From contig JAVEYW010000005.1 of assembly GCA_034003325.1 (NCBI GenBank), positions 156,508 through 220,507 of the forward strand: 64,000 nucleotides of DNA. The letters run 5' to 3'. Each line of letters opens with the position of its first letter. The stretch's first letter is position 1. The notes beneath the pieces were generated by a model, which searched no databases, was not told the origin of the DNA, and saw only the letters and a program-made list of their open reading frames with translations. Shown piece after piece: positions 1-64,000 of this stretch. This stretch comes from Desulfobacterales bacterium (GTDB lineage: Bacteria; Desulfobacterota; Desulfobacteria; Desulfobacterales; JAFDDL01). The translations under genes were made by a program, and so were the position numbers.

Positions 1-62
1 CCGCGGCTGAAATCATTTGCGCCGCATGGGCGAAAAAATTCTATGAATAGCGCTACCTTCAT
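1..62 (-). CDS. 5' end of an unidentified CDS running off the left edge (MKVALFIEFFRPCGANDFSR...)
   Basis: Reverse-strand ATG at 62-60, with AAGGAGG (rc of 68-74) 5 nt upstream. The frame stays open to position 1. Too short to identify. Confidence 0.3.
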   Translation of the reverse strand, partial: MKVALFIEFFRPCGANDFSR

Positions 63-389
63 CCGGGCCTCCTTCTTTCAAACGGAGGCACTCGCGTTTT
101 TTTGCATCGTTCGGGGTGACAAAAATGTGCATCGACAAAACATAAGAACAATAGTGTGAGTTTTGTCCTTACGGGAAAGCGCGTGCTTCTTCATTTCGGG
201 AAAGGCGTATTTTTCATCGTTCCGTCATCGAATCAAACGGTATATCAAGCAGATAATTCCCACCTCCTTCCGCTCGGAGACACTGCCGATTCTCTTCTTT
301 AATAGCTGGCATCCATTTTGCTTTAAAATTCTGTTAACAGCCCATAACCGCTGTTTTTGACGGGACTTGCTTTTAACAGGGGAGGTTAT

Positions 390-680
390 ATGACCATCGG
401 AAACGCCATCGCCTTTATCAATCGAGCGTTGGTGGACAGCGCGTTGCGCGAGCGCCTGAACAGCACATCGAACGCGGCGGAAATTCAGAACCTTCTGCGA
501 GAAGAGACCCTCGTATTCTCAGTCCGCGATTTTGACGAAGCCGTTCACCACCGGTTGACCCAATGCCGGGAAGAAGAAGAGGCGGAGCAGATCAAAGAAT
601 TAAAGATGTGGTGGCACCTGCTCTTTCAGAGCTCGGAACCGGCCGCATGTATAACGCCATGCAGCGGCTGCTGCGGGTAG
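390..680 (+). CDS. Small Nif11-like domain protein with Cys-rich C-terminal tail (possible RiPP precursor)
   Basis: GGAGG lies 5 nt upstream of ATG 390. The N-terminal ~55 aa (AFINRALVDSALRERLNS..EIQNLLREETLVFSVRDFDEAV) resemble the Nif11 / Nif11-like leader fold. An acidic linker (REEEEAEQIKE) follows. The last 10 residues, CITPCSGCCG, contain 4 Cys. The track ORF start at 357 has no RBS. Confidence 0.55.
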   Translation: MTIGNAIAFINRALVDSALRERLNSTSNAAEIQNLLREETLVFSVRDFDEAVHHRLTQCREEEEAEQIKELKMWWHLLFQSSEPAACITPCSGCCG

Positions 681-698
681 GAATAGAAAGGCGAAAAA

Positions 699-1094
699 AT
701 GATGCGAAAACATAATCTAAACTGGCAAACATGGTTGAAAAATGGGGACCAATACCTGAAAGCGGCAACCCCCAAAGGCGCAACGAGCCGTTTTGGTGCG
801 GATATACGATATAATCTACTTTCCATGTCTCTAGAAGGGTTCATTATGGCCATATTGGATTATCACCATCAATTACCTGACAACCATACCTATATGGATC
901 TCATGGCGGGCCTTGAAACATTGATGCCGATTGATGCGGCACTCAAAAAACGTATTTTGCAGTACGAAAATATTCAGTCCATTTGTTCCATCGAAAAATA
1001 TCATCGCAGCAGTCCGACAGAAGAAAATATCGCCGACCTGAAAGACGCTATTACGGAGATTAGCGTGTTGGCGCATGGAACATGTGAAAATTAG
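699..1094 (+). CDS. Hypothetical helical protein, 131 aa, coupled to the Nif11-like gene
   Basis: ORF starts 18 nt after the upstream stop, with GAAAGG upstream of ATGATG. Vaguely HEPN-like helical pattern, but no diagnostic motif recognised. Confidence 0.5.
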   Translation: MMRKHNLNWQTWLKNGDQYLKAATPKGATSRFGADIRYNLLSMSLEGFIMAILDYHHQLPDNHTYMDLMAGLETLMPIDAALKKRILQYENIQSICSIEKYHRSSPTEENIADLKDAITEISVLAHGTCEN

Positions 1095-1286
1095 CCCTGT
1101 TGCTGCTAAAGCCCGATGGGTATAATCGCGCACGAAAGGGTGATTCCTTCTGCTTCTGGTTGTATCCGAACAGAGGAACAACGACAGCCGGAAGGTAACA
1201 GAACGCAGTTTTAAGCCCCTTTTGGGAAAACAACGTTTTGCCGGAAAAATAACCCCCCAACCAGTCCCTCCTAATAAATGCCTAAC

Positions 1287-1315
1287 TTGACGGCATTACG
1301 ATGCCGATTTAGAAA
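1287..1315 (+). promoter_or_regulatory. Candidate sigma70 promoter for the MCP gene
   Basis: TTGACG (1287-1292), 17-nt spacer, TAGAAA (1310-1315), about 45 nt upstream of the MCP start. Confidence 0.25.
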
Positions 1316-1357
1316 TTCACTCTTGCCGGATTCGACACACTCTTTTTTGATATAACA

Positions 1358-3280
1358 ATGAGGAAGAAGATGAAGAAAAATGGATTCAAGTTCAAGCTTT
1401 ATTTGGGGGTTGTTTTGATCGTGAGCCTACCGCTATCGGTGGTTGGTTATTTTTCATGTGAAAAAGCCGTAAAACTGATTCGACAAAATACGGAAATTCA
1501 GTCCATGCGGACATCTTCAGCGCTTGCGCAGTCCGTGGACCTGGTGTTGGCCGAACAGGGCCGCATTGTAAGAGGGTTGGCGGAAAATTTCAGAAGCTTT
1601 GGCGGCATGGATATACGCTTTTACGGCGGTGCCGGCATCGACGAGGTGACCTCCAAACGTGTCAACACCAAAATTCACAACATGCTTCAGGAACTCGGCG
1701 GAAATTACGAAAGCATCTATATCGGCGATAAGAATGGCCTTCTGTTTGCCGGCTCGCTCGAAAACGGTGAAACGCCATTTTATGGAGTTGACATCAGCAG
1801 CACACAGTTTTTTCCCGCCGCCAAAGAATCGGGCGCTCCGGTTTCAAGTGCCGTATTTGCTTCAAATATAACCTCAAAACCGGTCATGGTGTTTTGCGCC
1901 CCCATACTGGACCAGAAGGAGCGATTTGCGGGTGTGATCGGCATGACATTCAAGTTGGATTCCCTGGCAGCGCTGGTGGCGGGAACCAAAAGCGGAGAAA
2001 CGGGCTACGCGTTTATGGTGAACGCAGAGGGGACGGTGCTTGCCCATCCGCAAACCGATTATATCCTTCAACTGAATATCAAGGAAATAGAAGGGATGGC
2101 TGATATTTCAAAAGCCATACTTTCGGGTCACACCGGTGTTGGGCAATATGAGTTCAAAGGGACTAAAAAGGTGGCGGGATATGCGTCGGTTGCAAATATC
2201 GCCTGGTCTATCGCGGTTACCCAGGATTTAGACGAATTGATGATTCTCGCCGGCTCGATCCGGAAATTCAACGCACTGATAGGGTCCGCTTTTGTTGTGT
2301 TAGCCCTGATGGGCGCGCTGGTTTTTATAAGAAACCTTTGCATGCCGATTGAAAAAGCCGTGAATCATATTCACGCGGGAACCCATCATGTATCGGATGC
2401 TGCCCGGCAAGTTTTTTCAGGCTCCTCCACAGTTGCCTCTGCCGCTGCCCAGCAAACGACCACGCTCGATGAGGCGCTCTCGAAGTTGGATGAAGTCTTT
2501 GAAACCGTCAAGGAAAATGATGCCAATGCACGCCGGGCTGAAGCACTCGTAACGTTGAGTAAGAATGTGGTCCACGAGGCGTTTGCGACCATGGAGGCGC
2601 TGAAGCTCTCGATGGAGGCGATTGAATACTCAGAGAAAGAAACCGCAAAGATCGTTCATGTTATTGATGGCATTGCCTTTCAGACCAATTTGCTGGCACT
2701 TAATGCCTCAGTTGAAGCGGCGCGGGCTGGGGAGAGCGGAAGGGGGTTCGCCGTGGTAGCCAAGCATGTCAGGGATTTGGCCCAACAGGCTGCCGGAGCG
2801 GCCAAAACATCGGCGTGTTTGATTCAAGAGACCACCATGAAGGTTCAAAGTGGCGCCGAGTTGGCGAAAAATGCACAAGACGCTTTCAGCAACGTGGCAG
2901 ATCATACGATTCGTTTTGGCGAGGTTATCATCGAAATTTCAAATGCTTCGTCACGGCAGACCATGGCTATTGCGCAAATCAACCAGTCAATTGCGAATCT
3001 TGAAGGAATTACACGTAAATACGCCGGCTTTGCGGAGGAATCCGCCTCGGCGACCGAACAGATGCATCAGGAGGCGGAATTGATGGTGGGGGTTGCAGAA
3101 GAACTATCCGGTATCATTGGAAATAGTGATACGGTGGGAATCAAAAGGAAGGTTGCCGGTCGCCGAGGGTTCCGAAACGTCTTTCGTTTTCTTCGAAATC
3201 CCGCCCGGCAAAACAAAATTGGTTCCGATGATAGCCCCTCGATTAAAAATTCGGGCACGGTCAGCGCCGTATCGGCTTGA
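1358..3280 (+). CDS. Methyl-accepting chemotaxis protein with periplasmic Cache-like sensor domain
   Basis: N-terminal TM, a ~280-aa extracytoplasmic domain, a second TM, then an MCP signalling domain with the highly conserved [27 protein letters not shown] core. An alternative start at 1370 (MKKNGF) has a GAGGAAG RBS. Confidence 0.9.
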
Positions 3281-3420
3281 CAACCGGTCGGCCAGGAAGA
3301 AAAGGACATGACTTTTGTGAATGCGGCATGACTTACGATTACTGTAAGCGAATGAGGGCAATCGCACATCGCGAGTTCCTTGACCAAGAAGCAAGGTGCG
3401 ATTGCAAAACCTACTGAGCG

Positions 3421-5238
3421 CTAGAAGGTCGCATTCAATGGTTTTTCTTCGGATTGTAGGACGGGGTTTTTGGGAATTGCAATGGTGAAGGTGGTCCCTT
3501 TGCCCAGCTCGCTGTCGACCTGACAATTGCCGCCGTGAACCTGGCAGATGTGCTTGACAATGGCCAATCCCAGGCCGGTTCCTCCCAATTTGCGGCTTCG
3601 CGCCTTATCCACGCGGTAAAACCGTTCGAAAATTCGAGGCAGGTGTTGACTGGGAATGCCGGGGCCGGCATCGGTAATGTGGATGCGAATCTCATCTTCG
3701 GATTGCGCTGCATGGACCTGAACCCGGCTGGCCACCGGACTGTATTTGACGGCGTTATCCAGAAGATTGACGATGGCCTGTTCTATAAGCGTGCCGTCCA
3801 AATTTGCGCGAATATCGGGGTCCGCGACCACCTCGAAGACGATTTTCTTCTCCTCGGCTTTGCCTTTAATGATCTGAATCGCGGTGTCGATAATGTCCTT
3901 CAACCGTCTGGATTCAACCGAAACAAGATCGATGCCGTCCTTTTGCTCCAATCTGGCCAGCGAGAGCAGATCTTCAATGATGGCGCCCATTCGATCCGCA
4001 TGTTTTTTAATGATGCCGAGAAACCGGGACTTTTCTTCTTCGGTCTCGGCGGTTCCCTGTAACAGCGTCTCCACAAACCCCTTGATGGCGGTTAACGGTG
4101 TTTTGATTTCATGGGATACATTGGCCACAAATTCACGTCGAACAGTGTCCAAATTGCGCAACCGGGTCACATCGTTTAGTACCACCAGGGTGCCGATACG
4201 CTGGTTTCCCGCATTGCACAACGGGGTGCATTGTATATTTAGGACTTGTTCCCCCTGCTGGTGCACCACCACATCGCCCTCCTTGTAAATTCCGGTGGCG
4301 AGGGCCTCGGTGATAAACGCATAGACATCCCGGTTGCGAATGGCTTCGAGAATATTTCTTCCTTTTAAATCAGCGGTTCTTAGGTTCAGCATGCGGGTCG
4401 CAGCACCGTTCATACTTAAAATCCGCTCCTGCATATCCACCGCGATAACCCCTTCCAACATGCTGGTGAGCACCGCTTCGTATTCATTTCGTTGGTTGAT
4501 GACCGTTTCAATTCTATTTTCCAACTGCATGGCCATTTGGTTGAGCGCATTGGCCAGACCGGCCAGTTCGATCGTGCCGGGCGGATCCAGGCGCTGCTTT
4601 AGATCGCCCTGGGAAAAGCGTTCGGCGGCTTTGGTCATTTTCTCAATCGGCAGGCTGATGCGCCTGGAAACGAAAAGTCCCAGCCCAGATGCGGCTACGG
4701 CGATAATAAATCCGCCGAGTAACACCTTGATCTGAAGCGATTGAATTTCATGTTCCACGGCCGTGAGCGGCACGGAAGTTCGAATGACGGCCGCGGTGTT
4801 ATCACCATTCGACACCGGTTGCGCGACATACATCATGTTTTGTTGAAGGGTTTTGCTGTACCGAATGGCGGAGCCGATTTTCCCGGTCAGAGCTTGTTGA
4901 ATTTCCCTTCGCCCGCCGTGATTTTCCATGTGAACGGGCATTTCATTGGAATCCCCGGCAACGGTGCCGTCCGGAAGAATAACGGTGATGCGAGTGGCAA
5001 CATTTTTCCCCACCGCCTTGCACAGCCGGTCCACTGCTTCGGCATTGAACGGGGAGATAAGCCCGGAGAGCTGGTATTTCAGAAATTGGCCCTGGGATTG
5101 AAGATCATTTTGAATGCGGTTGATGAAAAAATGGTGAAAAGAGCGGGTTACATACCAACCGACCGCGGACAGGGATAAGAGAATCAGCAGCAGATAGGAA
5201 GGATAAAGTTGCCAGATTAATCGTCTTTTTTTTTTCAT
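3421..5238 (-). CDS. phoR: Phosphate regulon sensor histidine kinase (PhoR-like)
   Basis: Two TMs with a periplasmic domain, then HAMP, PAS, H-box (SHEIKTPLTAI) and HATPase_c (GGTGLGLAIVKH). ATGA start/stop overlap with the upstream response regulator. Located in the pst/phoU context. Confidence 0.8.
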   Translation of the reverse strand: MKKKRRLIWQLYPSYLLLILLSLSAVGWYVTRSFHHFFINRIQNDLQSQGQFLKYQLSGLISPFNAEAVDRLCKAVGKNVATRITVILPDGTVAGDSNEMPVHMENHGGRREIQQALTGKIGSAIRYSKTLQQNMMYVAQPVSNGDNTAAVIRTSVPLTAVEHEIQSLQIKVLLGGFIIAVAASGLGLFVSRRISLPIEKMTKAAERFSQGDLKQRLDPPGTIELAGLANALNQMAMQLENRIETVINQRNEYEAVLTSMLEGVIAVDMQERILSMNGAATRMLNLRTADLKGRNILEAIRNRDVYAFITEALATGIYKEGDVVVHQQGEQVLNIQCTPLCNAGNQRIGTLVVLNDVTRLRNLDTVRREFVANVSHEIKTPLTAIKGFVETLLQGTAETEEEKSRFLGIIKKHADRMGAIIEDLLSLARLEQKDGIDLVSVESRRLKDIIDTAIQIIKGKAEEKKIVFEVVADPDIRANLDGTLIEQAIVNLLDNAVKYSPVASRVQVHAAQSEDEIRIHITDAGPGIPSQHLPRIFERFYRVDKARSRKLGGTGLGLAIVKHICQVHGGNCQVDSELGKGTTFTIAIPKNPVLQSEEKPLNATF

Positions 5239-5927
5239 TCCGCTTCCTTGAATCGGTATCCGACGCCCCGGACCGTCTGAATGAGGTCCCCGTAAGCACC
5301 CAGCTTTTTGCGAAGGCCGACGATTTGCACATCCACGCTTCGATCCGTTACCGGATAGTCGTTGCCGCGGACCGCATCCACGATTTGCGTCCGGGTTAAT
5401 ACCCAGCCCGGTCTTTTGGCCAGATAATAAAGGACCTGAAACTCGGTATACGTTAAATCCACGGCTTGTCCGTCCAACAGGACTTCACGTCGTCCGGGAT
5501 GAATGAGCAGCTCGCGAATATGAATAATGTCGTTGACCTCTTCTTTAATCCGTCCCTTGCGGCGCAGCACGGCTTTGACGCGAGCCAGCAGAATTCTGGG
5601 CGAAAAGGGCTTGGTGATGTAATCGTCTGCCCCGAGCTCCAAGCCCGTCACCACGTCCGCTTCCTCTCCCTTGGCGGTCAACATGACGATGGGCGTGTTC
5701 TTCGTGGCGGGATTGCCTTTAAGTTGCTGCGATACTTCAAGGCCATCGAGCCCGGGTAACATCAGATCCAGCACAATCAGATCAAAGTTGTCCCGGTTGG
5801 CAAGCTTCAGCGCCTTTTCCCCGGTTTCGGCACAGGCGGTTTCATAGCCTTCCTTTTCGAGATTGACCCGCACCAGCTCCTGGATGTCTTCTTCATCATC
5901 GACGATCAATATTTTTGCTTTTCCCAT
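5235..5927 (-). CDS. phoB: OmpR/PhoB-family response regulator (PhoB-like)
   Basis: Receiver domain (DDEEDI, DLIVLDLMLPGLDG, K at TAKG) plus a winged-helix output domain (LTYTEFQVLYYL..VRGVGYRF). Translationally coupled to phoR. Confidence 0.85.
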   Translation of the reverse strand: MGKAKILIVDDEEDIQELVRVNLEKEGYETACAETGEKALKLANRDNFDLIVLDLMLPGLDGLEVSQQLKGNPATKNTPIVMLTAKGEEADVVTGLELGADDYITKPFSPRILLARVKAVLRRKGRIKEEVNDIIHIRELLIHPGRREVLLDGQAVDLTYTEFQVLYYLAKRPGWVLTRTQIVDAVRGNDYPVTDRSVDVQIVGLRKKLGAYGDLIQTVRGVGYRFKEAE

Positions 5928-5974
5928 TATTTACCTTCAACCGTGAAGTGCTTCAAGATGAAATTGCAACGGGA

Positions 5975-6091
5975 GCATTACCGGATTGTTAACACCTCGC
6001 AATTGTAGGGGCAGACCTGCGTGTCTGCCCCAGTGAATTATGGTGCACGCCCCCCGCCAAAACAGGGCGGACACACAGGTCCGCCCCTACG
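5975..6091 (+). repeat. Family-2 GC-rich hairpin element, copy lacking first hairpin and right terminus
   Basis: GCATTACCGGATTGTTAACACCTC, followed by hairpins GGGGCAGAC-CTGCGT-GTCTGCCCC and GGGCGGAC-ACACAG-GTCCGCCC. Collinear with 12573-12735. Confidence 0.75.
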
Positions 6092-6108
6092 TCGGCCGCA
6101 ACCCGCCG

Positions 6109-6765
6109 TCATATTTTCGTGTGCCGGACGATATCTCCCTCGACCATATAGACCACTTCTTCGGCGATATTGGTGGCATGATCCGCCGCTCTTTCCAAAT
6201 GGCGTGAAATCAGCAGCAGATTAATATAATAACCGACTCTTCCCTGGCGCGTATTCATGGCCGCTTTGATACGGTCATACGCGGTGACCTTTAATTTATC
6301 CACCTCATCGTCAAGGGTCAATACGCGATAGGCCAGATCCAGATCCATGTTGACCAATGCATCCAGGCTGGTTTTCAGCATGTAGATGACTTTGCTCATC
6401 ATGGAAGCATAATCGAAGCGAAAGGTGTTCTCTTTTTGCTGGGCCAGAATTTCAACCCGTTGCGCGATGTTGACCGCTTCATCGCCGATTCTTTCAAGAT
6501 CGTTGTTGATTTTGATGACCGCCACCAGAAATCGAAGATCCGCCGCCACCGGTTGGTGCAAGGCCAGGGCCTTGAGGCATTCTTCCTCCAGCTCGACCTC
6601 CATCTCGTCGATCTCATAATCCGTGGCAATTATTTTTGCGGCTATTTGCGCATCGTAATCAGCGATCGCCCGGTCCGCCATGTGGACCCTGTCCTCCACC
6701 ACCGCGCCAAGCGCCAGGACCATTTTTTTAATCTGTTCCAGCTCTCTTTGAAAATGTTTTCTCAT
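6109..6765 (-). CDS. phoU: Phosphate signalling complex protein PhoU
   Basis: 218 aa with two PhoU repeats (..ALALHQPVAADLRF..IGDEAVNIA.. and ..ISRHLERAADHATNIAE..). Confidence 0.9.
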   Translation of the reverse strand: MRKHFQRELEQIKKMVLALGAVVEDRVHMADRAIADYDAQIAAKIIATDYEIDEMEVELEEECLKALALHQPVAADLRFLVAVIKINNDLERIGDEAVNIAQRVEILAQQKENTFRFDYASMMSKVIYMLKTSLDALVNMDLDLAYRVLTLDDEVDKLKVTAYDRIKAAMNTRQGRVGYYINLLLISRHLERAADHATNIAEEVVYMVEGDIVRHTKI

Positions 6766-6836
6766 GTTGTTTTCCTATTCGATGCAACCCGATTGCATGA
6801 AACCCTTCTCTTGCCTCAGCTCTGGATACAGCTATT

Positions 6837-6858
6837 ATGTTAGATCCATGTTAGATTC
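6837..6858. promoter_or_regulatory. Candidate Pho box (two 11-bp phased direct repeats)
   Basis: ATGTTAGATCC ATGTTAGATTC, 10/11 identical and exactly 11 bp apart, in the divergent phoU / pstC control region. An 11-bp phased direct repeat is the architecture bound by OmpR/PhoB-family dimers. Confidence 0.35.
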
Positions 6859-6871
6859 GCGCTTTTGTTTG

Positions 6872-6981
6872 ATTAGGCCCTTTACCAGAAACATGCACGC
6901 TTTTACGTGTATATTCGCCGAAGGTGAAAGATGGCTCTTAAGCATCCCAGCATCCCAGCATCCCAGCTTTGCCGGATTAGG
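6872..6981 (+). repeat. Family-1 structured intergenic element, copy A
   Basis: ATTAGG|CCCTTTACCAGAAACATGCACGCTTTTACGTGTATATTCGCCGAAGGTGAAAGATGGCTCTTAA(GCATCCCA)x3 GCTTTGCCGGATTAGG. Near-identical to six other loci. Confidence 0.85.
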
Positions 6982-7192
6982 GGGGATAAGCGCTCCCAAG
7001 AATTGCGACAAGTCATTCGGAAACCGCCAGCTGACGATGACACCTTACAAAGGTCTAATGGGATGCTAATCGTATGCTAACAATTATTTTTTAACGTAAC
7101 GGCAATGTCGGCCATTGGAAAATCAGTCTTCCGGTTTGCCGGCATGATGATCTTTGCAGCTATTTTCGAACGATAACACAAAGGGCGCTTTT

Positions 7193-8581
7193 ATGTCACC
7201 TTTTACTTTGATGCTCACGATTCTTCTGCTATCGATTTTTGGCTACTTCATCGGCAAAAAACGCGCCTTCGCCGTTGCCGAGGGTGTGTCAAAAACAAAA
7301 ACGCTTCATTCCCGGCCTACTTATTACGGCATGCTGACGGCCCTTTGGTGTGGACTTCCCGCCCTTGCGGTTCTGTGCGGCTGGATGGCGTTTGAATCCG
7401 GCATCATCACGCATCTGGTCATTGCCGATTTGCCTCCGGAGATACGAGAATTGCCTGAAAACAGGCGCAATCTCGTCATTAACGATATTCTCAATCTGGT
7501 TGACGGCAATATTCTTTCCAAACAGGTGGATGACACCCTGCGAAGCGCCGCGGACCATTATCGAAATCTCAAAGCAACCAGCAATGCCGCGCTGATCGTA
7601 TGCGCGGTGTGCGTCGGGATGCTGGGCATCGGAATGATCCGCAATCGAATAAAGCCCGCGATGAGAGCAAGAAACCATGTGGAAAAAGTTATCAAGCTAC
7701 TGCTGATCGCCTGTTCCTGCATCGCCATCTTAACGACCATCGGCATTATCATGTCCGTCCTCTATGAAGCGATTCGATTTTTTCATGTGGTGCCGCTTTC
7801 AGACTTTCTTTTCGGACTTCGCTGGAGTCCGCAGATGGCGATTCGGGTCGATCAGGTGGGGTCATCCGGCGCCTTCGGTGCGGTTCCGGTTCTGGTCGGC
7901 ACGCTGCTTATCTCGGGTATCGCCATGATCGTGGCGGTGCCCATCGGGTTGATGGCCGCCATCTATCTTTCAGAATACGCGGGTAAAAAGCTTCGAACCA
8001 TTGCGAAACCCCTTATGGAAATTCTGGCCGGCATTCCGACCGTCGTGTACGGCTTTTTTGCCGCACTGACGGTGGCGCCGTTTATTCGAGAAGTAGGCAC
8101 GTCCATGGGGCTGGAGGTGGCTTCGGAAAGTGCGTTGGCGGCAGGCGCCGTCATGGGCATCATGATCATTCCGTTTGTTTCATCCATTTCCGATGATGTG
8201 ATCAACGCGGTGCCGCAATCGTTAAGGGACGGGGCTTACGGGCTGGGCGCCACCCAATCCGAGACGATTAAACAGGTGGTGTTGCCGGCGGCGCTGCCAG
8301 GGATTGTCGGCGGGATTTTACTGGCTGTTTCCAGAGCCATCGGGGAAACCATGATTGTGGTGATGGCGGCGGGACTTGCGGCCAATATGACGGTAAACCC
8401 GTTGAAAACGGTCACCACCGTGACGGTCCAGATTGTCACGCTGTTGGTGGGGGACCAGGAATTTGACAGCCCCAAAACACTGGCGGCCTTTGCGCTTGGG
8501 CTGCTGCTGTTTGCTGTCACCTTGGTGCTCAATATTGTGGCCCTGCATGTGGTTAGAAAGTACCGGGAACAATACGAGTGA
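7193..8581 (+). CDS. pstC: Phosphate ABC transporter permease PstC (long form)
   Basis: Multi-TM permease with a PstC-type EAA region (LRDGAYGLGATQSETIKQVVLPAALPGI..SRAIGETM). ATG 7193 is preceded by AAAGGG. The track start at 7154 is a TTG without an RBS. Confidence 0.9.
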   Translation: MSPFTLMLTILLLSIFGYFIGKKRAFAVAEGVSKTKTLHSRPTYYGMLTALWCGLPALAVLCGWMAFESGIITHLVIADLPPEIRELPENRRNLVINDILNLVDGNILSKQVDDTLRSAADHYRNLKATSNAALIVCAVCVGMLGIGMIRNRIKPAMRARNHVEKVIKLLLIACSCIAILTTIGIIMSVLYEAIRFFHVVPLSDFLFGLRWSPQMAIRVDQVGSSGAFGAVPVLVGTLLISGIAMIVAVPIGLMAAIYLSEYAGKKLRTIAKPLMEILAGIPTVVYGFFAALTVAPFIREVGTSMGLEVASESALAAGAVMGIMIIPFVSSISDDVINAVPQSLRDGAYGLGATQSETIKQVVLPAALPGIVGGILLAVSRAIGETMIVVMAAGLAANMTVNPLKTVTTVTVQIVTLLVGDQEFDSPKTLAAFALGLLLFAVTLVLNIVALHVVRKYREQYE

Positions 8582-8590
8582 AATAGAGGA

Positions 8591-8643
8591 AGCTGGTAGC
8601 TGGTAGCTGATAGCTGATAGCTGAAAGCTGATAGCTGACAGCT
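8591..8643 (+). repeat. Heptanucleotide tandem array (AGCTGRN)x7.5 in the pstC-pstA spacer
   Basis: AGCTGGT AGCTGGT AGCTGAT AGCTGAT AGCTGAA AGCTGAT AGCTGAC AGCT, read directly from the sequence. Confidence 0.95.
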
Positions 8644-8673
8644 TTCGGTAAAACAGACGCGGGAATAAAAGCC

Positions 8674-9957
8674 ATGACTCAGGAAAATAAAAAGCCGGTC
8701 AGCACTATCGACATTGTCAACCGGAGGCTCCCCAAGCGGTATCGTGCCGAGCGCCGGTTTCGTCTCTACGGGATGATCGCCATTACCGCCAGTTTGGGCT
8801 TTTTGTCCTTACTGTTTATCAGTATTATCGGAAAAGGGTATACGGCTTTTCAACAGACGTTCATTCAATTGAATGTTTTCATGGACCCCTCGATGCTGGA
8901 CCAGACGGCGCTGGCAAATGCGGATTACAACCGGCTGGTGAAACGATCTTTGGAACAGCTTTTCCCCGAAGTTGAAACACGGCAGGATAAACGCAAGCTG
9001 TATCGGTTGGTGAGCTCAGGGGCGGCATTTCAGATTCGCTCGAGCATTTTGAAAGATACGGGCCTTATCGGAACCACCCGGACCCTGTGGGTGCCGGCGG
9101 ATGACAATGTGGACATGGTGGTAAAGGGGCATTTTCGATCCGCGAATGGCAAAGACCATGGCGGACCCTTGAGCGAAAAGGAATTGGAATGGATATCGCG
9201 GCTTCAATCCGAAGGGCGCCTTGAAAAACGATTTAACCGGACCTTTTTTACCGGAGGTGATTCCAGAGAACCCGAGCTGGCCGGTATCTGGGGGGCGGTG
9301 GTGGGGTCCTTCCTGACGCTGATCGTCACCCTCATCCTTTCCTTTCCCATCGGTGCGGCCGCAGCCGTATACCTGGAAGAATTTGCGCCCAAAAACCAGT
9401 GGACGGATCTGATCGAGGTCAATATCAACAATCTGGCCGCCGTGCCCTCCATCGTGTTCGGATTGCTGGGACTGGCCGTTTTTTTGAATTTTTTCGGTCT
9501 TCCCCGCTCGGCGCCCATTGTGGGGGGGCTGGTGTTGACGCTCATGACCTTACCCACGATCATTATTGTCGGTCGAGCGGCGCTTCAGGCGGTGCCGCCG
9601 TCTATTCGAGAGGCCGCCCTGGGTGTCGGGGCTTCGGGGATGCAGACGGTCATGCACCATGTGTTGCCTTTGGCGCTTCCCGGCATGTTGACCGGAACGA
9701 TTATCGGGATGGCGCGGGCGCTGGGGGAAACTGCTCCTTTGTTGATGATCGGCATGGTTGCGTTTATTGTGGATATTCCCGGCAGCATCACGGACCCCGC
9801 CACTGTGTTGCCCGTTCAAATTTTTTTATGGGCGGATAGCCCTGAGCGGGCTTTTATTGAAAAAACGTCTGCAGCGACCATGGTGTTGCTGGCCTTCTTG
9901 ATTGTTATGAATTCAGCGGCCGTCATTTTAAGGCGCCGCTTTGAGCGTCGCTGGTAG
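8674..9957 (+). CDS. pstA: Phosphate ABC transporter permease PstA
   Basis: TM permease with a large first periplasmic loop and the PstA-type region IREAALGVGASGMQTVMHHVLPLALPGM..ARALGETAPLL. Confidence 0.9.
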   Translation: MTQENKKPVSTIDIVNRRLPKRYRAERRFRLYGMIAITASLGFLSLLFISIIGKGYTAFQQTFIQLNVFMDPSMLDQTALANADYNRLVKRSLEQLFPEVETRQDKRKLYRLVSSGAAFQIRSSILKDTGLIGTTRTLWVPADDNVDMVVKGHFRSANGKDHGGPLSEKELEWISRLQSEGRLEKRFNRTFFTGGDSREPELAGIWGAVVGSFLTLIVTLILSFPIGAAAAVYLEEFAPKNQWTDLIEVNINNLAAVPSIVFGLLGLAVFLNFFGLPRSAPIVGGLVLTLMTLPTIIIVGRAALQAVPPSIREAALGVGASGMQTVMHHVLPLALPGMLTGTIIGMARALGETAPLLMIGMVAFIVDIPGSITDPATVLPVQIFLWADSPERAFIEKTSAATMVLLAFLIVMNSAAVILRRRFERRW

Positions 9958-10097
9958 AAATACAAGTTGAAGGCGAGCGCCGCTAATAAAACAATCATTC
10001 GGCGCTAACATTGTTTGAATATTGAAATACGAATATGAACCGACGTTAGCGAACTCGTCGCGGAATATAAACCAAACGCTTAAGGAGGAAAAAAGAA

Positions 10098-11153
10098 ATG
10101 TTGAAAAGGAAAATCGGTACGTTTACGGCGGCTCTCTTTATTGCCGGATCACTGGGTCTGGCGCATGCGGAATCGGCGCGGGACTATATCAGCATTGTCG
10201 GCTCATCAACGGTATACCCGTTTGCGACCGTCGTGGCCGAACAGTTCGGAAAAACAACCTCATTTAAAACGCCCAAAATCGAATCCACCGGAACGGGCGG
10301 CGGCTTTAAACTTTTTTGCGCCGGTATCGGTGTTGAGCACCCCGATATCACCAACGCTTCCCGGGCGATCAAAAAGTCCGAGTGTGAAAGCTGCGAAAAA
10401 AACGGCGTAAAAGAAATCGTTGAGGTTAAAATCGGGTATGACGGCATCGTGGTGGCCAATTCCAAGAAAGCACCCGTGATGAAGCTGACCCGAAAAGAAA
10501 TTTTTCTCGCATTGGCCAAGGATGTGCCCGACGCCAAAACAGAGGGAAAGCTTGTGGCCAACCCGCATAAAACTTGGAAAAGTGTCAACCCCTCTCTGCC
10601 GGATGTAGAAATTGAAGTTCTCGGACCGCCGCCGACCTCCGGTACTCGGGATGCGTTTGTGGAACTGGCCATGGAAGAAGGCGGGCAAGCGTTCGGGTGG
10701 ATTAAGGCATTGAAAAAGTCGGACGAGAAAAAGTTCAAATCCATTTGCCATACGATTCGTGAAGACGGTGCTTATGTTGAAGCCGGTGAAAACGACAACC
10801 TGATCGTGCAAAAACTCGACGCCAATCCCGATGCGTTCGGTATCTTCGGCTACAGTTTTCTGGAACAAAACCAGGATAAAATTCAGGGCTCCGTCATCGA
10901 AGGCGTTCAACCGAATTTCGATGCGATTGCCTCCGGCAAGTACGCCGTATCCAGGCCCCTGTTTTTCTATGTCAAAAAAGCCCATGTCGATGTCATCCCG
11001 GGTATTCGGGAATATCTCAAAGAGTTTACGAGTGAAAAAGCCTGGGGACCGGAAGGGTATTTGAGTGAAAAGGGTTTGATTCCGATGCCGGACGCGGAAC
11101 GGAAACAATACAGCGACAACGCGAAACACCTCGTCCCGGTCAGCATGAAATAA
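10098..11153 (+). CDS. pstS: Phosphate ABC transporter substrate-binding protein (PstS family)
   Basis: AAGGAGG RBS. Signal peptide (..GLAHA/ES). PBP-like motifs GSSTVYPF and GPPPTSGTRDAF. Confidence 0.9.
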   Translation: MLKRKIGTFTAALFIAGSLGLAHAESARDYISIVGSSTVYPFATVVAEQFGKTTSFKTPKIESTGTGGGFKLFCAGIGVEHPDITNASRAIKKSECESCEKNGVKEIVEVKIGYDGIVVANSKKAPVMKLTRKEIFLALAKDVPDAKTEGKLVANPHKTWKSVNPSLPDVEIEVLGPPPTSGTRDAFVELAMEEGGQAFGWIKALKKSDEKKFKSICHTIREDGAYVEAGENDNLIVQKLDANPDAFGIFGYSFLEQNQDKIQGSVIEGVQPNFDAIASGKYAVSRPLFFYVKKAHVDVIPGIREYLKEFTSEKAWGPEGYLSEKGLIPMPDAERKQYSDNAKHLVPVSMK

Positions 11154-11272
11154 GGGTGTCAAAGAACCACGGTGTATTTATTCTATCGATGGTTTAGGCA
11201 TTATGTTTGCTTTGCTTATCCGTCTATGAGGCCAGGATAAAAACGGCCGTAGCGATGAACAAAAACTGAATG

Positions 11273-11375
11273 CCCCAAAGGGGCTATGTAACATAGCCCA
11301 GGGTTGCGGCGCAGGCCGCTACCCTGGGTAAACCACGAACAAACCAATGAACCATCAACCCCAAAGGGGTTGTGT
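11273..11375. repeat. Cluster of GC-rich hairpins (REP-like) in the pstS-pstB spacer
   Basis: CCCCAAAGGGG; GGGCTATG-TAA-CATAGCCC; CCCAGGGT-TGCGGCGCAGGCCGCT-ACCCTGGG (with nested GCGGC/GCCGC); CAACCCC-AAA-GGGGTTG. Confidence 0.55.
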
Positions 11376-11474
11376 AAACTTGACGAAGGACCGGTGACAT
11401 TGTACCGTCAAGGGCACGGCAGTTCCGTCTTAAAATTTTTTTAATCAGCGGGTTAAATGGAATCGATTTTGGAA

Positions 11475-12350
11475 ATGAAAGACCGTACGACCATACCGGG
11501 GCGGGCAAGCGTCAAGCCGACAGCGGAAAGAGCGGAAGGCGGCATCGCCGTCGGCCGTGATGTACGGGAAACCGTGGGCGAGTGGCAGGTTGAAAATCCG
11601 CGCATGGCGTGTCGGAATGTGAATGTTTATTACGCGGAAAAACAAGCGATTAAAAATGTGTCTTTGGATATCGGACGCAATGAAGTGATCGCCATGATCG
11701 GGCCTTCAGGCTGCGGGAAGTCCACGTTTATTCGATGCTTGAACAGAATGAACGATACCATTGACGGGTGCCGCGTCACCGGACAGATCACCCTGGACGG
11801 AATGGATATCTACGGGGAAAAAGTCGATGTGGTGCCCCTGCGTGCGCAGGTGGGAATGGTGTTCCAGAAACCGAACCCGTTTCCAAAGTCGATTTTCGAT
11901 AATGTGGCCTATGGCCCGAGAATTCACGGCCTGGCGAAAAACAAGGCGGAGTTGAACGAACTGGTCGAGATTTCCCTGAAAAAAGCAGGGCTCTGGAATG
12001 AAGTCAAAGACCAACTAGATCACCCGGGAACCGGGTTGTCCGGCGGCCAGCAACAGCGGTTGTGCATTGCTAGAACCATTGCCGTGAGCCCGGAAGTCAT
12101 TCTGATGGACGAACCTTGTTCCGCGCTTGACCCGATCGCCACGGCAAAGATCGAAGATTTGATTGACGAGCTAAGAGAACAATTTACCATTGTCATCGTG
12201 ACGCACTCCATGCAACAAGCCTCCCGCGTTTCCCAGCGAACCGCCTATTTTCACTTGGGCGATCTGATCGAGGTGGGCACGACCATTCAAATATTCACCA
12301 AGCCACGGCATCAGCTTACCGAAGATTACATCACCGGGCGGTTCGGATGA
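11475..12350 (+). CDS. pstB: Phosphate ABC transporter ATP-binding protein PstB
   Basis: Walker [10 protein letters not shown], signature [13 protein letters not shown], Walker [13 protein letters not shown], PstB-type C-terminus EDYITGRFG. The start is uncertain; ATGs at 11457, 11475 and 11604 are all in frame. Confidence 0.9.
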
Positions 12351-12572
12351 TTTGGTCGTACTAAACGCTGGAAGCTGGGCGGCTGGGCTGCTTGGCGGCA
12401 AACGGCCTTCTCCGATGATACACACTTTATCCCCCCAACACACGCCGCGTATTTTATCCAAAAACGCCGAAATAAATTGTTTGAAACGAGTTAGCCTTGC
12501 TTTTGATGGCAGGCGGTAGACCATCGGTTGTTCCGAATCGAACGTTGTTTTTTTAAAGCTTTCGTGTGGGCG

Positions 12573-12779
12573 CATTACCGGTTTGTTAACACCTCTGGAT
12601 CAACACGGTATAGGGGCGAACCTGTGCGCGCGCCTATTGCCTTTGTAGGGGCAGACCTGCGTGTCTGCCCCCGTGAATCATAGTGCACGCTCCCCGCCCA
12701 ACCCAGGGCGGACACACAGGTCCGCCCCTACGTTGACCGCGACGCCATGGATGTTGTTTTCATAAACAAACCGGTAATG
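12573..12779 (+). mobile_element. Family-2 MITE-like element, full copy with 15-bp terminal inverted repeats
   Basis: The left end CATTACCGGTTTGTT (12573-12587) is the exact reverse complement of the right end AACAAACCGGTAATG (12765-12779). The interior carries three GC-rich hairpins. No coding capacity. Confidence 0.7.
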
Positions 12780-13029
12780 GTCCTTTTCGTATTCGCGTTT
12801 GGGCACCACTGCAAAAAGAAGATCAAAATAAACCGGCTCATAGAGGACTAATCCTTCTTTAATCTTGCCAAAACAAAACTCGTCCAAAAGTAAAACCGTC
12901 TCTCTGATTTCCCATGGCGGTCATAGCTCATATAACCGGCTCAATCGATGGGGGCAGGGCAAAAAAAACAGGAAGAAGGTCATTATCTGGTTGGAAGTAT
13001 TTATCTATTTAATTTAAAGGAGGAGATTC

Positions 13030-14295
13030 ATGAAAAAGAGGTTGGCACTATTCTTCGCGTTGGCGGCACTTTTGTTGATAGCACCGTTTGCGGGAGCAGC
13101 GGATTATAATCAGGAGCTGATCCTTCGGGAGCTTGAATACCTGAAGCAAAAGGTGAAATTCCAGGAAATGGAAATTCAACAACTCAAAGGCGCGACCGGA
13201 GATGCACTGGATAAGAAGATAGAGGAAAAAGTCGATACCAAGATCGCAACCGGGGAAAGCGCAAAGGTTTCCCTTGCCAATGAACTGATCGACCAGCTTG
13301 AAATAAAGGGGGATTTAAGGGTCCGTTATGAAAGAATGGATCGGGACAATCCTGCCGATGATTACGATGCTCAGAATCGGTGGCGAACCCGGTTTCGCGT
13401 GGGCGGTGTTTGGAAAAACAAAACCGAAAACTGGGAGATAGGCGCGGGCTTGGCCACGGGCGGTATCGATGGCACCAGCACCAACGACACCTGGGGGGAA
13501 GAATCTCCGTTCGAGACTGGTGACATTCGGCTCGATTATGCCTATGCCAAGCATAAGATGGAGTCATTTTCTTTTATTCTCGGTCAGCAAAAAAATCCAT
13601 TTGAGACCTCTTGGTTATATTGGGACGGCGATTTGAGACCGACCGGTTTTACCGCCAAATATAAAAGTGATGTTGGTGTGTTTGCCACCTTGGGCGCCTA
13701 CGGGGTTCGTTTTTATAAAAACGACAAAGACACGGCCATGCTCCTCGGTGGCCAGGTCGGCTATGAAAATATAATTGGAGAAGTCGAATTGTTGGCCGCT
13801 GTGGGATACCAGCATTTCGATAGTGAATTCAGTGATGAACAAGCACCCAACCCCGATTATGATTATCAGCTCGGCGATCTTTATGTTGAGGCAACCATTC
13901 CGGCCGGTGCGGTCAAATTAACCCCCTATGGGCATATCTGGTGCAATTTCGGAGCGGATGGTGAGGATGGAGAGGGTCAACTGGGCGGTACGCTGAACCC
14001 CGGGGATGAGGATCTGGGATGGCTGATCGGGTTGGACGCAAAAATCATGAAGTTGTTCAAGGTTGGATATGCCTATGCGGTTGTCGGCGCGGATTCCCTT
14101 TATGGCGGATTGAAAGATTCCGATTTTGGCGCGGGTTTGAGCTCTACAGACTTAAAGGGGCATAAAATCAGCGCTTCTTACAGCATGACGAAAAATATCA
14201 GCACCGGCGTTACGGCCTTCTTTTATGAAGCCGATGCAAGGGAAAACCAGAAAGACGTTGATCTTTATCAATGCGATGTCGTCTATAAGTTCTAA
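13030..14295 (+). CDS. Outer-membrane beta-barrel porin (putative) with N-terminal coiled coil
   Basis: AAAGGAGG RBS. Signal peptide (..PFAGA/AD), heptad-like LRELEYLKQKVKFQEMEIQQLKG, alternating beta-strand pattern rich in G/Y/D, C-terminal ..DVVYKF. Lies next to the pst genes. Confidence 0.7.
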   Translation: MKKRLALFFALAALLLIAPFAGAADYNQELILRELEYLKQKVKFQEMEIQQLKGATGDALDKKIEEKVDTKIATGESAKVSLANELIDQLEIKGDLRVRYERMDRDNPADDYDAQNRWRTRFRVGGVWKNKTENWEIGAGLATGGIDGTSTNDTWGEESPFETGDIRLDYAYAKHKMESFSFILGQQKNPFETSWLYWDGDLRPTGFTAKYKSDVGVFATLGAYGVRFYKNDKDTAMLLGGQVGYENIIGEVELLAAVGYQHFDSEFSDEQAPNPDYDYQLGDLYVEATIPAGAVKLTPYGHIWCNFGADGEDGEGQLGGTLNPGDEDLGWLIGLDAKIMKLFKVGYAYAVVGADSLYGGLKDSDFGAGLSSTDLKGHKISASYSMTKNISTGVTAFFYEADARENQKDVDLYQCDVVYKF

Positions 14296-14470
14296 AGAAG
14301 AACACCATCGGCTTTCCGGCTTGAAAGCGCCGGCGTGAAATAATTCCTCACCGCCCGGTACGTTGAAACCCGAAGGTCATCGTTGAGTGAACATGAGGCG
14401 GCGGATTCCACCGGAATAAAAGGGTGGGGACCGTCGCCTTCTTTTTGTGATACAGCAGCGTGTTGACGGC

Positions 14471-14517
14471 TAAAAACAACAGCGCCCCAACCGATAGGAG
14501 GTTGAGGCGCTGTTGTT
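14471..14517 (-). terminator. Stem-loop terminator candidate downstream of the PHP-GT gene (possibly bidirectional)
   Basis: A perfect 12-bp stem, AACAACAGCGCC...GGCGCTGTTGTT, with a 19-nt loop. On the minus strand the stem runs straight into a TTTTTA tract (rc of 14471-14476). Confidence 0.45.
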
Positions 14518-14533
14518 CGGTTTCGAATGGGAG

Positions 14534-14745
14534 TATTGCCGGTTGGTTAATGAAAACAACATCCATGGTAACTGTCGCGGGCAACGTACGGGGAAACGTA
14601 GGGGCGGACCTGTGTGTCCGCCCTGGTTTGGCGGGGATGCATCATGATTTACGGGGGCAGACACGCAGGTCTGCTCCCTACAGTGGCGACCAAAACGGCA
14701 ATAGGCGCACGCACAGGTTCGCTCCCTGCACCGTGTAATCCGTGA
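14534..14745 (-). repeat. Family-2 element, inverted copy with degenerate termini
   Basis: The reverse complement is collinear with 12573-12779: ATTGCCGGTTGGTTAATGAAAACAACATCCATGG..., the same three hairpins, and the end near 14745 diverged. Confidence 0.7.
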
Positions 14746-14754
14746 AGGATGCCC

Positions 14755-17202
14755 TTAAACGGCGATACTGTGTGAATGGCAAAGGCCCTCATCGTACATC
14801 TCCCACGATTGCATAAAGGCGGCTTCGAAAGATCTTTTTTCCATATAGTCCCGGGCATCGCGTCCCATTTGCGTCAGCCGTTTTAAATCGGTAATGAGGG
14901 AATGAATGGCCTCTTCCAACGCCGCTTCATCATCACCGGCCACGATGAGGCCCGTAATATTCGGCAGCAGGTTTTCACAGGGGCCGCCCTGGTCCGTTAC
15001 AATGACCGGAAGTCCGGAGGCTTGTGCTTCCAGCACCACATTGCCGAAGGTGTCCGTTGTGCTGGGAAAAACGAATAAATCACAAGACGCATAGAGTTCG
15101 GCCAAAGCGTCGCCCTCCATGTACCCGGTGAAGAGGCACGGATATCCATTCAGGGACGCTTTCATATCTTCCAGATAGGGACCGTCTCCAACAATGACGA
15201 GGGACAGGTTTAAATGCCTTTCAGCCAGTGCTTTAAAGGCATTTGCCAGAAGGTGAAGGTTTTTTTCCCTGGAGATGCGCCCGACATATAACAATTTTAA
15301 AATGTTCGGGTACTCGAGATGTTGGTTCAAATGCCCGTTTCGCTTGGACGGATGAAAGAAGTTGATATCGATGCCGCGGGGATACAGCTTTATCTTCTCA
15401 TCTGAAAGGCCTTTATCGACCAACTCCTTACGAGTGCTTTCCGATGGTGCGTAAACCACATCCATCTGGTCATAATACCATAATATGAGCCGCCACATCA
15501 GCTCTTCGATCGCATTGTCGCCGGTCAAGATGCGGGCATATTGCGGAATGGCGGTATGATAGGTGCCGATAAAGGGCAAACGCAGGATTTTGGAGATGGC
15601 CAATGCGGCCAATCCCACGGGGCCGGGGGTGGCCGAGTGAATATGGGTGAACTGATTTTCATAGCAATAGTCGAGCATTTCGAGAAAGGGGGGATAATAG
15701 ATTTTTTGATCCGGATATTCGGGCAGCTCATAAACGCCGATCGGTTCGAAATTGCGCAGGCCCAAGCCGCAGGGATGTTTTTGGGATTCACAGGTGATGA
15801 CGGTGAGGTTTTTTCCGAACTTGATCGCCATCTTAATCTGCTGCTGAAGCGTTTGGGCAACACCGTTGACATCGTAAAAGGTATCGGTGAAATGAACGAC
15901 ATTGGCGGTTTTCCCGCGGACGGCGGCATGATCCGCCGGGGTTCCAAACCGCTGATAAATGTCATCGCTCAATGCCTTGTCTTTGGAAAAAAGGGTATAG
16001 GCAACAAAATAGGGGGCCAGCAGCGTGTAGAGGCCGCCGGCGGAACCGATGGTGTGAAACAGGTTAAAGACATTGGCGCCGGAAAGTTGATCGAGAAGAG
16101 AATCGCCGAAATGGACCATGACCCGGTTGGCGGCGTCATTGACGAAGTTGAACCATCGCAGTTCTTCTTTTTGGCCATCCCCCGGCAGTGCATCGGCCGG
16201 CGCGAGGAGGTCCGGATTATCCTGAATCATGCGCCGGGTTTCATATTTCAGCAGATCGAGCAGGGATTCGGAGACCGGTGCCGTTTCCTTTTTCTGTTTA
16301 CGGTAATGCCACAGGTAGTAGAGCTTTGACAAAATACCGGCTGACGCTTCGCCCTCTCCGCGCAGGGAACGATCCAGAAATCGCATCAGGATGTCTTTTT
16401 CGGCGTAGCGGTGCTGCAGGTTGAATTTGTTGCGATAATACTGGTAGGCGATGCCGTAGAGGTTATGCGACATGGTTTTGGGGGTTGCCGGCTCCGAATG
16501 CACGGTGAAGGCGTGTAACTCAACGGTGCTAAAAAGATCGTCGAGTGTTTCCACCCCCGGAATTTGCGTGTGGGTGCGGGCGATATTTAACCCGCTATGG
16601 TCATCGGAACCGCCGAAAAGGCGCTTTTGCCAGGGCCGGTTCAATTTCGGTTCAAGATGATGTTTTTCTGATAATTGATCGATATTCTCGGGTTTCAGAT
16701 TGCCCAGGATGGCGGATAAGCAATCATTTTCACGTTTATTGCGAGAGCCGTTGATTTCAAAATAATTAAACAGGAGAAGCATTTTTTCAAAATGCGCGAT
16801 GGAGAGTTTCCCGTTGATCGCATAGAGCGGATGGGCCACGATATTTAAAATCCGCTCTAGGTTCAGATATTCGACCAGTTCAAACACATTTTGACGCAGT
16901 CGCTGAATTTCGTTGTGCTGCGCTTCCGTGATATTAAGCGCCAGAACATGCAGTTTACAATTATCTTCCGGGAAATAAGTGGTGATTTCTTCGCTGATGA
17001 AGGTGTCGGGGAGATGCGCGATTTCAAGAGCGCCTTCGATGCTGTTATGATCTGTGATGGTGACATGCGTCATTCCGCGCGCTTTGGCCGTGTTATATAG
17101 AGATGTCGGCTCGGTAAAGCTTTCGGGGCAATTTATTTTTTGAAGAATCCACTGGGAAGGGCGTTTTGAGCTCTTAGAGTGAACATGAAAATCAATTCGC
17201 AT
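14755..17202 (-). CDS. Fusion protein: N-terminal PHP-domain phosphoesterase plus C-terminal GT4 (group 1) glycosyltransferase
   Basis: The N-terminus MRIDFHVHSKSS..VTITDHNSIEG..AHP is a PHP metal-binding pattern. The C-terminal ~380 aa are GT-B/GT4-like (GRISREKNLHLL..FVFPSTTDTFGNVVLEAQASGLPVIVTDQGGPCE). AAAGGAG RBS. Confidence 0.8.
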   Translation of the reverse strand: MRIDFHVHSKSSKRPSQWILQKINCPESFTEPTSLYNTAKARGMTHVTITDHNSIEGALEIAHLPDTFISEEITTYFPEDNCKLHVLALNITEAQHNEIQRLRQNVFELVEYLNLERILNIVAHPLYAINGKLSIAHFEKMLLLFNYFEINGSRNKRENDCLSAILGNLKPENIDQLSEKHHLEPKLNRPWQKRLFGGSDDHSGLNIARTHTQIPGVETLDDLFSTVELHAFTVHSEPATPKTMSHNLYGIAYQYYRNKFNLQHRYAEKDILMRFLDRSLRGEGEASAGILSKLYYLWHYRKQKKETAPVSESLLDLLKYETRRMIQDNPDLLAPADALPGDGQKEELRWFNFVNDAANRVMVHFGDSLLDQLSGANVFNLFHTIGSAGGLYTLLAPYFVAYTLFSKDKALSDDIYQRFGTPADHAAVRGKTANVVHFTDTFYDVNGVAQTLQQQIKMAIKFGKNLTVITCESQKHPCGLGLRNFEPIGVYELPEYPDQKIYYPPFLEMLDYCYENQFTHIHSATPGPVGLAALAISKILRLPFIGTYHTAIPQYARILTGDNAIEELMWRLILWYYDQMDVVYAPSESTRKELVDKGLSDEKIKLYPRGIDINFFHPSKRNGHLNQHLEYPNILKLLYVGRISREKNLHLLANAFKALAERHLNLSLVIVGDGPYLEDMKASLNGYPCLFTGYMEGDALAELYASCDLFVFPSTTDTFGNVVLEAQASGLPVIVTDQGGPCENLLPNITGLIVAGDDEAALEEAIHSLITDLKRLTQMGRDARDYMEKRSFEAAFMQSWEMYDEGLCHSHSIAV

Positions 17203-17324
17203 GCTGTATGGTCTCCTTTTCGGTCTGAATAGACAAGTCTATGCCCGGTAAACGGACTTCAATATATTGTGTTATCAAAAGCACCTTCGTATTTGGCCGG
17301 CATTAGGGGTGAAATAAAAAAGGA

Positions 17325-18641
17325 TTAGGTGCGTTTTCCCTGTTTAAAGACACGCAGGCGTTCCGGGCGGGGCGGCATGCGACCGTTAAAAAAATCGCAG
17401 GCGCCGTAATAGAGTAGATCCTGAAGCCAATGGCGGTAAAATCGGGGGGATTTGACCCATTTTTTCAATTCCCGAACCGGCGCGAACAACCCGTTCAGAA
17501 AGGGACCGGAAAGTGTTGATGGATCGCGAAAACATTCCCAGTCACAGGCCGTGCAGCTTGCCGAAGTATTGATGGCGGTCTGATTCAGCTGTTGAAATTT
17601 GCCGAGATTTTCCATACCCCGGTAACCGCAGGGAAAGGTATCGCCCTGTGATGCATTGACGAAGAAAAAGTCGATCCCGCCGCGGCATGAATACGTGTTG
17701 CCGAACAGGTCGCCACACTGATTTTCAAGCATATCGAGTGAGCAAAGGGGTGTGAAAATACGAATATCGGCGCGAAAGGCTTGGACCGTCTCTCCAAGCG
17801 CTTTAAATAATAGTGCTTTTTCGTAATTTGTAAATCGCACGATGTCGTCCACCGCGGTGGCGGCGTATACGGGAGATAACCCGCTGTCGGTTTCGCTGTT
17901 TCCAAGGCTCATCGGGTAGCATGCACTGACAATGGTAAAACCGAGTGAAAGGATAAAACGATAATACCTATGAAAGGCGTTAAGGTAGCGTGTGTAAAAT
18001 TCGGCCAGATACGCCGCCTCACAATGAAACTGCGTACGGCTAAGCTCCCGCGTGAGATGCCCGCCCAGGTTGCGATTGATGCCGAGGTTTGCGGAAGGGT
18101 ACAGGCCGCGCGCGTGAAAAATCGGCAACGCCTTTTCCAATCCCCGAATAATGCCCTTAAACCCCCTCATGCCCTCGTGAACTTCGGGTATGAAGGAATC
18201 AATACTGATCCAAAAATTTCGCAAGGGGGTTTCCGCAAGGGCATCGGCGACGCGAGCGATTCTTGAGCTGAACTCGGGGGATTGCGAATATTGAAAGATA
18301 AAGCCGTTGGTGCCGGTCCGAATACAGGGAATCCCTTGCGCGCCGGCGTAAGAAATCAGCGTTGTCAGCTCTTTGAGACGCAACAGCGGTTCGCCGCCCG
18401 TAAAGGAGACCGCCGCAAAACCCTTTTCAGCGGCAGCCCGAAGCATCGGCTTGATCCTTTCGACGGATAAGCTCGATCGGTCAAAGGGTTCGGTGACGCG
18501 CATGCCGCATTGAGGGCAACGGGCATTGCATCGATCGGTCAACTGAATCACCAGTTGGCCGGGAAGCCTTTTGTGCCGCAGCATGGATAAGATTCGGGTT
18601 GCTTTAATTTTGCCGTGAGCGGTCATTGGAAGAGAAGACAT
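17325..18641 (-). CDS. Radical SAM enzyme with C-terminal Cys-rich (SPASM-like) extension
   Basis: CNARCPQCGM (CxxxCxxC) near the N-terminus and GGEPLL. C-terminal cysteines CSLD..NQC, YSCRGG..FPCGYRG and SCTACDWEC are compatible with auxiliary Fe-S clusters. Confidence 0.8.
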   Translation of the reverse strand: MSSLPMTAHGKIKATRILSMLRHKRLPGQLVIQLTDRCNARCPQCGMRVTEPFDRSSLSVERIKPMLRAAAEKGFAAVSFTGGEPLLRLKELTTLISYAGAQGIPCIRTGTNGFIFQYSQSPEFSSRIARVADALAETPLRNFWISIDSFIPEVHEGMRGFKGIIRGLEKALPIFHARGLYPSANLGINRNLGGHLTRELSRTQFHCEAAYLAEFYTRYLNAFHRYYRFILSLGFTIVSACYPMSLGNSETDSGLSPVYAATAVDDIVRFTNYEKALLFKALGETVQAFRADIRIFTPLCSLDMLENQCGDLFGNTYSCRGGIDFFFVNASQGDTFPCGYRGMENLGKFQQLNQTAINTSASCTACDWECFRDPSTLSGPFLNGLFAPVRELKKWVKSPRFYRHWLQDLLYYGACDFFNGRMPPRPERLRVFKQGKRT

Positions 18642-18871
18642 TCTCCTTTGGCGGTTAATCTAAGGCTTGAGAAGGGGTTGAGTTTGTATTCGATTATTCC
18701 GATGGCCGATAGTTCGTTCACGGCGGTTTCAAACAGTTGTTTTTCAATTCGGGACAGTTTTTCCAGGTATTCCCTGCGCAGCCATAACCCGGAGAGAATA
18801 TGTCGTTCACTGCTCATGGTTTTGAACTTGAATAAAATATCGCGCTTGATTTCTTTAATGCTCTTTGCCAT
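18623..18871 (-). CDS. Small hypothetical protein (82 aa), overlaps the radical SAM start by 19 nt
   Basis: AGAGGT RBS 6 nt upstream of the ATG. The pattern ..LFETAVNELSAIGIIEYK.. suggests a winged-helix / PqqD-like (RRE-like) fold, but this is weak. Confidence 0.5.
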   Translation of the reverse strand: MAKSIKEIKRDILFKFKTMSSERHILSGLWLRREYLEKLSRIEKQLFETAVNELSAIGIIEYKLNPFSSLRLTAKGECLLFQ

Positions 18872-18943
18872 TTTCTACCTCTTTTCTTTTTCCGGTGAAC
18901 GGGATGCGCATCCAAGCCAAACGATATTATTGCCGAAGCAGCA

Positions 18944-20749
18944 TTAGTTGGCCAGTCGAAGCCCCAATCTCGGGAACTCCGGTGCGATTTCGCTGATGCA
19001 CAGCTTATCGTCGGATTGTTTGGCGGTCTTTTTCATGGCGGCCAATTTGGTGCCGATGTTTTCGACAGAATAGACACCGCGATCCCCGGGGGGCAATACC
19101 AAGATGCTCGTGCTCACGGTCAACAGCGGTATTTTCTTCTCCTGGCCTTCCCGATCCCGAGTCAAAATGAATCCATCCCGGACGGCCTCGGGCTCATAAA
19201 AGCTTTCAGCGTCATTTTTAAATTGGGCGGCTAACCGCCGAACGCCGGTGATGACCTTTGGGGATACGAGGTTTTTCAGCCCGAGGAAAAAATCGTCTCC
19301 GCCGATATGCCCCACCAGCTTACCCGCGAACTCATCGAAGCTACTGAGAAGCTCGGCAAACCGCAGAATCAACCGATCGCCGTGCCGGAACCCGTATTTG
19401 TCGTTAAACGCCTTAAAATTATCAAAGTCAAAATGAATACAATAGTATTGGTTCTCAAGGTCGCTGAGTGCCGTGGAGATATATTCGTAGATAATCGTAT
19501 TGCCGGGAAGTTTTGTCAGCGGGTTCTGATCTCTGGCGATGGAGAGGTTTTTTTCGTTCAGAATCTTCAATAGGGATTGAGCGCTTAAAAAGCCGATGTA
19601 CTTTAGATCCTCTAAAATAAGCAACCCTTCCAAGGTTTCGTTCTGTGCAAAAATTTTCAACACTTTTTCAATGGAAGTTGTTAAACTCGCAACGGGAAAT
19701 TTGCTGATAAAGCGGGAAAGGCTTTTCCCGAACGTCGGATTTTCCAGAAGTTGCCGGCCGTAACGGGAATAGGCATAATCCTTGAATGCCGACTCGCGAA
19801 TGATGCCAAGCGGCTCCCCGTTGTGATTGATGACGGGGAAAAAAGGCGAGTTTTTGTCTTCCCGAAATTTTTCAAAAACGGTGATGATATCCTGATCCTC
19901 TTGAATAGGCGGCAGATGACGCATTTCCGTTTTAATCAGGGTTTGATCAATGGTGGTGTCATATCGCCTGTCCGACTGGCTCATCAGCTCGATGGTGTCA
20001 TATTTTTTTTGTAATTCGGAAATGTCCGTTTGTGGTTTTTGCACGAGATAGCCTTGCACCAGGTCGCACCCGATGCTTCGGCAGCCGTAAAACTCCTGGC
20101 GGGTTTGCACGCCTTCAGCCACTACCACCGCTCCCATCAGATGGGCGATTTCGACGATACTGGAGACAAAAAGCCGCTTTTTGGCATCCGTTTCGATGTC
20201 CATGATGAAAAAACGGTCGATCTTAATATAGTCCGGCTCAGCGTAATATAACAGTTTCAACCCCGAAAAGCCGCTGCCGCAATCATCCACCGCGATTCTG
20301 AACCCCTGGGTTCGATAGGTGCAAAAGGTTGCCGCAGCCTTTTGCCCGTCAGCCAGTTGGTGCTTTTCTGATATTTCAAAACAAAGGCAGGTATGTGGCA
20401 GCCCCAGCTTCTCCATCTGTCGAATGGTTTGACCGTTTTTATAATCCGATGAATCAAAAAGACGGTTATCGAGATTATAAAATAATTTGGTGAACCGGCA
20501 CCACGCGATATCGGCAAATTTATGGATGGCCTTTTCCCTGAGCCGTAAATCTACCTGATGAAGTATATTTTCGTTGAAAGCCCGGTCAAATAAATTCCCG
20601 ATCGACGTAAAGCCGGCGGCTTCCCAGTTGCGCAAGAGCGCCTCGTATCCGTAGCAGACACCGGAATGAATATTCACGATGGGCTGAAACGCAAAGTCAA
20701 TGCGTTCTATTCTATCGAGCCAATCGTTGCTGATCGCGTCGTTATTCAT
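18944..20749 (-). CDS. c-di-GMP protein: EAL - tandem CBS - degenerate GGDEF (GGDDF)
   Basis: EAL motifs (GYEALLR, DDCGSGFSGL, IKIDRFF, AEGVQT, VQGY), a central CBS pair, and a C-terminal GGDEF-like domain with HIGGDDFFLG. Confidence 0.85.
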   Translation of the reverse strand: MNNDAISNDWLDRIERIDFAFQPIVNIHSGVCYGYEALLRNWEAAGFTSIGNLFDRAFNENILHQVDLRLREKAIHKFADIAWCRFTKLFYNLDNRLFDSSDYKNGQTIRQMEKLGLPHTCLCFEISEKHQLADGQKAAATFCTYRTQGFRIAVDDCGSGFSGLKLLYYAEPDYIKIDRFFIMDIETDAKKRLFVSSIVEIAHLMGAVVVAEGVQTRQEFYGCRSIGCDLVQGYLVQKPQTDISELQKKYDTIELMSQSDRRYDTTIDQTLIKTEMRHLPPIQEDQDIITVFEKFREDKNSPFFPVINHNGEPLGIIRESAFKDYAYSRYGRQLLENPTFGKSLSRFISKFPVASLTTSIEKVLKIFAQNETLEGLLILEDLKYIGFLSAQSLLKILNEKNLSIARDQNPLTKLPGNTIIYEYISTALSDLENQYYCIHFDFDNFKAFNDKYGFRHGDRLILRFAELLSSFDEFAGKLVGHIGGDDFFLGLKNLVSPKVITGVRRLAAQFKNDAESFYEPEAVRDGFILTRDREGQEKKIPLLTVSTSILVLPPGDRGVYSVENIGTKLAAMKKTAKQSDDKLCISEIAPEFPRLGLRLAN

Positions 20750-21014
20750 ACATCCCTTTCCTGCGCCGAATTGGCGCTATCGTGCAGTTATACTTCCTAC
20801 ATGAACCGTGCGGGAAAATATCGGACCAATATTTGGGTTCAATGATGGTTGTGTTAAAAAGAGATTACGCCGGCTTTCTGATTCTGACCGATGGACTCAT
20901 TCGTTACGGGAATCCCGGGATGACATCAACAACATAAATATTTTGCATAATCTTAATAAAAACCAAACAGAGCCGACATAATTATGGCGTATCAATGAAG
21001 AGAGAAAAGGCGCC

Positions 21015-21290
21015 ATGGTGGAAGAAACAGTTAAATGCCCGTCCTGCGGATCCACGGCATATTACCAATACGGCCGGGTAAAGAATGGTAAAAAGAGGCG
21101 CTTGTGTCTGAGTTGTAACCGGCAGTATGTCGTTGAAGGGAGGCCGGCAGATATCTTGAGTCGACCTCGATGCCCGGTATGTAATGCACCGATGCATGTT
21201 TATAAACGGGAGGCGGCCTTGACGCGATATCGATGTAAGTATTATCCCGAATGTAAAACGTTTGTAAAGATCCAGAATAAAGAGGAATAA
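21015..21290 (+). CDS. Double zinc-ribbon protein (91 aa)
   Basis: Four CxxC pairs: CPSC..CLSC and CPVC..CKYYPEC. The second half resembles topoisomerase-type C4 fingers. Confidence 0.55.
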   Translation: MVEETVKCPSCGSTAYYQYGRVKNGKKRRLCLSCNRQYVVEGRPADILSRPRCPVCNAPMHVYKREAALTRYRCKYYPECKTFVKIQNKEE

Positions 21291-21300
21291 GGAGGTATCA

Positions 21301-21669
21301 ATGAGCTACTATGTTCATCATACACCGGGAAGATTGCGAATACGGATTCCCGCGATACGGAACAATCCCCGAAAGGTGGATGCGGTCAAAACGATTTTGG
21401 ATATTCGCGGAACGGAAAGGGTCGAGGTGAATCCGTTGACCGGAAGCGTCGTTATTACTTATGATGCAGCCGTTATCAACTCGCAAGAGCTGTTTAACGT
21501 GTTGCAACATCATGGGTTCTATAGTGAGGGGCGCGCCATCACGCTTGATGCACAAATTCAGCAGGCCAGTCACAAGGCGGCTCGCAAGGTGGGTCGGGCC
21601 TTTTTTGGCTGGGCCGTCGGCAGGGTTCTGGAAGACAGTGGACTGGCGTTCATTGCGGCGTTAATTTAG
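21301..21669 (+). CDS. HMA2-like (heavy-metal-associated-like, no CxxC) domain protein
   Basis: AAGGAGG RBS. HTPGRLRIRIP...VEVNPLTGSVVITYD is the same pattern as the N-terminus of the ATPase at 23486-26566 and of the ORF at 26825-27325. Confidence 0.6.
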   Translation: MSYYVHHTPGRLRIRIPAIRNNPRKVDAVKTILDIRGTERVEVNPLTGSVVITYDAAVINSQELFNVLQHHGFYSEGRAITLDAQIQQASHKAARKVGRAFFGWAVGRVLEDSGLAFIAALI

Positions 21670-21707
21670 TTCGCATCATCCGAATGCAGGTCCAGGGGTA
21701 ACGCCTT

Positions 21708-22259
21708 TTATCCGGAATCGGAGGTGCGGGCAGTATTTCGTTTTTTTTCAAGTCTACCAATCCTTCCTTCAAAGCCTGTTTTTGTTCCGTTTTTTAATCC
21801 ATACGACAACGCCTTGTTACAGAGGATAATCGCTTCATCATAACGTTTATCTTCTTCCATTGCGATAGCCGCCAATTTAAATGTTTCAATGCGCCCGGGG
21901 CGGTCATTTCCGGATTGGCCGATTGCTGTCAGCACGGTGGGAATCATGTCGATGTGCCGGCCCGAGTAGCGGTAGAAGGCCTCTCTGGCGGCTGGTTCGG
22001 ATCGCATGCGATAATATATGGCAACAATTCGTGTAAGAAGCGCGTCTTGAAGCAACGGGTCGTTTGTCGCCTCAAGCAGCGCGGTCATCATCGTTATGTC
22101 TCCGGAAGCCAAGGCGTTTTCAACATTTTCCCGAATCCTCACAATGGAATTTACGTCACCTGCCGGTCGGGATTTTTTTCGTTTTAAAGTGTTTATACCC
22201 TTTAATAGAAGATAAAGGAGCCCCCCTAAGCCGCTTACGGAAATCCAAAAAAAACTCAT
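21708..22259 (-). CDS. Membrane-anchored helical-repeat (TPR-like) protein
   Basis: GGAGG 5 nt upstream of ATG 22259. One N-terminal TM (FFWISVSGLGGLLYLLL) followed by a helical soluble domain. Last gene of the ATPase operon. Confidence 0.5.
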   Translation of the reverse strand: MSFFWISVSGLGGLLYLLLKGINTLKRKKSRPAGDVNSIVRIRENVENALASGDITMMTALLEATNDPLLQDALLTRIVAIYYRMRSEPAAREAFYRYSGRHIDMIPTVLTAIGQSGNDRPGRIETFKLAAIAMEEDKRYDEAIILCNKALSYGLKNGTKTGFEGRIGRLEKKRNTARTSDSG

Positions 22260-22286
22260 AATAACCTCCAAAAGGATCGCTTTAGC

Positions 22287-23468
22287 TTACAACGGGTCGA
22301 TTGCGCCCGTTTTTTCCCATGGAAGCGCAATATCTTCCCGCCCGAAATGGCCGTAGGACGACAGCCTTTGAAAAAAGCCATCCGGATGCCGGGCAGGCAG
22401 ATGCCTGAGTTCAAATGCCTTCAGAATGCCGGCCGGTCTGAATTCAAAACGCTCCTGAACCAGATCGGTTAGATGTTGATCTGATTCTCGTCCCGTGCCG
22501 AAGGTGTTGACCATAATCGATACCGGTGCGGCCAGACCGTTAGCATAGCTCACCGCGACTTCGCAGGATGTCGCCAAACCGGCCGCCACCAGGTTCTTGG
22601 CCGCATACCGGGCCGCGTAGGCGCCGATCCTATCCACCCGCATCGGGTCTTTACCACTGAGGGCCTTACCGCTTTGGCGGGCGTACTCGCCGTAGGTGTC
22701 AACGGCGTTCTTCCGGCCGGTTAGCCCGGAATGATTTAAAGGACCACCCAAATAAGGGCCGTCGGGGTTGACATTCACCCATGTTTTCTCATCGGGTGTA
22801 ATCGCCATGGAATGAAACACCGGGGTGACGACCGCATCGAGCAGATCCTGTTTCAGAATTTCCGTATTCGGGTTGCTCAAGTGTCGCGTGTGAATTTCCA
22901 TCGTGATGCTGTGAATTCGATACGGTATTCGCTGCTTATATTCTACGCCCACTTGAACCTTGCTGTCCGGCATGAGGTAGGGAAGCACCCTTTCTTTTCT
23001 AACTGCGCTCAAGCGCTGCGTTAGCCGATTGGCCAGAAATATGGGCAGCGGCATAAGTACGGGACTTTCGTTTGTGGCATATCCGAATACAGTCACCTGG
23101 TTTCTGGCCGGGATGTTGTTTATTTCGGAATCCGAAAGGGTGCGTTCGTCAAAACGGCTGCTTTCATCGATCGCCGCGGCCTGCGGCGACGTGAGAATAC
23201 TGCAGTTTTTCGGGTTGAATTCCGGCTGATCATACCCGATCCGTTTAATGACCTTTCTGGCCACATGCGTCAAATCTACGGTAACGGTGGAAGCAAATCG
23301 CGCAGCGATAAAGACGATGGCGCCCGAAACGGCACACTCGCAGCGAACCTTTGAACAGGGTTCAAGCGCGAGAAAATGATCCACCACGGCATCGCTGACC
23401 TGATCGCATAGCTTGTCGGGGTGGCCTTCGGTTACGGATTCGGAGGTGAAAACAAAATTATCAATCAT
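22287..23468 (-). CDS. S-adenosylmethionine synthetase (MetK) family paralog with degenerate signature motifs
   Basis: Clear MetK fold (SESVTEGHPDKLCDQVSD, GLTGRK, SGKDPMRVDR, AAYAARYAAKNLVAAGLA, YGHFGRE). However, GAGDQG reads ARNQVT, GGPxGD reads GGPLNH, and GGGAFSGKD reads QSGKALSGKD. Starts 17 nt after the ATPase stop. Confidence 0.8.
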   Translation of the reverse strand: MIDNFVFTSESVTEGHPDKLCDQVSDAVVDHFLALEPCSKVRCECAVSGAIVFIAARFASTVTVDLTHVARKVIKRIGYDQPEFNPKNCSILTSPQAAAIDESSRFDERTLSDSEINNIPARNQVTVFGYATNESPVLMPLPIFLANRLTQRLSAVRKERVLPYLMPDSKVQVGVEYKQRIPYRIHSITMEIHTRHLSNPNTEILKQDLLDAVVTPVFHSMAITPDEKTWVNVNPDGPYLGGPLNHSGLTGRKNAVDTYGEYARQSGKALSGKDPMRVDRIGAYAARYAAKNLVAAGLATSCEVAVSYANGLAAPVSIMVNTFGTGRESDQHLTDLVQERFEFRPAGILKAFELRHLPARHPDGFFQRLSSYGHFGREDIALPWEKTGAIDPL

Positions 23469-23485
23469 AATAGCTCCCCATGGCG

Positions 23486-26400
23486 TTAAACAGGTGTCTT
23501 TGCACCCTCTACTTCAGGTTTTCGAATATGGGATTTCGTTTTTGCCGCTTCATTGAACAACAGGGGTAAAACGGAGGTGCCGGCGATAACGGCCAGATCC
23601 ATCAGGGCGGGCGCCTTAAGGCCCAGCAACGAGCGAAGCGGCGGAAAGACCATTGTCAGCGCCTGCAAGGCCAGAGAGCCGCCGACCGCGATGCGCAGAT
23701 AGGGGTTGGCGGCCGTCTTCCTTCGGCCGAACAAGCTGGCATGCTCCGAGCGGCAACTGATCGCGTGCAGCAGTTGTGCGATGGTGAGGCTCTGAAAGGC
23801 CAACGAAGCAGCCCCGCTTCCGAGTCCGTATCGCGCAATCCCATAGCCGTATGCGGCCAGGGCCCCGCCGGTGATGGCCGCGGACTCGCGGGTCATTTGA
23901 AGGAAATCACCGGCTGAAAAGAGGGGCGCGGCCGTCTGGCGCGGGGGCCGGCTCATTACATCGTCTTCGGCCTCCTCCATCGCAAGGGCCAGCCCGGGAA
24001 AGATATCGGAAATAATGTTGATCCATAACAGTTGCATGACGTTTAACGGGAACCCGATGCCCAAGGCCATGGCGGCCGTCATCAGTATGATTTCGCTGAT
24101 GTTGGTGGACAGAAAAAAGTGAACCGATTTGCGAATATTGACATGAATGGTCCGGCCGTCTTTTAGCGCCAGCGCCAGTGTTTCCAGGTCATCTTCCTCC
24201 AGTACCATATCTGCGACATCCCTGGCCACATCGGTGCCTGTTTTGCCCATTGCAATGCCGATATCCGCGGCTTTGAGCGCGGGGCCATCGTTAATGCCGT
24301 CTCCGGTCATGGCCACAGTGACGCCGGCTGACTGCAGCGCTTGGACAATCTGCAACTTGTGCGCGGGACTGACCCTTGAATAAACGTGAGCCTTGGTGGC
24401 CAGCGCCTTGAGGGTTTCCGGATTTACAGCGGACAGATTCGATGAGTCGAGAATTTCGATAGGCCCGTCAGCGGCCAGATTCAATTGTTCAGCAATGGCA
24501 AAGGCGGTCGAGCTTTGATCGCCGGTGATCATGATGGTGTCGATACCGGCGCGATGGAATACCTGAATCAACGGCTGAACCCCCGGTCGAATCGGGTCCG
24601 CCATTCCCACCAATCCCAGCCAGACCAAATCTGAATCGTTCTCCACTCCCGTATCATCTGAAAACCGCTTATAAGCAAACCCAAGCACGCGCAGCGCCGC
24701 CGAAGCCATCTTTTCATTTTCGGATTCGATCGAGAGCCGCCTTGCGTCCGTCAACGGCTGTACAGCGCCGTTTACAGCCTCGCTGCTGCACATGGCCAAA
24801 ACTTCCGGCGGGCTTCCCTTGGTGTAACCTATCCGGTCATTTTCAGGCGTTCTGTGCAACGTGCTCATGAAAAGGCGGTTTTCGGATCGGTGATTGATCT
24901 CCAATCGGCGATAATCATGATTCATTCGGTGAATGTTAAAGCCGGCATCGATGGCCAGTTGCACCAGGGCTTTTTCAGTGGCGGAGCCGAACAACTCGAT
25001 TTGTCCCGATGCATTCGTCCCGTTGAGCTTAACCTCATGACATAGGGCGCAGGCTGTAATGAGTTGTAACAGGCCCTCATCGGTCGATGGATCGGCTGAT
25101 GAGGCATTGCCGGCGGTCAGACGACCGTTGGCGACGTTGTAGCAATGTTCCCCGGCGCAGATGCGCTGAACGGTCATGAGATTACGGGTAATGGTTCCCG
25201 TTTTGTCCATACATATGGCTTGAACGGCGCCCAATGTTTCCACCGCATGTAAATGCCGGATCAACACGCGATGCTTGCGCAGTTTTTTAATACCGAGAGC
25301 GAAATTGATGGTGGCGGCAGCCGGCAACCCCTCGGGAACGGCGGCCGCCGCCAGGGATATGGCCATTCGCAACATGGTTAGAAAACCATATCCCTGAAGC
25401 AAGCCGATGAGAAACACGACGCTGCAGATACCCCCGCACATGAGCACCAGATGGTCCCCCATTTGCCTCAATTGCCGTTCAATCGGCGTTTCCGGCGTTT
25501 CCGTCCGGTTGAGCATCATCTGAATATGACCGATTTGAGTGGCTTCGCCGGTTGCAACCACCACGGCGAGGCCTTGCCCGCCGGTGACCAGTGTTCCCAT
25601 ATAAGCCATGTTGGTACGGTCTGCCAGCGCGATATCGGCCGCTGTTAACCGTCCGGCATGCTTATCCACCGGCAGGCTTTCGCCGGTGAGCATGGATTCG
25701 TCGATACTTAAATGAGCCGCCGAAAGAATTCTAGCATCCGCGGCGACATAAGCGCCGGGTTTAAAGACGAGTATATCACCAGCCACGACGGATTGGACGG
25801 GAAGCGCCCTTGTTTTGCCATCGCGTATCACCTCGGCATGGGGTCGTACCAGGCTTTTGAGCGAATGGATGGTTTTTTCCGCCGCGCTTTCCGTAAAATA
25901 GCCGACGACCGCATTGGCGACCACCACCCCCATGATCACAGCCGCATCAAATAGCCCTCCGGTCAATACCGACACCCCGGCCGCAGCGCCCAAAAGATAA
26001 ACGGGCAGGCTGTTCATCTGATTCAAAAAGATTTGCCAGCCGGATCTCGGTTCGGCTTCAGGCAGCAGATTCGGGCCGTATTCTTTCAGAAGGGAATCGG
26101 CGAATCGATCGGACAATCCGAGTTTGTCGGAAGAGTGAAGCGTTTCAAGAATGGATCGGCTTTCCATTAAATGCCATTTTGGATTGTCACCTGTTTCCGG
26201 CGGTATCGGCAATGGGGTTGAATTTGTTTTTGGGCGCGCCTGTCTTTGTTTCCCTTTCGAGTTGTCACCCCTTCGAGGTCGAATCACTCGTTGCGAAACA
26301 ACGGAATTTTCCGAGTCCTGGATATATGTTTGAACGATCTGTTGAATGATTACCGCAACCGAATGGTGATTGTTATTCGAATTGTAAGACACCAGCAGGT

Positions 26401-26566
26401 TGCCGGTAATACAGCTTGCAGATGCCTTAATAATAGCGGAATCACGGCTTAGCTGATGCTCCAGGTATTGTTTGACGCCCGGTTCGTGTCGAAGACCCGG
26501 AATTTTAAAACGGGCGCGACCGCTCACCTTGGTATGGAGGGGTTGAATCGATGGCATGCTAAACAT
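23486..26566 (-). CDS. P-type (P2-like) cation-transporting ATPase with N-terminal HMA2-like domain
   Basis: TGES, PEGLP in TM4, CMDKTGTITRN, MITGD and GDGINDGPALKAADIGIAMG. Cation_ATPase N- and C-terminal regions. The first ~80 aa contain GRARFKIPGL...ASCITGNLLVSY. Confidence 0.9.
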   Translation of the reverse strand: MFSMPSIQPLHTKVSGRARFKIPGLRHEPGVKQYLEHQLSRDSAIIKASASCITGNLLVSYNSNNNHHSVAVIIQQIVQTYIQDSENSVVSQRVIRPRRGDNSKGKQRQARPKTNSTPLPIPPETGDNPKWHLMESRSILETLHSSDKLGLSDRFADSLLKEYGPNLLPEAEPRSGWQIFLNQMNSLPVYLLGAAAGVSVLTGGLFDAAVIMGVVVANAVVGYFTESAAEKTIHSLKSLVRPHAEVIRDGKTRALPVQSVVAGDILVFKPGAYVAADARILSAAHLSIDESMLTGESLPVDKHAGRLTAADIALADRTNMAYMGTLVTGGQGLAVVVATGEATQIGHIQMMLNRTETPETPIERQLRQMGDHLVLMCGGICSVVFLIGLLQGYGFLTMLRMAISLAAAAVPEGLPAAATINFALGIKKLRKHRVLIRHLHAVETLGAVQAICMDKTGTITRNLMTVQRICAGEHCYNVANGRLTAGNASSADPSTDEGLLQLITACALCHEVKLNGTNASGQIELFGSATEKALVQLAIDAGFNIHRMNHDYRRLEINHRSENRLFMSTLHRTPENDRIGYTKGSPPEVLAMCSSEAVNGAVQPLTDARRLSIESENEKMASAALRVLGFAYKRFSDDTGVENDSDLVWLGLVGMADPIRPGVQPLIQVFHRAGIDTIMITGDQSSTAFAIAEQLNLAADGPIEILDSSNLSAVNPETLKALATKAHVYSRVSPAHKLQIVQALQSAGVTVAMTGDGINDGPALKAADIGIAMGKTGTDVARDVADMVLEEDDLETLALALKDGRTIHVNIRKSVHFFLSTNISEIILMTAAMALGIGFPLNVMQLLWINIISDIFPGLALAMEEAEDDVMSRPPRQTAAPLFSAGDFLQMTRESAAITGGALAAYGYGIARYGLGSGAASLAFQSLTIAQLLHAISCRSEHASLFGRRKTAANPYLRIAVGGSLALQALTMVFPPLRSLLGLKAPALMDLAVIAGTSVLPLLFNEAAKTKSHIRKPEVEGAKTPV

Positions 26567-26824
26567 CCGACGGCATTAAATGAAGTTGGAATGATAGAAA
26601 AACCTCGAACTGGCGGCGATTGCGCAGCTCTAAAGGCGGCATCCTGCGGCAGCAACTTTTCGAAAAGAGTCGATGATCACATCGGGGTGGTTAGTCGAAA
26701 AAAAAATCGATTCAACAAAACAAATTAAGTTTTGGCGGCGCATGGGCGGAATGGGAACCGCATATGGAAACATGACATGATAAGCACGAGCGCAACTTTA
26801 ACCAAACACAACCCGCAGGGTTTG

Positions 26825-27325
26825 TTACCTGTCGATATCGATCGTCCGGTTTAATTCGTCGTAGAGCGACTTTGAAAAAAGTCCGAATGCGTACCAGAAC
26901 GCGGTGTACCAAGGTGGTCGTCTGAAATTACCAATGGCCAATTCCCACACGCCAAAAATCAGGAGAAGGAGAAACAGTGCACCAGGCAAATCCAGCGCAC
27001 CGTCCGACAGCACATTAATTCCGCAATTTACTTTTCTGATGGGCGCGGCGATGCGTTCGGCAAGCTTTTTGGGTGCCGGCGTGCCGGGGGTAATCAGAAA
27101 TAATTGGCGTTGGGATGCGATGGAACGCACCGCTTCAATGTTGACCGAGTCGTTCTCTATTACCAAGCAGCCCGTTAGCGCCGAAACCGTTATGGTGGAT
27201 GATGAAAGCGCTTCTTTAAGCCAATTTTCAACCTTTTCAAAATAGGCTGAATCCCCTCTTTTCGACATAACTTGAAGACGCAACCGTCTTCTCAGGCTGT
27301 GTTTAATCGTCGCTTCCGGTAACAT
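26825..27325 (-). CDS. HMA2-like domain protein with C-terminal membrane segment(s)
   Basis: RRRLRLQV...VSALTGCLVIEND pattern, then the hydrophobic stretch LPGALFLLLLIFGVWELAIG. Confidence 0.6.
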   Translation of the reverse strand: MLPEATIKHSLRRRLRLQVMSKRGDSAYFEKVENWLKEALSSSTITVSALTGCLVIENDSVNIEAVRSIASQRQLFLITPGTPAPKKLAERIAAPIRKVNCGINVLSDGALDLPGALFLLLLIFGVWELAIGNFRRPPWYTAFWYAFGLFSKSLYDELNRTIDIDR

Positions 27326-27372
27326 GTCAATCCCAATGCACTCGGTTAAAGCCTGTTGTCATCGAAACGGCG

Positions 27373-27624
27373 TCATTCCGGTGTGCTTTCGTTTGCCTGC
27401 AAAATCTCGGATTTGGCTTCAGCCGCCAAATCTTCGAGGGTTTCCTTGGTTTCGGCAATGGTCACCTTGACCCCTTCATAGGCAAGCAGCCCGCCCTTGA
27501 TGATGGCCTTGGCCAGAGGTTTCAGTATGCTGCCGACTACGGGAATAATAACGGGTGCAAGGAGCACGACACCCGCGCCGATGGCAATGTTGCCTACACT
27601 TAATCCGCCGCTGAAAATCTTCAT
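27373..27624 (-). CDS. DUF5132-like small membrane protein (83 aa)
   Basis: GGGAGG 6 nt upstream of ATG 27624. Gly/Ala-rich TM (GNIAIGAGVVLLAPVIIPVVG) followed by an amphipathic acidic helix (LEDLAAEAKSEIL). Assignment is from recalled family appearance only. Confidence 0.5.
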   Translation of the reverse strand: MKIFSGGLSVGNIAIGAGVVLLAPVIIPVVGSILKPLAKAIIKGGLLAYEGVKVTIAETKETLEDLAAEAKSEILQANESTPE

Positions 27625-27767
27625 GCTGCACCTCCCTTTAAAATATATCGTGTGAGACACATGGTTTTACCCTATCATTCGTAATCGAAAAAAGTCGATA
27701 CAAACTTTCATTACTTTACCTACCGGATGAGGGGTTCCCCCGGGTTGGTCGGAGAGAAGCCGTTGGA

Positions 27768-29657
27768 TCATGCGGCATTGGCGTTTGTATGTGTTCGATG
27801 GGTCGTTCCGGCAAGGTAATGGTTAAAATTGAAAAACATCGCTGCGCCATCTTTTCCCATATATCGCGCAAGGGTTTTTTGATCGTTTTTAAATAAATCC
27901 ACAATAATCAGCCCGTCCAATGCATGATTGAACTGTTTGTCCACATTAAAAGCGAGTATCTGGCCGCCGAGATTCAGGTAATGCTTCAGCAGAATCGGAA
28001 TGCCCTTGTTGTCGATTTCGATATCGGAGATAACGGCGTTGACCTCATGGATGTCACGGCAGAAACTTTCCATATCATCCGCTTGACAGCCTTTCACCCG
28101 AACCGGTTTCAAGGCCGGCGGTGATTTTGGCCTCACCATGGCCGCAATATCGCCTGCGTGATGATGCCAGAGCAGGGTTGTGGTTATTAACTGCCGTGAA
28201 AAGTCGCTGTAATCGCGGCTGATACTGACCGGTCCGAACAGCATGCGGTATTTCGGGTTTCTGGCGATGAAATGACCGATTCCTTTCCACAACAACAATA
28301 ACGGAGAATAGGATTTTTGATATTCGGGCCGGACAAAAGACCGGCCCAGCTCAAGCGCCGGTCCGATCTTTTCATAGAAAGCCGTGTGGCTATGAAATAA
28401 AGTCGCGGTATACAGGCCGCTTTTACCGTAACGATCGAGAATAATATCGGTACGGCCGAGACGGTAGGCGCCAACCACTTCACGGGTTTGATTATTCCAG
28501 ATGAAGATATGAAGGTAATGAGAATCAAAAGCGTCCATGTCGATGGCATTCCCGGAGCCCTCGCCTGCCAACCGGAAACTTTGTTCCCGAAGACGGCTGA
28601 TTTCAATCATCAGGCGGGGTATCTGCTCAAAGGAAGCCTGCCAAACCGTGAACGGACCGCTGGTGATAAGTTGCTGGCGTACCGGAAGCGTGTTTATCTC
28701 CGCCAGGAGAACTACCGGATCCATTGGCCCGGCGACCGGCCGGTTGCGGTGCGATGCCTGAGCGGGGTTTGTGTGAGGGGGAGCGGCGCGCCTTTTCCCG
28801 GCGTGACTGAGTAAATAGGTTCGCCATCTGAGGTAACCCATCAACCGGTCTTCCGCGCAGATTGCACGAAGATGCGGATAAGGAATCAACTTTCCGATTT
28901 TGATCGTTATTTTCCGGTTACGTTTATTTACTAATTCGCGTGGCAGCAGAGCGGTTCTCAGGGCCGGATGAATGAGGCCGAGAAGTTGAAATAATGTTCC
29001 GTTTGCGCCATCTATAAAAATCGGCAGAACCGGAGCTTGTGCTTTGTGAATGATCTTGCCGCTGCCCGTATTCCAGGCGGGGTCGGATATTTCGCGCCGG
29101 GAAAGGCTCAAATGGGAAACGGTTCCAGACGGAAATACCAGCAGGGCGCCCCCCTGTTGGACCCATTGAATCGCTTTTCGCATGGGGCCGATATTGGTAT
29201 GCATTGATTTTTCGGAGGGGTTCGGATCCACCGATAATAATAATTCCCGCATTTGGGGAATCCGATCGAGTATGAAATTCGCCATCACCTTGATATCCGG
29301 CCTGATGGAAAGCAACAGCGCCGTCAGCATAATGCCTTCTAATGCGCCGAAAGGGTGATTCGCCACAATCACCAGCGGGCCTTTTTTCGGGATAGCGGCC
29401 TTTTCCGTTTCATTCACGGAGAATTGAATATCGAGGGCGATTAAAATGCTCTCGAAGAATTCACGAGGGCCTTGGTTGGCATCCAGCGTTTGATACAGAT
29501 GCCGGCATTGCTGAATGGCTGTCAGCGATACAAACGGTTTTGCGAGAAGATTCAGGACGCGATGTTCGCGTTTGCCGTTTTCTGGCATAAACGACGTCAT
29601 TGAATGGGGGGATATCGTTTCCGGGAAGAGAAGCAATTGTTTTTCGGCGGATTCCAT
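27768..29657 (-). CDS. Bifunctional acyltransferase: N-terminal PlsC-type plus C-terminal OlsB-like GNAT (OlsF-like aminolipid synthase)
   Basis: The N-terminal half has VIVANHPFGALEG and FPSGTVS (lysophospholipid acyltransferase blocks). The C-terminal half has FDSHYLHIFIWNNQTREVVGAYRLG (N-acyl amino acid synthase / OlsB-like pattern). AGGAGA RBS. Confidence 0.7.
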   Translation of the reverse strand: MESAEKQLLLFPETISPHSMTSFMPENGKREHRVLNLLAKPFVSLTAIQQCRHLYQTLDANQGPREFFESILIALDIQFSVNETEKAAIPKKGPLVIVANHPFGALEGIMLTALLLSIRPDIKVMANFILDRIPQMRELLLSVDPNPSEKSMHTNIGPMRKAIQWVQQGGALLVFPSGTVSHLSLSRREISDPAWNTGSGKIIHKAQAPVLPIFIDGANGTLFQLLGLIHPALRTALLPRELVNKRNRKITIKIGKLIPYPHLRAICAEDRLMGYLRWRTYLLSHAGKRRAAPPHTNPAQASHRNRPVAGPMDPVVLLAEINTLPVRQQLITSGPFTVWQASFEQIPRLMIEISRLREQSFRLAGEGSGNAIDMDAFDSHYLHIFIWNNQTREVVGAYRLGRTDIILDRYGKSGLYTATLFHSHTAFYEKIGPALELGRSFVRPEYQKSYSPLLLLWKGIGHFIARNPKYRMLFGPVSISRDYSDFSRQLITTTLLWHHHAGDIAAMVRPKSPPALKPVRVKGCQADDMESFCRDIHEVNAVISDIEIDNKGIPILLKHYLNLGGQILAFNVDKQFNHALDGLIIVDLFKNDQKTLARYMGKDGAAMFFNFNHYLAGTTHRTHTNANAA

Positions 29658-30058
29658 TTTATTCTCCTATGATAAGGTTTGACGAACCGGCGGCACACCT
29701 TTCCGTTCGGGTTGCTTTTCGGGCAAGGGGCTTTTTTTTCCTTGAAACCGATATCGAATTGAATAGGCCCTGATCGTTATTATTTTACTAGCGTTTGATT
29801 AATATACCGCAAGATGGAGAACGGTCATAAAAACAGCCGGCAGCACCGATTCCGTTTTCCGGACAAGCATATATTGATTGAAATGAAGAGATGTTGATGC
29901 TACGATTCATCATCAAAACCATTCTTATCAGTGCCTTTATCAGAAATATACGGGCACGAACGCGCTTGTTCGTATCTATTCAATAGTGATTGTTGATGTC
30001 TGCGTCTTTTGACCTTCCAGCTTTCAGCTTACGGCGTTGCCGGGATCGGAGATGGGGT

Positions 30059-31390
30059 ATGGCAAATCGAAAGAAAAAAAATTTTGTCCTGGATACCAAT
30101 GTCATTTTACATGACAGCAGTTGCCTTTACCAATTTGATGAACACAATGTCGTGATTCCGATTTCCGTGATTGAGGAATTAGACGGGTTTAAACGGGGCA
30201 AAGAGACCATCCATTGCAACGCACGAGAATTTCTTCGCAATCTGGATATGCTATCCGGCGATAAGCTGTTCAACGGCGGTGTCAGCATCGGCTCGGGAAA
30301 AGGCAAAGTCAGCATTCATCTGGGGGGTGAGTTTCATGAAAAACTGAAGATGAACTTTTCAGTCGGAAAATCCGACCATCATATTTTGAACACGGCGTAT
30401 CGGATTGCCGAAAAAACGTCCTTTGAACAAACGGTTTTGGTGACAAAGGATGTCAACCTGAGAATGAAAGCAAAATCCATCGGTCTTAAGGCGGAAGATT
30501 ATACTACCGATCACGTTAAAAATATTTCCGAAATATACAAAGGTCGTCATGTCCTGGAAGATTTTCCCCTACCCGCCATCGAGCAACTCTACCAGCTTCC
30601 GTTTGAAACGCCATTGCCGGAAGCCCTATCCCGTGAGCCGCTGATGCCGAATGAATATCTGATTATGAAAAACGGCAGCGTGTCGGCCCTGGGCGTATTT
30701 GATCCGGCTATCGGGAAAATTCGTCGCATTGAAAGTAAACCCTGCTCGGGTGTCAAAGCGCGAAATGCGGAACAGGTTTTTGCATTGGACGCGCTCATGA
30801 ACCGCAACATTCCGCTGGTCACGCTTACCGGAAAAGCGGGAACCGGTAAAACGCTCGTGGCGCTGGCTGCCGCACTGGAAAGTAAAAAGTTTTACCGTCA
30901 GATTTTTCTGGCCCGGCCGGCGGTGCCCCTGAGCAACAAGGATATCGGCTTTCTGCCCGGTGATATCAAGAGCAAACTGGACCCTTATATGCAGCCGCTT
31001 TTTGATAACCTGTCCGTCATCGAAAACCGGCCTTGCGGGGACAGCAATCGGAAGATGCAGGTCAAGGAACTCCTGGATTCCGAAAAAATTATCATCACGC
31101 CGCTTTCTTACATTCGCGGCCGGAGCATCGTGAAAGTCTTTTTCATTGTGGATGAGGCGCAGAACCTGACCCCCCATGAGGTCAAAACGATCATTACCCG
31201 GGCCGGGGAGGGGACCAAGATTGTTTTGACGGGAGATATTTTCCAGATCGATCACCCGTATCTGGACAGTCAGTCAAACGGGCTGAGCTACCTCATCGAG
31301 CGAATGAAAGGACAAAAGCTCTATGCCCACGTCAATTTGGAAAAAGGGGAGCGCTCCGAGCTTTCCGAACTCGCCATTTCGTTGCTGTAG
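30059..31390 (+). CDS. PIN-PhoH fusion ATPase (PhoH2 / YlaK type)
   Basis: PIN (FVLDTNVILHD, VVIPISVIEELD), then a PhoH ATPase (GKAGTGKT Walker A, FFIVDEAQNLTPHEVKTIITRAGEGTKIVLTGD). Confidence 0.85.
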   Translation: MANRKKKNFVLDTNVILHDSSCLYQFDEHNVVIPISVIEELDGFKRGKETIHCNAREFLRNLDMLSGDKLFNGGVSIGSGKGKVSIHLGGEFHEKLKMNFSVGKSDHHILNTAYRIAEKTSFEQTVLVTKDVNLRMKAKSIGLKAEDYTTDHVKNISEIYKGRHVLEDFPLPAIEQLYQLPFETPLPEALSREPLMPNEYLIMKNGSVSALGVFDPAIGKIRRIESKPCSGVKARNAEQVFALDALMNRNIPLVTLTGKAGTGKTLVALAAALESKKFYRQIFLARPAVPLSNKDIGFLPGDIKSKLDPYMQPLFDNLSVIENRPCGDSNRKMQVKELLDSEKIIITPLSYIRGRSIVKVFFIVDEAQNLTPHEVKTIITRAGEGTKIVLTGDIFQIDHPYLDSQSNGLSYLIERMKGQKLYAHVNLEKGERSELSELAISLL

Positions 31391-31426
31391 ATTCGACAAG
31401 TAAAATATTCAAGAAACCGAATGACT

Positions 31427-31543
31427 TTCAGACCCTTTACCAGAAACATGCACGCTTTTGCGTGTATATTCGCCGAAGGTGAAAAATGGCTTTTATGCAT
31501 CCGGGCATCCCAGCATCCCAGCATCCGGCTTTGCCGGATTAGG
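31427..31543 (+). repeat. Family-1 structured intergenic element, copy B
   Basis: Same consensus with four 8-mer units (GCATCCGG GCATCCCA GCATCCCA GCATCCGG). Starts 37 nt after the PhoH2 stop. Confidence 0.85.
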
Positions 31544-31713
31544 TGCTTATCACCGATAAGGTGCGGCTCGGTAACATTTTATGGGCCGGCTAACAATGAC
31601 CTAACAATTGAAGGGTAGACTGAAACAGAATCGATCGCATGACGGGAGAATGTGGCGAGTGCCCCATAACGTGATCGTCACCTGTTTTTTATGGAAAGGC
31701 GTGTGAGGCCAAT

Positions 31714-32064
31714 ATGTTGTCCTTAAATTATGATATCGGTGAGTTTATCAGAGCGCTGGGAAGCAGGGATCGTCATGAAGCGATCTGGCTGGCCCATCAA
31801 GAGGCCTTGTCGGTGGAGCGATTGCTTCTAAAACCGATGTTGACGATCAATCTCAAAAAACAACAAATGGAAAAATACTCGATGGATCTTAAAAATCTAA
31901 TTGCCTCCATCCGATACCTTTCCGTTCCTAAAAAAGTGTATGGCGCCGGATGGTTTGAGCTTTTGAATCGGCAGTTTCAACGTGGTGAGTTGCCTTCTGA
32001 TCACTGGCGGCGCGAATCTTATACGCAAAAAAAACGGCCTTACCCAATTTTAACCGATTTTTAA
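31714..32064 (+). CDS. Hypothetical protein (116 aa)
   Basis: ORF with plausible composition and a weak RBS. No motif recognised. Confidence 0.4.
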   Translation: MLSLNYDIGEFIRALGSRDRHEAIWLAHQEALSVERLLLKPMLTINLKKQQMEKYSMDLKNLIASIRYLSVPKKVYGAGWFELLNRQFQRGELPSDHWRRESYTQKKRPYPILTDF

Positions 32065-32146
32065 TCCGCGCCCAATCGCAATCTCCCAATATACATTCGG
32101 TCGTATTTAGGCCGATATCGTTGATCCATAACAGGGGAGAATGCGT

Positions 32147-34567
32147 ATGGGGTATAGCCGTGCCGGGATTTTCCAACTTCCCGGGCCGAATCGGTCCGGG
32201 CGACTAAGCACCCATGATCCGGAAAGAATTCGGCATCTCTTGTCCGTGCCGGCGCCGGGTCATTCATTGTTTGCAATGCACCTGCCTTTTGCCGGTAACG
32301 ATACCACCGCCGGGATTGAAAACGAGATTCAAACCGCGGTTATCGGCACGGCCGATTCAGCGGACTTGCCACTGGCCATCAAAGCCTCCAGTTACTATAA
32401 GAATCTTCTTCGGCGAACCGCATCGGGCGATTGCTCCAAAAAGTTGATTGAAGGCCTTACCGATTATCTGGAAGACGATCGGGTGAGCGTTTGGGAAAAT
32501 AGTTGGGTCCGATTCGCGCTGAACCTGCTGAACGATTATGCGCGTCGAGTGTTAAACCGCGATCTGGCGGCGGATAAAACCGTTACCGACGGCCCGCCGC
32601 GGGGGGATTGCCACCGATTTTTGATGGATCGGGGTGAGCCGGGAGCGTTGCGAATACCGGTAAGTTATCTACTGAAATTGGCCCTGGCCGATGCCATTGG
32701 TGGTGAGAAGACCGACGGGATGGTTCGAGCGTCCGGGGAGCTGGCCATGGAGCATTTCTCCAATGACAACACGAGCCCGGAAACATGCTCGTTTTATCCG
32801 GTGCCGACGCGTTATGGGGCCGGATTGGGCATGGGTGTCGTGAAGGAAACGGCCAAGCGCTTTTTGCTCTGCCAGCTTTTGACCGAGTATGCCAATCAAA
32901 AATTCCGGTTGACGCAGACCGGACAGCGAACCGTGGTTTATTTTGCGCCCAACCCGCCGTACCGTCAGCGATTATTGAACAATTTGATACCGGACGCTTT
33001 TTATCGGGAGCTATTCATGAGTCCCTGCTTGTCCGGGTGGCGTTGCGGCGAGGACAAATACCGTTATATGGTCAAATGCCATCAGGTGCTTTCCCGAAGC
33101 CAGCTAAACGCCCTTCATAAGTTAAAAGATGCCAATATCATCGTGAATAACCTTGTGGTGTTGCCCAACACCTCCAATGTGAGTCTGGCCAATAACGGCA
33201 CGCATATCAGCCTGGGCAGCCGGAAACTGACCCGGCTGCTGAAGGACCCCGGTTCGGGGTTCGGTCCCGCGGACGAAAAGTATCTGGGGGATCTCGTCAT
33301 TAAGATCATGGAGCATTTTTTGCCGCTTTTTGTCGGCACCTACAGCGCGGCGCCGTATCGGTTCGATTTTCAGGATTTTCACCCCGAAAAGATGCTCGGG
33401 TTTTTGCCCCACGAGCTGGATTATACGCATTTGCGAATGCTCTGGCGCCGGTGGAAGAAAAAGGCTTCGCTGAAACTTTTCGGTCATCCGGTCACGCCCT
33501 TTGGACCGGAGTGGCTGGATCGGTTGCTGAGTCGTGTTTGCGGGCTCAAAGGCGATACGGTATGCGATTTGAGGTTGCTCGATTATTTCGTGTCCGTCCT
33601 GAGCACCGATGAGAATCCGGCCCTGAACGGGGAATTGAACAATGAAGTGGGGCTCAAACAGGATTTGGCGAATATGGGGGTTTTTGACACCGAGATGCCG
33701 TTATACCTGCTGTATCGGCTGCGGCAATGCCGGCAAATGGGGTTTTCCGGTTTTGAGGGCCGTTACTACAGTTTGTTTGAAAGCCTGACCGGGGACATGA
33801 GTCGCGCAGTGGAGCTTCAGACCTTGTTGACGGCGCTGGCGTATAAATACATACTGGCCGGAACGGTTTCACATGAAGATATTCCCGACAGCCCCACCAT
33901 TGAAAGCGAACGGCGGCAATTTTTTTTCGGTGCGGCCATCGGTATTCCCACTTTTTATGTCCACAAGAAGACGCAGAACCGGTTTCTGCTCAAAATTCTT
34001 CGCCATGCCCGCCATACACGCGCAAGCCGCCGCTATCCGGACTATGTGCGCGTGCATCATTCGGCATACCAAATGGCGTTGATTCACATGCTGAAAGAAG
34101 ATGCTTCGGATTTGCTCGAGCTATTCCATGCGGCGCCTCTGGTTGAAGACCTTGAAAATCGATTGCTGCACGCAGACGAATGTTCCGCGGCCGGGAAAAT
34201 GACGAGGCGCATTCTTTCGGACTTCGGGGTATCCGATCCGCTGAAGGTCGATGCCCTGGCGTTTAACACGCGGTCCGAAACCATCTTCCGTGAGCAATTG
34301 CTTCGAAAGCATGTGAATGAGGCCTTTGATTTGCTGCTGGATGATGTCCGGGTGCTTGACTCGTTTGATTCATGGCGCCACGGCGCATACAACAAATCAT
34401 TACTGAGCATACTGGCAGCCGGAAATGCCGGCGATTTTGTTCAAGCCGGCCGCAGGGATTTCCACGCCGGAGAGATTCAACTTGAAACCGTTCAAAAGCT
34501 GATTCACTTGTGTTTGCTGACCATCGATCATGACCGCCGGCAAAGTGAGAAAGTGATTAACCTATGA
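32147..34567 (+). CDS. Large conserved-looking protein of unknown function (806 aa)
   Basis: GGGGAG 7 nt upstream of ATG 32147. Soluble, no TM segments, no motif I can assign. The stop overlaps the next start (ATGA). Confidence 0.7.
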   Translation: MGYSRAGIFQLPGPNRSGRLSTHDPERIRHLLSVPAPGHSLFAMHLPFAGNDTTAGIENEIQTAVIGTADSADLPLAIKASSYYKNLLRRTASGDCSKKLIEGLTDYLEDDRVSVWENSWVRFALNLLNDYARRVLNRDLAADKTVTDGPPRGDCHRFLMDRGEPGALRIPVSYLLKLALADAIGGEKTDGMVRASGELAMEHFSNDNTSPETCSFYPVPTRYGAGLGMGVVKETAKRFLLCQLLTEYANQKFRLTQTGQRTVVYFAPNPPYRQRLLNNLIPDAFYRELFMSPCLSGWRCGEDKYRYMVKCHQVLSRSQLNALHKLKDANIIVNNLVVLPNTSNVSLANNGTHISLGSRKLTRLLKDPGSGFGPADEKYLGDLVIKIMEHFLPLFVGTYSAAPYRFDFQDFHPEKMLGFLPHELDYTHLRMLWRRWKKKASLKLFGHPVTPFGPEWLDRLLSRVCGLKGDTVCDLRLLDYFVSVLSTDENPALNGELNNEVGLKQDLANMGVFDTEMPLYLLYRLRQCRQMGFSGFEGRYYSLFESLTGDMSRAVELQTLLTALAYKYILAGTVSHEDIPDSPTIESERRQFFFGAAIGIPTFYVHKKTQNRFLLKILRHARHTRASRRYPDYVRVHHSAYQMALIHMLKEDASDLLELFHAAPLVEDLENRLLHADECSAAGKMTRRILSDFGVSDPLKVDALAFNTRSETIFREQLLRKHVNEAFDLLLDDVRVLDSFDSWRHGAYNKSLLSILAAGNAGDFVQAGRRDFHAGEIQLETVQKLIHLCLLTIDHDRRQSEKVINL

Positions 34568-35562
34568 GACACCAGTACATTGCCCGCGATTCCGCGGCCG
34601 TAGTGACCGAAAGACTGATTGCCGATCAATGGGTGGGGGTGTTGTATGCTTCGGTCAGGGAACAGAGCCCGTTTCTATTCAAGTTGCTGACATCGGCAAG
34701 AATGTCGGCGCTGCTCGGATGCCTCCAATTTGATTCCGTTCATACCTCCGCGCGAAAAATGATTCGCCGGCTTGGCGTCGATCCGCTGGAGTGTCTTGCC
34801 CCCATGAATCAGCTGAATTCGCCCCGCAAGGTATTTGAACGCAAAATTTGCTACTGGCGATGCCGCCCCTTGCCGCTGCAGGAATCCGACATTGTCGCGC
34901 CGGCGGATTCCAGAATGCTGGTGGGATCATTTCGCAGCGAGTCCCAAGTCTTTGTCAAAGAAAAATTCTTTGATTTTGAACAACTGCTGGGAGCGAACAA
35001 AGTATCGTGGCTTTCCGCCTTTCATCACGGCGGCTATGCCGTCTTTCGGTTAACGCCTGAAAAGTATCATTATTCCCATACGCCGGTCTCAGGACGCGTC
35101 ATTGATTTTTATGACATCAGCGGCGCCTATCATTCATGCAATCCAAGCGCCGTGGTAGAGATGGCGCAGCCCTATTCAAAGAACAAACGGGTCGTGACCA
35201 TCATCGACACGGATGTGGCCGGCGGTACCGGGGTCGGGCTGGTGGCCATGATTGAAGTGGTGGCGTTGATGATCGGCGATATTCTTCAGTGCTATAGCGA
35301 AGCACGGTATGATGAGCCCGTGGGCATCACCCCGGGAATGTTTTTGAAAAAAGGGCAACCCAAGGGGCTCTTTCGGCCGGGCAGCTCGGTGGTTATTTTG
35401 ATATTTCAGGAACATCGGATTGAGTTTTGTGAAGATATTCTTCTGAACTTGCATCGAACCGATGTCGTCAGCCGGTTTTCGGCCGGTTTCGGCCAAACCC
35501 TCGTGGAAACGGAAGTCAATGTCCGGTCCAAAATCGCCTATGGGAGCGCTGCGCCATGTTAA
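34564..35562 (+). CDS. psd: Phosphatidylserine decarboxylase family proenzyme
   Basis: PSD pattern: FRLTPEKYHYSHTPVSG..SCNPSAV..KNKRVV, and a GSS self-cleavage motif in LFRPGSSVVILIF close to the C-terminus. Confidence 0.75.
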   Translation: MRHQYIARDSAAVVTERLIADQWVGVLYASVREQSPFLFKLLTSARMSALLGCLQFDSVHTSARKMIRRLGVDPLECLAPMNQLNSPRKVFERKICYWRCRPLPLQESDIVAPADSRMLVGSFRSESQVFVKEKFFDFEQLLGANKVSWLSAFHHGGYAVFRLTPEKYHYSHTPVSGRVIDFYDISGAYHSCNPSAVVEMAQPYSKNKRVVTIIDTDVAGGTGVGLVAMIEVVALMIGDILQCYSEARYDEPVGITPGMFLKKGQPKGLFRPGSSVVILIFQEHRIEFCEDILLNLHRTDVVSRFSAGFGQTLVETEVNVRSKIAYGSAAPC

Positions 35563-36608
35563 ACGAAATCGTCGTCATCACCCTGATCCTTTTACTGTCA
35601 GCGTTGTTGTGGTGGAGCTTTACCTTTTTGTCTCGTGAGGGGTGGCAATTTATCGCGTCGGTGCCGGTTAAAAAGCGGGGCGAAGGCCAATGGCAAGGGC
35701 TGAATTTCACCTATTATGGCTTTTTCAATGCGATGGCCGTGACGCTGGCTTCGGCAATGGGGATCATTCTGCTGGCCGCCTGCGGGATACCCACCCTTAC
35801 CGTCATCGGCGTCATCATCAGTATTCTGGCGCTTTGCGTGCCTGCCGCCCGCCTGGTTGCCGGGTGGGTGGAAAAAAAACGGTATACTTTCAGTATCGGC
35901 GGGGCTTCATTTGTGGGGTTGCTGGGAGCCCCCTGGATCATTTTGCTTTTTCGAGCGGGTAGTAAAGGACCGGAAGGCTCGGCGCTGCAACCGATCGTGG
36001 TGCTTTCCGCCATTGTCGTGGCCTATGCCCTCGGTGAAGGCGTGGGCCGGCTGGCGTGTATCAGTTTCGGCTGTTGCTACGGCAAACCGATCGACACCCT
36101 TCATCCGGCCCTACGCCGTCTGTTTTATCGAATCGGGGTTTCTTTTTACTGCCCCACCCGAAAGGCGGTTTACGCCGATCACCTGGCGGGGGTTCGTCTC
36201 GTTCCGATTCAGGCGATAACCTCGGTCATCAACTGCCTGGCGGCCGTTGCGGGGATGTATTTGTTTTTGACCGGCAGGTTCGCAGCCGCCTTTCTGGTGT
36301 CGATGATGCTGACGCAACTTTGGCGGGTTGCTTCTGAATTTTTGCGTGCGGATTATCGCGGAAATGGCCGGTTGTCCGCCTATCAATGGATGGCCCTGAG
36401 CGCCATTCCCTATTCGCTGTTGATCAGCCGCTTATTTACCATGACCGGAAGCCGTGTTCCCGATGTGGCCGCCGGGTTTCAGGCGCTCTGGCATCCCGCA
36501 GTGTTGATCAATTTACAGCTCTTATGGATCTTGGTGTTTATTTATTTTGGAAAAAGCCGCGTGACCGAATCTTCACTAAGCTTTCACGTTGTGCGGGATC
36601 GTGTTTGA
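35556..36608 (+). CDS. Polytopic membrane protein of the Lgt (prolipoprotein diacylglyceryl transferase) family
   Basis: About 8 TM segments. GVGRLACISFGCCYGKP resembles the GR(I/L)GCF..GCCYG block of Lgt-family proteins. The start overlaps the psd-like stop by 7 nt. Confidence 0.6.
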   Translation: MLNEIVVITLILLLSALLWWSFTFLSREGWQFIASVPVKKRGEGQWQGLNFTYYGFFNAMAVTLASAMGIILLAACGIPTLTVIGVIISILALCVPAARLVAGWVEKKRYTFSIGGASFVGLLGAPWIILLFRAGSKGPEGSALQPIVVLSAIVVAYALGEGVGRLACISFGCCYGKPIDTLHPALRRLFYRIGVSFYCPTRKAVYADHLAGVRLVPIQAITSVINCLAAVAGMYLFLTGRFAAAFLVSMMLTQLWRVASEFLRADYRGNGRLSAYQWMALSAIPYSLLISRLFTMTGSRVPDVAAGFQALWHPAVLINLQLLWILVFIYFGKSRVTESSLSFHVVRDRV

Positions 36609-36880
36609 ACGCAGCGATCGCAGGCGTTCAAAAGGGTTTTCAGGCGTGAATGTAAGCCGGGAAATATGGCGAGTCGTCGCAGTATTGCAGCGCGAAGGCT
36701 GGGGGATTTGCAGCAAAGGATCATGGCGCCCGTCAACATCATCAATAGACCGCCCGGCAAAGGGGTGATAAACAGAATCAGGCCAAAGCCGGTCAGACCC
36801 CAGCCGGCAAGAAGTCCGATAAATTTAGGAACAGATTGTAGCCAGCAACGCTGTGTGTCGGTTTGCTTTTTCATTTTCAA
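36584..36880 (-). CDS. Small two-TM membrane protein (98 aa)
   Basis: Two hydrophobic helices (IGLLAGWGLTGFGLILFITPLPGGLLMMLTGAMIL), PGPGW-like. The 3' end overlaps the convergent Lgt-like gene by 25 nt. Confidence 0.45.
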   Translation of the reverse strand: MKMKKQTDTQRCWLQSVPKFIGLLAGWGLTGFGLILFITPLPGGLLMMLTGAMILCCKSPSLRAAILRRLAIFPGLHSRLKTLLNACDRCVQTRSRTT

Positions 36881-37256
36881 ATTGTCTTGTCCTTCTCTAA
36901 AACCATTTTTTTTCCCACGCGGTTAGGCGTGGGAACGGGGACAAGGTCAGCGCGTCTCTTTTGCTACTTCACTTCTGCTGGTGGATCGGCCGTCATCCGG
37001 AAGGTTAATCGTTCGGGTAATTGGCGACGGACGGTTCAGGCATGCGACAGTCCACCTCCGTGCCGAAAAAAAGCCCCACCGATTTGATAAATACGCTCAG
37101 AACAAACCGGCCCGGACCGAAACACTCATCAATCGAGGCATCATATTTATGTTCCGGCTCCCATAATGCTTCTGCACGTCAGTTTGACCTGATGCTCGAC
37201 TTCCAGAACCAGAAATCGAAGATTTCCCCAAATCGTTTCTGAATGGTTCAATCGGT

Positions 37257-37523
37257 TCATGTTCCTATGGAAAGATTGGCGGTATCGCTCTCTTTGGAGA
37301 GGTGCTTCCATGAGATCTTCATTTCAAGCCGGCTCTTGTCTTTTTTTTTCTTGGCGCTGATCTTGAATTTGAGCAGCATTTGAGGACTCAGTTCCAGCGT
37401 TTCATTATCCGAGCTAAGAATGATTTGACCGGACTCAAATCCCTGGTTCAACGAGTCCAAAAAACTGCAAATGGTGCGGACATCCTGTATGGATTCATAA
37501 TCGAAACTGCCGTCTTCCGTCAT
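37257..37523 (-). CDS. Amphi-Trp domain protein (88 aa)
   Basis: GGGAGG RBS. FDYESIQDVRTICSFLDSLNQGFESGQIILSS..LELSP..LKFKISAKKKKDKSRLEMKISWKH matches my recollection of the amphi-Trp small-protein family. Confidence 0.6.
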   Translation of the reverse strand: MTEDGSFDYESIQDVRTICSFLDSLNQGFESGQIILSSDNETLELSPQMLLKFKISAKKKKDKSRLEMKISWKHLSKESDTANLSIGT

Positions 37524-37572
37524 GGTTGCCTCCCGTCCGTGTGGGGTTTACAATGATTCGGCCAGGCACCCT

Positions 37573-37895
37573 TCAGCCGTCCAGGCGCTGCCGGTATTCG
37601 GTAATGACGCGGGGGCGATCCATTCCCGCGCGGATAAGGCCTTTTCGAATGGTCACCTCTTCCCAAACCGGTTGGCACCCGATTTCCCGGTTGGCTTTCA
37701 TCGGATCACGCAAGACCGGTTCGCGCACTTTTTCGCCCATGTGCGTGTCGTCCCCCATGAAAATGAGCAGGTTGCGGGTTGATGCCCCGGCCCGGCAATT
37801 TTTACGGTGAATGACGTCGGGGTCACTTCCTTTGGAATTTTGCTCGGAATCACGGCGGCCCATTCACGAAGGGGGTTTGTGGTGATCACTTTCAT
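37573..37895 (-). pseudogene. Gene interrupted by a frameshift at an A5 run (or a programmed -1 shift)
   Basis: ATG 37895 lies 7 nt after the upstream stop. Frame 1 (MKVITTNPLREWAAVIPSKIPKEVTPTSFTVK) runs into GTAAAAATT (rc of 37797-37805). One extra A, or a -1 slip, joins it to the frame encoding NCRAGASTRNLLIFMGDDTHMGEKVREPVL...VITEYRQRLDG, ending at 37573. Confidence 0.45.
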
Positions 37896-37902
37896 GGGCG
37901 TG

Positions 37903-38163
37903 TCATTCCCCGGACCTTTCGGGAGAATCATGAGGCGGCGCCTTGTCGGGCATTTGGGCATGTTCCGTCTTGATTCTCACGGTGAAATTCTTGCCTTTGG
38001 GCTTAATTTTCAATTCGAGCAGTTCCAGCCGCTCAAACGGGTTGGCAATATCAGCGCCGGAAAGGGTGTGGCGGGTGGTGAACTCGTTGCCCAAGCGGCA
38101 CAGAAAGTCCGCCAATGCCTGCGTATTCAGTTCTCTTTTTAGTTTATTTTTTATTTTTTCCAT
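37903..38163 (-). CDS. Amphi-Trp-like small protein, paralog lacking the Trp (86 aa)
   Basis: LADFLCRLGNEF..LELLELKIKPKGKNFTVRIKTEH parallels the 37257-37523 product. Confidence 0.45.
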   Translation of the reverse strand: MEKIKNKLKRELNTQALADFLCRLGNEFTTRHTLSGADIANPFERLELLELKIKPKGKNFTVRIKTEHAQMPDKAPPHDSPERSGE

Positions 38164-38434
38164 AATAGTGATGCCGTTTTGAACAGGGTTGAATGAATTT
38201 TCTCGTTTTATCTCAGGTGAATGTGAAGATAGCGTTAGCGGTTGATTAGAAATTGAGTGCCGGTTTCAAGCCGTTTTCAGTTTGGTCAAGGTCAATGCGA
38301 GTGAAATAAAAGTTGCGTTGCGCCTCAAAAATATCGGATTGAATCAGAATAGGGAGCGCGACGAGCCGAGTTCATGGGGTAACCGGGATGGAAAGGAAGT
38401 CACCAACAGCCGATGCCGGGTAACACAAGTGAAC

Positions 38435-39805
38435 ATGAAGAGAAAATCGATGACGGAAAAAATCCCGAACGGTTTCAGTAAACGAAATCTGTTGGCCTTA
38501 ACGGTTGTATTGTCTGTATTTGGCTGTATTGGCGGGGCGATGAGTCTACCCTTTTTGTTCGAGTCGCCGACGATGTACTATAAATTCGGCGTGAATAAAC
38601 TATTGCTGCGTTCGGCCAAGATGGTCGGTTTGGCGGCCGCTGTTCTGCTGTTGCTGCAATTGCCCCTGGCCGGCCGGCTGAAGTGGCTGGACCGCATTTT
38701 TTCCCTTCCCGGCTTGTATCGCCTTCACCGGTTAAACGCGTATGTTATCGGGGTGCTGGTGGTGAGCCATCCCGTGCTGGTGCTGGCGCCTGAAGGCAGG
38801 TGGCTTCTTCCCTTTGAGCTTCGCTATTGGCCTGAATGGGTGGGCGCCGCTCTCCTGACAATGATTATCGCGCAGCTCGCATTGGGCCGCTGGCATGGTC
38901 GAATTTTTCGCGCTTACCACAACTGGCGCGGGATTCATTTGAACTTGGGCATTCTCATTCTCATCCTGCTAATGGTTCATATTCTGTTTGTCAGTGAAAC
39001 CTTTGAATCGGTGGGTCCTCCCCGCAACCTGGTATTCGGGGCGGCTATCGGTTCGATCGTGCTTTGGGTATGGATTCGAATGAGTCGGCTGCGGTGGGGG
39101 GAAAAGCGGTTTCTGGTTACCCGAGTCGAGATGGCGGGCTTAAATGCCTATTGCATTGATCTTAAGCCGGAAAGACCACCCCATTTCCGCTATGTACCGG
39201 GGCAATTTGCCTTTATCTCGTTAATCTCCGCGCATATTTCCAGGGAGTACCATCCGTTTACGATAGCGTCCACGCCATCGCGTCCCGGCACGGTGCAATT
39301 GATCATTCGGTGTTGCGGAGATTGGACCCATCGAATCAATACCGTTCAAAAAGGAGACCGTGCTTTTATTCAAGGGCCTTTCGGGCGATTCAGTCACCTA
39401 ATGATTCCGTCGTGGCGGGAGGTGATTATGATTGCCGGCGGCATCGGCATTACGCCCATGATGAGCATGTTGCAGTTTATGACCGATCAGGGGGATTCGC
39501 GGCCGATTACCCTGATATGGAGCAACCGGACACGGGCGCATTTGTTCGGTGTGAATGAACTGACGGCCATGCGGGAAAAATTGACAAGCTTTCATTGGGT
39601 TCCTATTTTTACGCGAGAATCGGAAAATGATGGTCGGCCTGGGCGGTTAGACCGAAACGCCCTGGAAACCCTTCTTTCTGCATGCCGTCGGGATGCCGCC
39701 ATTTTTCTGTGCGGCCCGCCTCTGATGGTGAAGCAGGTTCGAAAGGATTTACGCCGGATCGGGTTTGCGGCAAAATCGATCCACTTTGAGGCATTTAATT
39801 TCTGA
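38435..39805 (+). CDS. NOX/FRE-like flavocytochrome: ferric-reductase TM domain fused to an FAD/NAD(P)H-binding domain
   Basis: Six TM segments with two His pairs, each 13 residues apart (HRLNAYVIGVLVVSH; HLNLGILILILLMVH). HPFT FAD motif (EYHPFTIAS), GGIGITP NAD(P)H motif, CGPP. ATG 38435 is chosen over the upstream non-ATG track start. Confidence 0.8.
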   Translation: MKRKSMTEKIPNGFSKRNLLALTVVLSVFGCIGGAMSLPFLFESPTMYYKFGVNKLLLRSAKMVGLAAAVLLLLQLPLAGRLKWLDRIFSLPGLYRLHRLNAYVIGVLVVSHPVLVLAPEGRWLLPFELRYWPEWVGAALLTMIIAQLALGRWHGRIFRAYHNWRGIHLNLGILILILLMVHILFVSETFESVGPPRNLVFGAAIGSIVLWVWIRMSRLRWGEKRFLVTRVEMAGLNAYCIDLKPERPPHFRYVPGQFAFISLISAHISREYHPFTIASTPSRPGTVQLIIRCCGDWTHRINTVQKGDRAFIQGPFGRFSHLMIPSWREVIMIAGGIGITPMMSMLQFMTDQGDSRPITLIWSNRTRAHLFGVNELTAMREKLTSFHWVPIFTRESENDGRPGRLDRNALETLLSACRRDAAIFLCGPPLMVKQVRKDLRRIGFAAKSIHFEAFNF

Positions 39806-39866
39806 TCCGCCCGTTACGGCGGCCTTTTCATTATTGATACTTTGAATTCAAACAGGAGGCCGAACT

Positions 39867-40463
39867 ATGAAAAGAGCAGCATCTTTAATTTTGGGGATTT
39901 TCTTTCTTTTGATACTGGGGAGCAACAGTTTTGCGGCGGCGCCCGAATGGAAGATTGATTCGGATCATTCAGGAATTTATTTTGGTGTCAGTCATATTTA
40001 TTCAACGGTCAAAGGACACTTCAATGCGTTTGAAGGGGTTGTTGCATTCGACCCCGCGAATCTTAAAGAAAGCCGATTTGATTTTAAAGTAAAGGTCAAA
40101 AGTATTGATACGAATAACAGTAAACGGGACGGGCATCTGCAATCCGCAGATTTTTTTGATGCCGGAAAATACCCCGAAATGACCTTCAAGAGCACCGCCA
40201 TTGCGCATGCCGGAGGCGATCAATATACGGTTGAAGGGACGATGACCGTCAAAGATGTCAGCCAAAAGATCACCCTGCCGTTTACTTTTTTCGGCGCCAA
40301 GCAGCACCCGTTCGACCCCAAGTTGGAAGTGGCCGGGTTCGAAGCCCGCATGGACATTGACCGATTGGCCTACCATGTGGGATACGGCAAGTTTTATCAA
40401 ATGGGCGTGGTGGGCAAGGATGTGAAAGTATTGATCAGCATAGAGGCGACCCGGAATAAGTAG
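39867..40463 (+). CDS. YceI-family periplasmic (polyisoprenoid-binding) protein
   Basis: AGGAGG RBS. Signal peptide. WKIDSDHSGIYFGVSHIYSTVKGHF..KSIDTNNSKRDGHL is the YceI pattern. Confidence 0.85.
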   Translation: MKRAASLILGIFFLLILGSNSFAAAPEWKIDSDHSGIYFGVSHIYSTVKGHFNAFEGVVAFDPANLKESRFDFKVKVKSIDTNNSKRDGHLQSADFFDAGKYPEMTFKSTAIAHAGGDQYTVEGTMTVKDVSQKITLPFTFFGAKQHPFDPKLEVAGFEARMDIDRLAYHVGYGKFYQMGVVGKDVKVLISIEATRNK

Positions 40464-40557
40464 GGTGCCTGCCGTCCGGTTTCAGCGAGGTCCAAGGGCC
40501 TTCCATAGTTCGGCGGCCGGCCGCCCCAACCATCAAAATAGAAGAAAAGGAGTTTTT

Positions 40558-40794
40558 ATGAGCGACGTTCGTATGACCGCCGAAGTTCGAACCGATTATG
40601 ACTGCGAGGCAACCGGACTGCCGGCCCAGCGTTGGGGTGAAGCCGTCTTTAAAATAGGGGATGAGGAGCTGATCTTTGAAGTCAGCGTTGAAAAAGATGT
40701 GATCGTTTCCATTATGACCGATGAGGAAACGACGTGGAAGGGTACGTTGGCAGGGCTGAAACGGATGATCAAAAATGCGATAAAACCGGCCTGA
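40558..40794 (+). CDS. Small hypothetical protein (78 aa)
   Basis: AAAGGAG RBS 6 nt upstream of ATG 40558. No motif recognised. Confidence 0.45.
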   Translation: MSDVRMTAEVRTDYDCEATGLPAQRWGEAVFKIGDEELIFEVSVEKDVIVSIMTDEETTWKGTLAGLKRMIKNAIKPA

Positions 40795-40873
40795 TGGCGT
40801 GGCCTTCCGGTTAAACGGCCGGGAGGCTTTGCGGCAGCGGTCCTTTTGCCGTTCAGCCGCCCGGGCGTCCCGG

Positions 40874-42070
40874 TTATTGTCCCGAAGCGGAACCGGGTTG
40901 GAAAATTTTTACAAAATTCCCATAGCCCTCTTTTTCAAGATCCGCGGTTGGAACAAAGCGAAGCGCGGCCGAGTTGATGCAATAGCGAAGCCCCGTGGGC
41001 GCAGGACCATCGTCAAAAACATGCCCGAGGTGAGAATCCGCGAGTTTGCTGCGCACTTCCGTTCTTGCCATAAAAAAGCCTTTGTCTGTTTTTTCTATGA
41101 TATTCTCCGGAACCAGCGGCCGGGTGAAACTCGGCCACCCGGTTCCGGAATCAAACTTGTCCATCGAGCTGAAAAGCGGCTCGCCGGAAATAATATCGAC
41201 ATAGATACCGGCCCGGTGGTTGTTCCAGTATGGATTCTGAAAAGGCGTTTCGGTTCCGTTTTGCCGGGTTACCTCATATTGAATGGGTGTCAATCGTCGG
41301 CGCAGTGACTCATCATCCGGACGATGATACCCTATGTCGGTCCAATTGTTTTCATTCTTGCTCGTTTTTTTCGGATCTTTTATTTCGGAAGACGCGGCTG
41401 CCGTCATTTTTCCCCCCTCCTGTTCCTTCTCAGGTTCTTTTTCTGTCCATGTTGTGGTAATAAACTGATCCCGGCCGGAACCGGATCGATACCATTTGTA
41501 GCGAATCGGATTTTTCTTATAGTAATCCTGGTGATAATCTTCAGCCGGGTAGAAAGTGTTTAAGGGAAGAATTTCGGTTGCGACGGGTTTGTCAAAACGC
41601 CCCGAGGCTTCCAACTGTTGCTTGGACATCTCGGCGATATGCTGTTGCGTTTCATCGGCGTAAAAAATAACGCTGCGGTATTGCGAGCCCCGGTCCACGA
41701 ATGAACCGCCTGCGTCCGTGGGATCGATATACCGCCAGAAATAATCCAGTAATTGTTCATAAGTGATCTTGGTCGAATCATAGTGGACCTTCACGGCTTC
41801 CACATGACCGGTGCCGCCCGCCGAGACCTCTTCATAGGTGGGGGTCATCGTCTTTCCGCCGGCATATCCGGAAATCACTTCAATCACCCCTTCCGCTTTT
41901 TCAAAATCAGCCTCCACACACCAGAAGCAGCCCCCGGCAAAAACAGCCGTGTTAACTTGCTCCGGAGATGTCTTCATCTTTTTTTCCATACTTTTTCCCA
42001 TGCCCCTGACCGGGTAAAACCCGAAAAAGGCAGCCATCGTGACCATTAATGTGATGATAAGGGTTTTCAT
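40874..42070 (-). CDS. msrAB: Secreted bifunctional methionine sulfoxide reductase MsrA-MsrB
   Basis: GGGAGG RBS. Signal peptide. MsrA block [11 protein letters not shown], MsrB block [23 protein letters not shown]. Confidence 0.9.
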
Positions 42071-42185
42071 ATCATACCTCCCTGAACCGGTGTTACCGGT
42101 GAGTTATGCCGTTTCATTAAATTCGAGCCCAATTAATCTTGAATATAGGCACTCCAGATGAATTTGCCATAGAAAGCGGTCAAAG

Positions 42186-42294
42186 ATTAGACCTTTTATC
42201 AGAAACAAGCACGCTTTTGCGTGTATATTCGCCGAAGGTGAAAAATGGCTTTTGTGCATTCCAGCATTCTAGCATCCGGCTTTGCCGGATTAGG
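42186..42294 (+). repeat. Family-1 structured intergenic element, copy C
   Basis: ATTAGA|CCTTTTATCAGAAACAAGCACGCTTTTGCGTGTATATTCGCCGAAGGTGAAAAATGGCTTTTGT(GCATTCCA GCATTCTA GCATCCGG)CTTTGCCGGATTAGG. Confidence 0.85.
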
Positions 42295-42455
42295 TGAAGA
42301 CGGGAGGGAAGGGATGAAACAATATTTGAAACATCGGACGTGGTTGCATGCAATTTCATGGATGTGATATGTCGAGATTGAAAAGCGCTCCTGCCAAACG
42401 GCCGGCGATGAAAACCGATTCGCTTCAATCTATGAATTTTTCTTTCGAGTGATTT

Positions 42456-43073
42456 ATGCTGAATTATTTGCTTGTCGGGACGGTATTGGGGGTTTCGGCC
42501 GGTTTTTCACCCGGACCGCTTCTGGCGCTTGTGATTTCCGAAACCCTCAGGCATGATGTAGCGGCCGGCATCAAGGTGGCGATAGCACCCATCGTCACGG
42601 ATTTGCCGATTATCTTGGTTTCCGTGTTCATATTGGCGAAGCTTTCCGACCATCGCATGATTTTCGGCCTGATTTCCTTTTTCGGAGGCATGTTGCTTGT
42701 GTATATGGGGTATGAGTGTTTTTGGGTGAAATCCGTCGATTTGAGGTTGGATACCCGAAAGCCGAATTCGCTAAGGCGGGGAATCATGGTCAACGTGTTA
42801 AGTCCATACCCTTATCTTTTTTGGATCAGTGTCGGTGCGCCGACCACTATTAAGGCCCTGAATGAGAGTCCTGCTGCCGCAATGTCTTTTAATATCGGGT
42901 TTTATGCGCTCCTGGTTGGATCGAAGGTCGTACTGGCGATATTGGTCGGTAAATCAAGGTCGTTTCTGAAGGGGAAACTTTATTTGGGAATCATGCGGGG
43001 GTTGGGCCTCGTATTGATTGTGTTTGCCTTGTTTCTGATTCGGGATGGGATGAAAAGCTTCGGTGTTTTTTAA
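42456..43073 (+). CDS. LysE/RhtB-family amino-acid exporter
   Basis: 205 aa, 5-6 TM segments, N-terminal GxSPGP motif (GVSAGFSPGPLLALV). Confidence 0.8.
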   Translation: MLNYLLVGTVLGVSAGFSPGPLLALVISETLRHDVAAGIKVAIAPIVTDLPIILVSVFILAKLSDHRMIFGLISFFGGMLLVYMGYECFWVKSVDLRLDTRKPNSLRRGIMVNVLSPYPYLFWISVGAPTTIKALNESPAAAMSFNIGFYALLVGSKVVLAILVGKSRSFLKGKLYLGIMRGLGLVLIVFALFLIRDGMKSFGVF

Positions 43074-43133
43074 CACCGCGAACGGAGGCCATCCATAATC
43101 AGACCCCGTTTGATTATACCCATGGAGGATACA

Positions 43134-43622
43134 ATGGTGAACCCCATCAGACAACGGGCGATAGACGGATTACAACCCGGAGATACCTTTACGATCGAGC
43201 GTACCTTTACCCGGGCGGAAACAAATGCTTTCGGTGATATTACCCGGGATTATAATCCGGTTCATTATGATAGCCGATGGGCTGAGGGAAAGGGGTTTAA
43301 CGACCTTATCTGCCATGGGTTGCTGGTCGGATCCATGATTTGCGAATTCGGCGGTCAGGTGGGATGGCTTGCCACTGGCATGAATTTCAAATTTTTTCGC
43401 CCAGTCTACTTTGGCGATACGATTACCTGCAGTATTGTTATTACCAAGATAGCTGCCTCCGGTAGGGCTGAAGCGAAAGCACTTTTCAGCAACAACGCAG
43501 GGGACCAGGTAGGCCAAGTGCATATGACCGGCCGCTTGCCACTTGATTCGGATCGTGATCTGCTGAAACAAATGATATTCGAAGGGGACCCGACGAATAA
43601 GCTAAATGATGATGCAGCGTAA
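43134..43622 (+). CDS. MaoC-like (R)-specific enoyl-CoA hydratase / hot-dog fold dehydratase
   Basis: GDYNPVHYD..A....F...ICHGLL pattern. GGAGGA RBS before ATG 43134. Confidence 0.8.
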   Translation: MVNPIRQRAIDGLQPGDTFTIERTFTRAETNAFGDITRDYNPVHYDSRWAEGKGFNDLICHGLLVGSMICEFGGQVGWLATGMNFKFFRPVYFGDTITCSIVITKIAASGRAEAKALFSNNAGDQVGQVHMTGRLPLDSDRDLLKQMIFEGDPTNKLNDDAA

Positions 43623-43735
43623 CCATGCTGAGAAAAAAGCTGCCGGCATGGTTTCGAGGGCACATAAATCAACCCTGGATTATGTCATCGGCATCATGCT
43701 TGACAAGATATCCTTGCTTAGTTTAAGTGTATTTA

Positions 43736-43746
43736 AACCAACAGAC
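43736..43746 (+). promoter_or_regulatory. AACCARCAGAC motif, site 1 (downstream of TTGACA-17-TTAAGT)
   Basis: AACCAACAGAC, preceded by TTGACA (43700-43705), 17 nt, TTAAGT. About 260 nt upstream of the LolA-like gene. Confidence 0.35.
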
Positions 43747-43815
43747 CGGACAATTTTAAACATGCCCATTATGCAGTTAACCGGGCGGGGATATTCCTGA
43801 AATCAGCCGCTGCGC

Positions 43816-43912
43816 CCCAAACCGGCAAAGCCGGAACCCGGGCGGCTTGGCGGCCAATGACCTTCTCCAGTTATGCGCGCTTTTTGGTGCATGTTTCTGA
43901 TAATGGGTCTAT
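43816..43912 (-). repeat. Family-1 element, diverged inverted copy G
   Basis: CCAAACCGGCAAAGCCGGA...GGTGCATGTTTCTGATAATGGGTCT aligns with the reverse complement of the family-1 consensus. The 8-mer array is replaced by other sequence. Confidence 0.5.
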
Positions 43913-44007
43913 CGCAATCGGGTTTGACAGAGTGATTTCGTGGTGTGAGAAAGCACGGATAGTGTGCTTTGTGCCGCTTAACTTTAAACCAAAACACGAG
44001 GGGAAAA

Positions 44008-44832
44008 ATGAAAAAACAGTTACTTTTTGCTACGCTAATGTGCCTGATGCTATCTGTTGGTTCCGTGAAAGCTGAAACGCTCGATGCCGGGGCGATTATG
44101 GAGAAAATGTTAAGCGTGGTCGACGGCCGAAGTGGGGTGTCCCATAAGATCAACATTATTATAAAGGACAAGGATGTCGTCGTCGGCCAAATGATGGCCG
44201 GGGCTGCGGCGAAAAAGATTCAAGATGGCAACCGGCTGCTTATCGTTTTGCTGGAGCCAAAGGAGGTTAAGGGCGTCAGTTATCTGCTTCATAAATTCAA
44301 TGCTTCCGAGATTGAGCAATGGAGTTATTTCCCCTACATAGGAAGGGTGCGCCAAATTTCAGGCGCCTCGGTTTATGACAGCTTTCTGGGCACGGATTTT
44401 AATTTTTCGGATTTAGGCTATTCGCATCGAAACGGTGTGCATAAATTGCTGGGCGAAGAAACACTTGACGGGGCGTTGACCTATAAAATCGAGACGATAT
44501 CCCAGGCAAAACCGGTTTTCTATTCACGGATTGTTTCGTGGGTGGCCAAAGACTCCTTTTTACCCCTTCGCCAGGATTATTATGATGCGGCCGGACGGTT
44601 ATGGAAGCGGCAGCTTTATGAAAACATAACGAATATCAATAATTTTGCCGTTCCGCTCTTAATCCGGATGCTGGATTTGCAGCGCAACACCAGTACGGAG
44701 TTCAATATGAGCGAGATCAATACGGACAGCACACTTGTTAATGACGAAATGTTCACGCCTGAACAGCTTAAATATTCTTTGGTATGCCCGGTGTGGGAAA
44801 AAGTTTGCTATCCGGTTGAAACCGACAAATAG
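44008..44832 (+). CDS. LolA-like outer-membrane lipoprotein-sorting family protein
   Basis: Signal peptide. Size and pattern (..EQWSYFPYIGRVRQISG..SFLGTDFNFSDLG..) match recalled LolA_like/DUF4367-type proteins that accompany MMPL/RND exporters. Confidence 0.6.
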   Translation: MKKQLLFATLMCLMLSVGSVKAETLDAGAIMEKMLSVVDGRSGVSHKINIIIKDKDVVVGQMMAGAAAKKIQDGNRLLIVLLEPKEVKGVSYLLHKFNASEIEQWSYFPYIGRVRQISGASVYDSFLGTDFNFSDLGYSHRNGVHKLLGEETLDGALTYKIETISQAKPVFYSRIVSWVAKDSFLPLRQDYYDAAGRLWKRQLYENITNINNFAVPLLIRMLDLQRNTSTEFNMSEINTDSTLVNDEMFTPEQLKYSLVCPVWEKVCYPVETDK

Positions 44833-44900
44833 AGAGGTCCTTCTTGAAGGCAGGTTCTTTGCGAAGATACGTAAAGAACCTGCCGGCGGCGGGCAAAGAA

Positions 44901-45018
44901 ATTAGGCTCTTTCAACCCTTTACCAGAAACATGCACGCTTTTACGTGTATATTCGCTGAGGGTGAAAGATGGCTTTCATGCATCCCAGCATTCCAGCATC
45001 CGGCTTTGCCGGATTAGG
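44901..45018 (+). repeat. Family-1 structured intergenic element, copy D
   Basis: ATTAGG + 9-nt insert + consensus. Three 8-mer units. The terminal GGATTAGG contains the TAA stop (45014-45016, minus strand) of GntR-1. Confidence 0.85.
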
Positions 45019-45754
45019 ATAATACCATTTCGCGATAAAAGATGTTTGCCGTGCTGATCATATCCCAGCAGATGCGGTTATGACGCTTTTCATCCGTAAG
45101 AACAACCGTGTGGTAAAAAACCGGCGTGCCGTCGGGTAACCCCAGCAGCTCGGCCATATCGTCGGTACAGAGAAAGGGCAGCAGCGATTCTCTCATTTTG
45201 AGCGAATTGGACTCCAGCCATTCGGTAACACCAATAATGATGTCGCGAGGCGGGGTTGCTTCTTCGAGATTGGAAGCGGCCAGCCATTTTTCAGGAAGAT
45301 AGAAGGTCATCAGCGCTTTGAATTTTAGCTTGCCGGTAAAAATAATCCGGCAGTATAATTTATAAAGGGATTGTTGCGCGGCAGCTTCCGTTAAATTCAT
45401 CAGGCTTGCGAGCCGGGGATTTGGTTTTATCCAGTCTTTTGAAATAAATTCAAGATCCGCGGTTTTTACTTCCGGGATGGTTCTTTTGGAACTGATGAGC
45501 GTTGCAAGATCAAAAAACTGCAAGTCAAGGTTTTTGGGGACAACCGTACCCCATCCTTGTTTTCTGATCAGGAGTCCTTCCATTTCAAGAAGATCGAGGC
45601 TCTTTCGAACGCTCGTCTGGGACATGCCATGTTGCCGCGCCAATTCCACTAAGGTGTCAATTTTGGTTCCCTCTTGAATTTCACCCCTGATGATATCTTG
45701 CTTAAGCTTGTGATACAGACGAAAAAAGAGCGGAATGTTTTGACCTAAGGCCAC
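45014..45754 (-). CDS. GntR-family transcriptional regulator, paralog 1
   Basis: AAGGAG 8 nt upstream of GTG 45754. wHTH (SQTSVRKSLDLLEMEGLLIRKQGWGTVV) plus a ~170-aa effector domain. About 70% identical over the N-terminal 80 aa to the 56677-57417 product, which also starts with GTG. Confidence 0.8.
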   Translation of the reverse strand: MALGQNIPLFFRLYHKLKQDIIRGEIQEGTKIDTLVELARQHGMSQTSVRKSLDLLEMEGLLIRKQGWGTVVPKNLDLQFFDLATLISSKRTIPEVKTADLEFISKDWIKPNPRLASLMNLTEAAAQQSLYKLYCRIIFTGKLKFKALMTFYLPEKWLAASNLEEATPPRDIIIGVTEWLESNSLKMRESLLPFLCTDDMAELLGLPDGTPVFYHTVVLTDEKRHNRICWDMISTANIFYREMVLS

Positions 45755-45939
45755 TTGAATTGTCTCCTTGACAGCAGTGCGAGTCTGAATACCATTTGTC
45801 ACCCCATTAAACGCCCCTTTCGGCCAAAAAACAATCAACATAAAAGGGCTTTGTTTTGAGGGCCAAGATTTCATGGCAATAACGAAAAGACGTCAGCAGC
45901 ACGATTCCATCGCAACTGCTATTAATACATAATTTTTTT

Positions 45940-45998
45940 TTGACATATCTATAAATGGATGTCAATGTAAATTATGCTTAATTAATTAACCAACAGAC
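45940..45998 (+). promoter_or_regulatory. Promoter-operator module copy 1: TTGACA-N15-GTCAATGT-N19-AACCAACAGAC
   Basis: TTGACA 45940-45945, GTCAATGT 45961-45968, AACCAACAGAC 45988-45998. Spacing is identical to the module at 46325-46383. Confidence 0.4.
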
Positions 45999-46172
45999 CA
46001 AGATATTCTTTGCTGAAATAATTCGTTATGGGGTATCTATCCAAATGACACCACTAAAAGTTTGATTGCTTCCGTGCCATTGTTTTGATGGAATTAAATA
46101 AATAAAACAAATCGTTGCAATATAAAAAATAGGGGCGCTCATCTTGGCGACACGACCCAACGGAGTGCGCCT

Positions 46173-46289
46173 TTTAGACCCTTTACCGGAAACATGCACG
46201 CTTTTGCGTGTATATTCGCCGAAGGTGAAAGATGGCTTTTATGCATCCCAGCATCCCAGCATTCCAGCATCCGGCTTTGCCGGATTAGA
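46173..46289 (+). repeat. Family-1 structured intergenic element, copy E
   Basis: TTTAGA|CCCTTTACCGGAAACATGCACGCTTTTGCGTGTATATTCGCCGAAGGTGAAAGATGGCTTTTAT(GCATCCCA x2, GCATTCCA, GCATCCGG)CTTTGCCGGATTAGA. Confidence 0.85.
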
Positions 46290-46324
46290 TAACATGATAA
46301 AACATGTTTATAGGTAATTTTTTC

Positions 46325-46383
46325 TTGACAGGGCCCGGAATGTTTGTCAATGTGCAGTACGGTTTGCCCAAAAACCAACAGAC
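46325..46383 (+). promoter_or_regulatory. Promoter-operator module copy 2: TTGACA-N15-GTCAATGT-N19-AACCAACAGAC
   Basis: TTGACA 46325-46330, GTCAATGT 46346-46353, AACCAACAGAC 46373-46383. Confidence 0.4.
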
Positions 46384-47021
46384 ATCACCTCTTACCAGTT
46401 GTAGTAGGCACATCAAAGATCAGATTGAATTCAAAAGGAACGGGCGGTGTGTCTATGCCAAAAATATGCGAGCTCGATAGTTGAGCCTGAAGCGGTAAGG
46501 ATGACCTCCGAACCGGGTGTCGCGGATATAGTGGAATCCCGGGGCATTTATACGACAAAAACGACAAATGGCCTGAGACGGTGTACGGGCTTTTCCTGCA
46601 TCGGGCCATGAATACTCGGGAAAACGGCGATGCACCGGCCAGAGCACGAAAACGAACGACTTCATAGGGAACGTGACATTTTAAAACAAGCAGTGGCATG
46701 ATCTTGACGGCTACGCGTTGATTGCGGATACCCGCAATGTTTCGGTTTGTATTGGCGGCGTGCCGAGTATTTTAAGTTTCTTGCAGATGACGAACCGAAA
46801 AACGATTGAAGTTTTAGAAAGAGAGGTGATTGAAGAAGACACCGCGGGTCTCAGGAGCCGTTAAGGGCGATTATGGCTGCTTTTACGATCGAATTGCGAT
46901 TTACCCGAAGCTCGGGCGGGTAAAGTGGGTTTTCGTGTCAATATTCTTTTTTTGAATTCAATGACGCGGTCCACGCGGGCGCCCCCACATAGCAAGGGAT
47001 AAATAGAAAAAGGAAACGGAT

Positions 47022-48041
47022 ATGCTCGGGAAGAACTATCGAAAAAATCAATGGTGGGTTCCATTTCAAATAATGATTTGTCTGATGATGTTTTTACCCC
47101 CGGTCGGTAAAGCGCAGGAATCGTTGCCGCCGGATTTGGAGAACGCCAAACTATTTTTGAACCAAAATATAAATTTCAGAGAGAAATTTTATGACGCTGC
47201 AGCGATCAACGGAAGCGCGTGGTTGGTTGGTTATTACGGCACCATTTTGCACGTCACCGAGAATATGACGCAATTTGAAAGGCAGGACAGCGGCACCAAA
47301 GAGCCGCTGTTAAGCGTCAGCTTTGCGGATGGGAACAACGGGGTCATCGTAGGGACAAGGGGACTTATTCTTAAAACGGCCGACGGCGGCAAAACCTGGA
47401 CTAAAATTAAGACTGAATTTGATAAACACCTTTTTGCCGTGGCATTTGGCGATGTCAATAACGGCTGGGCCGTGGGTGAATTCGGCACGATTTTACATAC
47501 GGCCGATGGCGGCAATTCGTGGCAAGCGCAGTCGCTGGAAGGAATAGATGTCACCCTTTACGGTTGTTATTTTCTTGATGCCATGAAAGGCGTTGTGGTC
47601 GGAGAATTTGAAGTCATATTGTCCACCGTTGACGGTGGCGTCACCTGGCAGACGATACAGATGAACGACACGGATGGCGTCGCCCTGTGTGATGTGCTGT
47701 TCAAGACACCGGAAGAGGGAATTGCCGTGGGACAAAACGGTGTGTTGTTACAAACGCAGGATGGCGGCGTAAGCTGGGAGCGGACCAAGCTGCCGATTTC
47801 GGATAACCTGCTGGGTATCGGCGTGATGGATGATACGATATTTGTGGTCGGGCTTCGAGGGGTCATGCTGGAAAAGGCAGCGAGCGGCGAGTTTGAACTG
47901 AATAAGACGCTGGGCATATCGGGTTGGCTTCAATGTGTCGTGGGTTCCAAAAAAGGGCCTGCGCTCATCGCCGGGGATCACGGTCGTATCCTCTGGTCGG
48001 GGGGCGGAGAGGCGAAAAGAAAATGGATCATCCTGAACTAA
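47022..48041 (+). CDS. BNR/Ycf48-like beta-propeller protein (secreted)
   Basis: Signal peptide. Repeated G(T/F)ILxTxDGGxxW and GWAVG units, as in Ycf48/BNR-repeat propellers. Confidence 0.75.
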   Translation: MLGKNYRKNQWWVPFQIMICLMMFLPPVGKAQESLPPDLENAKLFLNQNINFREKFYDAAAINGSAWLVGYYGTILHVTENMTQFERQDSGTKEPLLSVSFADGNNGVIVGTRGLILKTADGGKTWTKIKTEFDKHLFAVAFGDVNNGWAVGEFGTILHTADGGNSWQAQSLEGIDVTLYGCYFLDAMKGVVVGEFEVILSTVDGGVTWQTIQMNDTDGVALCDVLFKTPEEGIAVGQNGVLLQTQDGGVSWERTKLPISDNLLGIGVMDDTIFVVGLRGVMLEKAASGEFELNKTLGISGWLQCVVGSKKGPALIAGDHGRILWSGGGEAKRKWIILN

Positions 48042-48138
48042 CCTGCCGATTGGCGAATGAGGCGGCATCATGTCGCCCGGAAACTAATTTTCTCATTCCG
48101 GCTAATTTGCAATGTAACGAAATGGAGTGCGGTTTTCA

Positions 48139-50490
48139 ATGAAAACGTTTTCTGAAATCATTATCAGACATCGCTTGTTTATTTTATTGGTACTGGCGGC
48201 TATTACAGGATTTTTCGCCTACCATCTTAAGGAGTTGAAAGTCAGGACCGAGTTTGACGATTTGCTGCCGGCCAACCATCCCTATGTTGCCTTGCATAAG
48301 TCCGTTCGGAGCATCTTCGGCGGCGCCAATCAGGTGACGGTTGTGGTGAAAGTCAAAGACGGGGATGTGTTCAACGTTGAAACCTTATCGAAAATTCAAC
48401 GGTTGACAAGAGCCGCTCAGCTACTGCCGTCCGTCAACAACTACCAGATCATCTCGCTTGCCAGTCGAAAGGTAAAGGATATTCGGGCGATTCCCGGCGG
48501 GGTTCAGGTGGGAAGCATTATGTTGTTTCCCGATGTGCCGCAGGATCAAGCCGAATTAGATGCCTTAAGGCGGAATGTCGCGAGCAATGACTTTATTTAC
48601 GGCTCCATGGTGTCCCTTGATTTCAAGGCGGCGTCCTTATCCATCGATTTTCTGGAAGTGGACCTGGATTACAACGAGATTTTTAATGCGATCAAACAAA
48701 TGTGCGATGCGGAGCGGGATGAGAAGCACAGCATTCATATGATCGGAACGCCCATTTTGTATGGGTGGGTGTATAAAAGTTTTCCGGATATCTTGCGAAT
48801 TTTTCTCTTGACCGGCGTGGTCACGGTTCTGTTGCTGTTCTTTTTTGCAAGAGGCAACTACCGGGGCGTGTTGTTGCCGGTGATAACCGCGGCGGTGTGC
48901 GGTATATGGGGGGCCGGACTGGCCGGTATGCTCGGTTACGCCATTGATCCGCTTCTTTTTGTCATTCCCTTTCTGATAAGCGCGGATGCCATTCGCCACG
49001 GCTTTCAGGTCACCATGCGCTTTATCGAAGAGCAGATGAAGACCGGAAAGCGAAAAGAGGCGGCGGTGGTAACGATACGGTCGCTTCTTATGCCCTGTTC
49101 GGTGTCACTCATCACGGATGTGGCCGGTGCGATTTTTTTGGTTTACAGTCCGATGCCCTTATTACAAAAGCTTTCGATCGTCGCTTCCTTTTGGATCGGC
49201 AGCATTTTGATCGGGGTCCTCGTGTTGGGGCCCATTTTGCTTTCCTATTTTCCCGTCAGCCAGAAAGCGACGGAAAAGTACAAGAAGAGTCTTGAATCGC
49301 CGGGGTTTATCAACGGTGTCTTCGACAAGATCATGCTGATTTTTGCAAAACTGCCCCATTACAAGAAAACCTCGGTCGCTGTTATTGTGGTACTTTTTGC
49401 GATTTTGGTGGTGACCACGAATTTGGGATTAAAGGTTCAAATCGGCGACATTCGGCCGGGGAGCCCGATTTTATGGCAGGATTCCGAATATAACAAAGAC
49501 TTTGCAGAGGTCAATGCGTCTTTCATGGCGTCCGAGCCATTGACCGTCGTTGTCCAAGGGAAAAAGAACGATGCGATTAAAAGCTCGGTCGTGGCGCATC
49601 TGATGTACGACTTTCAGCGGCATATGGAAAAAGACCCGTCCGTGGGGTATTCGGTTTCCGCTGTGGATGTGGCGCGCAAGATCAACATGGTCATGTACGG
49701 CGACAACCCGAAATATGAATTTATTCCGAGCACCTGGGATGAGATCGGGTATTTGTATTATACCTATATTTCACAGGGCGAGCCGGGCGATTTCCAGCGC
49801 TTCGGGGACATTCATTACAAGGATGCCAGTATTCAGGTGTTGTGCCTGGATCATAAGGGCGATACCATCAGCCGAATCCTGGACAGGGCGAAAACGTTTA
49901 TTGACGCGAATCCCATAGAGGAAGCGGAAATCAAGCTGGCAGCCGGCCTTCTGGGAATTCTGGGTGCGGCAAACCAAGAAATCTACATGGCGCAATTGAT
50001 TACCGTCATTCTGGCCTTTGTGTTTGTGTTTTTCTTCAGCTGGATCAGTTTTAGAAGCATTTTTGCCGCTTTTTTATTGCTGACCCCGCTCGTTTTTTCA
50101 AATTTTCTTACTTTTGCGTTTATGTATCTCAATAAAATCGGGTTGAATGTGAATACGCTTCCGGTAGCCTGCTTGGGCGTCGGGCTTGGCGTCGACTACG
50201 GGATTTATATTGTCAGCCGGATTAAGGAAGAATATGCGGTCCTCGGCGATGTGGAGGCTGCGGTTGAAAGTGCGTTGATGACCAGCGGCCGGTCCGTTTT
50301 GGCCACCGCGATTACAATCGTGATGAGTGTGGTGCTGTGGGCGTGGGCGCCGCTGCGTTTTTTGGCGGAAATGGGTATTTTACTCGCCTTCTGGATGGGT
50401 GTTGTGGCCATCGTCGCCTTGATCACCATACCGATTTTTGTTGTCTGGTTTAAGCCTAAATTTATAACAAAACAAGCGCTTGCTCACTGA
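48139..50490 (+). CDS. RND-superfamily (MMPL-like) transporter
   Basis: Two blocks of ~6 TM segments, each preceded by a large periplasmic loop, ~785 aa. The start is ambiguous (GTG 48127 or ATG 48139). Confidence 0.8.
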   Translation: MKTFSEIIIRHRLFILLVLAAITGFFAYHLKELKVRTEFDDLLPANHPYVALHKSVRSIFGGANQVTVVVKVKDGDVFNVETLSKIQRLTRAAQLLPSVNNYQIISLASRKVKDIRAIPGGVQVGSIMLFPDVPQDQAELDALRRNVASNDFIYGSMVSLDFKAASLSIDFLEVDLDYNEIFNAIKQMCDAERDEKHSIHMIGTPILYGWVYKSFPDILRIFLLTGVVTVLLLFFFARGNYRGVLLPVITAAVCGIWGAGLAGMLGYAIDPLLFVIPFLISADAIRHGFQVTMRFIEEQMKTGKRKEAAVVTIRSLLMPCSVSLITDVAGAIFLVYSPMPLLQKLSIVASFWIGSILIGVLVLGPILLSYFPVSQKATEKYKKSLESPGFINGVFDKIMLIFAKLPHYKKTSVAVIVVLFAILVVTTNLGLKVQIGDIRPGSPILWQDSEYNKDFAEVNASFMASEPLTVVVQGKKNDAIKSSVVAHLMYDFQRHMEKDPSVGYSVSAVDVARKINMVMYGDNPKYEFIPSTWDEIGYLYYTYISQGEPGDFQRFGDIHYKDASIQVLCLDHKGDTISRILDRAKTFIDANPIEEAEIKLAAGLLGILGAANQEIYMAQLITVILAFVFVFFFSWISFRSIFAAFLLLTPLVFSNFLTFAFMYLNKIGLNVNTLPVACLGVGLGVDYGIYIVSRIKEEYAVLGDVEAAVESALMTSGRSVLATAITIVMSVVLWAWAPLRFLAEMGILLAFWMGVVAIVALITIPIFVVWFKPKFITKQALAH

Positions 50491-50509
50491 ATTATAAATA
50501 ACAACGAAT

Positions 50510-50536
50510 CGGGGGCATGCGCAATGCATGCCCCCG
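50510..50536. other. Perfect 11-bp stem-loop after the RND gene
   Basis: CGGGGGCATGC-GCAAT-GCATGCCCCCG. There is no U-tract on either strand, so this is not a canonical intrinsic terminator. Confidence 0.4.
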
Positions 50537-50668
50537 AAAAGAAGTAATAGTGCCCCGATGGAATTGCATTGCCTTCGAAATCGATGCGATTTCAAGGGAT
50601 GATATAGCGCGACATGCCCAAAGTGATCTATTCATTGAAGAAAAACAACCAAAACTAAAGGGGGAGGA

Positions 50669-52219
50669 ATGAACAGAAAAAATCACATGTTAAGCTTGAG
50701 AAGGGTTTTTGTGACCGTTGCCATCCTGTCGGGATTTATTCTGCTCGGGGCGATCAGCGGTGGAGCGTATGAAATCAGTGAGTCGCTGCAGGTAAACGGG
50801 TTTCTCGAGAATCAAACCGGGTTCAGGACGCAGGATCATTCCCAGGGGTTTGCCGAAGAGGGCGATCTTTCGATCATGCGAACCACGGCGCAGGTGGAAG
50901 GAAAGGGCCGGCTGACTGAAAATTTGACTTACAGCGTCAAAGTCCGCGCCTGGTGGGAGGGAATGTATGAGTTCGACAACAACATCGACCAGCGGCCGGA
51001 TGAGTATGATGAGGACATCAAAGACATTGATTTCGGAAAGTATGTTCTTTCCGGCGAATACGGCCGATGGAATTTTCAGATCGGCAGCCAGGAACTGGTT
51101 TGGGGGGAGACGGATTTATTCCGAATGGCGGACGTGATCAATCCGGTGGATTTCAGTTGGCATTTTCTCTATACGAACCTGGATGCCGACGGCTACAGGC
51201 AACCCTTGCGCATGGCGGTATTGGGCTACGATACCGGCTGGAACCAGGTGGCCTTTCAGTTTGTGGTGATTCCGGAAGAATTTCGTCCGATCAAATTGGC
51301 GGCGGAAGGGGCGACCTGGTCGCATCCGGTTTTCAACGGGCTTTCTCTGGCCACCTTGGGCACTACCGGGTCTCCGACCTACAATCTGGCCAATATTTTG
51401 ATGCGCGAGGGGGACGATACTTCCGATTTCGATAACTGCGCGGCCGGCGGTCGAATCAGGGGAATGATCGGGGATGCGGACCTGAGCATGTTCTATTTTT
51501 ATTCTCGTGTTCAGGAGCCGACCATCGAGTTTGACGAGCATGGCGCCATGGCCGCGGGGGCGCTTGCGCAAGGTGTTTTACTGCCCGGATACAGCGTCGC
51601 CAAAATACAGCAGTTGGCATCCAGAGCCTTCATGGAAGTAAAATACCCCAAATATCATACGCTGGGTGTTACCGCGAACTATTTCGAACCGCATCTGAAC
51701 ATGGTGTTCAGGGTTGAAGCGGCGTACGATATTGACCATCCCTATATCGACCAGCAACTGACGTTCCTGGGGGAAGCGGTCGGCCTGGTGCCGACGGTGA
51801 TCAAAAGAGATGTGTTCGCCTACATGGTCGGCTTTGACAAAGAGTTTGCCTTTAAATGGATGCGTGGCAGAAACCTCAATATGTTCGGTCAGATGTTTCA
51901 GAAGTACATTATCGATTCGCCGGATACGCTGCTTTATCCATTTATGGACGATACGGACGATCAGACCATGTTCACCTTGATTTTCAATTGCTTTCTCGGC
52001 CAGGGAAACAGATGGCAGCCGCAAGTTGTATTCGGCTATGATGTTACCGGTGCCGGCATGGTATGGCCGTCAATCAAATACGCCCCGTCCGACAATTGGT
52101 CTGTCGGCCTGAATTACACTTACATAGACGGGAAATTCGACAACGGCATGGGGGGCGGATACTTCAATCCGTATGAGAGAAACGATGAAGTGTATTTGCA
52201 AGTTCGGTTGAAATTATAA
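50669..52219 (+). CDS. DUF1302-like outer-membrane protein
   Basis: Signal peptide. N-terminal LQVNGFLENQTGFRT pattern and a long beta-rich sequence. Paired with a DUF1329-like gene, as in the known DUF1302/DUF1329/BNR/RND clusters. Confidence 0.65.
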   Translation: MNRKNHMLSLRRVFVTVAILSGFILLGAISGGAYEISESLQVNGFLENQTGFRTQDHSQGFAEEGDLSIMRTTAQVEGKGRLTENLTYSVKVRAWWEGMYEFDNNIDQRPDEYDEDIKDIDFGKYVLSGEYGRWNFQIGSQELVWGETDLFRMADVINPVDFSWHFLYTNLDADGYRQPLRMAVLGYDTGWNQVAFQFVVIPEEFRPIKLAAEGATWSHPVFNGLSLATLGTTGSPTYNLANILMREGDDTSDFDNCAAGGRIRGMIGDADLSMFYFYSRVQEPTIEFDEHGAMAAGALAQGVLLPGYSVAKIQQLASRAFMEVKYPKYHTLGVTANYFEPHLNMVFRVEAAYDIDHPYIDQQLTFLGEAVGLVPTVIKRDVFAYMVGFDKEFAFKWMRGRNLNMFGQMFQKYIIDSPDTLLYPFMDDTDDQTMFTLIFNCFLGQGNRWQPQVVFGYDVTGAGMVWPSIKYAPSDNWSVGLNYTYIDGKFDNGMGGGYFNPYERNDEVYLQVRLKL

Positions 52220-52299
52220 GCCTGGTCGGTCAATGGATTGTACGGGCAAGAAATAAACCGCGAACAAACAAAAATAAATTTTAAAATGGGGGGTTTGGA

Positions 52300-53541
52300 A
52301 TGAGAAAAGCAATTGCGGCGATAGCAGCCTTATTATTCATCGGAGGGGCCTTGGTCCTCACGCCGGCGGCTTTCTGTGAAGAACCGGCTGTCGGAACCAA
52401 AATCGGGCCGGATAACTGGAAGCAATACGAAAAATATATTCCGCAATCCTTGAGTGAGCAAATTACAAGAGGACAAATGACTTTTGAAGTCGGCGGCGAT
52501 GCAACGAAATTCGTGCAACCTTCTTCAGGATATAAAAGAGCGACCGAGCAGAACAAGGGCAAAGCCAAAATCGACGCCAACGGCGCAATGACCGGTTGGG
52601 AGGCTGGCCGGCCGTTTCCAGATATCGATCCCAAGGATCCCATGGCCGGCTTTAAGATCGCTTACAACCTGGAGAGACGATATGAAGGGGATGACCAGTC
52701 TCTTCAAGCCTATCAGTTGATTAACGTCGACTCCAAAGGTCAGGAGCGTTATGTGACCGGAACTGAGTACGGCTGGATGTGGCTTTCGATTAAAGGACGT
52801 GTGGACTGCGAACCGCTGGGGGAGTGGGCTCCAAATCCAAAACAAATCTGGCGCTATAACACACTTGCCATTGATTTTCCTTATGACATCAAAGGTACTT
52901 CGCGACTGTTGATCCGGTATCTCGATTCTGCAAAAGACGACGATATCTGGATGTACATTCCCACGATGCGCCGCATTCGTCGTATGTCCGGCGCCCAGCG
53001 ACAGAACAATTTCGTTGGGACGGTTTGTACCTACGATGACATTCGAACGTTTCAGGGTAGACCCATGGAATACGACTGGAAGCTCATTGGGGAAGATCGC
53101 GTGTTGTGCGCGGCATTGGACGGAAAAACCCCGCATCCGAAGAACGAAAAAGGGTTTTGGATTGAACCAAGAAGCATGCGGGACTGCTGGATAGTGGAAG
53201 CTGTTCCACGCGACAAAAACTATGTGTATACCAAAAGATTATTCTGGATCGACAAGGAATGTTTTGTTCCCTGGCACGAGAATGTTTTTGACGTTCAGGG
53301 CCGCACATGGAAGGTCTGTGAGAATTATAATGCGCCTATTTTTATGGGCGAAAAAGCAGATGGTGAATTGGTCGTCTATGAGCAGTCCTTTATCTGGCTG
53401 GATCTGCTGGACAATACCCATACGCTGCTGGAGTACGTCGGATGGGATAAGGATGGGAAACAGACCGGTAAGATAAGCACCGGACAGACAAGAGAATGGT
53501 ACACGATTGAAAATATCGCCAAACGCGGCCGTCGGAACTAA
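52300..53541 (+). CDS. DUF1329-like (LolA-fold) periplasmic/outer-membrane protein
   Basis: Signal peptide. WEAGRPFPDIDPKDPMAGFKIAYNLERRY resembles the DUF1329 N-terminal signature. Confidence 0.65.
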   Translation: MRKAIAAIAALLFIGGALVLTPAAFCEEPAVGTKIGPDNWKQYEKYIPQSLSEQITRGQMTFEVGGDATKFVQPSSGYKRATEQNKGKAKIDANGAMTGWEAGRPFPDIDPKDPMAGFKIAYNLERRYEGDDQSLQAYQLINVDSKGQERYVTGTEYGWMWLSIKGRVDCEPLGEWAPNPKQIWRYNTLAIDFPYDIKGTSRLLIRYLDSAKDDDIWMYIPTMRRIRRMSGAQRQNNFVGTVCTYDDIRTFQGRPMEYDWKLIGEDRVLCAALDGKTPHPKNEKGFWIEPRSMRDCWIVEAVPRDKNYVYTKRLFWIDKECFVPWHENVFDVQGRTWKVCENYNAPIFMGEKADGELVVYEQSFIWLDLLDNTHTLLEYVGWDKDGKQTGKISTGQTREWYTIENIAKRGRRN

Positions 53542-53841
53542 AGAGAGAAAAACTCTCCATCTTTACACCGTAAAACCGCGAACAGGTCGGCATTAAGCTT
53601 TAAATAGCTGCATTCATCGGCTTCTCCGTTTCATAGCGGGGGAGCCGATTTTGCTTCAGGCCGCGGATAAAAGCTTTCTGCGAATCTTTTTTCAAGCTAA
53701 TCGTGTTAAGTCAAACCGGTAATGCGCCCAATTGACTCCGGTTCGTTTCTCAGCGGCAGGCGGATATTGTGCATTGACAATATGTTAGCCGCAGTGTATG
53801 CTTCAACTATTGTAAAAATCATTTTATTTCAAGGAGGAGTA

Positions 53842-54273
53842 ATGTTTAAGCATATCATGGTAACTTTGGACGGTTCCAAAATCGCAGAGGAGAGTATCCC
53901 CGTCGCAATCGGCATGAGCAAAAAAATGGAAGCGAAAGTTGTTTTGTTACAGGTTGTCGAAGTTTTTTCTCTTCTGAAAGCGGATAAGGAAGCAGAAGAG
54001 AAAGCCCTTAAAAATACCGCACAAGAGTATTTAAATTCAATCAAAAGCAAAATTGAAAAAGAGGGGATTCAAACGGATATTGCCATTCTAACCGGAAAAT
54101 CCAGTGTGGAAATTTGCAACTACGCCAAACAAAGCGGTGTGGATCTTATCATTATGACCGCTCATGGACGCAGTGGGCTCACGGGATGGGCTGTTGGTTC
54201 TGTTTCGGAAAAGGTCGTTCGGCATGCGTGTAAGCCGGTGCTTCTGTTGCGGTCCACTTTAAAGGAAGAGTAA
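53842..54273 (+). CDS. Universal stress protein (UspA family)
   Basis: AAGGAGG RBS. MFKHIMVTLDGS..., the ATP-binding-type motif TAHGRSGLTGWAVGSVSEKVVRHACKPVLLL. Confidence 0.85.
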   Translation: MFKHIMVTLDGSKIAEESIPVAIGMSKKMEAKVVLLQVVEVFSLLKADKEAEEKALKNTAQEYLNSIKSKIEKEGIQTDIAILTGKSSVEICNYAKQSGVDLIIMTAHGRSGLTGWAVGSVSEKVVRHACKPVLLLRSTLKEE

Positions 54274-54304
54274 TCTCTGACGAAAGCGTTTTTAAAGAAA
54301 GTGG

Positions 54305-54356
54305 GACCTCTCGTAAAAAGGCGGAAGATAACTTTTTACGAGAGGTCTTATTTTTC
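54305..54356. terminator. Strong bidirectional intrinsic terminator between convergent operons
   Basis: A perfect 15-bp stem, GACCTCTCGTAAAAA / TTTTTACGAGAGGTC, with a 13-nt loop, followed by TTATTTTT on the plus strand. Confidence 0.7.
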
Positions 54357-54416
54357 CGGTTTAAAAACAAACGCTATGTTTGATGGCACCTGTTCGAAGG
54401 ACAACAGGGAAAAAAA

Positions 54417-54695
54417 TCACAACAATTCTGACAGCCAATAAGCACCAACGATTATCACGGTAATGGCTACTGTCCAAAGTTCATATACCACGCGCCAGGG
54501 CTTGGGTTTCCATTTCAATTCCATAAAATAGATGAAAACGAGACGCACCTTGAACGCGGCGATCAATATCACGGCGGTGGCTGCGATTTTTGCTGGATTT
54601 GCCTGATGCTCTGCGAGCCACCAGCTCAGGATGGTCACGGCCATCAGGGTCAACCAGACCCTTGTGGCGGGAAGACGAAACACGTTGTTGCTCAT
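54417..54695 (-). CDS. Small 3-TM protein, prokaryotic cytochrome oxidase subunit IV-like
   Basis: 92 aa with three TM helices. ATGA overlap with the upstream CoxIII-like gene. The assignment rests on size, topology and context only. Confidence 0.5.
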   Translation of the reverse strand: MSNNVFRLPATRVWLTLMAVTILSWWLAEHQANPAKIAATAVILIAAFKVRLVFIYFMELKWKPKPWRVVYELWTVAITVIIVGAYWLSELL

Positions 54696-55327
54696 GATGA
54701 AGCCCTCAATAGGTAAAGCATGGGAAAAAGAACAATCCAGAGCATATCCACCATATGCCAGTAGCTGCCGCTGGATTCAATCCATACGAGGTATTTATTG
54801 TCGATCGGCTCACGCCGCGCTTTGAAAAAACACACCAACATCACACCCATTCCGGCCAAAAAATGGATGAAATGAATGGCGGTAAACGCATAATAATAGG
54901 TGAAAAAAGGATTGGTCTGCGGTGTAATGCCGGCCTGAATTTTAATCGTATATTCGGTTATTTTTAAAACCGCGAAGCCGAGGCCGACCAACATGGCGAG
55001 CATGAGGTTTCGTTTCACAGAATCGCGATGGCCTTCCCGGGCGGCCTCTACGGCAAGAACCATAAACCAACTGCTTGTTAGTAGAATCAGTGTGTTTGCA
55101 AGGCCGAAGTTGGCGTTGAGAAGTTGACGAGACTGTTCATACAGTTCGGGATTGCTCAACCGTTCGACACTGAATACAAGGAAAAAAAGGCAGAACAGAA
55201 AGACGTCGGCTGTGATGAACGTCCAGATGCCGGGGTCGCCGGGCAATTTGATGCCCTCTGCCTTCACGGGGGTTTGCGTGGACACGTTGACCGTAGCCTG
55301 TTGTCTATAAAGTACGGTATCATGCAT
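54692..55327 (-). CDS. Cytochrome c oxidase subunit III family protein (NorE-like)
   Basis: 211 aa, 5 TM segments. The C-terminal SGSYWHMVDMLWIVLFPMLYL matches the conserved YWHFVDVVW block of subunit III. Confidence 0.75.
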   Translation of the reverse strand: MHDTVLYRQQATVNVSTQTPVKAEGIKLPGDPGIWTFITADVFLFCLFFLVFSVERLSNPELYEQSRQLLNANFGLANTLILLTSSWFMVLAVEAAREGHRDSVKRNLMLAMLVGLGFAVLKITEYTIKIQAGITPQTNPFFTYYYAFTAIHFIHFLAGMGVMLVCFFKARREPIDNKYLVWIESSGSYWHMVDMLWIVLFPMLYLLRASS

Positions 55328-56099
55328 TGGCCGGTTGCTCCATTTCTATACTCTGCATAGCCTTAACTTCAGGCGATACGGGAATTTTTCCCAGTGCTTC
55401 TTGTTCCAGGCGAGGAATGGCCTTAAGGACATAAACGGACATCCAAAAGCACCAGACATACCAGATCACAAATTCGATCCAGTAGTTAAGAATACCGTCG
55501 CGAGCAAAAGCGCCAGTTTTGAAAAAGGGCATCAGGCATTCGGTGGCGAATGAAATGCCGACCCAAATGCCGTACCAGGCGAACCATCTGGGAACGAGCG
55601 GTTTTTCACGCTTGTCGCTCAGAAAGGCGACGCCCATCGCTACAAGCTGAACCGTTGTGGTGGAATACGCCAGATCAATCAATATCCACGCCATGTCATA
55701 GAACGTCATGACGGCCCAATCCGGCAGCTCGGTCGGACGATATACGCAAGAAAGAAAAAAGGACAGGGAAACGAGGACAGGTACCACGGTCAGGCCGGCG
55801 CCCCAGACTTGCAGATCAATCAGAACACTGTCTTTGCCGACTATTTTTCCCATGATTCTGCCGATGACCACGCCAAATATCAGATAGGGGATACAAAAGG
55901 TCATGCTGACGACCATGCCGGTGCGTACCATATTGGCATTTTCGCGAAAATATCCGGCAATTTCAGCCGGGGGAAGGCTTGCGGAATGAGGTGGCAGGTT
56001 ATGGCCCATAATCGCCCAGAACACGACAAACACAAACATGAACAGCGGGCCGTTCCAAGCACAGATGCGCCAATAATTGAATTCTTTCAGATTTGACAT
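55320..56099 (-). CDS. Polytopic membrane protein of unknown function (259 aa)
   Basis: About 7 TM segments. The stop overlaps the CoxIII-like start by 8 nt. First gene of a three-gene operon. Confidence 0.55.
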   Translation of the reverse strand: MSNLKEFNYWRICAWNGPLFMFVFVVFWAIMGHNLPPHSASLPPAEIAGYFRENANMVRTGMVVSMTFCIPYLIFGVVIGRIMGKIVGKDSVLIDLQVWGAGLTVVPVLVSLSFFLSCVYRPTELPDWAVMTFYDMAWILIDLAYSTTTVQLVAMGVAFLSDKREKPLVPRWFAWYGIWVGISFATECLMPFFKTGAFARDGILNYWIEFVIWYVWCFWMSVYVLKAIPRLEQEALGKIPVSPEVKAMQSIEMEQPANA

Positions 56100-56281
56100 G
56101 ATTTGCTCTCCTCCTTGCGGGTTTGATGTTTCCGGTATGGACGCTCTTTACCGGTAACATAAGTGATGATGGTTGTTTATCTTGTAGCTGCGGAAAAAAT
56201 CAGCTTTGTGTGGCTTCGCGCCTTGGCCGAAAAGAAACGCTTTAAAATCAGCTTTATTTTACATATTGTGCTGATTGTATG

Positions 56282-56292
56282 GTCTGCTGGTT
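56282..56292 (-). promoter_or_regulatory. AACCARCAGAC motif, site 4 (AACCAGCAGAC on minus strand)
   Basis: rc of GTCTGCTGGTT. About 185 nt upstream of the 259-aa gene and downstream of a minus-strand TTGACA (rc of 56333-56338). Confidence 0.35.
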
Positions 56293-56534
56293 TTTAAACA
56301 CTTTCTTCATCTTTTACATTTATTTTTCTTGTTGTCAAGTTTAAAAAACGGTTTAAAAAACGGTGAAATTGTATTTGGGGTGAATAAGATTTATTAGCCT
56401 TTGAAAATTATGTATCTTTCGTTTTTTTTATGCCCATCATCACTTTCATTTTGGCCGTTTTGACGGATACCGCCAAAAGGGCGGCGAAAGGTATCAAAAA
56501 GACACTTTCTACGAGAAAATGGCGGTAGTTTTCT

Positions 56535-56564
56535 TTGACATGGTTATACCCATTGCCTTATGAT
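56535..56564 (+). promoter_or_regulatory. Candidate sigma70 promoter of GntR paralog 2
   Basis: TTGACA (56535-56540), 18 nt, TATGAT (56559-56564), about 110 nt upstream of GTG 56677. Confidence 0.35.
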
Positions 56565-56676
56565 GTGTTGAATGGGCGCAGAACCTTAATCCTGAAAAGA
56601 TGAGATTCCGTTAAAGGTTGCTGCGCATATGAAATTTTCAGTGGATGAATTCTATTTATATAAGGAGTAGCCGCTT

Positions 56677-57417
56677 GTGGCGATAGGACAGAATATTCCT
56701 CTTTTCTTTCGATTATATCACAAACTCAAGCAGGATATCATTCGGGGTGAAATCCAAAAAGGATCTAAAATCGAAACCATAGAAGAGTTGTCGCAGCGGC
56801 ATTCCATGTCGCAGACCAGTGTTCGAAAAAGTTTAGAACTTCTTGAAAAAGAGGGACTTTTATTTCGAAAACAGGGATGGGGCTCACTGGTTCCGGAGAA
56901 TTTGGATTTGCACTTTTTTGACTTGGCGGATCTTATCAGTTCGCGAAAAGCGATTCAGGAAGTTAAATATGCCGATATCCAACTGATTAGTTCGGAATGG
57001 ATCAACCCGACCCGTCGGTTGATAACGCTTCTGAATTGTAAGGATACTGCTTTGAAGGATAGAATACTCAGATTATATTGCCGGCTTAGTTTTACAGATA
57101 AATTAAAGTTTAAGGCACTGATGGTATTCTATTTCACAGAAAAGTGGCTAAAGGAAGGCGGAGTAACCGCTTCTTCGCCGGCTCGTGAAATCATTATTCG
57201 CGCTTCGGAATGGCTGGAGTCGGGCACCATAAAAATGAAAGAATCGCTTGTCCCTTTTCTCTGCACGGATGAAATGGCGGAAAATCTGGGACTACCTGAC
57301 GGCACACCGGTGTTCTATCAAACTGTGGGGTTCTTGGATACTGTTCACAAGACATGTATGAGCTGGGATATGATCAGCACGGCAAACGTTTTTTACCGTG
57401 ACATGAATTTGAATTAA
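56677..57417 (+). CDS. GntR-family transcriptional regulator, paralog 2
   Basis: AAGGAG 9 nt upstream of the GTG start. Same length (246 aa) and collinear with paralog 1. Confidence 0.8.
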   Translation: MAIGQNIPLFFRLYHKLKQDIIRGEIQKGSKIETIEELSQRHSMSQTSVRKSLELLEKEGLLFRKQGWGSLVPENLDLHFFDLADLISSRKAIQEVKYADIQLISSEWINPTRRLITLLNCKDTALKDRILRLYCRLSFTDKLKFKALMVFYFTEKWLKEGGVTASSPAREIIIRASEWLESGTIKMKESLVPFLCTDEMAENLGLPDGTPVFYQTVGFLDTVHKTCMSWDMISTANVFYRDMNLN

Positions 57418-57422
57418 TGGCC

Positions 57423-57541
57423 CTTAGACCCTGTATCAGAAGCATTCACGCTTTTGCGTGTGTCTTGACCGAAGGTGGTAGGTGCCTTTTTTTGCATCCC
57501 GGCATTTCAGCTTCCCAGCAATCCGGCTTCGCCGGGTTAGG
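57423..57541 (+). repeat. Family-1 structured intergenic element, copy F (most diverged forward copy)
   Basis: CTTAGA|CCCTGTATCAGAAGCATTCACGCTTTTGCGTGTGTCTTGACCGAAGGTGGTAGGTGCC...GCATCCCG GCATTTCA GCTTCCCA GCAATCCGGCTTCGCCGGGTTAGG. Begins 5 nt after the GntR-2 stop. Confidence 0.75.
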
Positions 57542-57574
57542 TACTGTCCATCAGAGATCAGCCGGTTTTTTAAC

Positions 57575-58501
57575 ATGGTAACATTCGCGCAAGGACGGGC
57601 AAGGCTGACGTTTCCCCTCCTTTTTTCTCAATCCGCCGTATCGGCCACCTGTGCCGCCATAATAGCCTCGGCTTTCCTGCTTGGCGGCTGTTCTGCTGTT
57701 TTCTCTTCCTATAGCGCATCGGCAACGATTCACATGGCCGACAATCTATCCCGCTCCTTTTTAAACTGCGATGATCCGGCCACTGTGGAAACCGCGGCAC
57801 CGGCATATCTGTTGATGATCGACAGCCTGCTGATTGACCACCCGAATAATGAGTCCTTGCTGCTTGTGGCGGTCAAGCTGTATACGAGCTACACAACCGC
57901 ATTTGTGAAAGACACGCAACGTGCCAAAAGCCTGAGTCAAAAAGGATTTGATTATGCGCTTCGTGCGGCGTGCAACCGGGACGTGAAGCTGTGCAAGGCG
58001 CGGGAAATGTCGTTTGATGGATACACTCAGGCCCTGTCCCAAATGACAAAGGCTGATTTACCGATACTCTATGCACTCGGCGCGGCCTGGGCGAATTATC
58101 TGGAGGCCCGCCAAGGCGATTGGCGGATGATTGCGCAAGTGCCGAGGGTTGAGGCGATCATGAAACGGGTGGTCGCGCTGAATGAGTTCTATGAAGACGG
58201 TGGGGCGCATCTGTATCTGGGCGTATTTGCGACCTTGGTGCCGCCGGCCTTGGGAGGGCGTCCAGAAATCGGAAAGGCACATTTCGAGCGCGCATTGGCG
58301 ATATCCGGTAAAAAAAATTTGATGGCCTACGTTCTGTACGCCAGGCATTACGCAAAAATGCTGTTTAACCGATCGCTGCACGACCGGCTGCTAAACGAGG
58401 TGCTGTCTTCGAATCCCCGAATGGATGGCTATATATTGAGCAATATGGTTGCGCAGGCCGAAGCACGGGACTTGCTGGCGGCGGCGGATGGCTATTTTTA
58501 G
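57575..58501 (+). CDS. TatT-like TPR lipoprotein (TRAP-T associated family)
   Basis: Lipobox LLGGC. AAPAYLLMIDSLLIDHPNNESLLLVAVKLYTSYTTAFV resembles the TatT family N-terminal region. No TRAP transporter genes are adjacent. Confidence 0.5.
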   Translation: MVTFAQGRARLTFPLLFSQSAVSATCAAIIASAFLLGGCSAVFSSYSASATIHMADNLSRSFLNCDDPATVETAAPAYLLMIDSLLIDHPNNESLLLVAVKLYTSYTTAFVKDTQRAKSLSQKGFDYALRAACNRDVKLCKAREMSFDGYTQALSQMTKADLPILYALGAAWANYLEARQGDWRMIAQVPRVEAIMKRVVALNEFYEDGGAHLYLGVFATLVPPALGGRPEIGKAHFERALAISGKKNLMAYVLYARHYAKMLFNRSLHDRLLNEVLSSNPRMDGYILSNMVAQAEARDLLAAADGYF

Positions 58502-58532
58502 TAACTTTTTTTATAAGGAATAATCAAAAAAG

Positions 58533-59378
58533 ATGGCTGAAAACCAAAAAAGAGCGATTCTCTGCCCGAACTGCCGCAAGTTGGTGAGCGCCGATGAGGT
58601 TCGATGTCCCTATTGCGGTCAAGCGGGCCCGGGCGCCGTTTGGCGGAATAACCCTCTGATGCGAGGATTTCAATCTTCGGATCAGTTTGTTAAAGTGATT
58701 ATTTGGGCGAACGTGGGGATGTTTTTTATTTCGATCCTGTTTAATCTGCGACAATTGCAAATTACGTTGAATCCCTTAAGCTTTCTCTCGCCGCACAGTG
58801 ATATTTTGATTCTTCTGGGGGCGACCGGCACTATTCCCATAGATCAACTTCACCGATGGTGGACGCTTATTACCGCTAATTATCTTCACGGCGGACTGCT
58901 CCATATTCTCTTCAACATGATGGCCGTTCGTCAGCTTGCGCCCTTTATCATTCGGGAGTTCGGCATGCATCGCATGTTTATTATTTACACGCTGGGAGGC
59001 GGGATAGGATTTTTGATTTCCTACATGGCGCGGGTGCGGCTGACGATCGGTGCTTCCGCCGCCCTTTGCGCCCTAATCGGCGCCGCTTTGTATTACGGCA
59101 AGAGCCGTGGTGGTGCTTATGGGCAGGCGGTATATCGCCAGGTTAGCGGCTGGGTGGTGGGTTTATTCTTCTTTGGCCTGCTGGTTCCCGGAATCAATAA
59201 TTGGGGCCACGGTGGCGGTATTGTGGGGGGGATCGCGCTGGCCTATTTTTTCGGGTATAATGAAAAGCGAAAGGAAACCATTGGGCACAAATACCTGGCT
59301 GTTTTGTTAGGGGTGATGACGGCGGCGACGCTGGCCTGGGCCGTGGTGAGCGGCGTGTATTTCCGGTTCGCTATTTAA
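58533..59378 (+). CDS. Rhomboid-family intramembrane serine protease with N-terminal zinc ribbon
   Basis: CPNC..CPYC ribbon. Rhomboid motifs HGGLLHILFNM, GASAALCALIGA (GxSxxxxG) and a downstream His in WGHGGG. Confidence 0.85.
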   Translation: MAENQKRAILCPNCRKLVSADEVRCPYCGQAGPGAVWRNNPLMRGFQSSDQFVKVIIWANVGMFFISILFNLRQLQITLNPLSFLSPHSDILILLGATGTIPIDQLHRWWTLITANYLHGGLLHILFNMMAVRQLAPFIIREFGMHRMFIIYTLGGGIGFLISYMARVRLTIGASAALCALIGAALYYGKSRGGAYGQAVYRQVSGWVVGLFFFGLLVPGINNWGHGGGIVGGIALAYFFGYNEKRKETIGHKYLAVLLGVMTAATLAWAVVSGVYFRFAI

Positions 59379-59424
59379 TTGGGCCATAAGCCTGACCAGT
59401 AAACATGGCCGGGAGAAAGGCGAA

Positions 59425-59829
59425 TTACAGTTGTCGGAGAATGCCGGTGATTTCCCGTTCGAATTTGATGCCGATGCCTTTTTTATCCTTTCTTGTGATT
59501 CTCCCGTTCACTTTGACGGGTTTGCGGCTTTTCGGATGTTCCAGTGTCATAATGATTTCCCTGCCGACCGAAAAAGGTCCGGCCGGTTCGATGAACATTC
59601 CCGTAGCGCTGATATTTCTGGTCACGCCGGAGGCTATGCGCTGATTGTCCGAATAAATTACTTCCGTGCAATAATCGATTCTCGGGTAATCCCGATCATC
59701 TTTTATCCATTGCTTGATGGCTGCGAGAAGATATTTCTGCTGCGCTTGGGACAATTGTTTGATCACTTCGTTCAGTTGATCCATCGTGCTCTTTCCGCCT
59801 GCGTCCGCCGGCGTTTGAAATTCGATCAT
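59425..59829 (-). CDS. PilZ-domain protein
   Basis: AGGAGG RBS before ATG 59829. RDYPR (RxxxR) and NISATG ((D/N)xSxxG) c-di-GMP-binding motifs. Confidence 0.7.
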   Translation of the reverse strand: MIEFQTPADAGGKSTMDQLNEVIKQLSQAQQKYLLAAIKQWIKDDRDYPRIDYCTEVIYSDNQRIASGVTRNISATGMFIEPAGPFSVGREIIMTLEHPKSRKPVKVNGRITRKDKKGIGIKFEREITGILRQL

Positions 59830-59879
59830 GGTACCTCCTTTTAACTCATTGCAGCGCTTGCGATGAGTCATATCACCGC

Positions 59880-60479
59880 TTAGCCCTCGACAATAGAGAT
59901 GAAATCCATGTTAATAATAGCGGCTTGAATGGGACGGCCCCTGAAGTCGGCGTCATAAACCAGCAACCATTGCTTGCCCGGAAGATTCAGCAGGTCACTG
60001 ACCCGATCGGTTTGCTGGGCTTCACCCCACAGGTTGATTTTCCCGGTGATTTGACCGATTGAGGATTTTAATTTGATGGTAACGGGGGTATCCTGCCTCA
60101 ATTCCGGGTTGAAATGTACAAACTGCTCATGGGGGATGACCATGGCGATGTCTTTGACACTGACCATGACAACTTTTCCGGGGATTCCGATAAACACGGT
60201 GTTATATAAGGTGACAAACCGGATTTCACTTTTAATGAAGAAATCACTGACCCGGTCCACCATCACCCGGGCGGAATTAAGATTGATGGTTCCTTTGTAT
60301 TCCCCGCTTCCGGTAATGATGGAAATATTCTTATCGTTTGTAACCGTTCTTCTGTCCGGCATGCCCCGGCGGTTTTCTATCCCGTTTTCCCGGGTATCGG
60401 GCTTTCCGATTCGTCGGTTGATTGGACCGGTGCGCCTTTCATCAGGCGGGTTTTGATTGAAACGGAATTCCTCTTCCAT
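59880..60479 (-). CDS. Hypothetical protein with Arg-rich N-terminus and an internally duplicated ~60-aa domain
   Basis: AAGGAG RBS before ATG 60479. Domain repeats G.Y.GTINL....DRVSDFF...TLY... and G.ITGKINL....DRVSDLL...LVY... Confidence 0.5.
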   Translation of the reverse strand: MEEEFRFNQNPPDERRTGPINRRIGKPDTRENGIENRRGMPDRRTVTNDKNISIITGSGEYKGTINLNSARVMVDRVSDFFIKSEIRFVTLYNTVFIGIPGKVVMVSVKDIAMVIPHEQFVHFNPELRQDTPVTIKLKSSIGQITGKINLWGEAQQTDRVSDLLNLPGKQWLLVYDADFRGRPIQAAIINMDFISIVEG

Positions 60480-60589
60480 ATCGAGGCATCTCCTTAATTG
60501 GTCATTCGGAAGCATTAACGGCTGCTGATTATGTTACTATTCCAAATGAAAAATAATTTGTCAAATGGTTTCAGCGCATTGCAAATCAA

Positions 60590-62989
60590 TCAGCCTGAAG
60601 CGCGCCAGAACGACGCCAAAGCCATCGCAATATCATTTTTGTTTTTTACTTGAATCGGGTGCCAATGTGCGGGAAGGAGCGAACGGTATTGCGATGTGGC
60701 ATAGCGTTCATCCATCAGCAGCACGGCGCCACGGTCTGTCTCGGATCGAATGACCCTGCCCGCTGCCTGAAGCACCCGGTTAATGCCCGGATAAAGGCTG
60801 GCGTATTCAAATCCGGTGCCGGCCAGGCGATTAAAATAGTCGCGGATCAAAGTGTTTTCCAGGGAGATGCCCGGAAGTCCCACCCCGATGATGACCGCGC
60901 CGGAGAGTCGTTCGCCTTCCAGGTCGATGCCTTCACCAAAAATGCCGCCCATGACCGCAAAGCCCGCCAATGGGCGGGTATTGTCTTTGGAAAACCTTTC
61001 CAGAAAAGCATTTCGATCCGATTCGCTCATGCCGGGTGCCTGAACAATTAATTCGGTTTCAGGGTAGGCGGCGGAAAATGCCTTGCGGGCCATGGTGAGG
61101 TACTCGTAGGAAGGGAAAAAAATCAAATGATTGCCGGGTGTTCCGGATATGATCGCATTGATCATGTGAATCAAGTCAGTTAGGCTTTCCTCCCGGCGCC
61201 GGTACCGCGTCGTAACGGTAGGCGCCATGAGAAGACAGAAATTGGCGCTGGGGAAAGGGGACGAAAGTGTTATGAAGCGGGCCTCATTGCCGCACCCGAA
61301 CAGATGTTTGAAGTAATTAGCCGGACTCAGGGTGGCGGAGAAGAAAACAACGGATTGGCAGCGGGCAAGTGCGGCTTTCATTTGCCGGGCGGGGTCCATG
61401 CAAAAGAGTTTCAGGCGAAGATCTTTTCCCATGGCCTCCGCGCAAGTTACATAGCAATCATCATAGCCTTCCAATATGTTCAAAAAAGCGCTCACCTCGA
61501 GGTAAACATCGAGCAGCTTTTCCCGAAATTCGGTGGCAATGTTCCGGGCCAGCCAGCGCTGTGTCTGGAAATGAAAGGCGGCCAAAAGCCCGGCAATTGT
61601 CATGGGCGCGTTTGGTTCCGCAAAGGCGCTGCCAGACGTCTCGCATTTTTTTCTGATCTTGACCAGCGCCGTGTTGATTTGTCCGAGTGTTTTATAGATG
61701 CTCGGCAAGTCGTTTTGAATTCGTTTTCTAAGATCAAGGAGGGATTGTTTCAGAATTTGTGCTGAAAACATTTCTCTTGAGCGGTTAACCAGGTTATGGG
61801 CTTCATCCACGAGAAAGGTGTAGGTGCCGCCGTTTTCCGCGAAAAACCGGCGCAAGTAAACTCGGGGATCAAAGGCATAATTATAATCGCAGATAATGAC
61901 ATCCGAAAACTGCGTAAGATCAAGCGAAAATTCAAAGGGGCAGATCCGGTACGCTCGGGCAACGTTCTCGACGGTCTTCCGGGTCAGCTGGTCGTGATCG
62001 GTGAATATGGCGACGGTGGCATCGCCGACCCGGTCAAAATGCCCCTTGGCATAGGGACATTCCTCTGCATTGCACGCTGATTCCGGACTGAAACATATTT
62101 TATCTTTAGCGGTCAGTGTCAGGGCTTTGATCCTCAGGCCCTGTTGTCCCAGAAAAACGATCGCTTTTTCAGCCACGGTTCTGGCTGTCGTGCGCGCGGT
62201 GAGATAGAAGAGCTTTTCAGTCAAATGGCTGCCGAGCGCTTTGATGGCAGGATAAAGAACGGCCATGGTTTTGCCGATACCGGTTGGCGCCTGAACCAGA
62301 AGTTGCTGTTTGTGCCGTATGGTCTTGAAAACCGCTACCGCCATCTCCCGCTGCCCTGGGCGAAACCCCGAAAAGGGAAACCCGAGGTTTTCGATGCTGT
62401 TATCCCGCAGCCTGCGCCAGGAGACCAATTGCATCGCCCATGCCAGATATTTTTCCACCAGCACGTGAAAGAAGCCGGATAAATCGTCAAGGGTAAACCG
62501 GCGCCGAATTTCCGCAACGCGGCCGGTGTCGAGCTGATAATACGTGAGCTGAATGTCGATTTGTTCCAGCTTGTTTGCGGTGGCGTAAATATAGGCATAA
62601 ACCTTGGCTTGCGCCCAGTGCAGCGGCTGATCGCTGCTTTCATACGCGCCCGGGTCATCGGTAGTGGTCTTGATCTCTTCGATCAGAACGAAGTTTTCGG
62701 AACCGCTATCCGTCGAGGTGAACGCATTGCCCTTGTAAACCCCATCGATGCGACCGCTGATTTCAAGAAGCAGCGCATCGGTTTCAAGAAGATGGGCAAC
62801 CGTGAGTTCCGCTTCATAACCGGGGGGACGGGATTTCTGAACTTTCTGATGCGCGCGAATTGCGTCAAGCGTTCGGCTGGCACCGGTAAAGGTCGAACTC
62901 AGGTCTCCGGAACGCAGCGTGTGCGCCACCAAGTCACGCACGGCAATTTGTAGTTTTTCCTTCAAATGGGATCTTTTGCTCTTCGACAA
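60590..62989 (-). CDS. PD-(D/E)xK nuclease domain fused to an XPD/DinG-family Fe-S helicase
   Basis: N-terminus: GRIDGV...LIEEIKT...QAKVYAY (D, ExK, QxxxY). Helicase: APTGIGKT, the four-Cys cluster CFSPESACNAEECPYAKGHF, DEAH-box (VDEAHNL) and a C-terminal helicase domain. No in-frame ATG near the 5' end; TTG 62989 is used by the track. Confidence 0.85.
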   Translation of the reverse strand: MSKSKRSHLKEKLQIAVRDLVAHTLRSGDLSSTFTGASRTLDAIRAHQKVQKSRPPGYEAELTVAHLLETDALLLEISGRIDGVYKGNAFTSTDSGSENFVLIEEIKTTTDDPGAYESSDQPLHWAQAKVYAYIYATANKLEQIDIQLTYYQLDTGRVAEIRRRFTLDDLSGFFHVLVEKYLAWAMQLVSWRRLRDNSIENLGFPFSGFRPGQREMAVAVFKTIRHKQQLLVQAPTGIGKTMAVLYPAIKALGSHLTEKLFYLTARTTARTVAEKAIVFLGQQGLRIKALTLTAKDKICFSPESACNAEECPYAKGHFDRVGDATVAIFTDHDQLTRKTVENVARAYRICPFEFSLDLTQFSDVIICDYNYAFDPRVYLRRFFAENGGTYTFLVDEAHNLVNRSREMFSAQILKQSLLDLRKRIQNDLPSIYKTLGQINTALVKIRKKCETSGSAFAEPNAPMTIAGLLAAFHFQTQRWLARNIATEFREKLLDVYLEVSAFLNILEGYDDCYVTCAEAMGKDLRLKLFCMDPARQMKAALARCQSVVFFSATLSPANYFKHLFGCGNEARFITLSSPFPSANFCLLMAPTVTTRYRRREESLTDLIHMINAIISGTPGNHLIFFPSYEYLTMARKAFSAAYPETELIVQAPGMSESDRNAFLERFSKDNTRPLAGFAVMGGIFGEGIDLEGERLSGAVIIGVGLPGISLENTLIRDYFNRLAGTGFEYASLYPGINRVLQAAGRVIRSETDRGAVLLMDERYATSQYRSLLPAHWHPIQVKNKNDIAMALASFWRASG

Positions 62990-63001
62990 GAAAATCTTTG
63001 T

Positions 63002-63739
63002 CTAGAACACCTTTTGAATCGTTTCCCTGGGCGCGTTCAGGCGTTGCTCTTGTTTTGCCTGCTCCTTTTCGAGAAGAGATTGAATATTTCCGTTGAAATA
63101 AAAGCCGAAATGAAACTCGGGGGTGCCGATTCGCGTTTTGGTTTCCGATACGATTAGATAATCATCGCTTTGTTGCCAATAATAGGATTGCCCTTTTCCA
63201 TTCGCCCATTCAATGGTGTGGGGAACGCCGTATTTTTCTTTCAAGGTGGAAAGGAATTCAAATCCCTCCTGCGTGGTCCGGATATAGAAGAAAAGCGGTT
63301 TTCCGGTATCCGATGCGAAAATCAGGCGAACAAAATCCAGGGGGGTGTTTTTTTTACGGGCGTACCGGTAGGTCAGCCTTATCGCGTCATATTCCACTCG
63401 TCCCCGGGGCAGATAATTGAGTTGGCGGTTCAGGGTGTTGATTTCTGGAAAGTAAGCCGCCAAGAATCCGGAATCGTGCATTTCCAGATTAATTGTTGTT
63501 CGGGTTGCATAGGCTTCGGGGCCGAGTTCGCTTTTCAGAGATTCTCGTCGCTCATTTGTGATTCGGGTTTGGTTGTTCATGTTTAAAAAGCTGAGCCCTG
63601 CGGATTCCAAGCCGGGCGCCGGCGCTTCGGTTGGCTGTTTGTTTTTAGCCGGCGAGCGCAGAAAGACGACTGTGAGCGCGACAGCGCAAATTCCTATTGC
63701 CACGAAAACAAGGCTCAATTTTTTTTTTGACATATTCAT
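63002..63739 (-). CDS. Hypothetical membrane-anchored/secreted protein (245 aa)
   Basis: N-terminal hydrophobic anchor LSLVFVAIGICAVALTVVFL. No motif recognised. Confidence 0.5.
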   Translation of the reverse strand: MNMSKKKLSLVFVAIGICAVALTVVFLRSPAKNKQPTEAPAPGLESAGLSFLNMNNQTRITNERRESLKSELGPEAYATRTTINLEMHDSGFLAAYFPEINTLNRQLNYLPRGRVEYDAIRLTYRYARKKNTPLDFVRLIFASDTGKPLFFYIRTTQEGFEFLSTLKEKYGVPHTIEWANGKGQSYYWQQSDDYLIVSETKTRIGTPEFHFGFYFNGNIQSLLEKEQAKQEQRLNAPRETIQKVF

Positions 63740-63914
63740 TTGTAATTGTCCGAAACAAGTTCAACGGGTTCAGGAGATGAATAGAATTTTAAGATATGCT
63801 AAAGATCAAGATCCTGCAAGTATCCTTTTGACCGCGCCCGCATTTCGATGCTTCAAGGCCTTTGGGGCATGGTTATCCCGGTTATTTGGCAGAACCATAC
63901 CCAATAGCTTATTA

Positions 63915-63998
63915 TTATTCAGGAAAGCTGATTGAGAGCTTATCGTGACCGTCTTCGGACTTAATTTTGATGCCCAGATCAATGCTGCTATCGCGAAT
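63915..63998 (-). CDS. Possible 3' end of a CDS entering from the right edge (...IRDSSIDLGIKIKSEDGHDKLSISFPE*)
   Basis: Minus-strand frame open from the window edge to TAA (rc of 63915-63917). A second frame is also open for ~63 codons, so the assignment is uncertain. Confidence 0.2.
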   Translation of the reverse strand: MRDSSIDLGIKIKSEDGHDKLSISFPE

Positions 63999-64000
63999 GC

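Follow-up and report, generated by a model that had tools for sequence, protein, structure and literature searches.

Organization of the locus

Coordinates below are positions in the window, meaning the whole 64,000-nt stretch of Desulfobacterales DNA that was analysed. Three co-directional ORFs, all on the + strand, lie at 32141/32147..34567 (808/806 aa), 34564..35562 (332 aa) and 35556..36608 (350 aa). We refer to them as genes 1, 2 and 3, and together as the triad. They are listed here with other features of the window.

6109-6765, - strand: phoU (Pfam PhoU)
7154-12350, + strand: pstC, pstA, pstS and pstB, high-affinity phosphate uptake (Pfam DUF3708/BPD_transp_1, DUF3333/BPD_transp_1, PBP_like_2 and ABC_tran)
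14755-17202, - strand: 814-aa protein combining a weakly PHP-like N-terminal part with a GT4 glycosyltransferase domain (Pfam domain matches)
17325-18641, - strand: 437-aa radical-SAM protein (Pfam domain matches)
27768..29657, - strand: OlsF-type bifunctional ornithine-lipid synthase (Pfam Acyltransferase and Acetyltransf_5; NCBIfam OlsF, 5.1e-119)
29990..31390, + strand: PIN-PhoH-like protein directly upstream of the triad (Pfam PhoH, 7e-49, and PIN_4)
32147..34567 (alternative ATG at 32141), + strand: gene 1, 806-aa soluble protein, predicted GS/GCL-fold ligase
34564..35562, + strand: gene 2, 332-aa PSD-family pyruvoyl decarboxylase paralogue (Pfam PS_Dcarbxylase, 6.8e-36)
35556..36608, + strand: gene 3, 350-aa Lgt-family membrane transferase paralogue with about 9 predicted TM segments

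Read directly off the sequence, genes 1 and 2 overlap in an ATGA at 34564-34567, and genes 2 and 3 overlap by 7 nt (ATG...TAA) at 35556-35562. The original prediction that the three ORFs are joined by overlapping stop and start codons at these positions was thus confirmed at both junctions. The 806-aa form of gene 1 is favored because a Shine-Dalgarno-like site, GGGGAG, lies 7 nt 5′ of the ATG at 32147. A shorter, 763-aa form appears in the JGI call.

Conservation of the triad

The same prediction took the overlaps to argue for stoichiometric co-expression and proposed a gene-neighborhood test of co-occurrence. The test was run, and the three genes stay together across phyla. All three are present in every related locus that offers 2.4 kb or more of downstream sequence (67/67); 65 of these loci keep the gene order, and in 62 the genes are immediate neighbors. 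Since the same three genes co-occur in 67/67 loci, their association appears to be beyond chance. Triad-bearing loci span several phyla, and the family also occurs in organisms that do not reduce sulfate, such as Nitrospirota, NC10, anammox bacteria and Acidobacteriota. The co-expression argument failed as a conserved feature. Coupling varies among loci, with intergenic gaps of 160-620 nt in Desulfonema triads and other genes inserted in 5 loci, and overlapping stop/start coupling is not conserved.

Genes 2 and 3 are divergent paralogues of known lipid enzymes

Gene 2 can be aligned to the E. coli PSD beta chain and contains D115, H169/H172 and a G273-S274-S275 self-cleavage site; across 62 family members these catalytic Asp, His and Gly-Ser-Ser residues are at least 95% conserved. 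Its best NCBIfam equivalog match reaches only 134.5 bits against a cut-off of 371. By its family and residue matches gene 2 is a divergent phosphatidylserine decarboxylase paralogue, and the predicted PSD pattern with its GSS site held; the substrate to be decarboxylated is an inference.

Gene 3, whose sequence contains GRLACISFGCCYG, matches Pfam LGT at 1.2e-09 (38.4 bits, cut-off 24.9) and scores 42.5 bits with the NCBIfam Lgt equivalog, which requires 334. Its predicted membership in the prolipoprotein diacylglyceryl transferase family therefore held, as a divergent paralogue. Lgt forms Cys-S-diacylglyceryl thioethers from PG through a PG-binding and catalytic network that includes Y26, G142-R143, G154, R239, E243 and R246, and its HGGL motif, in which H103 is essential, is the proposed binder of the lipobox peptide (PMC4728403). 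In an alignment with E. coli Lgt and 25 homologues, gene 3 retains equivalents of all of these network residues, while F-V-G-L-L stands where E. coli Lgt has H103GGL, and Cys takes the place of both N146 and E151. Because the last two residues matter in E. coli Lgt, the chemistry could differ. Gene 3 also has an additional TM helix at both ends, and its "head" loop is rich in K and R (7.9 K/R versus 3.6 D/E in loop charge analysis). On these two grounds the core topology is predicted to be inverted, which would place the active site on the cytoplasmic side, together with glutamate, cysteine and a soluble ligase.

Gene 1 is a predicted carboxylate-amine ligase

Pfam, NCBIfam and PDB sequence searches gave no match for gene 1, nor did profile searches or an hhalign comparison with E. 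coli GshA. Its homologues number more than 2,900, every one annotated "hypothetical". The AF2 model (pLDDT 80.7, pTM 0.86) includes an extra helical domain of about 170 aa at the C-terminus. Foldseek searches with this model placed GshF first (3ln6 at E 9e-3 with prob 1.0, then 3ln7); E. coli gamma-GCS, GS-III, Dop, PafA and yeast GCL ranked next. Candidate metal or ATP ligands are G56-I-E58-N-E60, E117, H353 (in NNGTHISLGS) and E537-G-R539, which by inspection correspond to E27/E29, E67, H150 and E328/R330 of E. coli GshA. A truncated model gave no structural signal. We predict from the model that gene 1 encodes an ATP-dependent carboxylate-amine ligase of the GS/GCL fold; its activity and substrates are inferred, and the assignment leans on a single AF2 model whose Foldseek statistics are borderline (E 9e-3 at best, TM about 0.3). 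The 806-aa protein had been called unrecognizable. That holds only at the level of sequence, as predicted structure and motifs suggest a GS/GCL-type ligase.

Phosphate and lipid genes near the triad

Genes for pst, phoU, phoB, phoR or phoH lie within 7 kb of the triad in 23/82 loci. Nearby regulators score best as PhoB and PnpS/PhoR, some above curated cut-offs, and the triad of Citrifermentans bremense encloses genes for a sensor kinase and a PhoB-like regulator as well as phoU. A homologue of the PhoH-like gene adjoins the triad in 7 other loci. No clear Pho box was found upstream of the triad in this window, and enrichment of TGTNAC across loci was weak. Regulation is an inference. The product of OlsF is another phosphorus-free lipid. 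The GT4 and radical-SAM pair at 14755..18641 (-), a homologue of which has NCBIfam matches, is possibly a synthase module for a glycolipid (GlcA-glycerol). GT4 genes occur no more than 7 kb from the triad in 19/82 loci; they lie between the psd-like and lgt-like genes in three (L028, L035 and L047) and upstream of the large gene in L062. No pssA family recurs among triad neighbors, consistent with the predicted absence of an adjoining pssA, which held.

A proposed route to a phosphorus-free thioether lipid

Under phosphate limitation, Desulfatibacillum alkenivorans makes BACys, or "butyramide cysteine glycerol", lipids (Ding 2024, PMC11181052). In the type strain they appear only at 0.0005-0.0015 mM phosphate and, with GlcA lipids, nearly fully displace PE, PG and CL. 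The headgroup fragment, C7H13O3N2S+ (m/z 205.064), was described as cysteine together with a C4 amide unit, carried on glycerol cores, and BACys, PG and PE have the same DAG, AEG and DEG cores (PMC11181052). The structure is tentative and rests on MS2 alone, with the thioether linkage and isomer unconfirmed; the paper is a lipid report only and proposes no genes (PMC11181052). BACys is known from one organism only. That species carries the triad, in strain DSM 16219 (locus L018).

We propose that the triad encodes a phosphate-starvation pathway that starts from PG-type phospholipids and ends in a BACys-type thioether aminolipid, zwitterionic and free of phosphorus. In this model the gene 1 ligase would form, at the cost of ATP, an amide between the glutamate gamma-carboxyl and the cysteine amino group. 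The Lgt-like enzyme would attach the diradylglyceryl group taken from PG to the thiol of cysteine, forming a thioether and freeing glycerol phosphate, so that phosphorus is recovered. The PSD-like pyruvoyl enzyme would then strip the alpha-carboxyl from the free alpha-amino-acid end, turning gamma-glutamyl into 4-aminobutanoyl and leaving a C7H14N2O3S headgroup. Characterized GS/GCL-superfamily ligases, as far as is known, make gamma-glutamyl amides, and decarboxylation by PSD enzymes takes place on a free alpha-amino-acid headgroup. Loss of CO2 from gamma-Glu-Cys (C8H14N2O5S) gives C7H14N2O3S, the BACys headgroup formula. The order of steps is undetermined.

Several observations favor this reading. 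The three chemistries, with default substrates, give the reported formula. The triad is present in the producer, has Pho-type neighborhoods and is conserved in 67/67 loci, and BACys shares the diradylglycerol cores of PG, as expected of transfer from PG. Gene 3 retains PG-binding and catalytic residues without HGGL and has a predicted cytoplasm-facing active site, and gene 1 combines Foldseek matches to the GS/GCL superfamily with a GxExE / E / H / ExR series. Against it, no experiment ties the triad genes to any lipid. Substrates and the link to BACys are inferences without genetics or biochemistry, and we lean towards the pathway with a probability of about 0.6. If it is correct, anaerobic bacteria short of phosphate convert a membrane lipid that contains it into one that is free of phosphorus and linked to cysteine, and these would be the first genes for a recently discovered lipid class to which none was assigned in the literature searched.

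The original prediction had read the operon as making a non-canonical, phosphorus-free headgroup lipid by Lgt-type transfer and PSD-type decarboxylation. This gains independent circumstantial support because the triad is conserved across phyla, lies in Pho-regulon neighborhoods and occurs in an organism with a fitting lipid. Its suggested product, a decarboxylated diacylglyceryl-amino acid, is corrected to a likelier gamma-Glu-Cys-derived thioether lipid. It would have been refuted had gene 1 belonged to a well-characterized family unrelated to lipids, had the triad not been conserved, or had gene 2 been simply the only housekeeping psd, with pssA elsewhere and no new lipid on expression. None of these was met, although we lack data on separate housekeeping psd or pssA genes in these genomes.

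Alternative explanations

The same enzymes and starvation role could, as a less likely alternative, yield an isomer. Here the Lgt-like enzyme would lipidate free cysteine, the PSD-like enzyme would decarboxylate the resulting S-diradylglyceryl-cysteine to a cysteamine lipid and the ligase would add gamma-glutamate, giving a gamma-glutamyl-cysteamine lipid whose C7H14N2O3S formula is identical to that of the reported BACys headgroup. S-diradylglyceryl-cysteine, a close phosphorus-free mimic of phosphatidylserine, is inferred to be nearer the natural PSD substrate than a gamma-glutamyl terminus, and GS-like enzymes that gamma-glutamylate free amines (polyamines, ethanolamine) exist, which also favors this route. 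However, the published MS2 reading of an intact cysteine plus a butyramide unit suits 4-aminobutanoyl-Cys better than Glu-cysteamine (PMC11181052), and the route requires a soluble ligase to modify an amine that is bound to the membrane.

It is unlikely, in our judgment, that the triad makes another thiol-linked or amino-acid-derived membrane compound, for example an envelope modification, or a small peptide or thiol that is anchored to lipid and serves in redox or metal handling, and that the formula match is coincidental. In favor of such a product, triad substrates are not established, Nitrospirota, NC10, anammox bacteria and Acidobacteriota carry the family without BACys being reported among their lipids, and only 23/82 loci have Pho-type neighbors. 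Against it stand the exact formula obtained from three chemistries with default substrates, the triad in the producer strain, and the recurrence of Pho and other phosphorus-free-lipid genes near triads in many arrangements. Least credible is the default annotation of genes 2 and 3 as housekeeping PSD and Lgt beside an unrelated hypothetical protein. Public annotations use these names, and both Pfam domains exceed gathering thresholds. Yet neither protein comes near any NCBIfam equivalog cut-off (134 versus 371 and 42 versus 334 bits), and gene 3 lacks the essential H103/HGGL, has N146 and E151 replaced and is predicted to be inverted. The lack of a recurrent pssA family also counts against it, and unrelated housekeeping genes would not be expected to travel together across phyla.

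Comparison with known systems

The best structural matches of gene 1 belong to the GCL/GS/PafA superfamily (GshA 1V4G/2D32, GshF 3LN6). Its G-I-E-x-E, E, H, E-x-R series follows the order of the E. coli GshA metal ligands, and the gamma-Glu-Cys amide bond proposed for it is the canonical reaction of that family. Sequence or profile similarity to the superfamily is undetectable, and gene 1 is about 300 aa bigger than GshA, with long insertions as well as the C-terminal helical domain, and is dedicated to a lipid operon. It also occurs in lineages not known for glutathione.

Gene 2 and E. coli PSD (PF02666; 6L06/7CNW) belong to one family and share the Asp-His-Ser triad, and both have the Gly-Ser site whose self-cleavage yields the pyruvoyl group. 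Unlike PSD, gene 2 lies far under equivalog cut-offs, lacks a pssA partner and is always paired with a ligase and an Lgt-like gene; its proposed substrate is a non-phosphorus lipid with a gamma-glutamyl or cysteinyl alpha-amino-acid end. Gene 3 is in the same Pfam family as Lgt (PF01790; E. coli structure 5AZB/5AZC, PMC4728403), with common PG-binding and catalytic residues, and thioether chemistry with PG as donor is likely the same. It differs in lacking the H103GGL peptide-binding motif, in having Cys at N146 and E151, in its extra TM at each end, positive head loop and predicted inverted core, and in its acceptor, proposed to be a small molecule rather than a lipobox protein.

With BACys the triad shares a predicted product formula and a producer; BACys is phosphate-limitation-dependent, and the link from operon to lipid is inferred. 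The role inferred for the triad, substitution of phosphorus-free lipids for phospholipids under phosphate scarcity, resembles that of other Pho-regulated systems: PlcP and Agt glycolipids, OlsF or OlsBA ornithine lipids, the BtaAB betaine lipid (DGTS) and SQDG. Desulfovibrio alaskensis needs agt and olsF under phosphate limitation (PMC5193443), and the triad is itself genomically associated with pst and pho genes, OlsF and a GT4 glycosyltransferase. Its enzyme set is entirely unlike those systems. As proposed, PG would hand its diradylglyceryl group straight to a thiol, without phospholipase C or a free DAG intermediate, and a GS/GCL-like ligase together with a pyruvoyl decarboxylase would build the headgroup. 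The product would carry a C-S thioether in place of an O-glycosidic, ether or amide link.

Organization and conservation of the triad

Reading the sequence directly, we recovered three ORFs on the forward strand, each overlapping the next, and the original prediction of their coordinates and overlaps held:

ORF calls of the triad
32141/32147..34567, + strand, gene 1, the large gene, encoding an 806-aa soluble protein
34564..35562, + strand, gene 2, psd-like
35556..36608, + strand, gene 3, lgt-like

Genes 1 and 2 share the sequence ATGA (34564-34567), and genes 2 and 3 overlap by 7 nt (ATG...TAA, 35556-35562). For gene 1 we favour the ATG at 32147, which gives 806 aa, because a GGGGAG site lies 7 nt before it. 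G+C content is not unusual.

A scan using one genome per species identified relatives in at least 354 species, distributed among Desulfobacterales, Geobacteraceae, Syntrophales and Syntrophobacterales and also found in Nitrospirota, Nitrospinota, NC10, one anammox MAG, Blastocatellia and SAR324. Counting only loci with at least 2.4 kb of downstream sequence, the large gene is followed by a psd-like and an lgt-like gene in 67 of 67, and in 62 the three stand directly side by side. Two isolates, Desulfonema ishimotonii and Desulfococcus multivorans, carry the triad as well, with differing flanks, and no universal fourth gene was found among the triad loci. The original prediction would have been refuted had the triad not been conserved as a unit, which is not the case; the stop/start overlaps on which it based its argument for coupled expression are not kept across relatives.

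The sole locus without a psd-like gene after the large gene is L004, a 4743-bp contig from a Desulfobacterales MAG (3667-4743), in which a short lgt-like fragment (3741-3866) lies immediately 3′ of the large gene; this arrangement could reflect either a deletion or faulty assembly. The regions flanking the triad in the window (31391-32146 and 36609-38281) contain only short ORFs without family matches, for example 31714-32064 (116 aa), 36666-36926 and 37807-38142. No convincing gene was seen in the 1.7 kb 3′ of the lgt-like gene, where AT skew is strongly negative.

Gene 2 resembles an active pyruvoyl decarboxylase

Gene 2 matches the Pfam phosphatidylserine decarboxylase (PSD) model PS_Dcarbxylase (PF02666) at 6.8e-36, with 124.2 bits against a threshold of 22. 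Its best NCBIfam PSD equivalog match reaches 134.5 bits where the cut-off is 371, and gene 2 is therefore not a PSD equivalog. The residues of the Asp-His-Ser triad and the self-cleavage site (D115, H169/H172 and G273-S274-S275) are at least 95% conserved across 62 homologues, and the E. coli PSD beta chain can be aligned with gene 2 such that PAD, YHRVH and the C-terminal Gly correspond. Based on these scores and on the conserved catalytic and self-cleavage residues, we infer that gene 2 very probably encodes an active decarboxylase which is not orthologous to ordinary PSD, activity and substrate alike being deduced from sequence. Genes of the pssA type were absent from the recurrent neighbours of the triad in 82 loci, a result that covers neighbourhoods and not whole genomes.

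Gene 3 retains the phosphatidylglycerol site of Lgt and lacks its peptide-binding motif

Gene 3 scores 38.4 bits with the Pfam LGT model (PF01790; gathering score 24.9). With the NCBIfam Lgt equivalog, whose cut-off is 334, it scores 42.5 bits and is therefore not an Lgt equivalog. In an alignment of 27 sequences, including E. coli Lgt and 25 homologues, Y54, R165, G176, R257, E261 and R264 are invariant and correspond to E. coli Y26, R143, G154, R239, E243 and R246; the equivalent of E. coli G142 is likewise invariant. In the E. coli enzyme, Y26, G142-R143, G154, R239, E243 and R246 make up the phosphatidylglycerol (PG)-binding and catalytic network (PMC4728403).

In contrast, the Lgt signature between these residues (G142-RLGNFINGELW-G154 in E. 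coli) is incomplete in gene 3, where it reads GRLACISFGCCYG and the positions of N146 and E151 are both Cys, a substitution at least 90% conserved in the Lgt-like family; the changes E151A and E151Q inactivate E. coli Lgt (PMC4728403). The H103GGL motif of E. coli Lgt is replaced by F-V-G-L-L, with His absent from this position in the aligned homologues. H103GGL is essential and has been proposed to bind the lipobox peptide, and H103 mutants are inactive (PMC4728403). Whether the invariant-position cysteines of the GCCYG motif that replace N146 and E151, together with C94, have a metal-binding, disulfide or catalytic role is unexplained.

Differences extend to predicted topology. Lgt has seven TM helices with the N-terminus out and its active site on the periplasmic side, whereas hydropathy indicates one extra hydrophobic helix at each end in the gene 3 family. 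The periplasmic head domain of E. coli Lgt is acidic, while the equivalent loop of the gene 3 family averages 7.9 K/R versus 3.6 D/E; conversely, the cytoplasmic loop of E. coli Lgt carries 4 K/R and its counterpart 0.7 K/R, making it nearly uncharged. On the basis of these loop charges and the positive-inside rule alone, without experiment, the catalytic core of gene 3 is predicted to be inverted and to face the cytoplasm.

Gene 1 is a candidate ligase with no detectable sequence relatives of known function

The large gene, described as unrecognisable in the original prediction, has no sequence match in Pfam, NCBIfam or the PDB (phmmer), and shows no profile similarity to Glu_cys_ligase, GCS2, Gln-synt_C or Pup_ligase. 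When Pfam was run on 54 plus 10 divergent family members with E up to 10, 0 of 64 matched any model. A family profile search against the PDB was negative, and so was an hhalign comparison of E. coli GshA with two alignments of the family. The family is nonetheless large and well conserved: homologues number more than 2,900 at ~55% identity, all annotated as 'hypothetical'. An exhaustive representative search returned 698 representatives at 50% clustering, and its 150 best hits contain no bridging relatives outside the family.

With 54 sequences as input, AlphaFold2 gave a confident model of the full-length protein (pLDDT 80.7, pTM 0.86). Foldseek against the PDB ranked GshF first (3ln6, E 9e-3, prob 1.0; 3ln7, prob 0.96), followed by E. 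coli gamma-glutamylcysteine synthetase (2d32 and 1v4g; target TM 0.42-0.45) and then by glutamine synthetase (GS) type III, Dop, PafA, yeast gamma-glutamylcysteine ligase (GCL) and Francisella GshA. The GS/GCL superfamily accounts for ten rows (nine entries) of the top 50, and only its members reach appreciable TM-scores: TMq is highest for GS/GCL rows, at 0.11-0.31, versus 0.11 or less for all others. A truncated model of the catalytic region was worse (pLDDT 69) and uninformative in Foldseek.

Six residues (E58, E60, E117, H353, E537 and R539) are invariant in 54 close homologues. Among 41 more divergent members H353, E537 and R539 remain invariant, E58 and E60 are conserved at 90% or above, and E117 falls below 90%. 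The invariant residues lie in predicted strands, in an order and with local motifs resembling the metal/ATP ligands of E. coli GshA; the pairing below was made by inspection, without a scored alignment.

Proposed correspondence of gene 1 and E. coli GshA motifs
G-I-E58-N-E60 in gene 1; G-L-E27-R-E29 in GshA
W-E117 in gene 1; E67 in GshA
N-G-T-H353-I-S-L-G-S in gene 1; S-G-V-H150-Y-N-F-S in GshA
F-E537-G-R539 in gene 1; I-E328-V-R330 in GshA

It thus appears likely that gene 1 encodes an ATP-dependent carboxylate-amine ligase of GS/GCL fold with a large extra helical domain. This is a model-based prediction that rests on fold and motifs alone, because the profile-profile tests against GshA were negative and the truncated model was of no help.

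The neighbourhood of the triad points to phosphate starvation

The window includes the following genes:

Features of the window
6.1-12.4 kb region, from 6109, phoU, divergent from the pst operon
6.1-12.4 kb region, pstC-pstA-pstS-pstB, in an unusual gene order
13030-14295, putative porin (Porin_5), after the pst operon
14755-18641, - strand, GT4 fusion protein (814 aa) and adjoining radical-SAM protein (437 aa)
27768-29657, - strand, OlsF-type bifunctional ornithine-lipid synthase with O-acyltransferase and GNAT N-acyltransferase domains
29990-31390, + strand, PIN-domain and PhoH-like ATPase fusion, immediately 5′ of the triad

Elsewhere, 23 of 82 loci have pst, phoU, phoB, phoR or phoH genes no more than 7 kb from the triad, and two-component systems beside it score best as PhoB and PnpS/PhoR, some above curated cut-offs. 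At L017, a Citrifermentans bremense R1 locus (6968-16376), genes running in the same direction interrupt the triad, in the order large gene, histidine kinase, PhoB-like regulator, unresolved ORF region, PhoU, psd-like and lgt-like. The evidence from gene neighbourhoods is strong, and membership of the triad in the Pho regulon is inferred from it alone. No convincing Pho box was found, matches to TGTHAY-N5-TGTHAY across the whole window being at chance level; a k-mer search 5′ of the gene across loci gave weak TGTNAC enrichment, with three tandem pairs at 11-bp spacing, and a promoter and terminator scan returned nothing significant.

The 814-aa protein has a GT4 glycosyltransferase C-terminus, and its N-terminal ~430 aa match PHP below threshold (E 0.014). 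The best NCBIfam match of a homologue is N-acetylglucosaminyl-PG synthase (4.5e-35). In 19 of 82 loci (L028, L035, L047, L062, L006, L009 and L016 among them) the fusion is found no more than 7 kb from the triad; in the Trichlorobacter/Geobacter loci L028, L035 and L047 it is located, with a 732-aa protein lacking any family match, between the psd-like and lgt-like genes. By analogy with Agt, it is a possible synthase of the glucuronosyl glycerolipids co-induced in Desulfatibacillum alkenivorans. The OlsF-type protein scores 5e-119 with NCBIfam OlsF, below the cut-off of 620. Agt and OlsF are required by Desulfovibrio alaskensis when phosphate is limited (PMC5193443). The window porin may conceivably be phosphate-selective.

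Other features of these neighbourhoods are recorded as observations. The OlsF-type gene, 2.5 kb from the triad, represents a second phosphorus-free lipid route in the window. The PIN-PhoH fusion adjoins the triad in 7 other loci (L006, L012, L024, L025, L071 and L072 among them), an association that is unexplained. At 11808-13934 of the C. bremense locus two long same-strand ORFs overlap, possibly reflecting a frameshift or spurious high-GC ORFs. In loci of the Geobacter/Desulfuromonadales type a small DUF2062 membrane protein is encoded directly 3′ of the lgt-like gene (11 loci) and a DUF3108 protein often 5′ (9 loci); such loci include L027, L037, L043, L045, L050, L061, L069, L070, L072 and L082 (about 11400-12000), and the two proteins might be lineage-specific accessory components. 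Elsewhere in the window (23486-27325, - strand), an HMA_2 domain forms the N-terminus of a P-type cation ATPase that adjoins a separate 166-aa HMA_2 protein, with an S-adenosylmethionine synthetase downstream (22287-23468).

A proposed route to the BACys aminolipid

When D. alkenivorans PF2803T is grown at 0.0005-0.0015 mM phosphate, PE, PG and cardiolipin are almost fully replaced by glucuronosyl glycerols together with a new aminolipid that contains sulfur, the N-butyramide cysteine glycerol lipid BACys (Ding et al. 2024, PMC11181052). Its headgroup gives a fragment of m/z 205.064 (C7H13O3N2S+), and its diacyl, acyl/ether and diether glycerol cores are common with those of the phospholipids (PMC11181052). 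The structure is tentative, being based on MS2 only, and no genes were proposed (PMC11181052); searches for BACys genes, the headgroup formula and an Lgt-like lipid-remodelling enzyme returned only Ding et al. 2024 in the literature searched. The triad is present in D. alkenivorans DSM 16219 (locus L018), which we take to be the type strain PF2803T. That the triad makes a phosphorus-free membrane lipid in place of phospholipids has indirect support only, through the BACys literature on a triad-bearing strain.

GS/GCL ligases form gamma-glutamyl amides, canonically gamma-Glu-Cys, and PSD-type enzymes remove the carboxyl group from a free alpha-amino-acid end. Lgt converts PG to a Cys-S-diacylglyceryl thioether and glycerol-1-phosphate (PMC4728403); its usual acceptor is the lipobox Cys of a preprolipoprotein. 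Subtracting CO2 from gamma-Glu-Cys (C8H14N2O5S) leaves C7H14N2O3S, or 4-aminobutanoyl-cysteine, a composition equal to 'butyramide + cysteine'. With substrates inferred, the default chemistries of the three families sum exactly to the reported headgroup, and the observed fragment would be the neutral thiol headgroup minus H-, as expected from cleavage of the S-glyceryl bond.

We consider it slightly better than an even bet (~0.55) that the triad encodes the unknown biosynthetic pathway of BACys, a thioether aminolipid, with unprecedented enzyme roles. Under phosphate limitation, the gene 1 ligase would form a Glu-Cys amide; the Lgt-like enzyme, facing the cytoplasm, would transfer the diradylglyceryl group of PG to its thiol, freeing glycerol phosphate for phosphorus recovery; and the PSD-like enzyme would decarboxylate the gamma-glutamyl alpha-carbon to yield a zwitterionic, phosphorus-free lipid. 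Transfer from PG would account for the cores that BACys and PG have in common. The substrates, the sequence of steps, the regulation and the topology in this scheme are inferences throughout.

The steps could also run in another order: lipidation of Cys, decarboxylation to a cysteamine lipid and subsequent gamma-glutamylation would yield an isomer of identical formula, and this possibility cannot be excluded. That the triad makes a different thiol-lipid product seems unlikely to us but remains possible; BACys is known from a single organism, and the ligase assignment of gene 1 is structural only. We rejected as very improbable the reading in which gene 2 is a housekeeping PSD and gene 3 a housekeeping Lgt: equivalog scores are far too low, gene 3 has lost the HGGL motif and has a predicted inverted topology, and the three genes are obligatorily linked.

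Implications and relation to known systems

In its 2024 description, BACys is the main lipid that takes the place of phospholipids in a sulfate reducer short of phosphate (PMC11181052). With no gene assignments in the literature searched, this orphan lipid now gains a specific three-gene candidate, and the question of its genes is therefore directly testable. The triad genes could serve as a survey marker for this adaptation in anoxic sediments, aquifers and wastewater communities, and the housekeeping PSD and Lgt labels that genes 2 and 3 carry in current annotation are likely misleading. If the BACys reading is true, more than 2,900 'hypothetical' 800-aa proteins acquire a function as an unrecognised, sequence-dark gamma-glutamyl ligase family, and the occurrence in at least 354 species, including Desulfobacterota, Nitrospirota, Nitrospinota, NC10, anammox bacteria and Acidobacteriota, implies a widespread substitution of 'sulfur-and-nitrogen for phosphorus' in the lipids of anoxic environments.

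Phosphate-driven phospholipid substitution as such is already known, and BACys itself has been described. The enzyme logic is what we found to be without precedent: an Lgt paralogue would synthesise a bulk lipid, a PSD paralogue would accept a non-phospholipid, and both would be joined by a GS/GCL-like ligase dark to sequence searches. If correct, gene 3 would be the first Lgt-family enzyme to lipidate a small-molecule thiol, with its active site inverted to the cytoplasm; PG would give rise directly to a bulk membrane lipid free of phosphorus, and one transferase step would recover its phosphorus by releasing glycerol phosphate; and gene 2 would be a PSD paralogue with a non-phospholipid substrate, so that the known range of the textbook Lgt and PSD families would widen.
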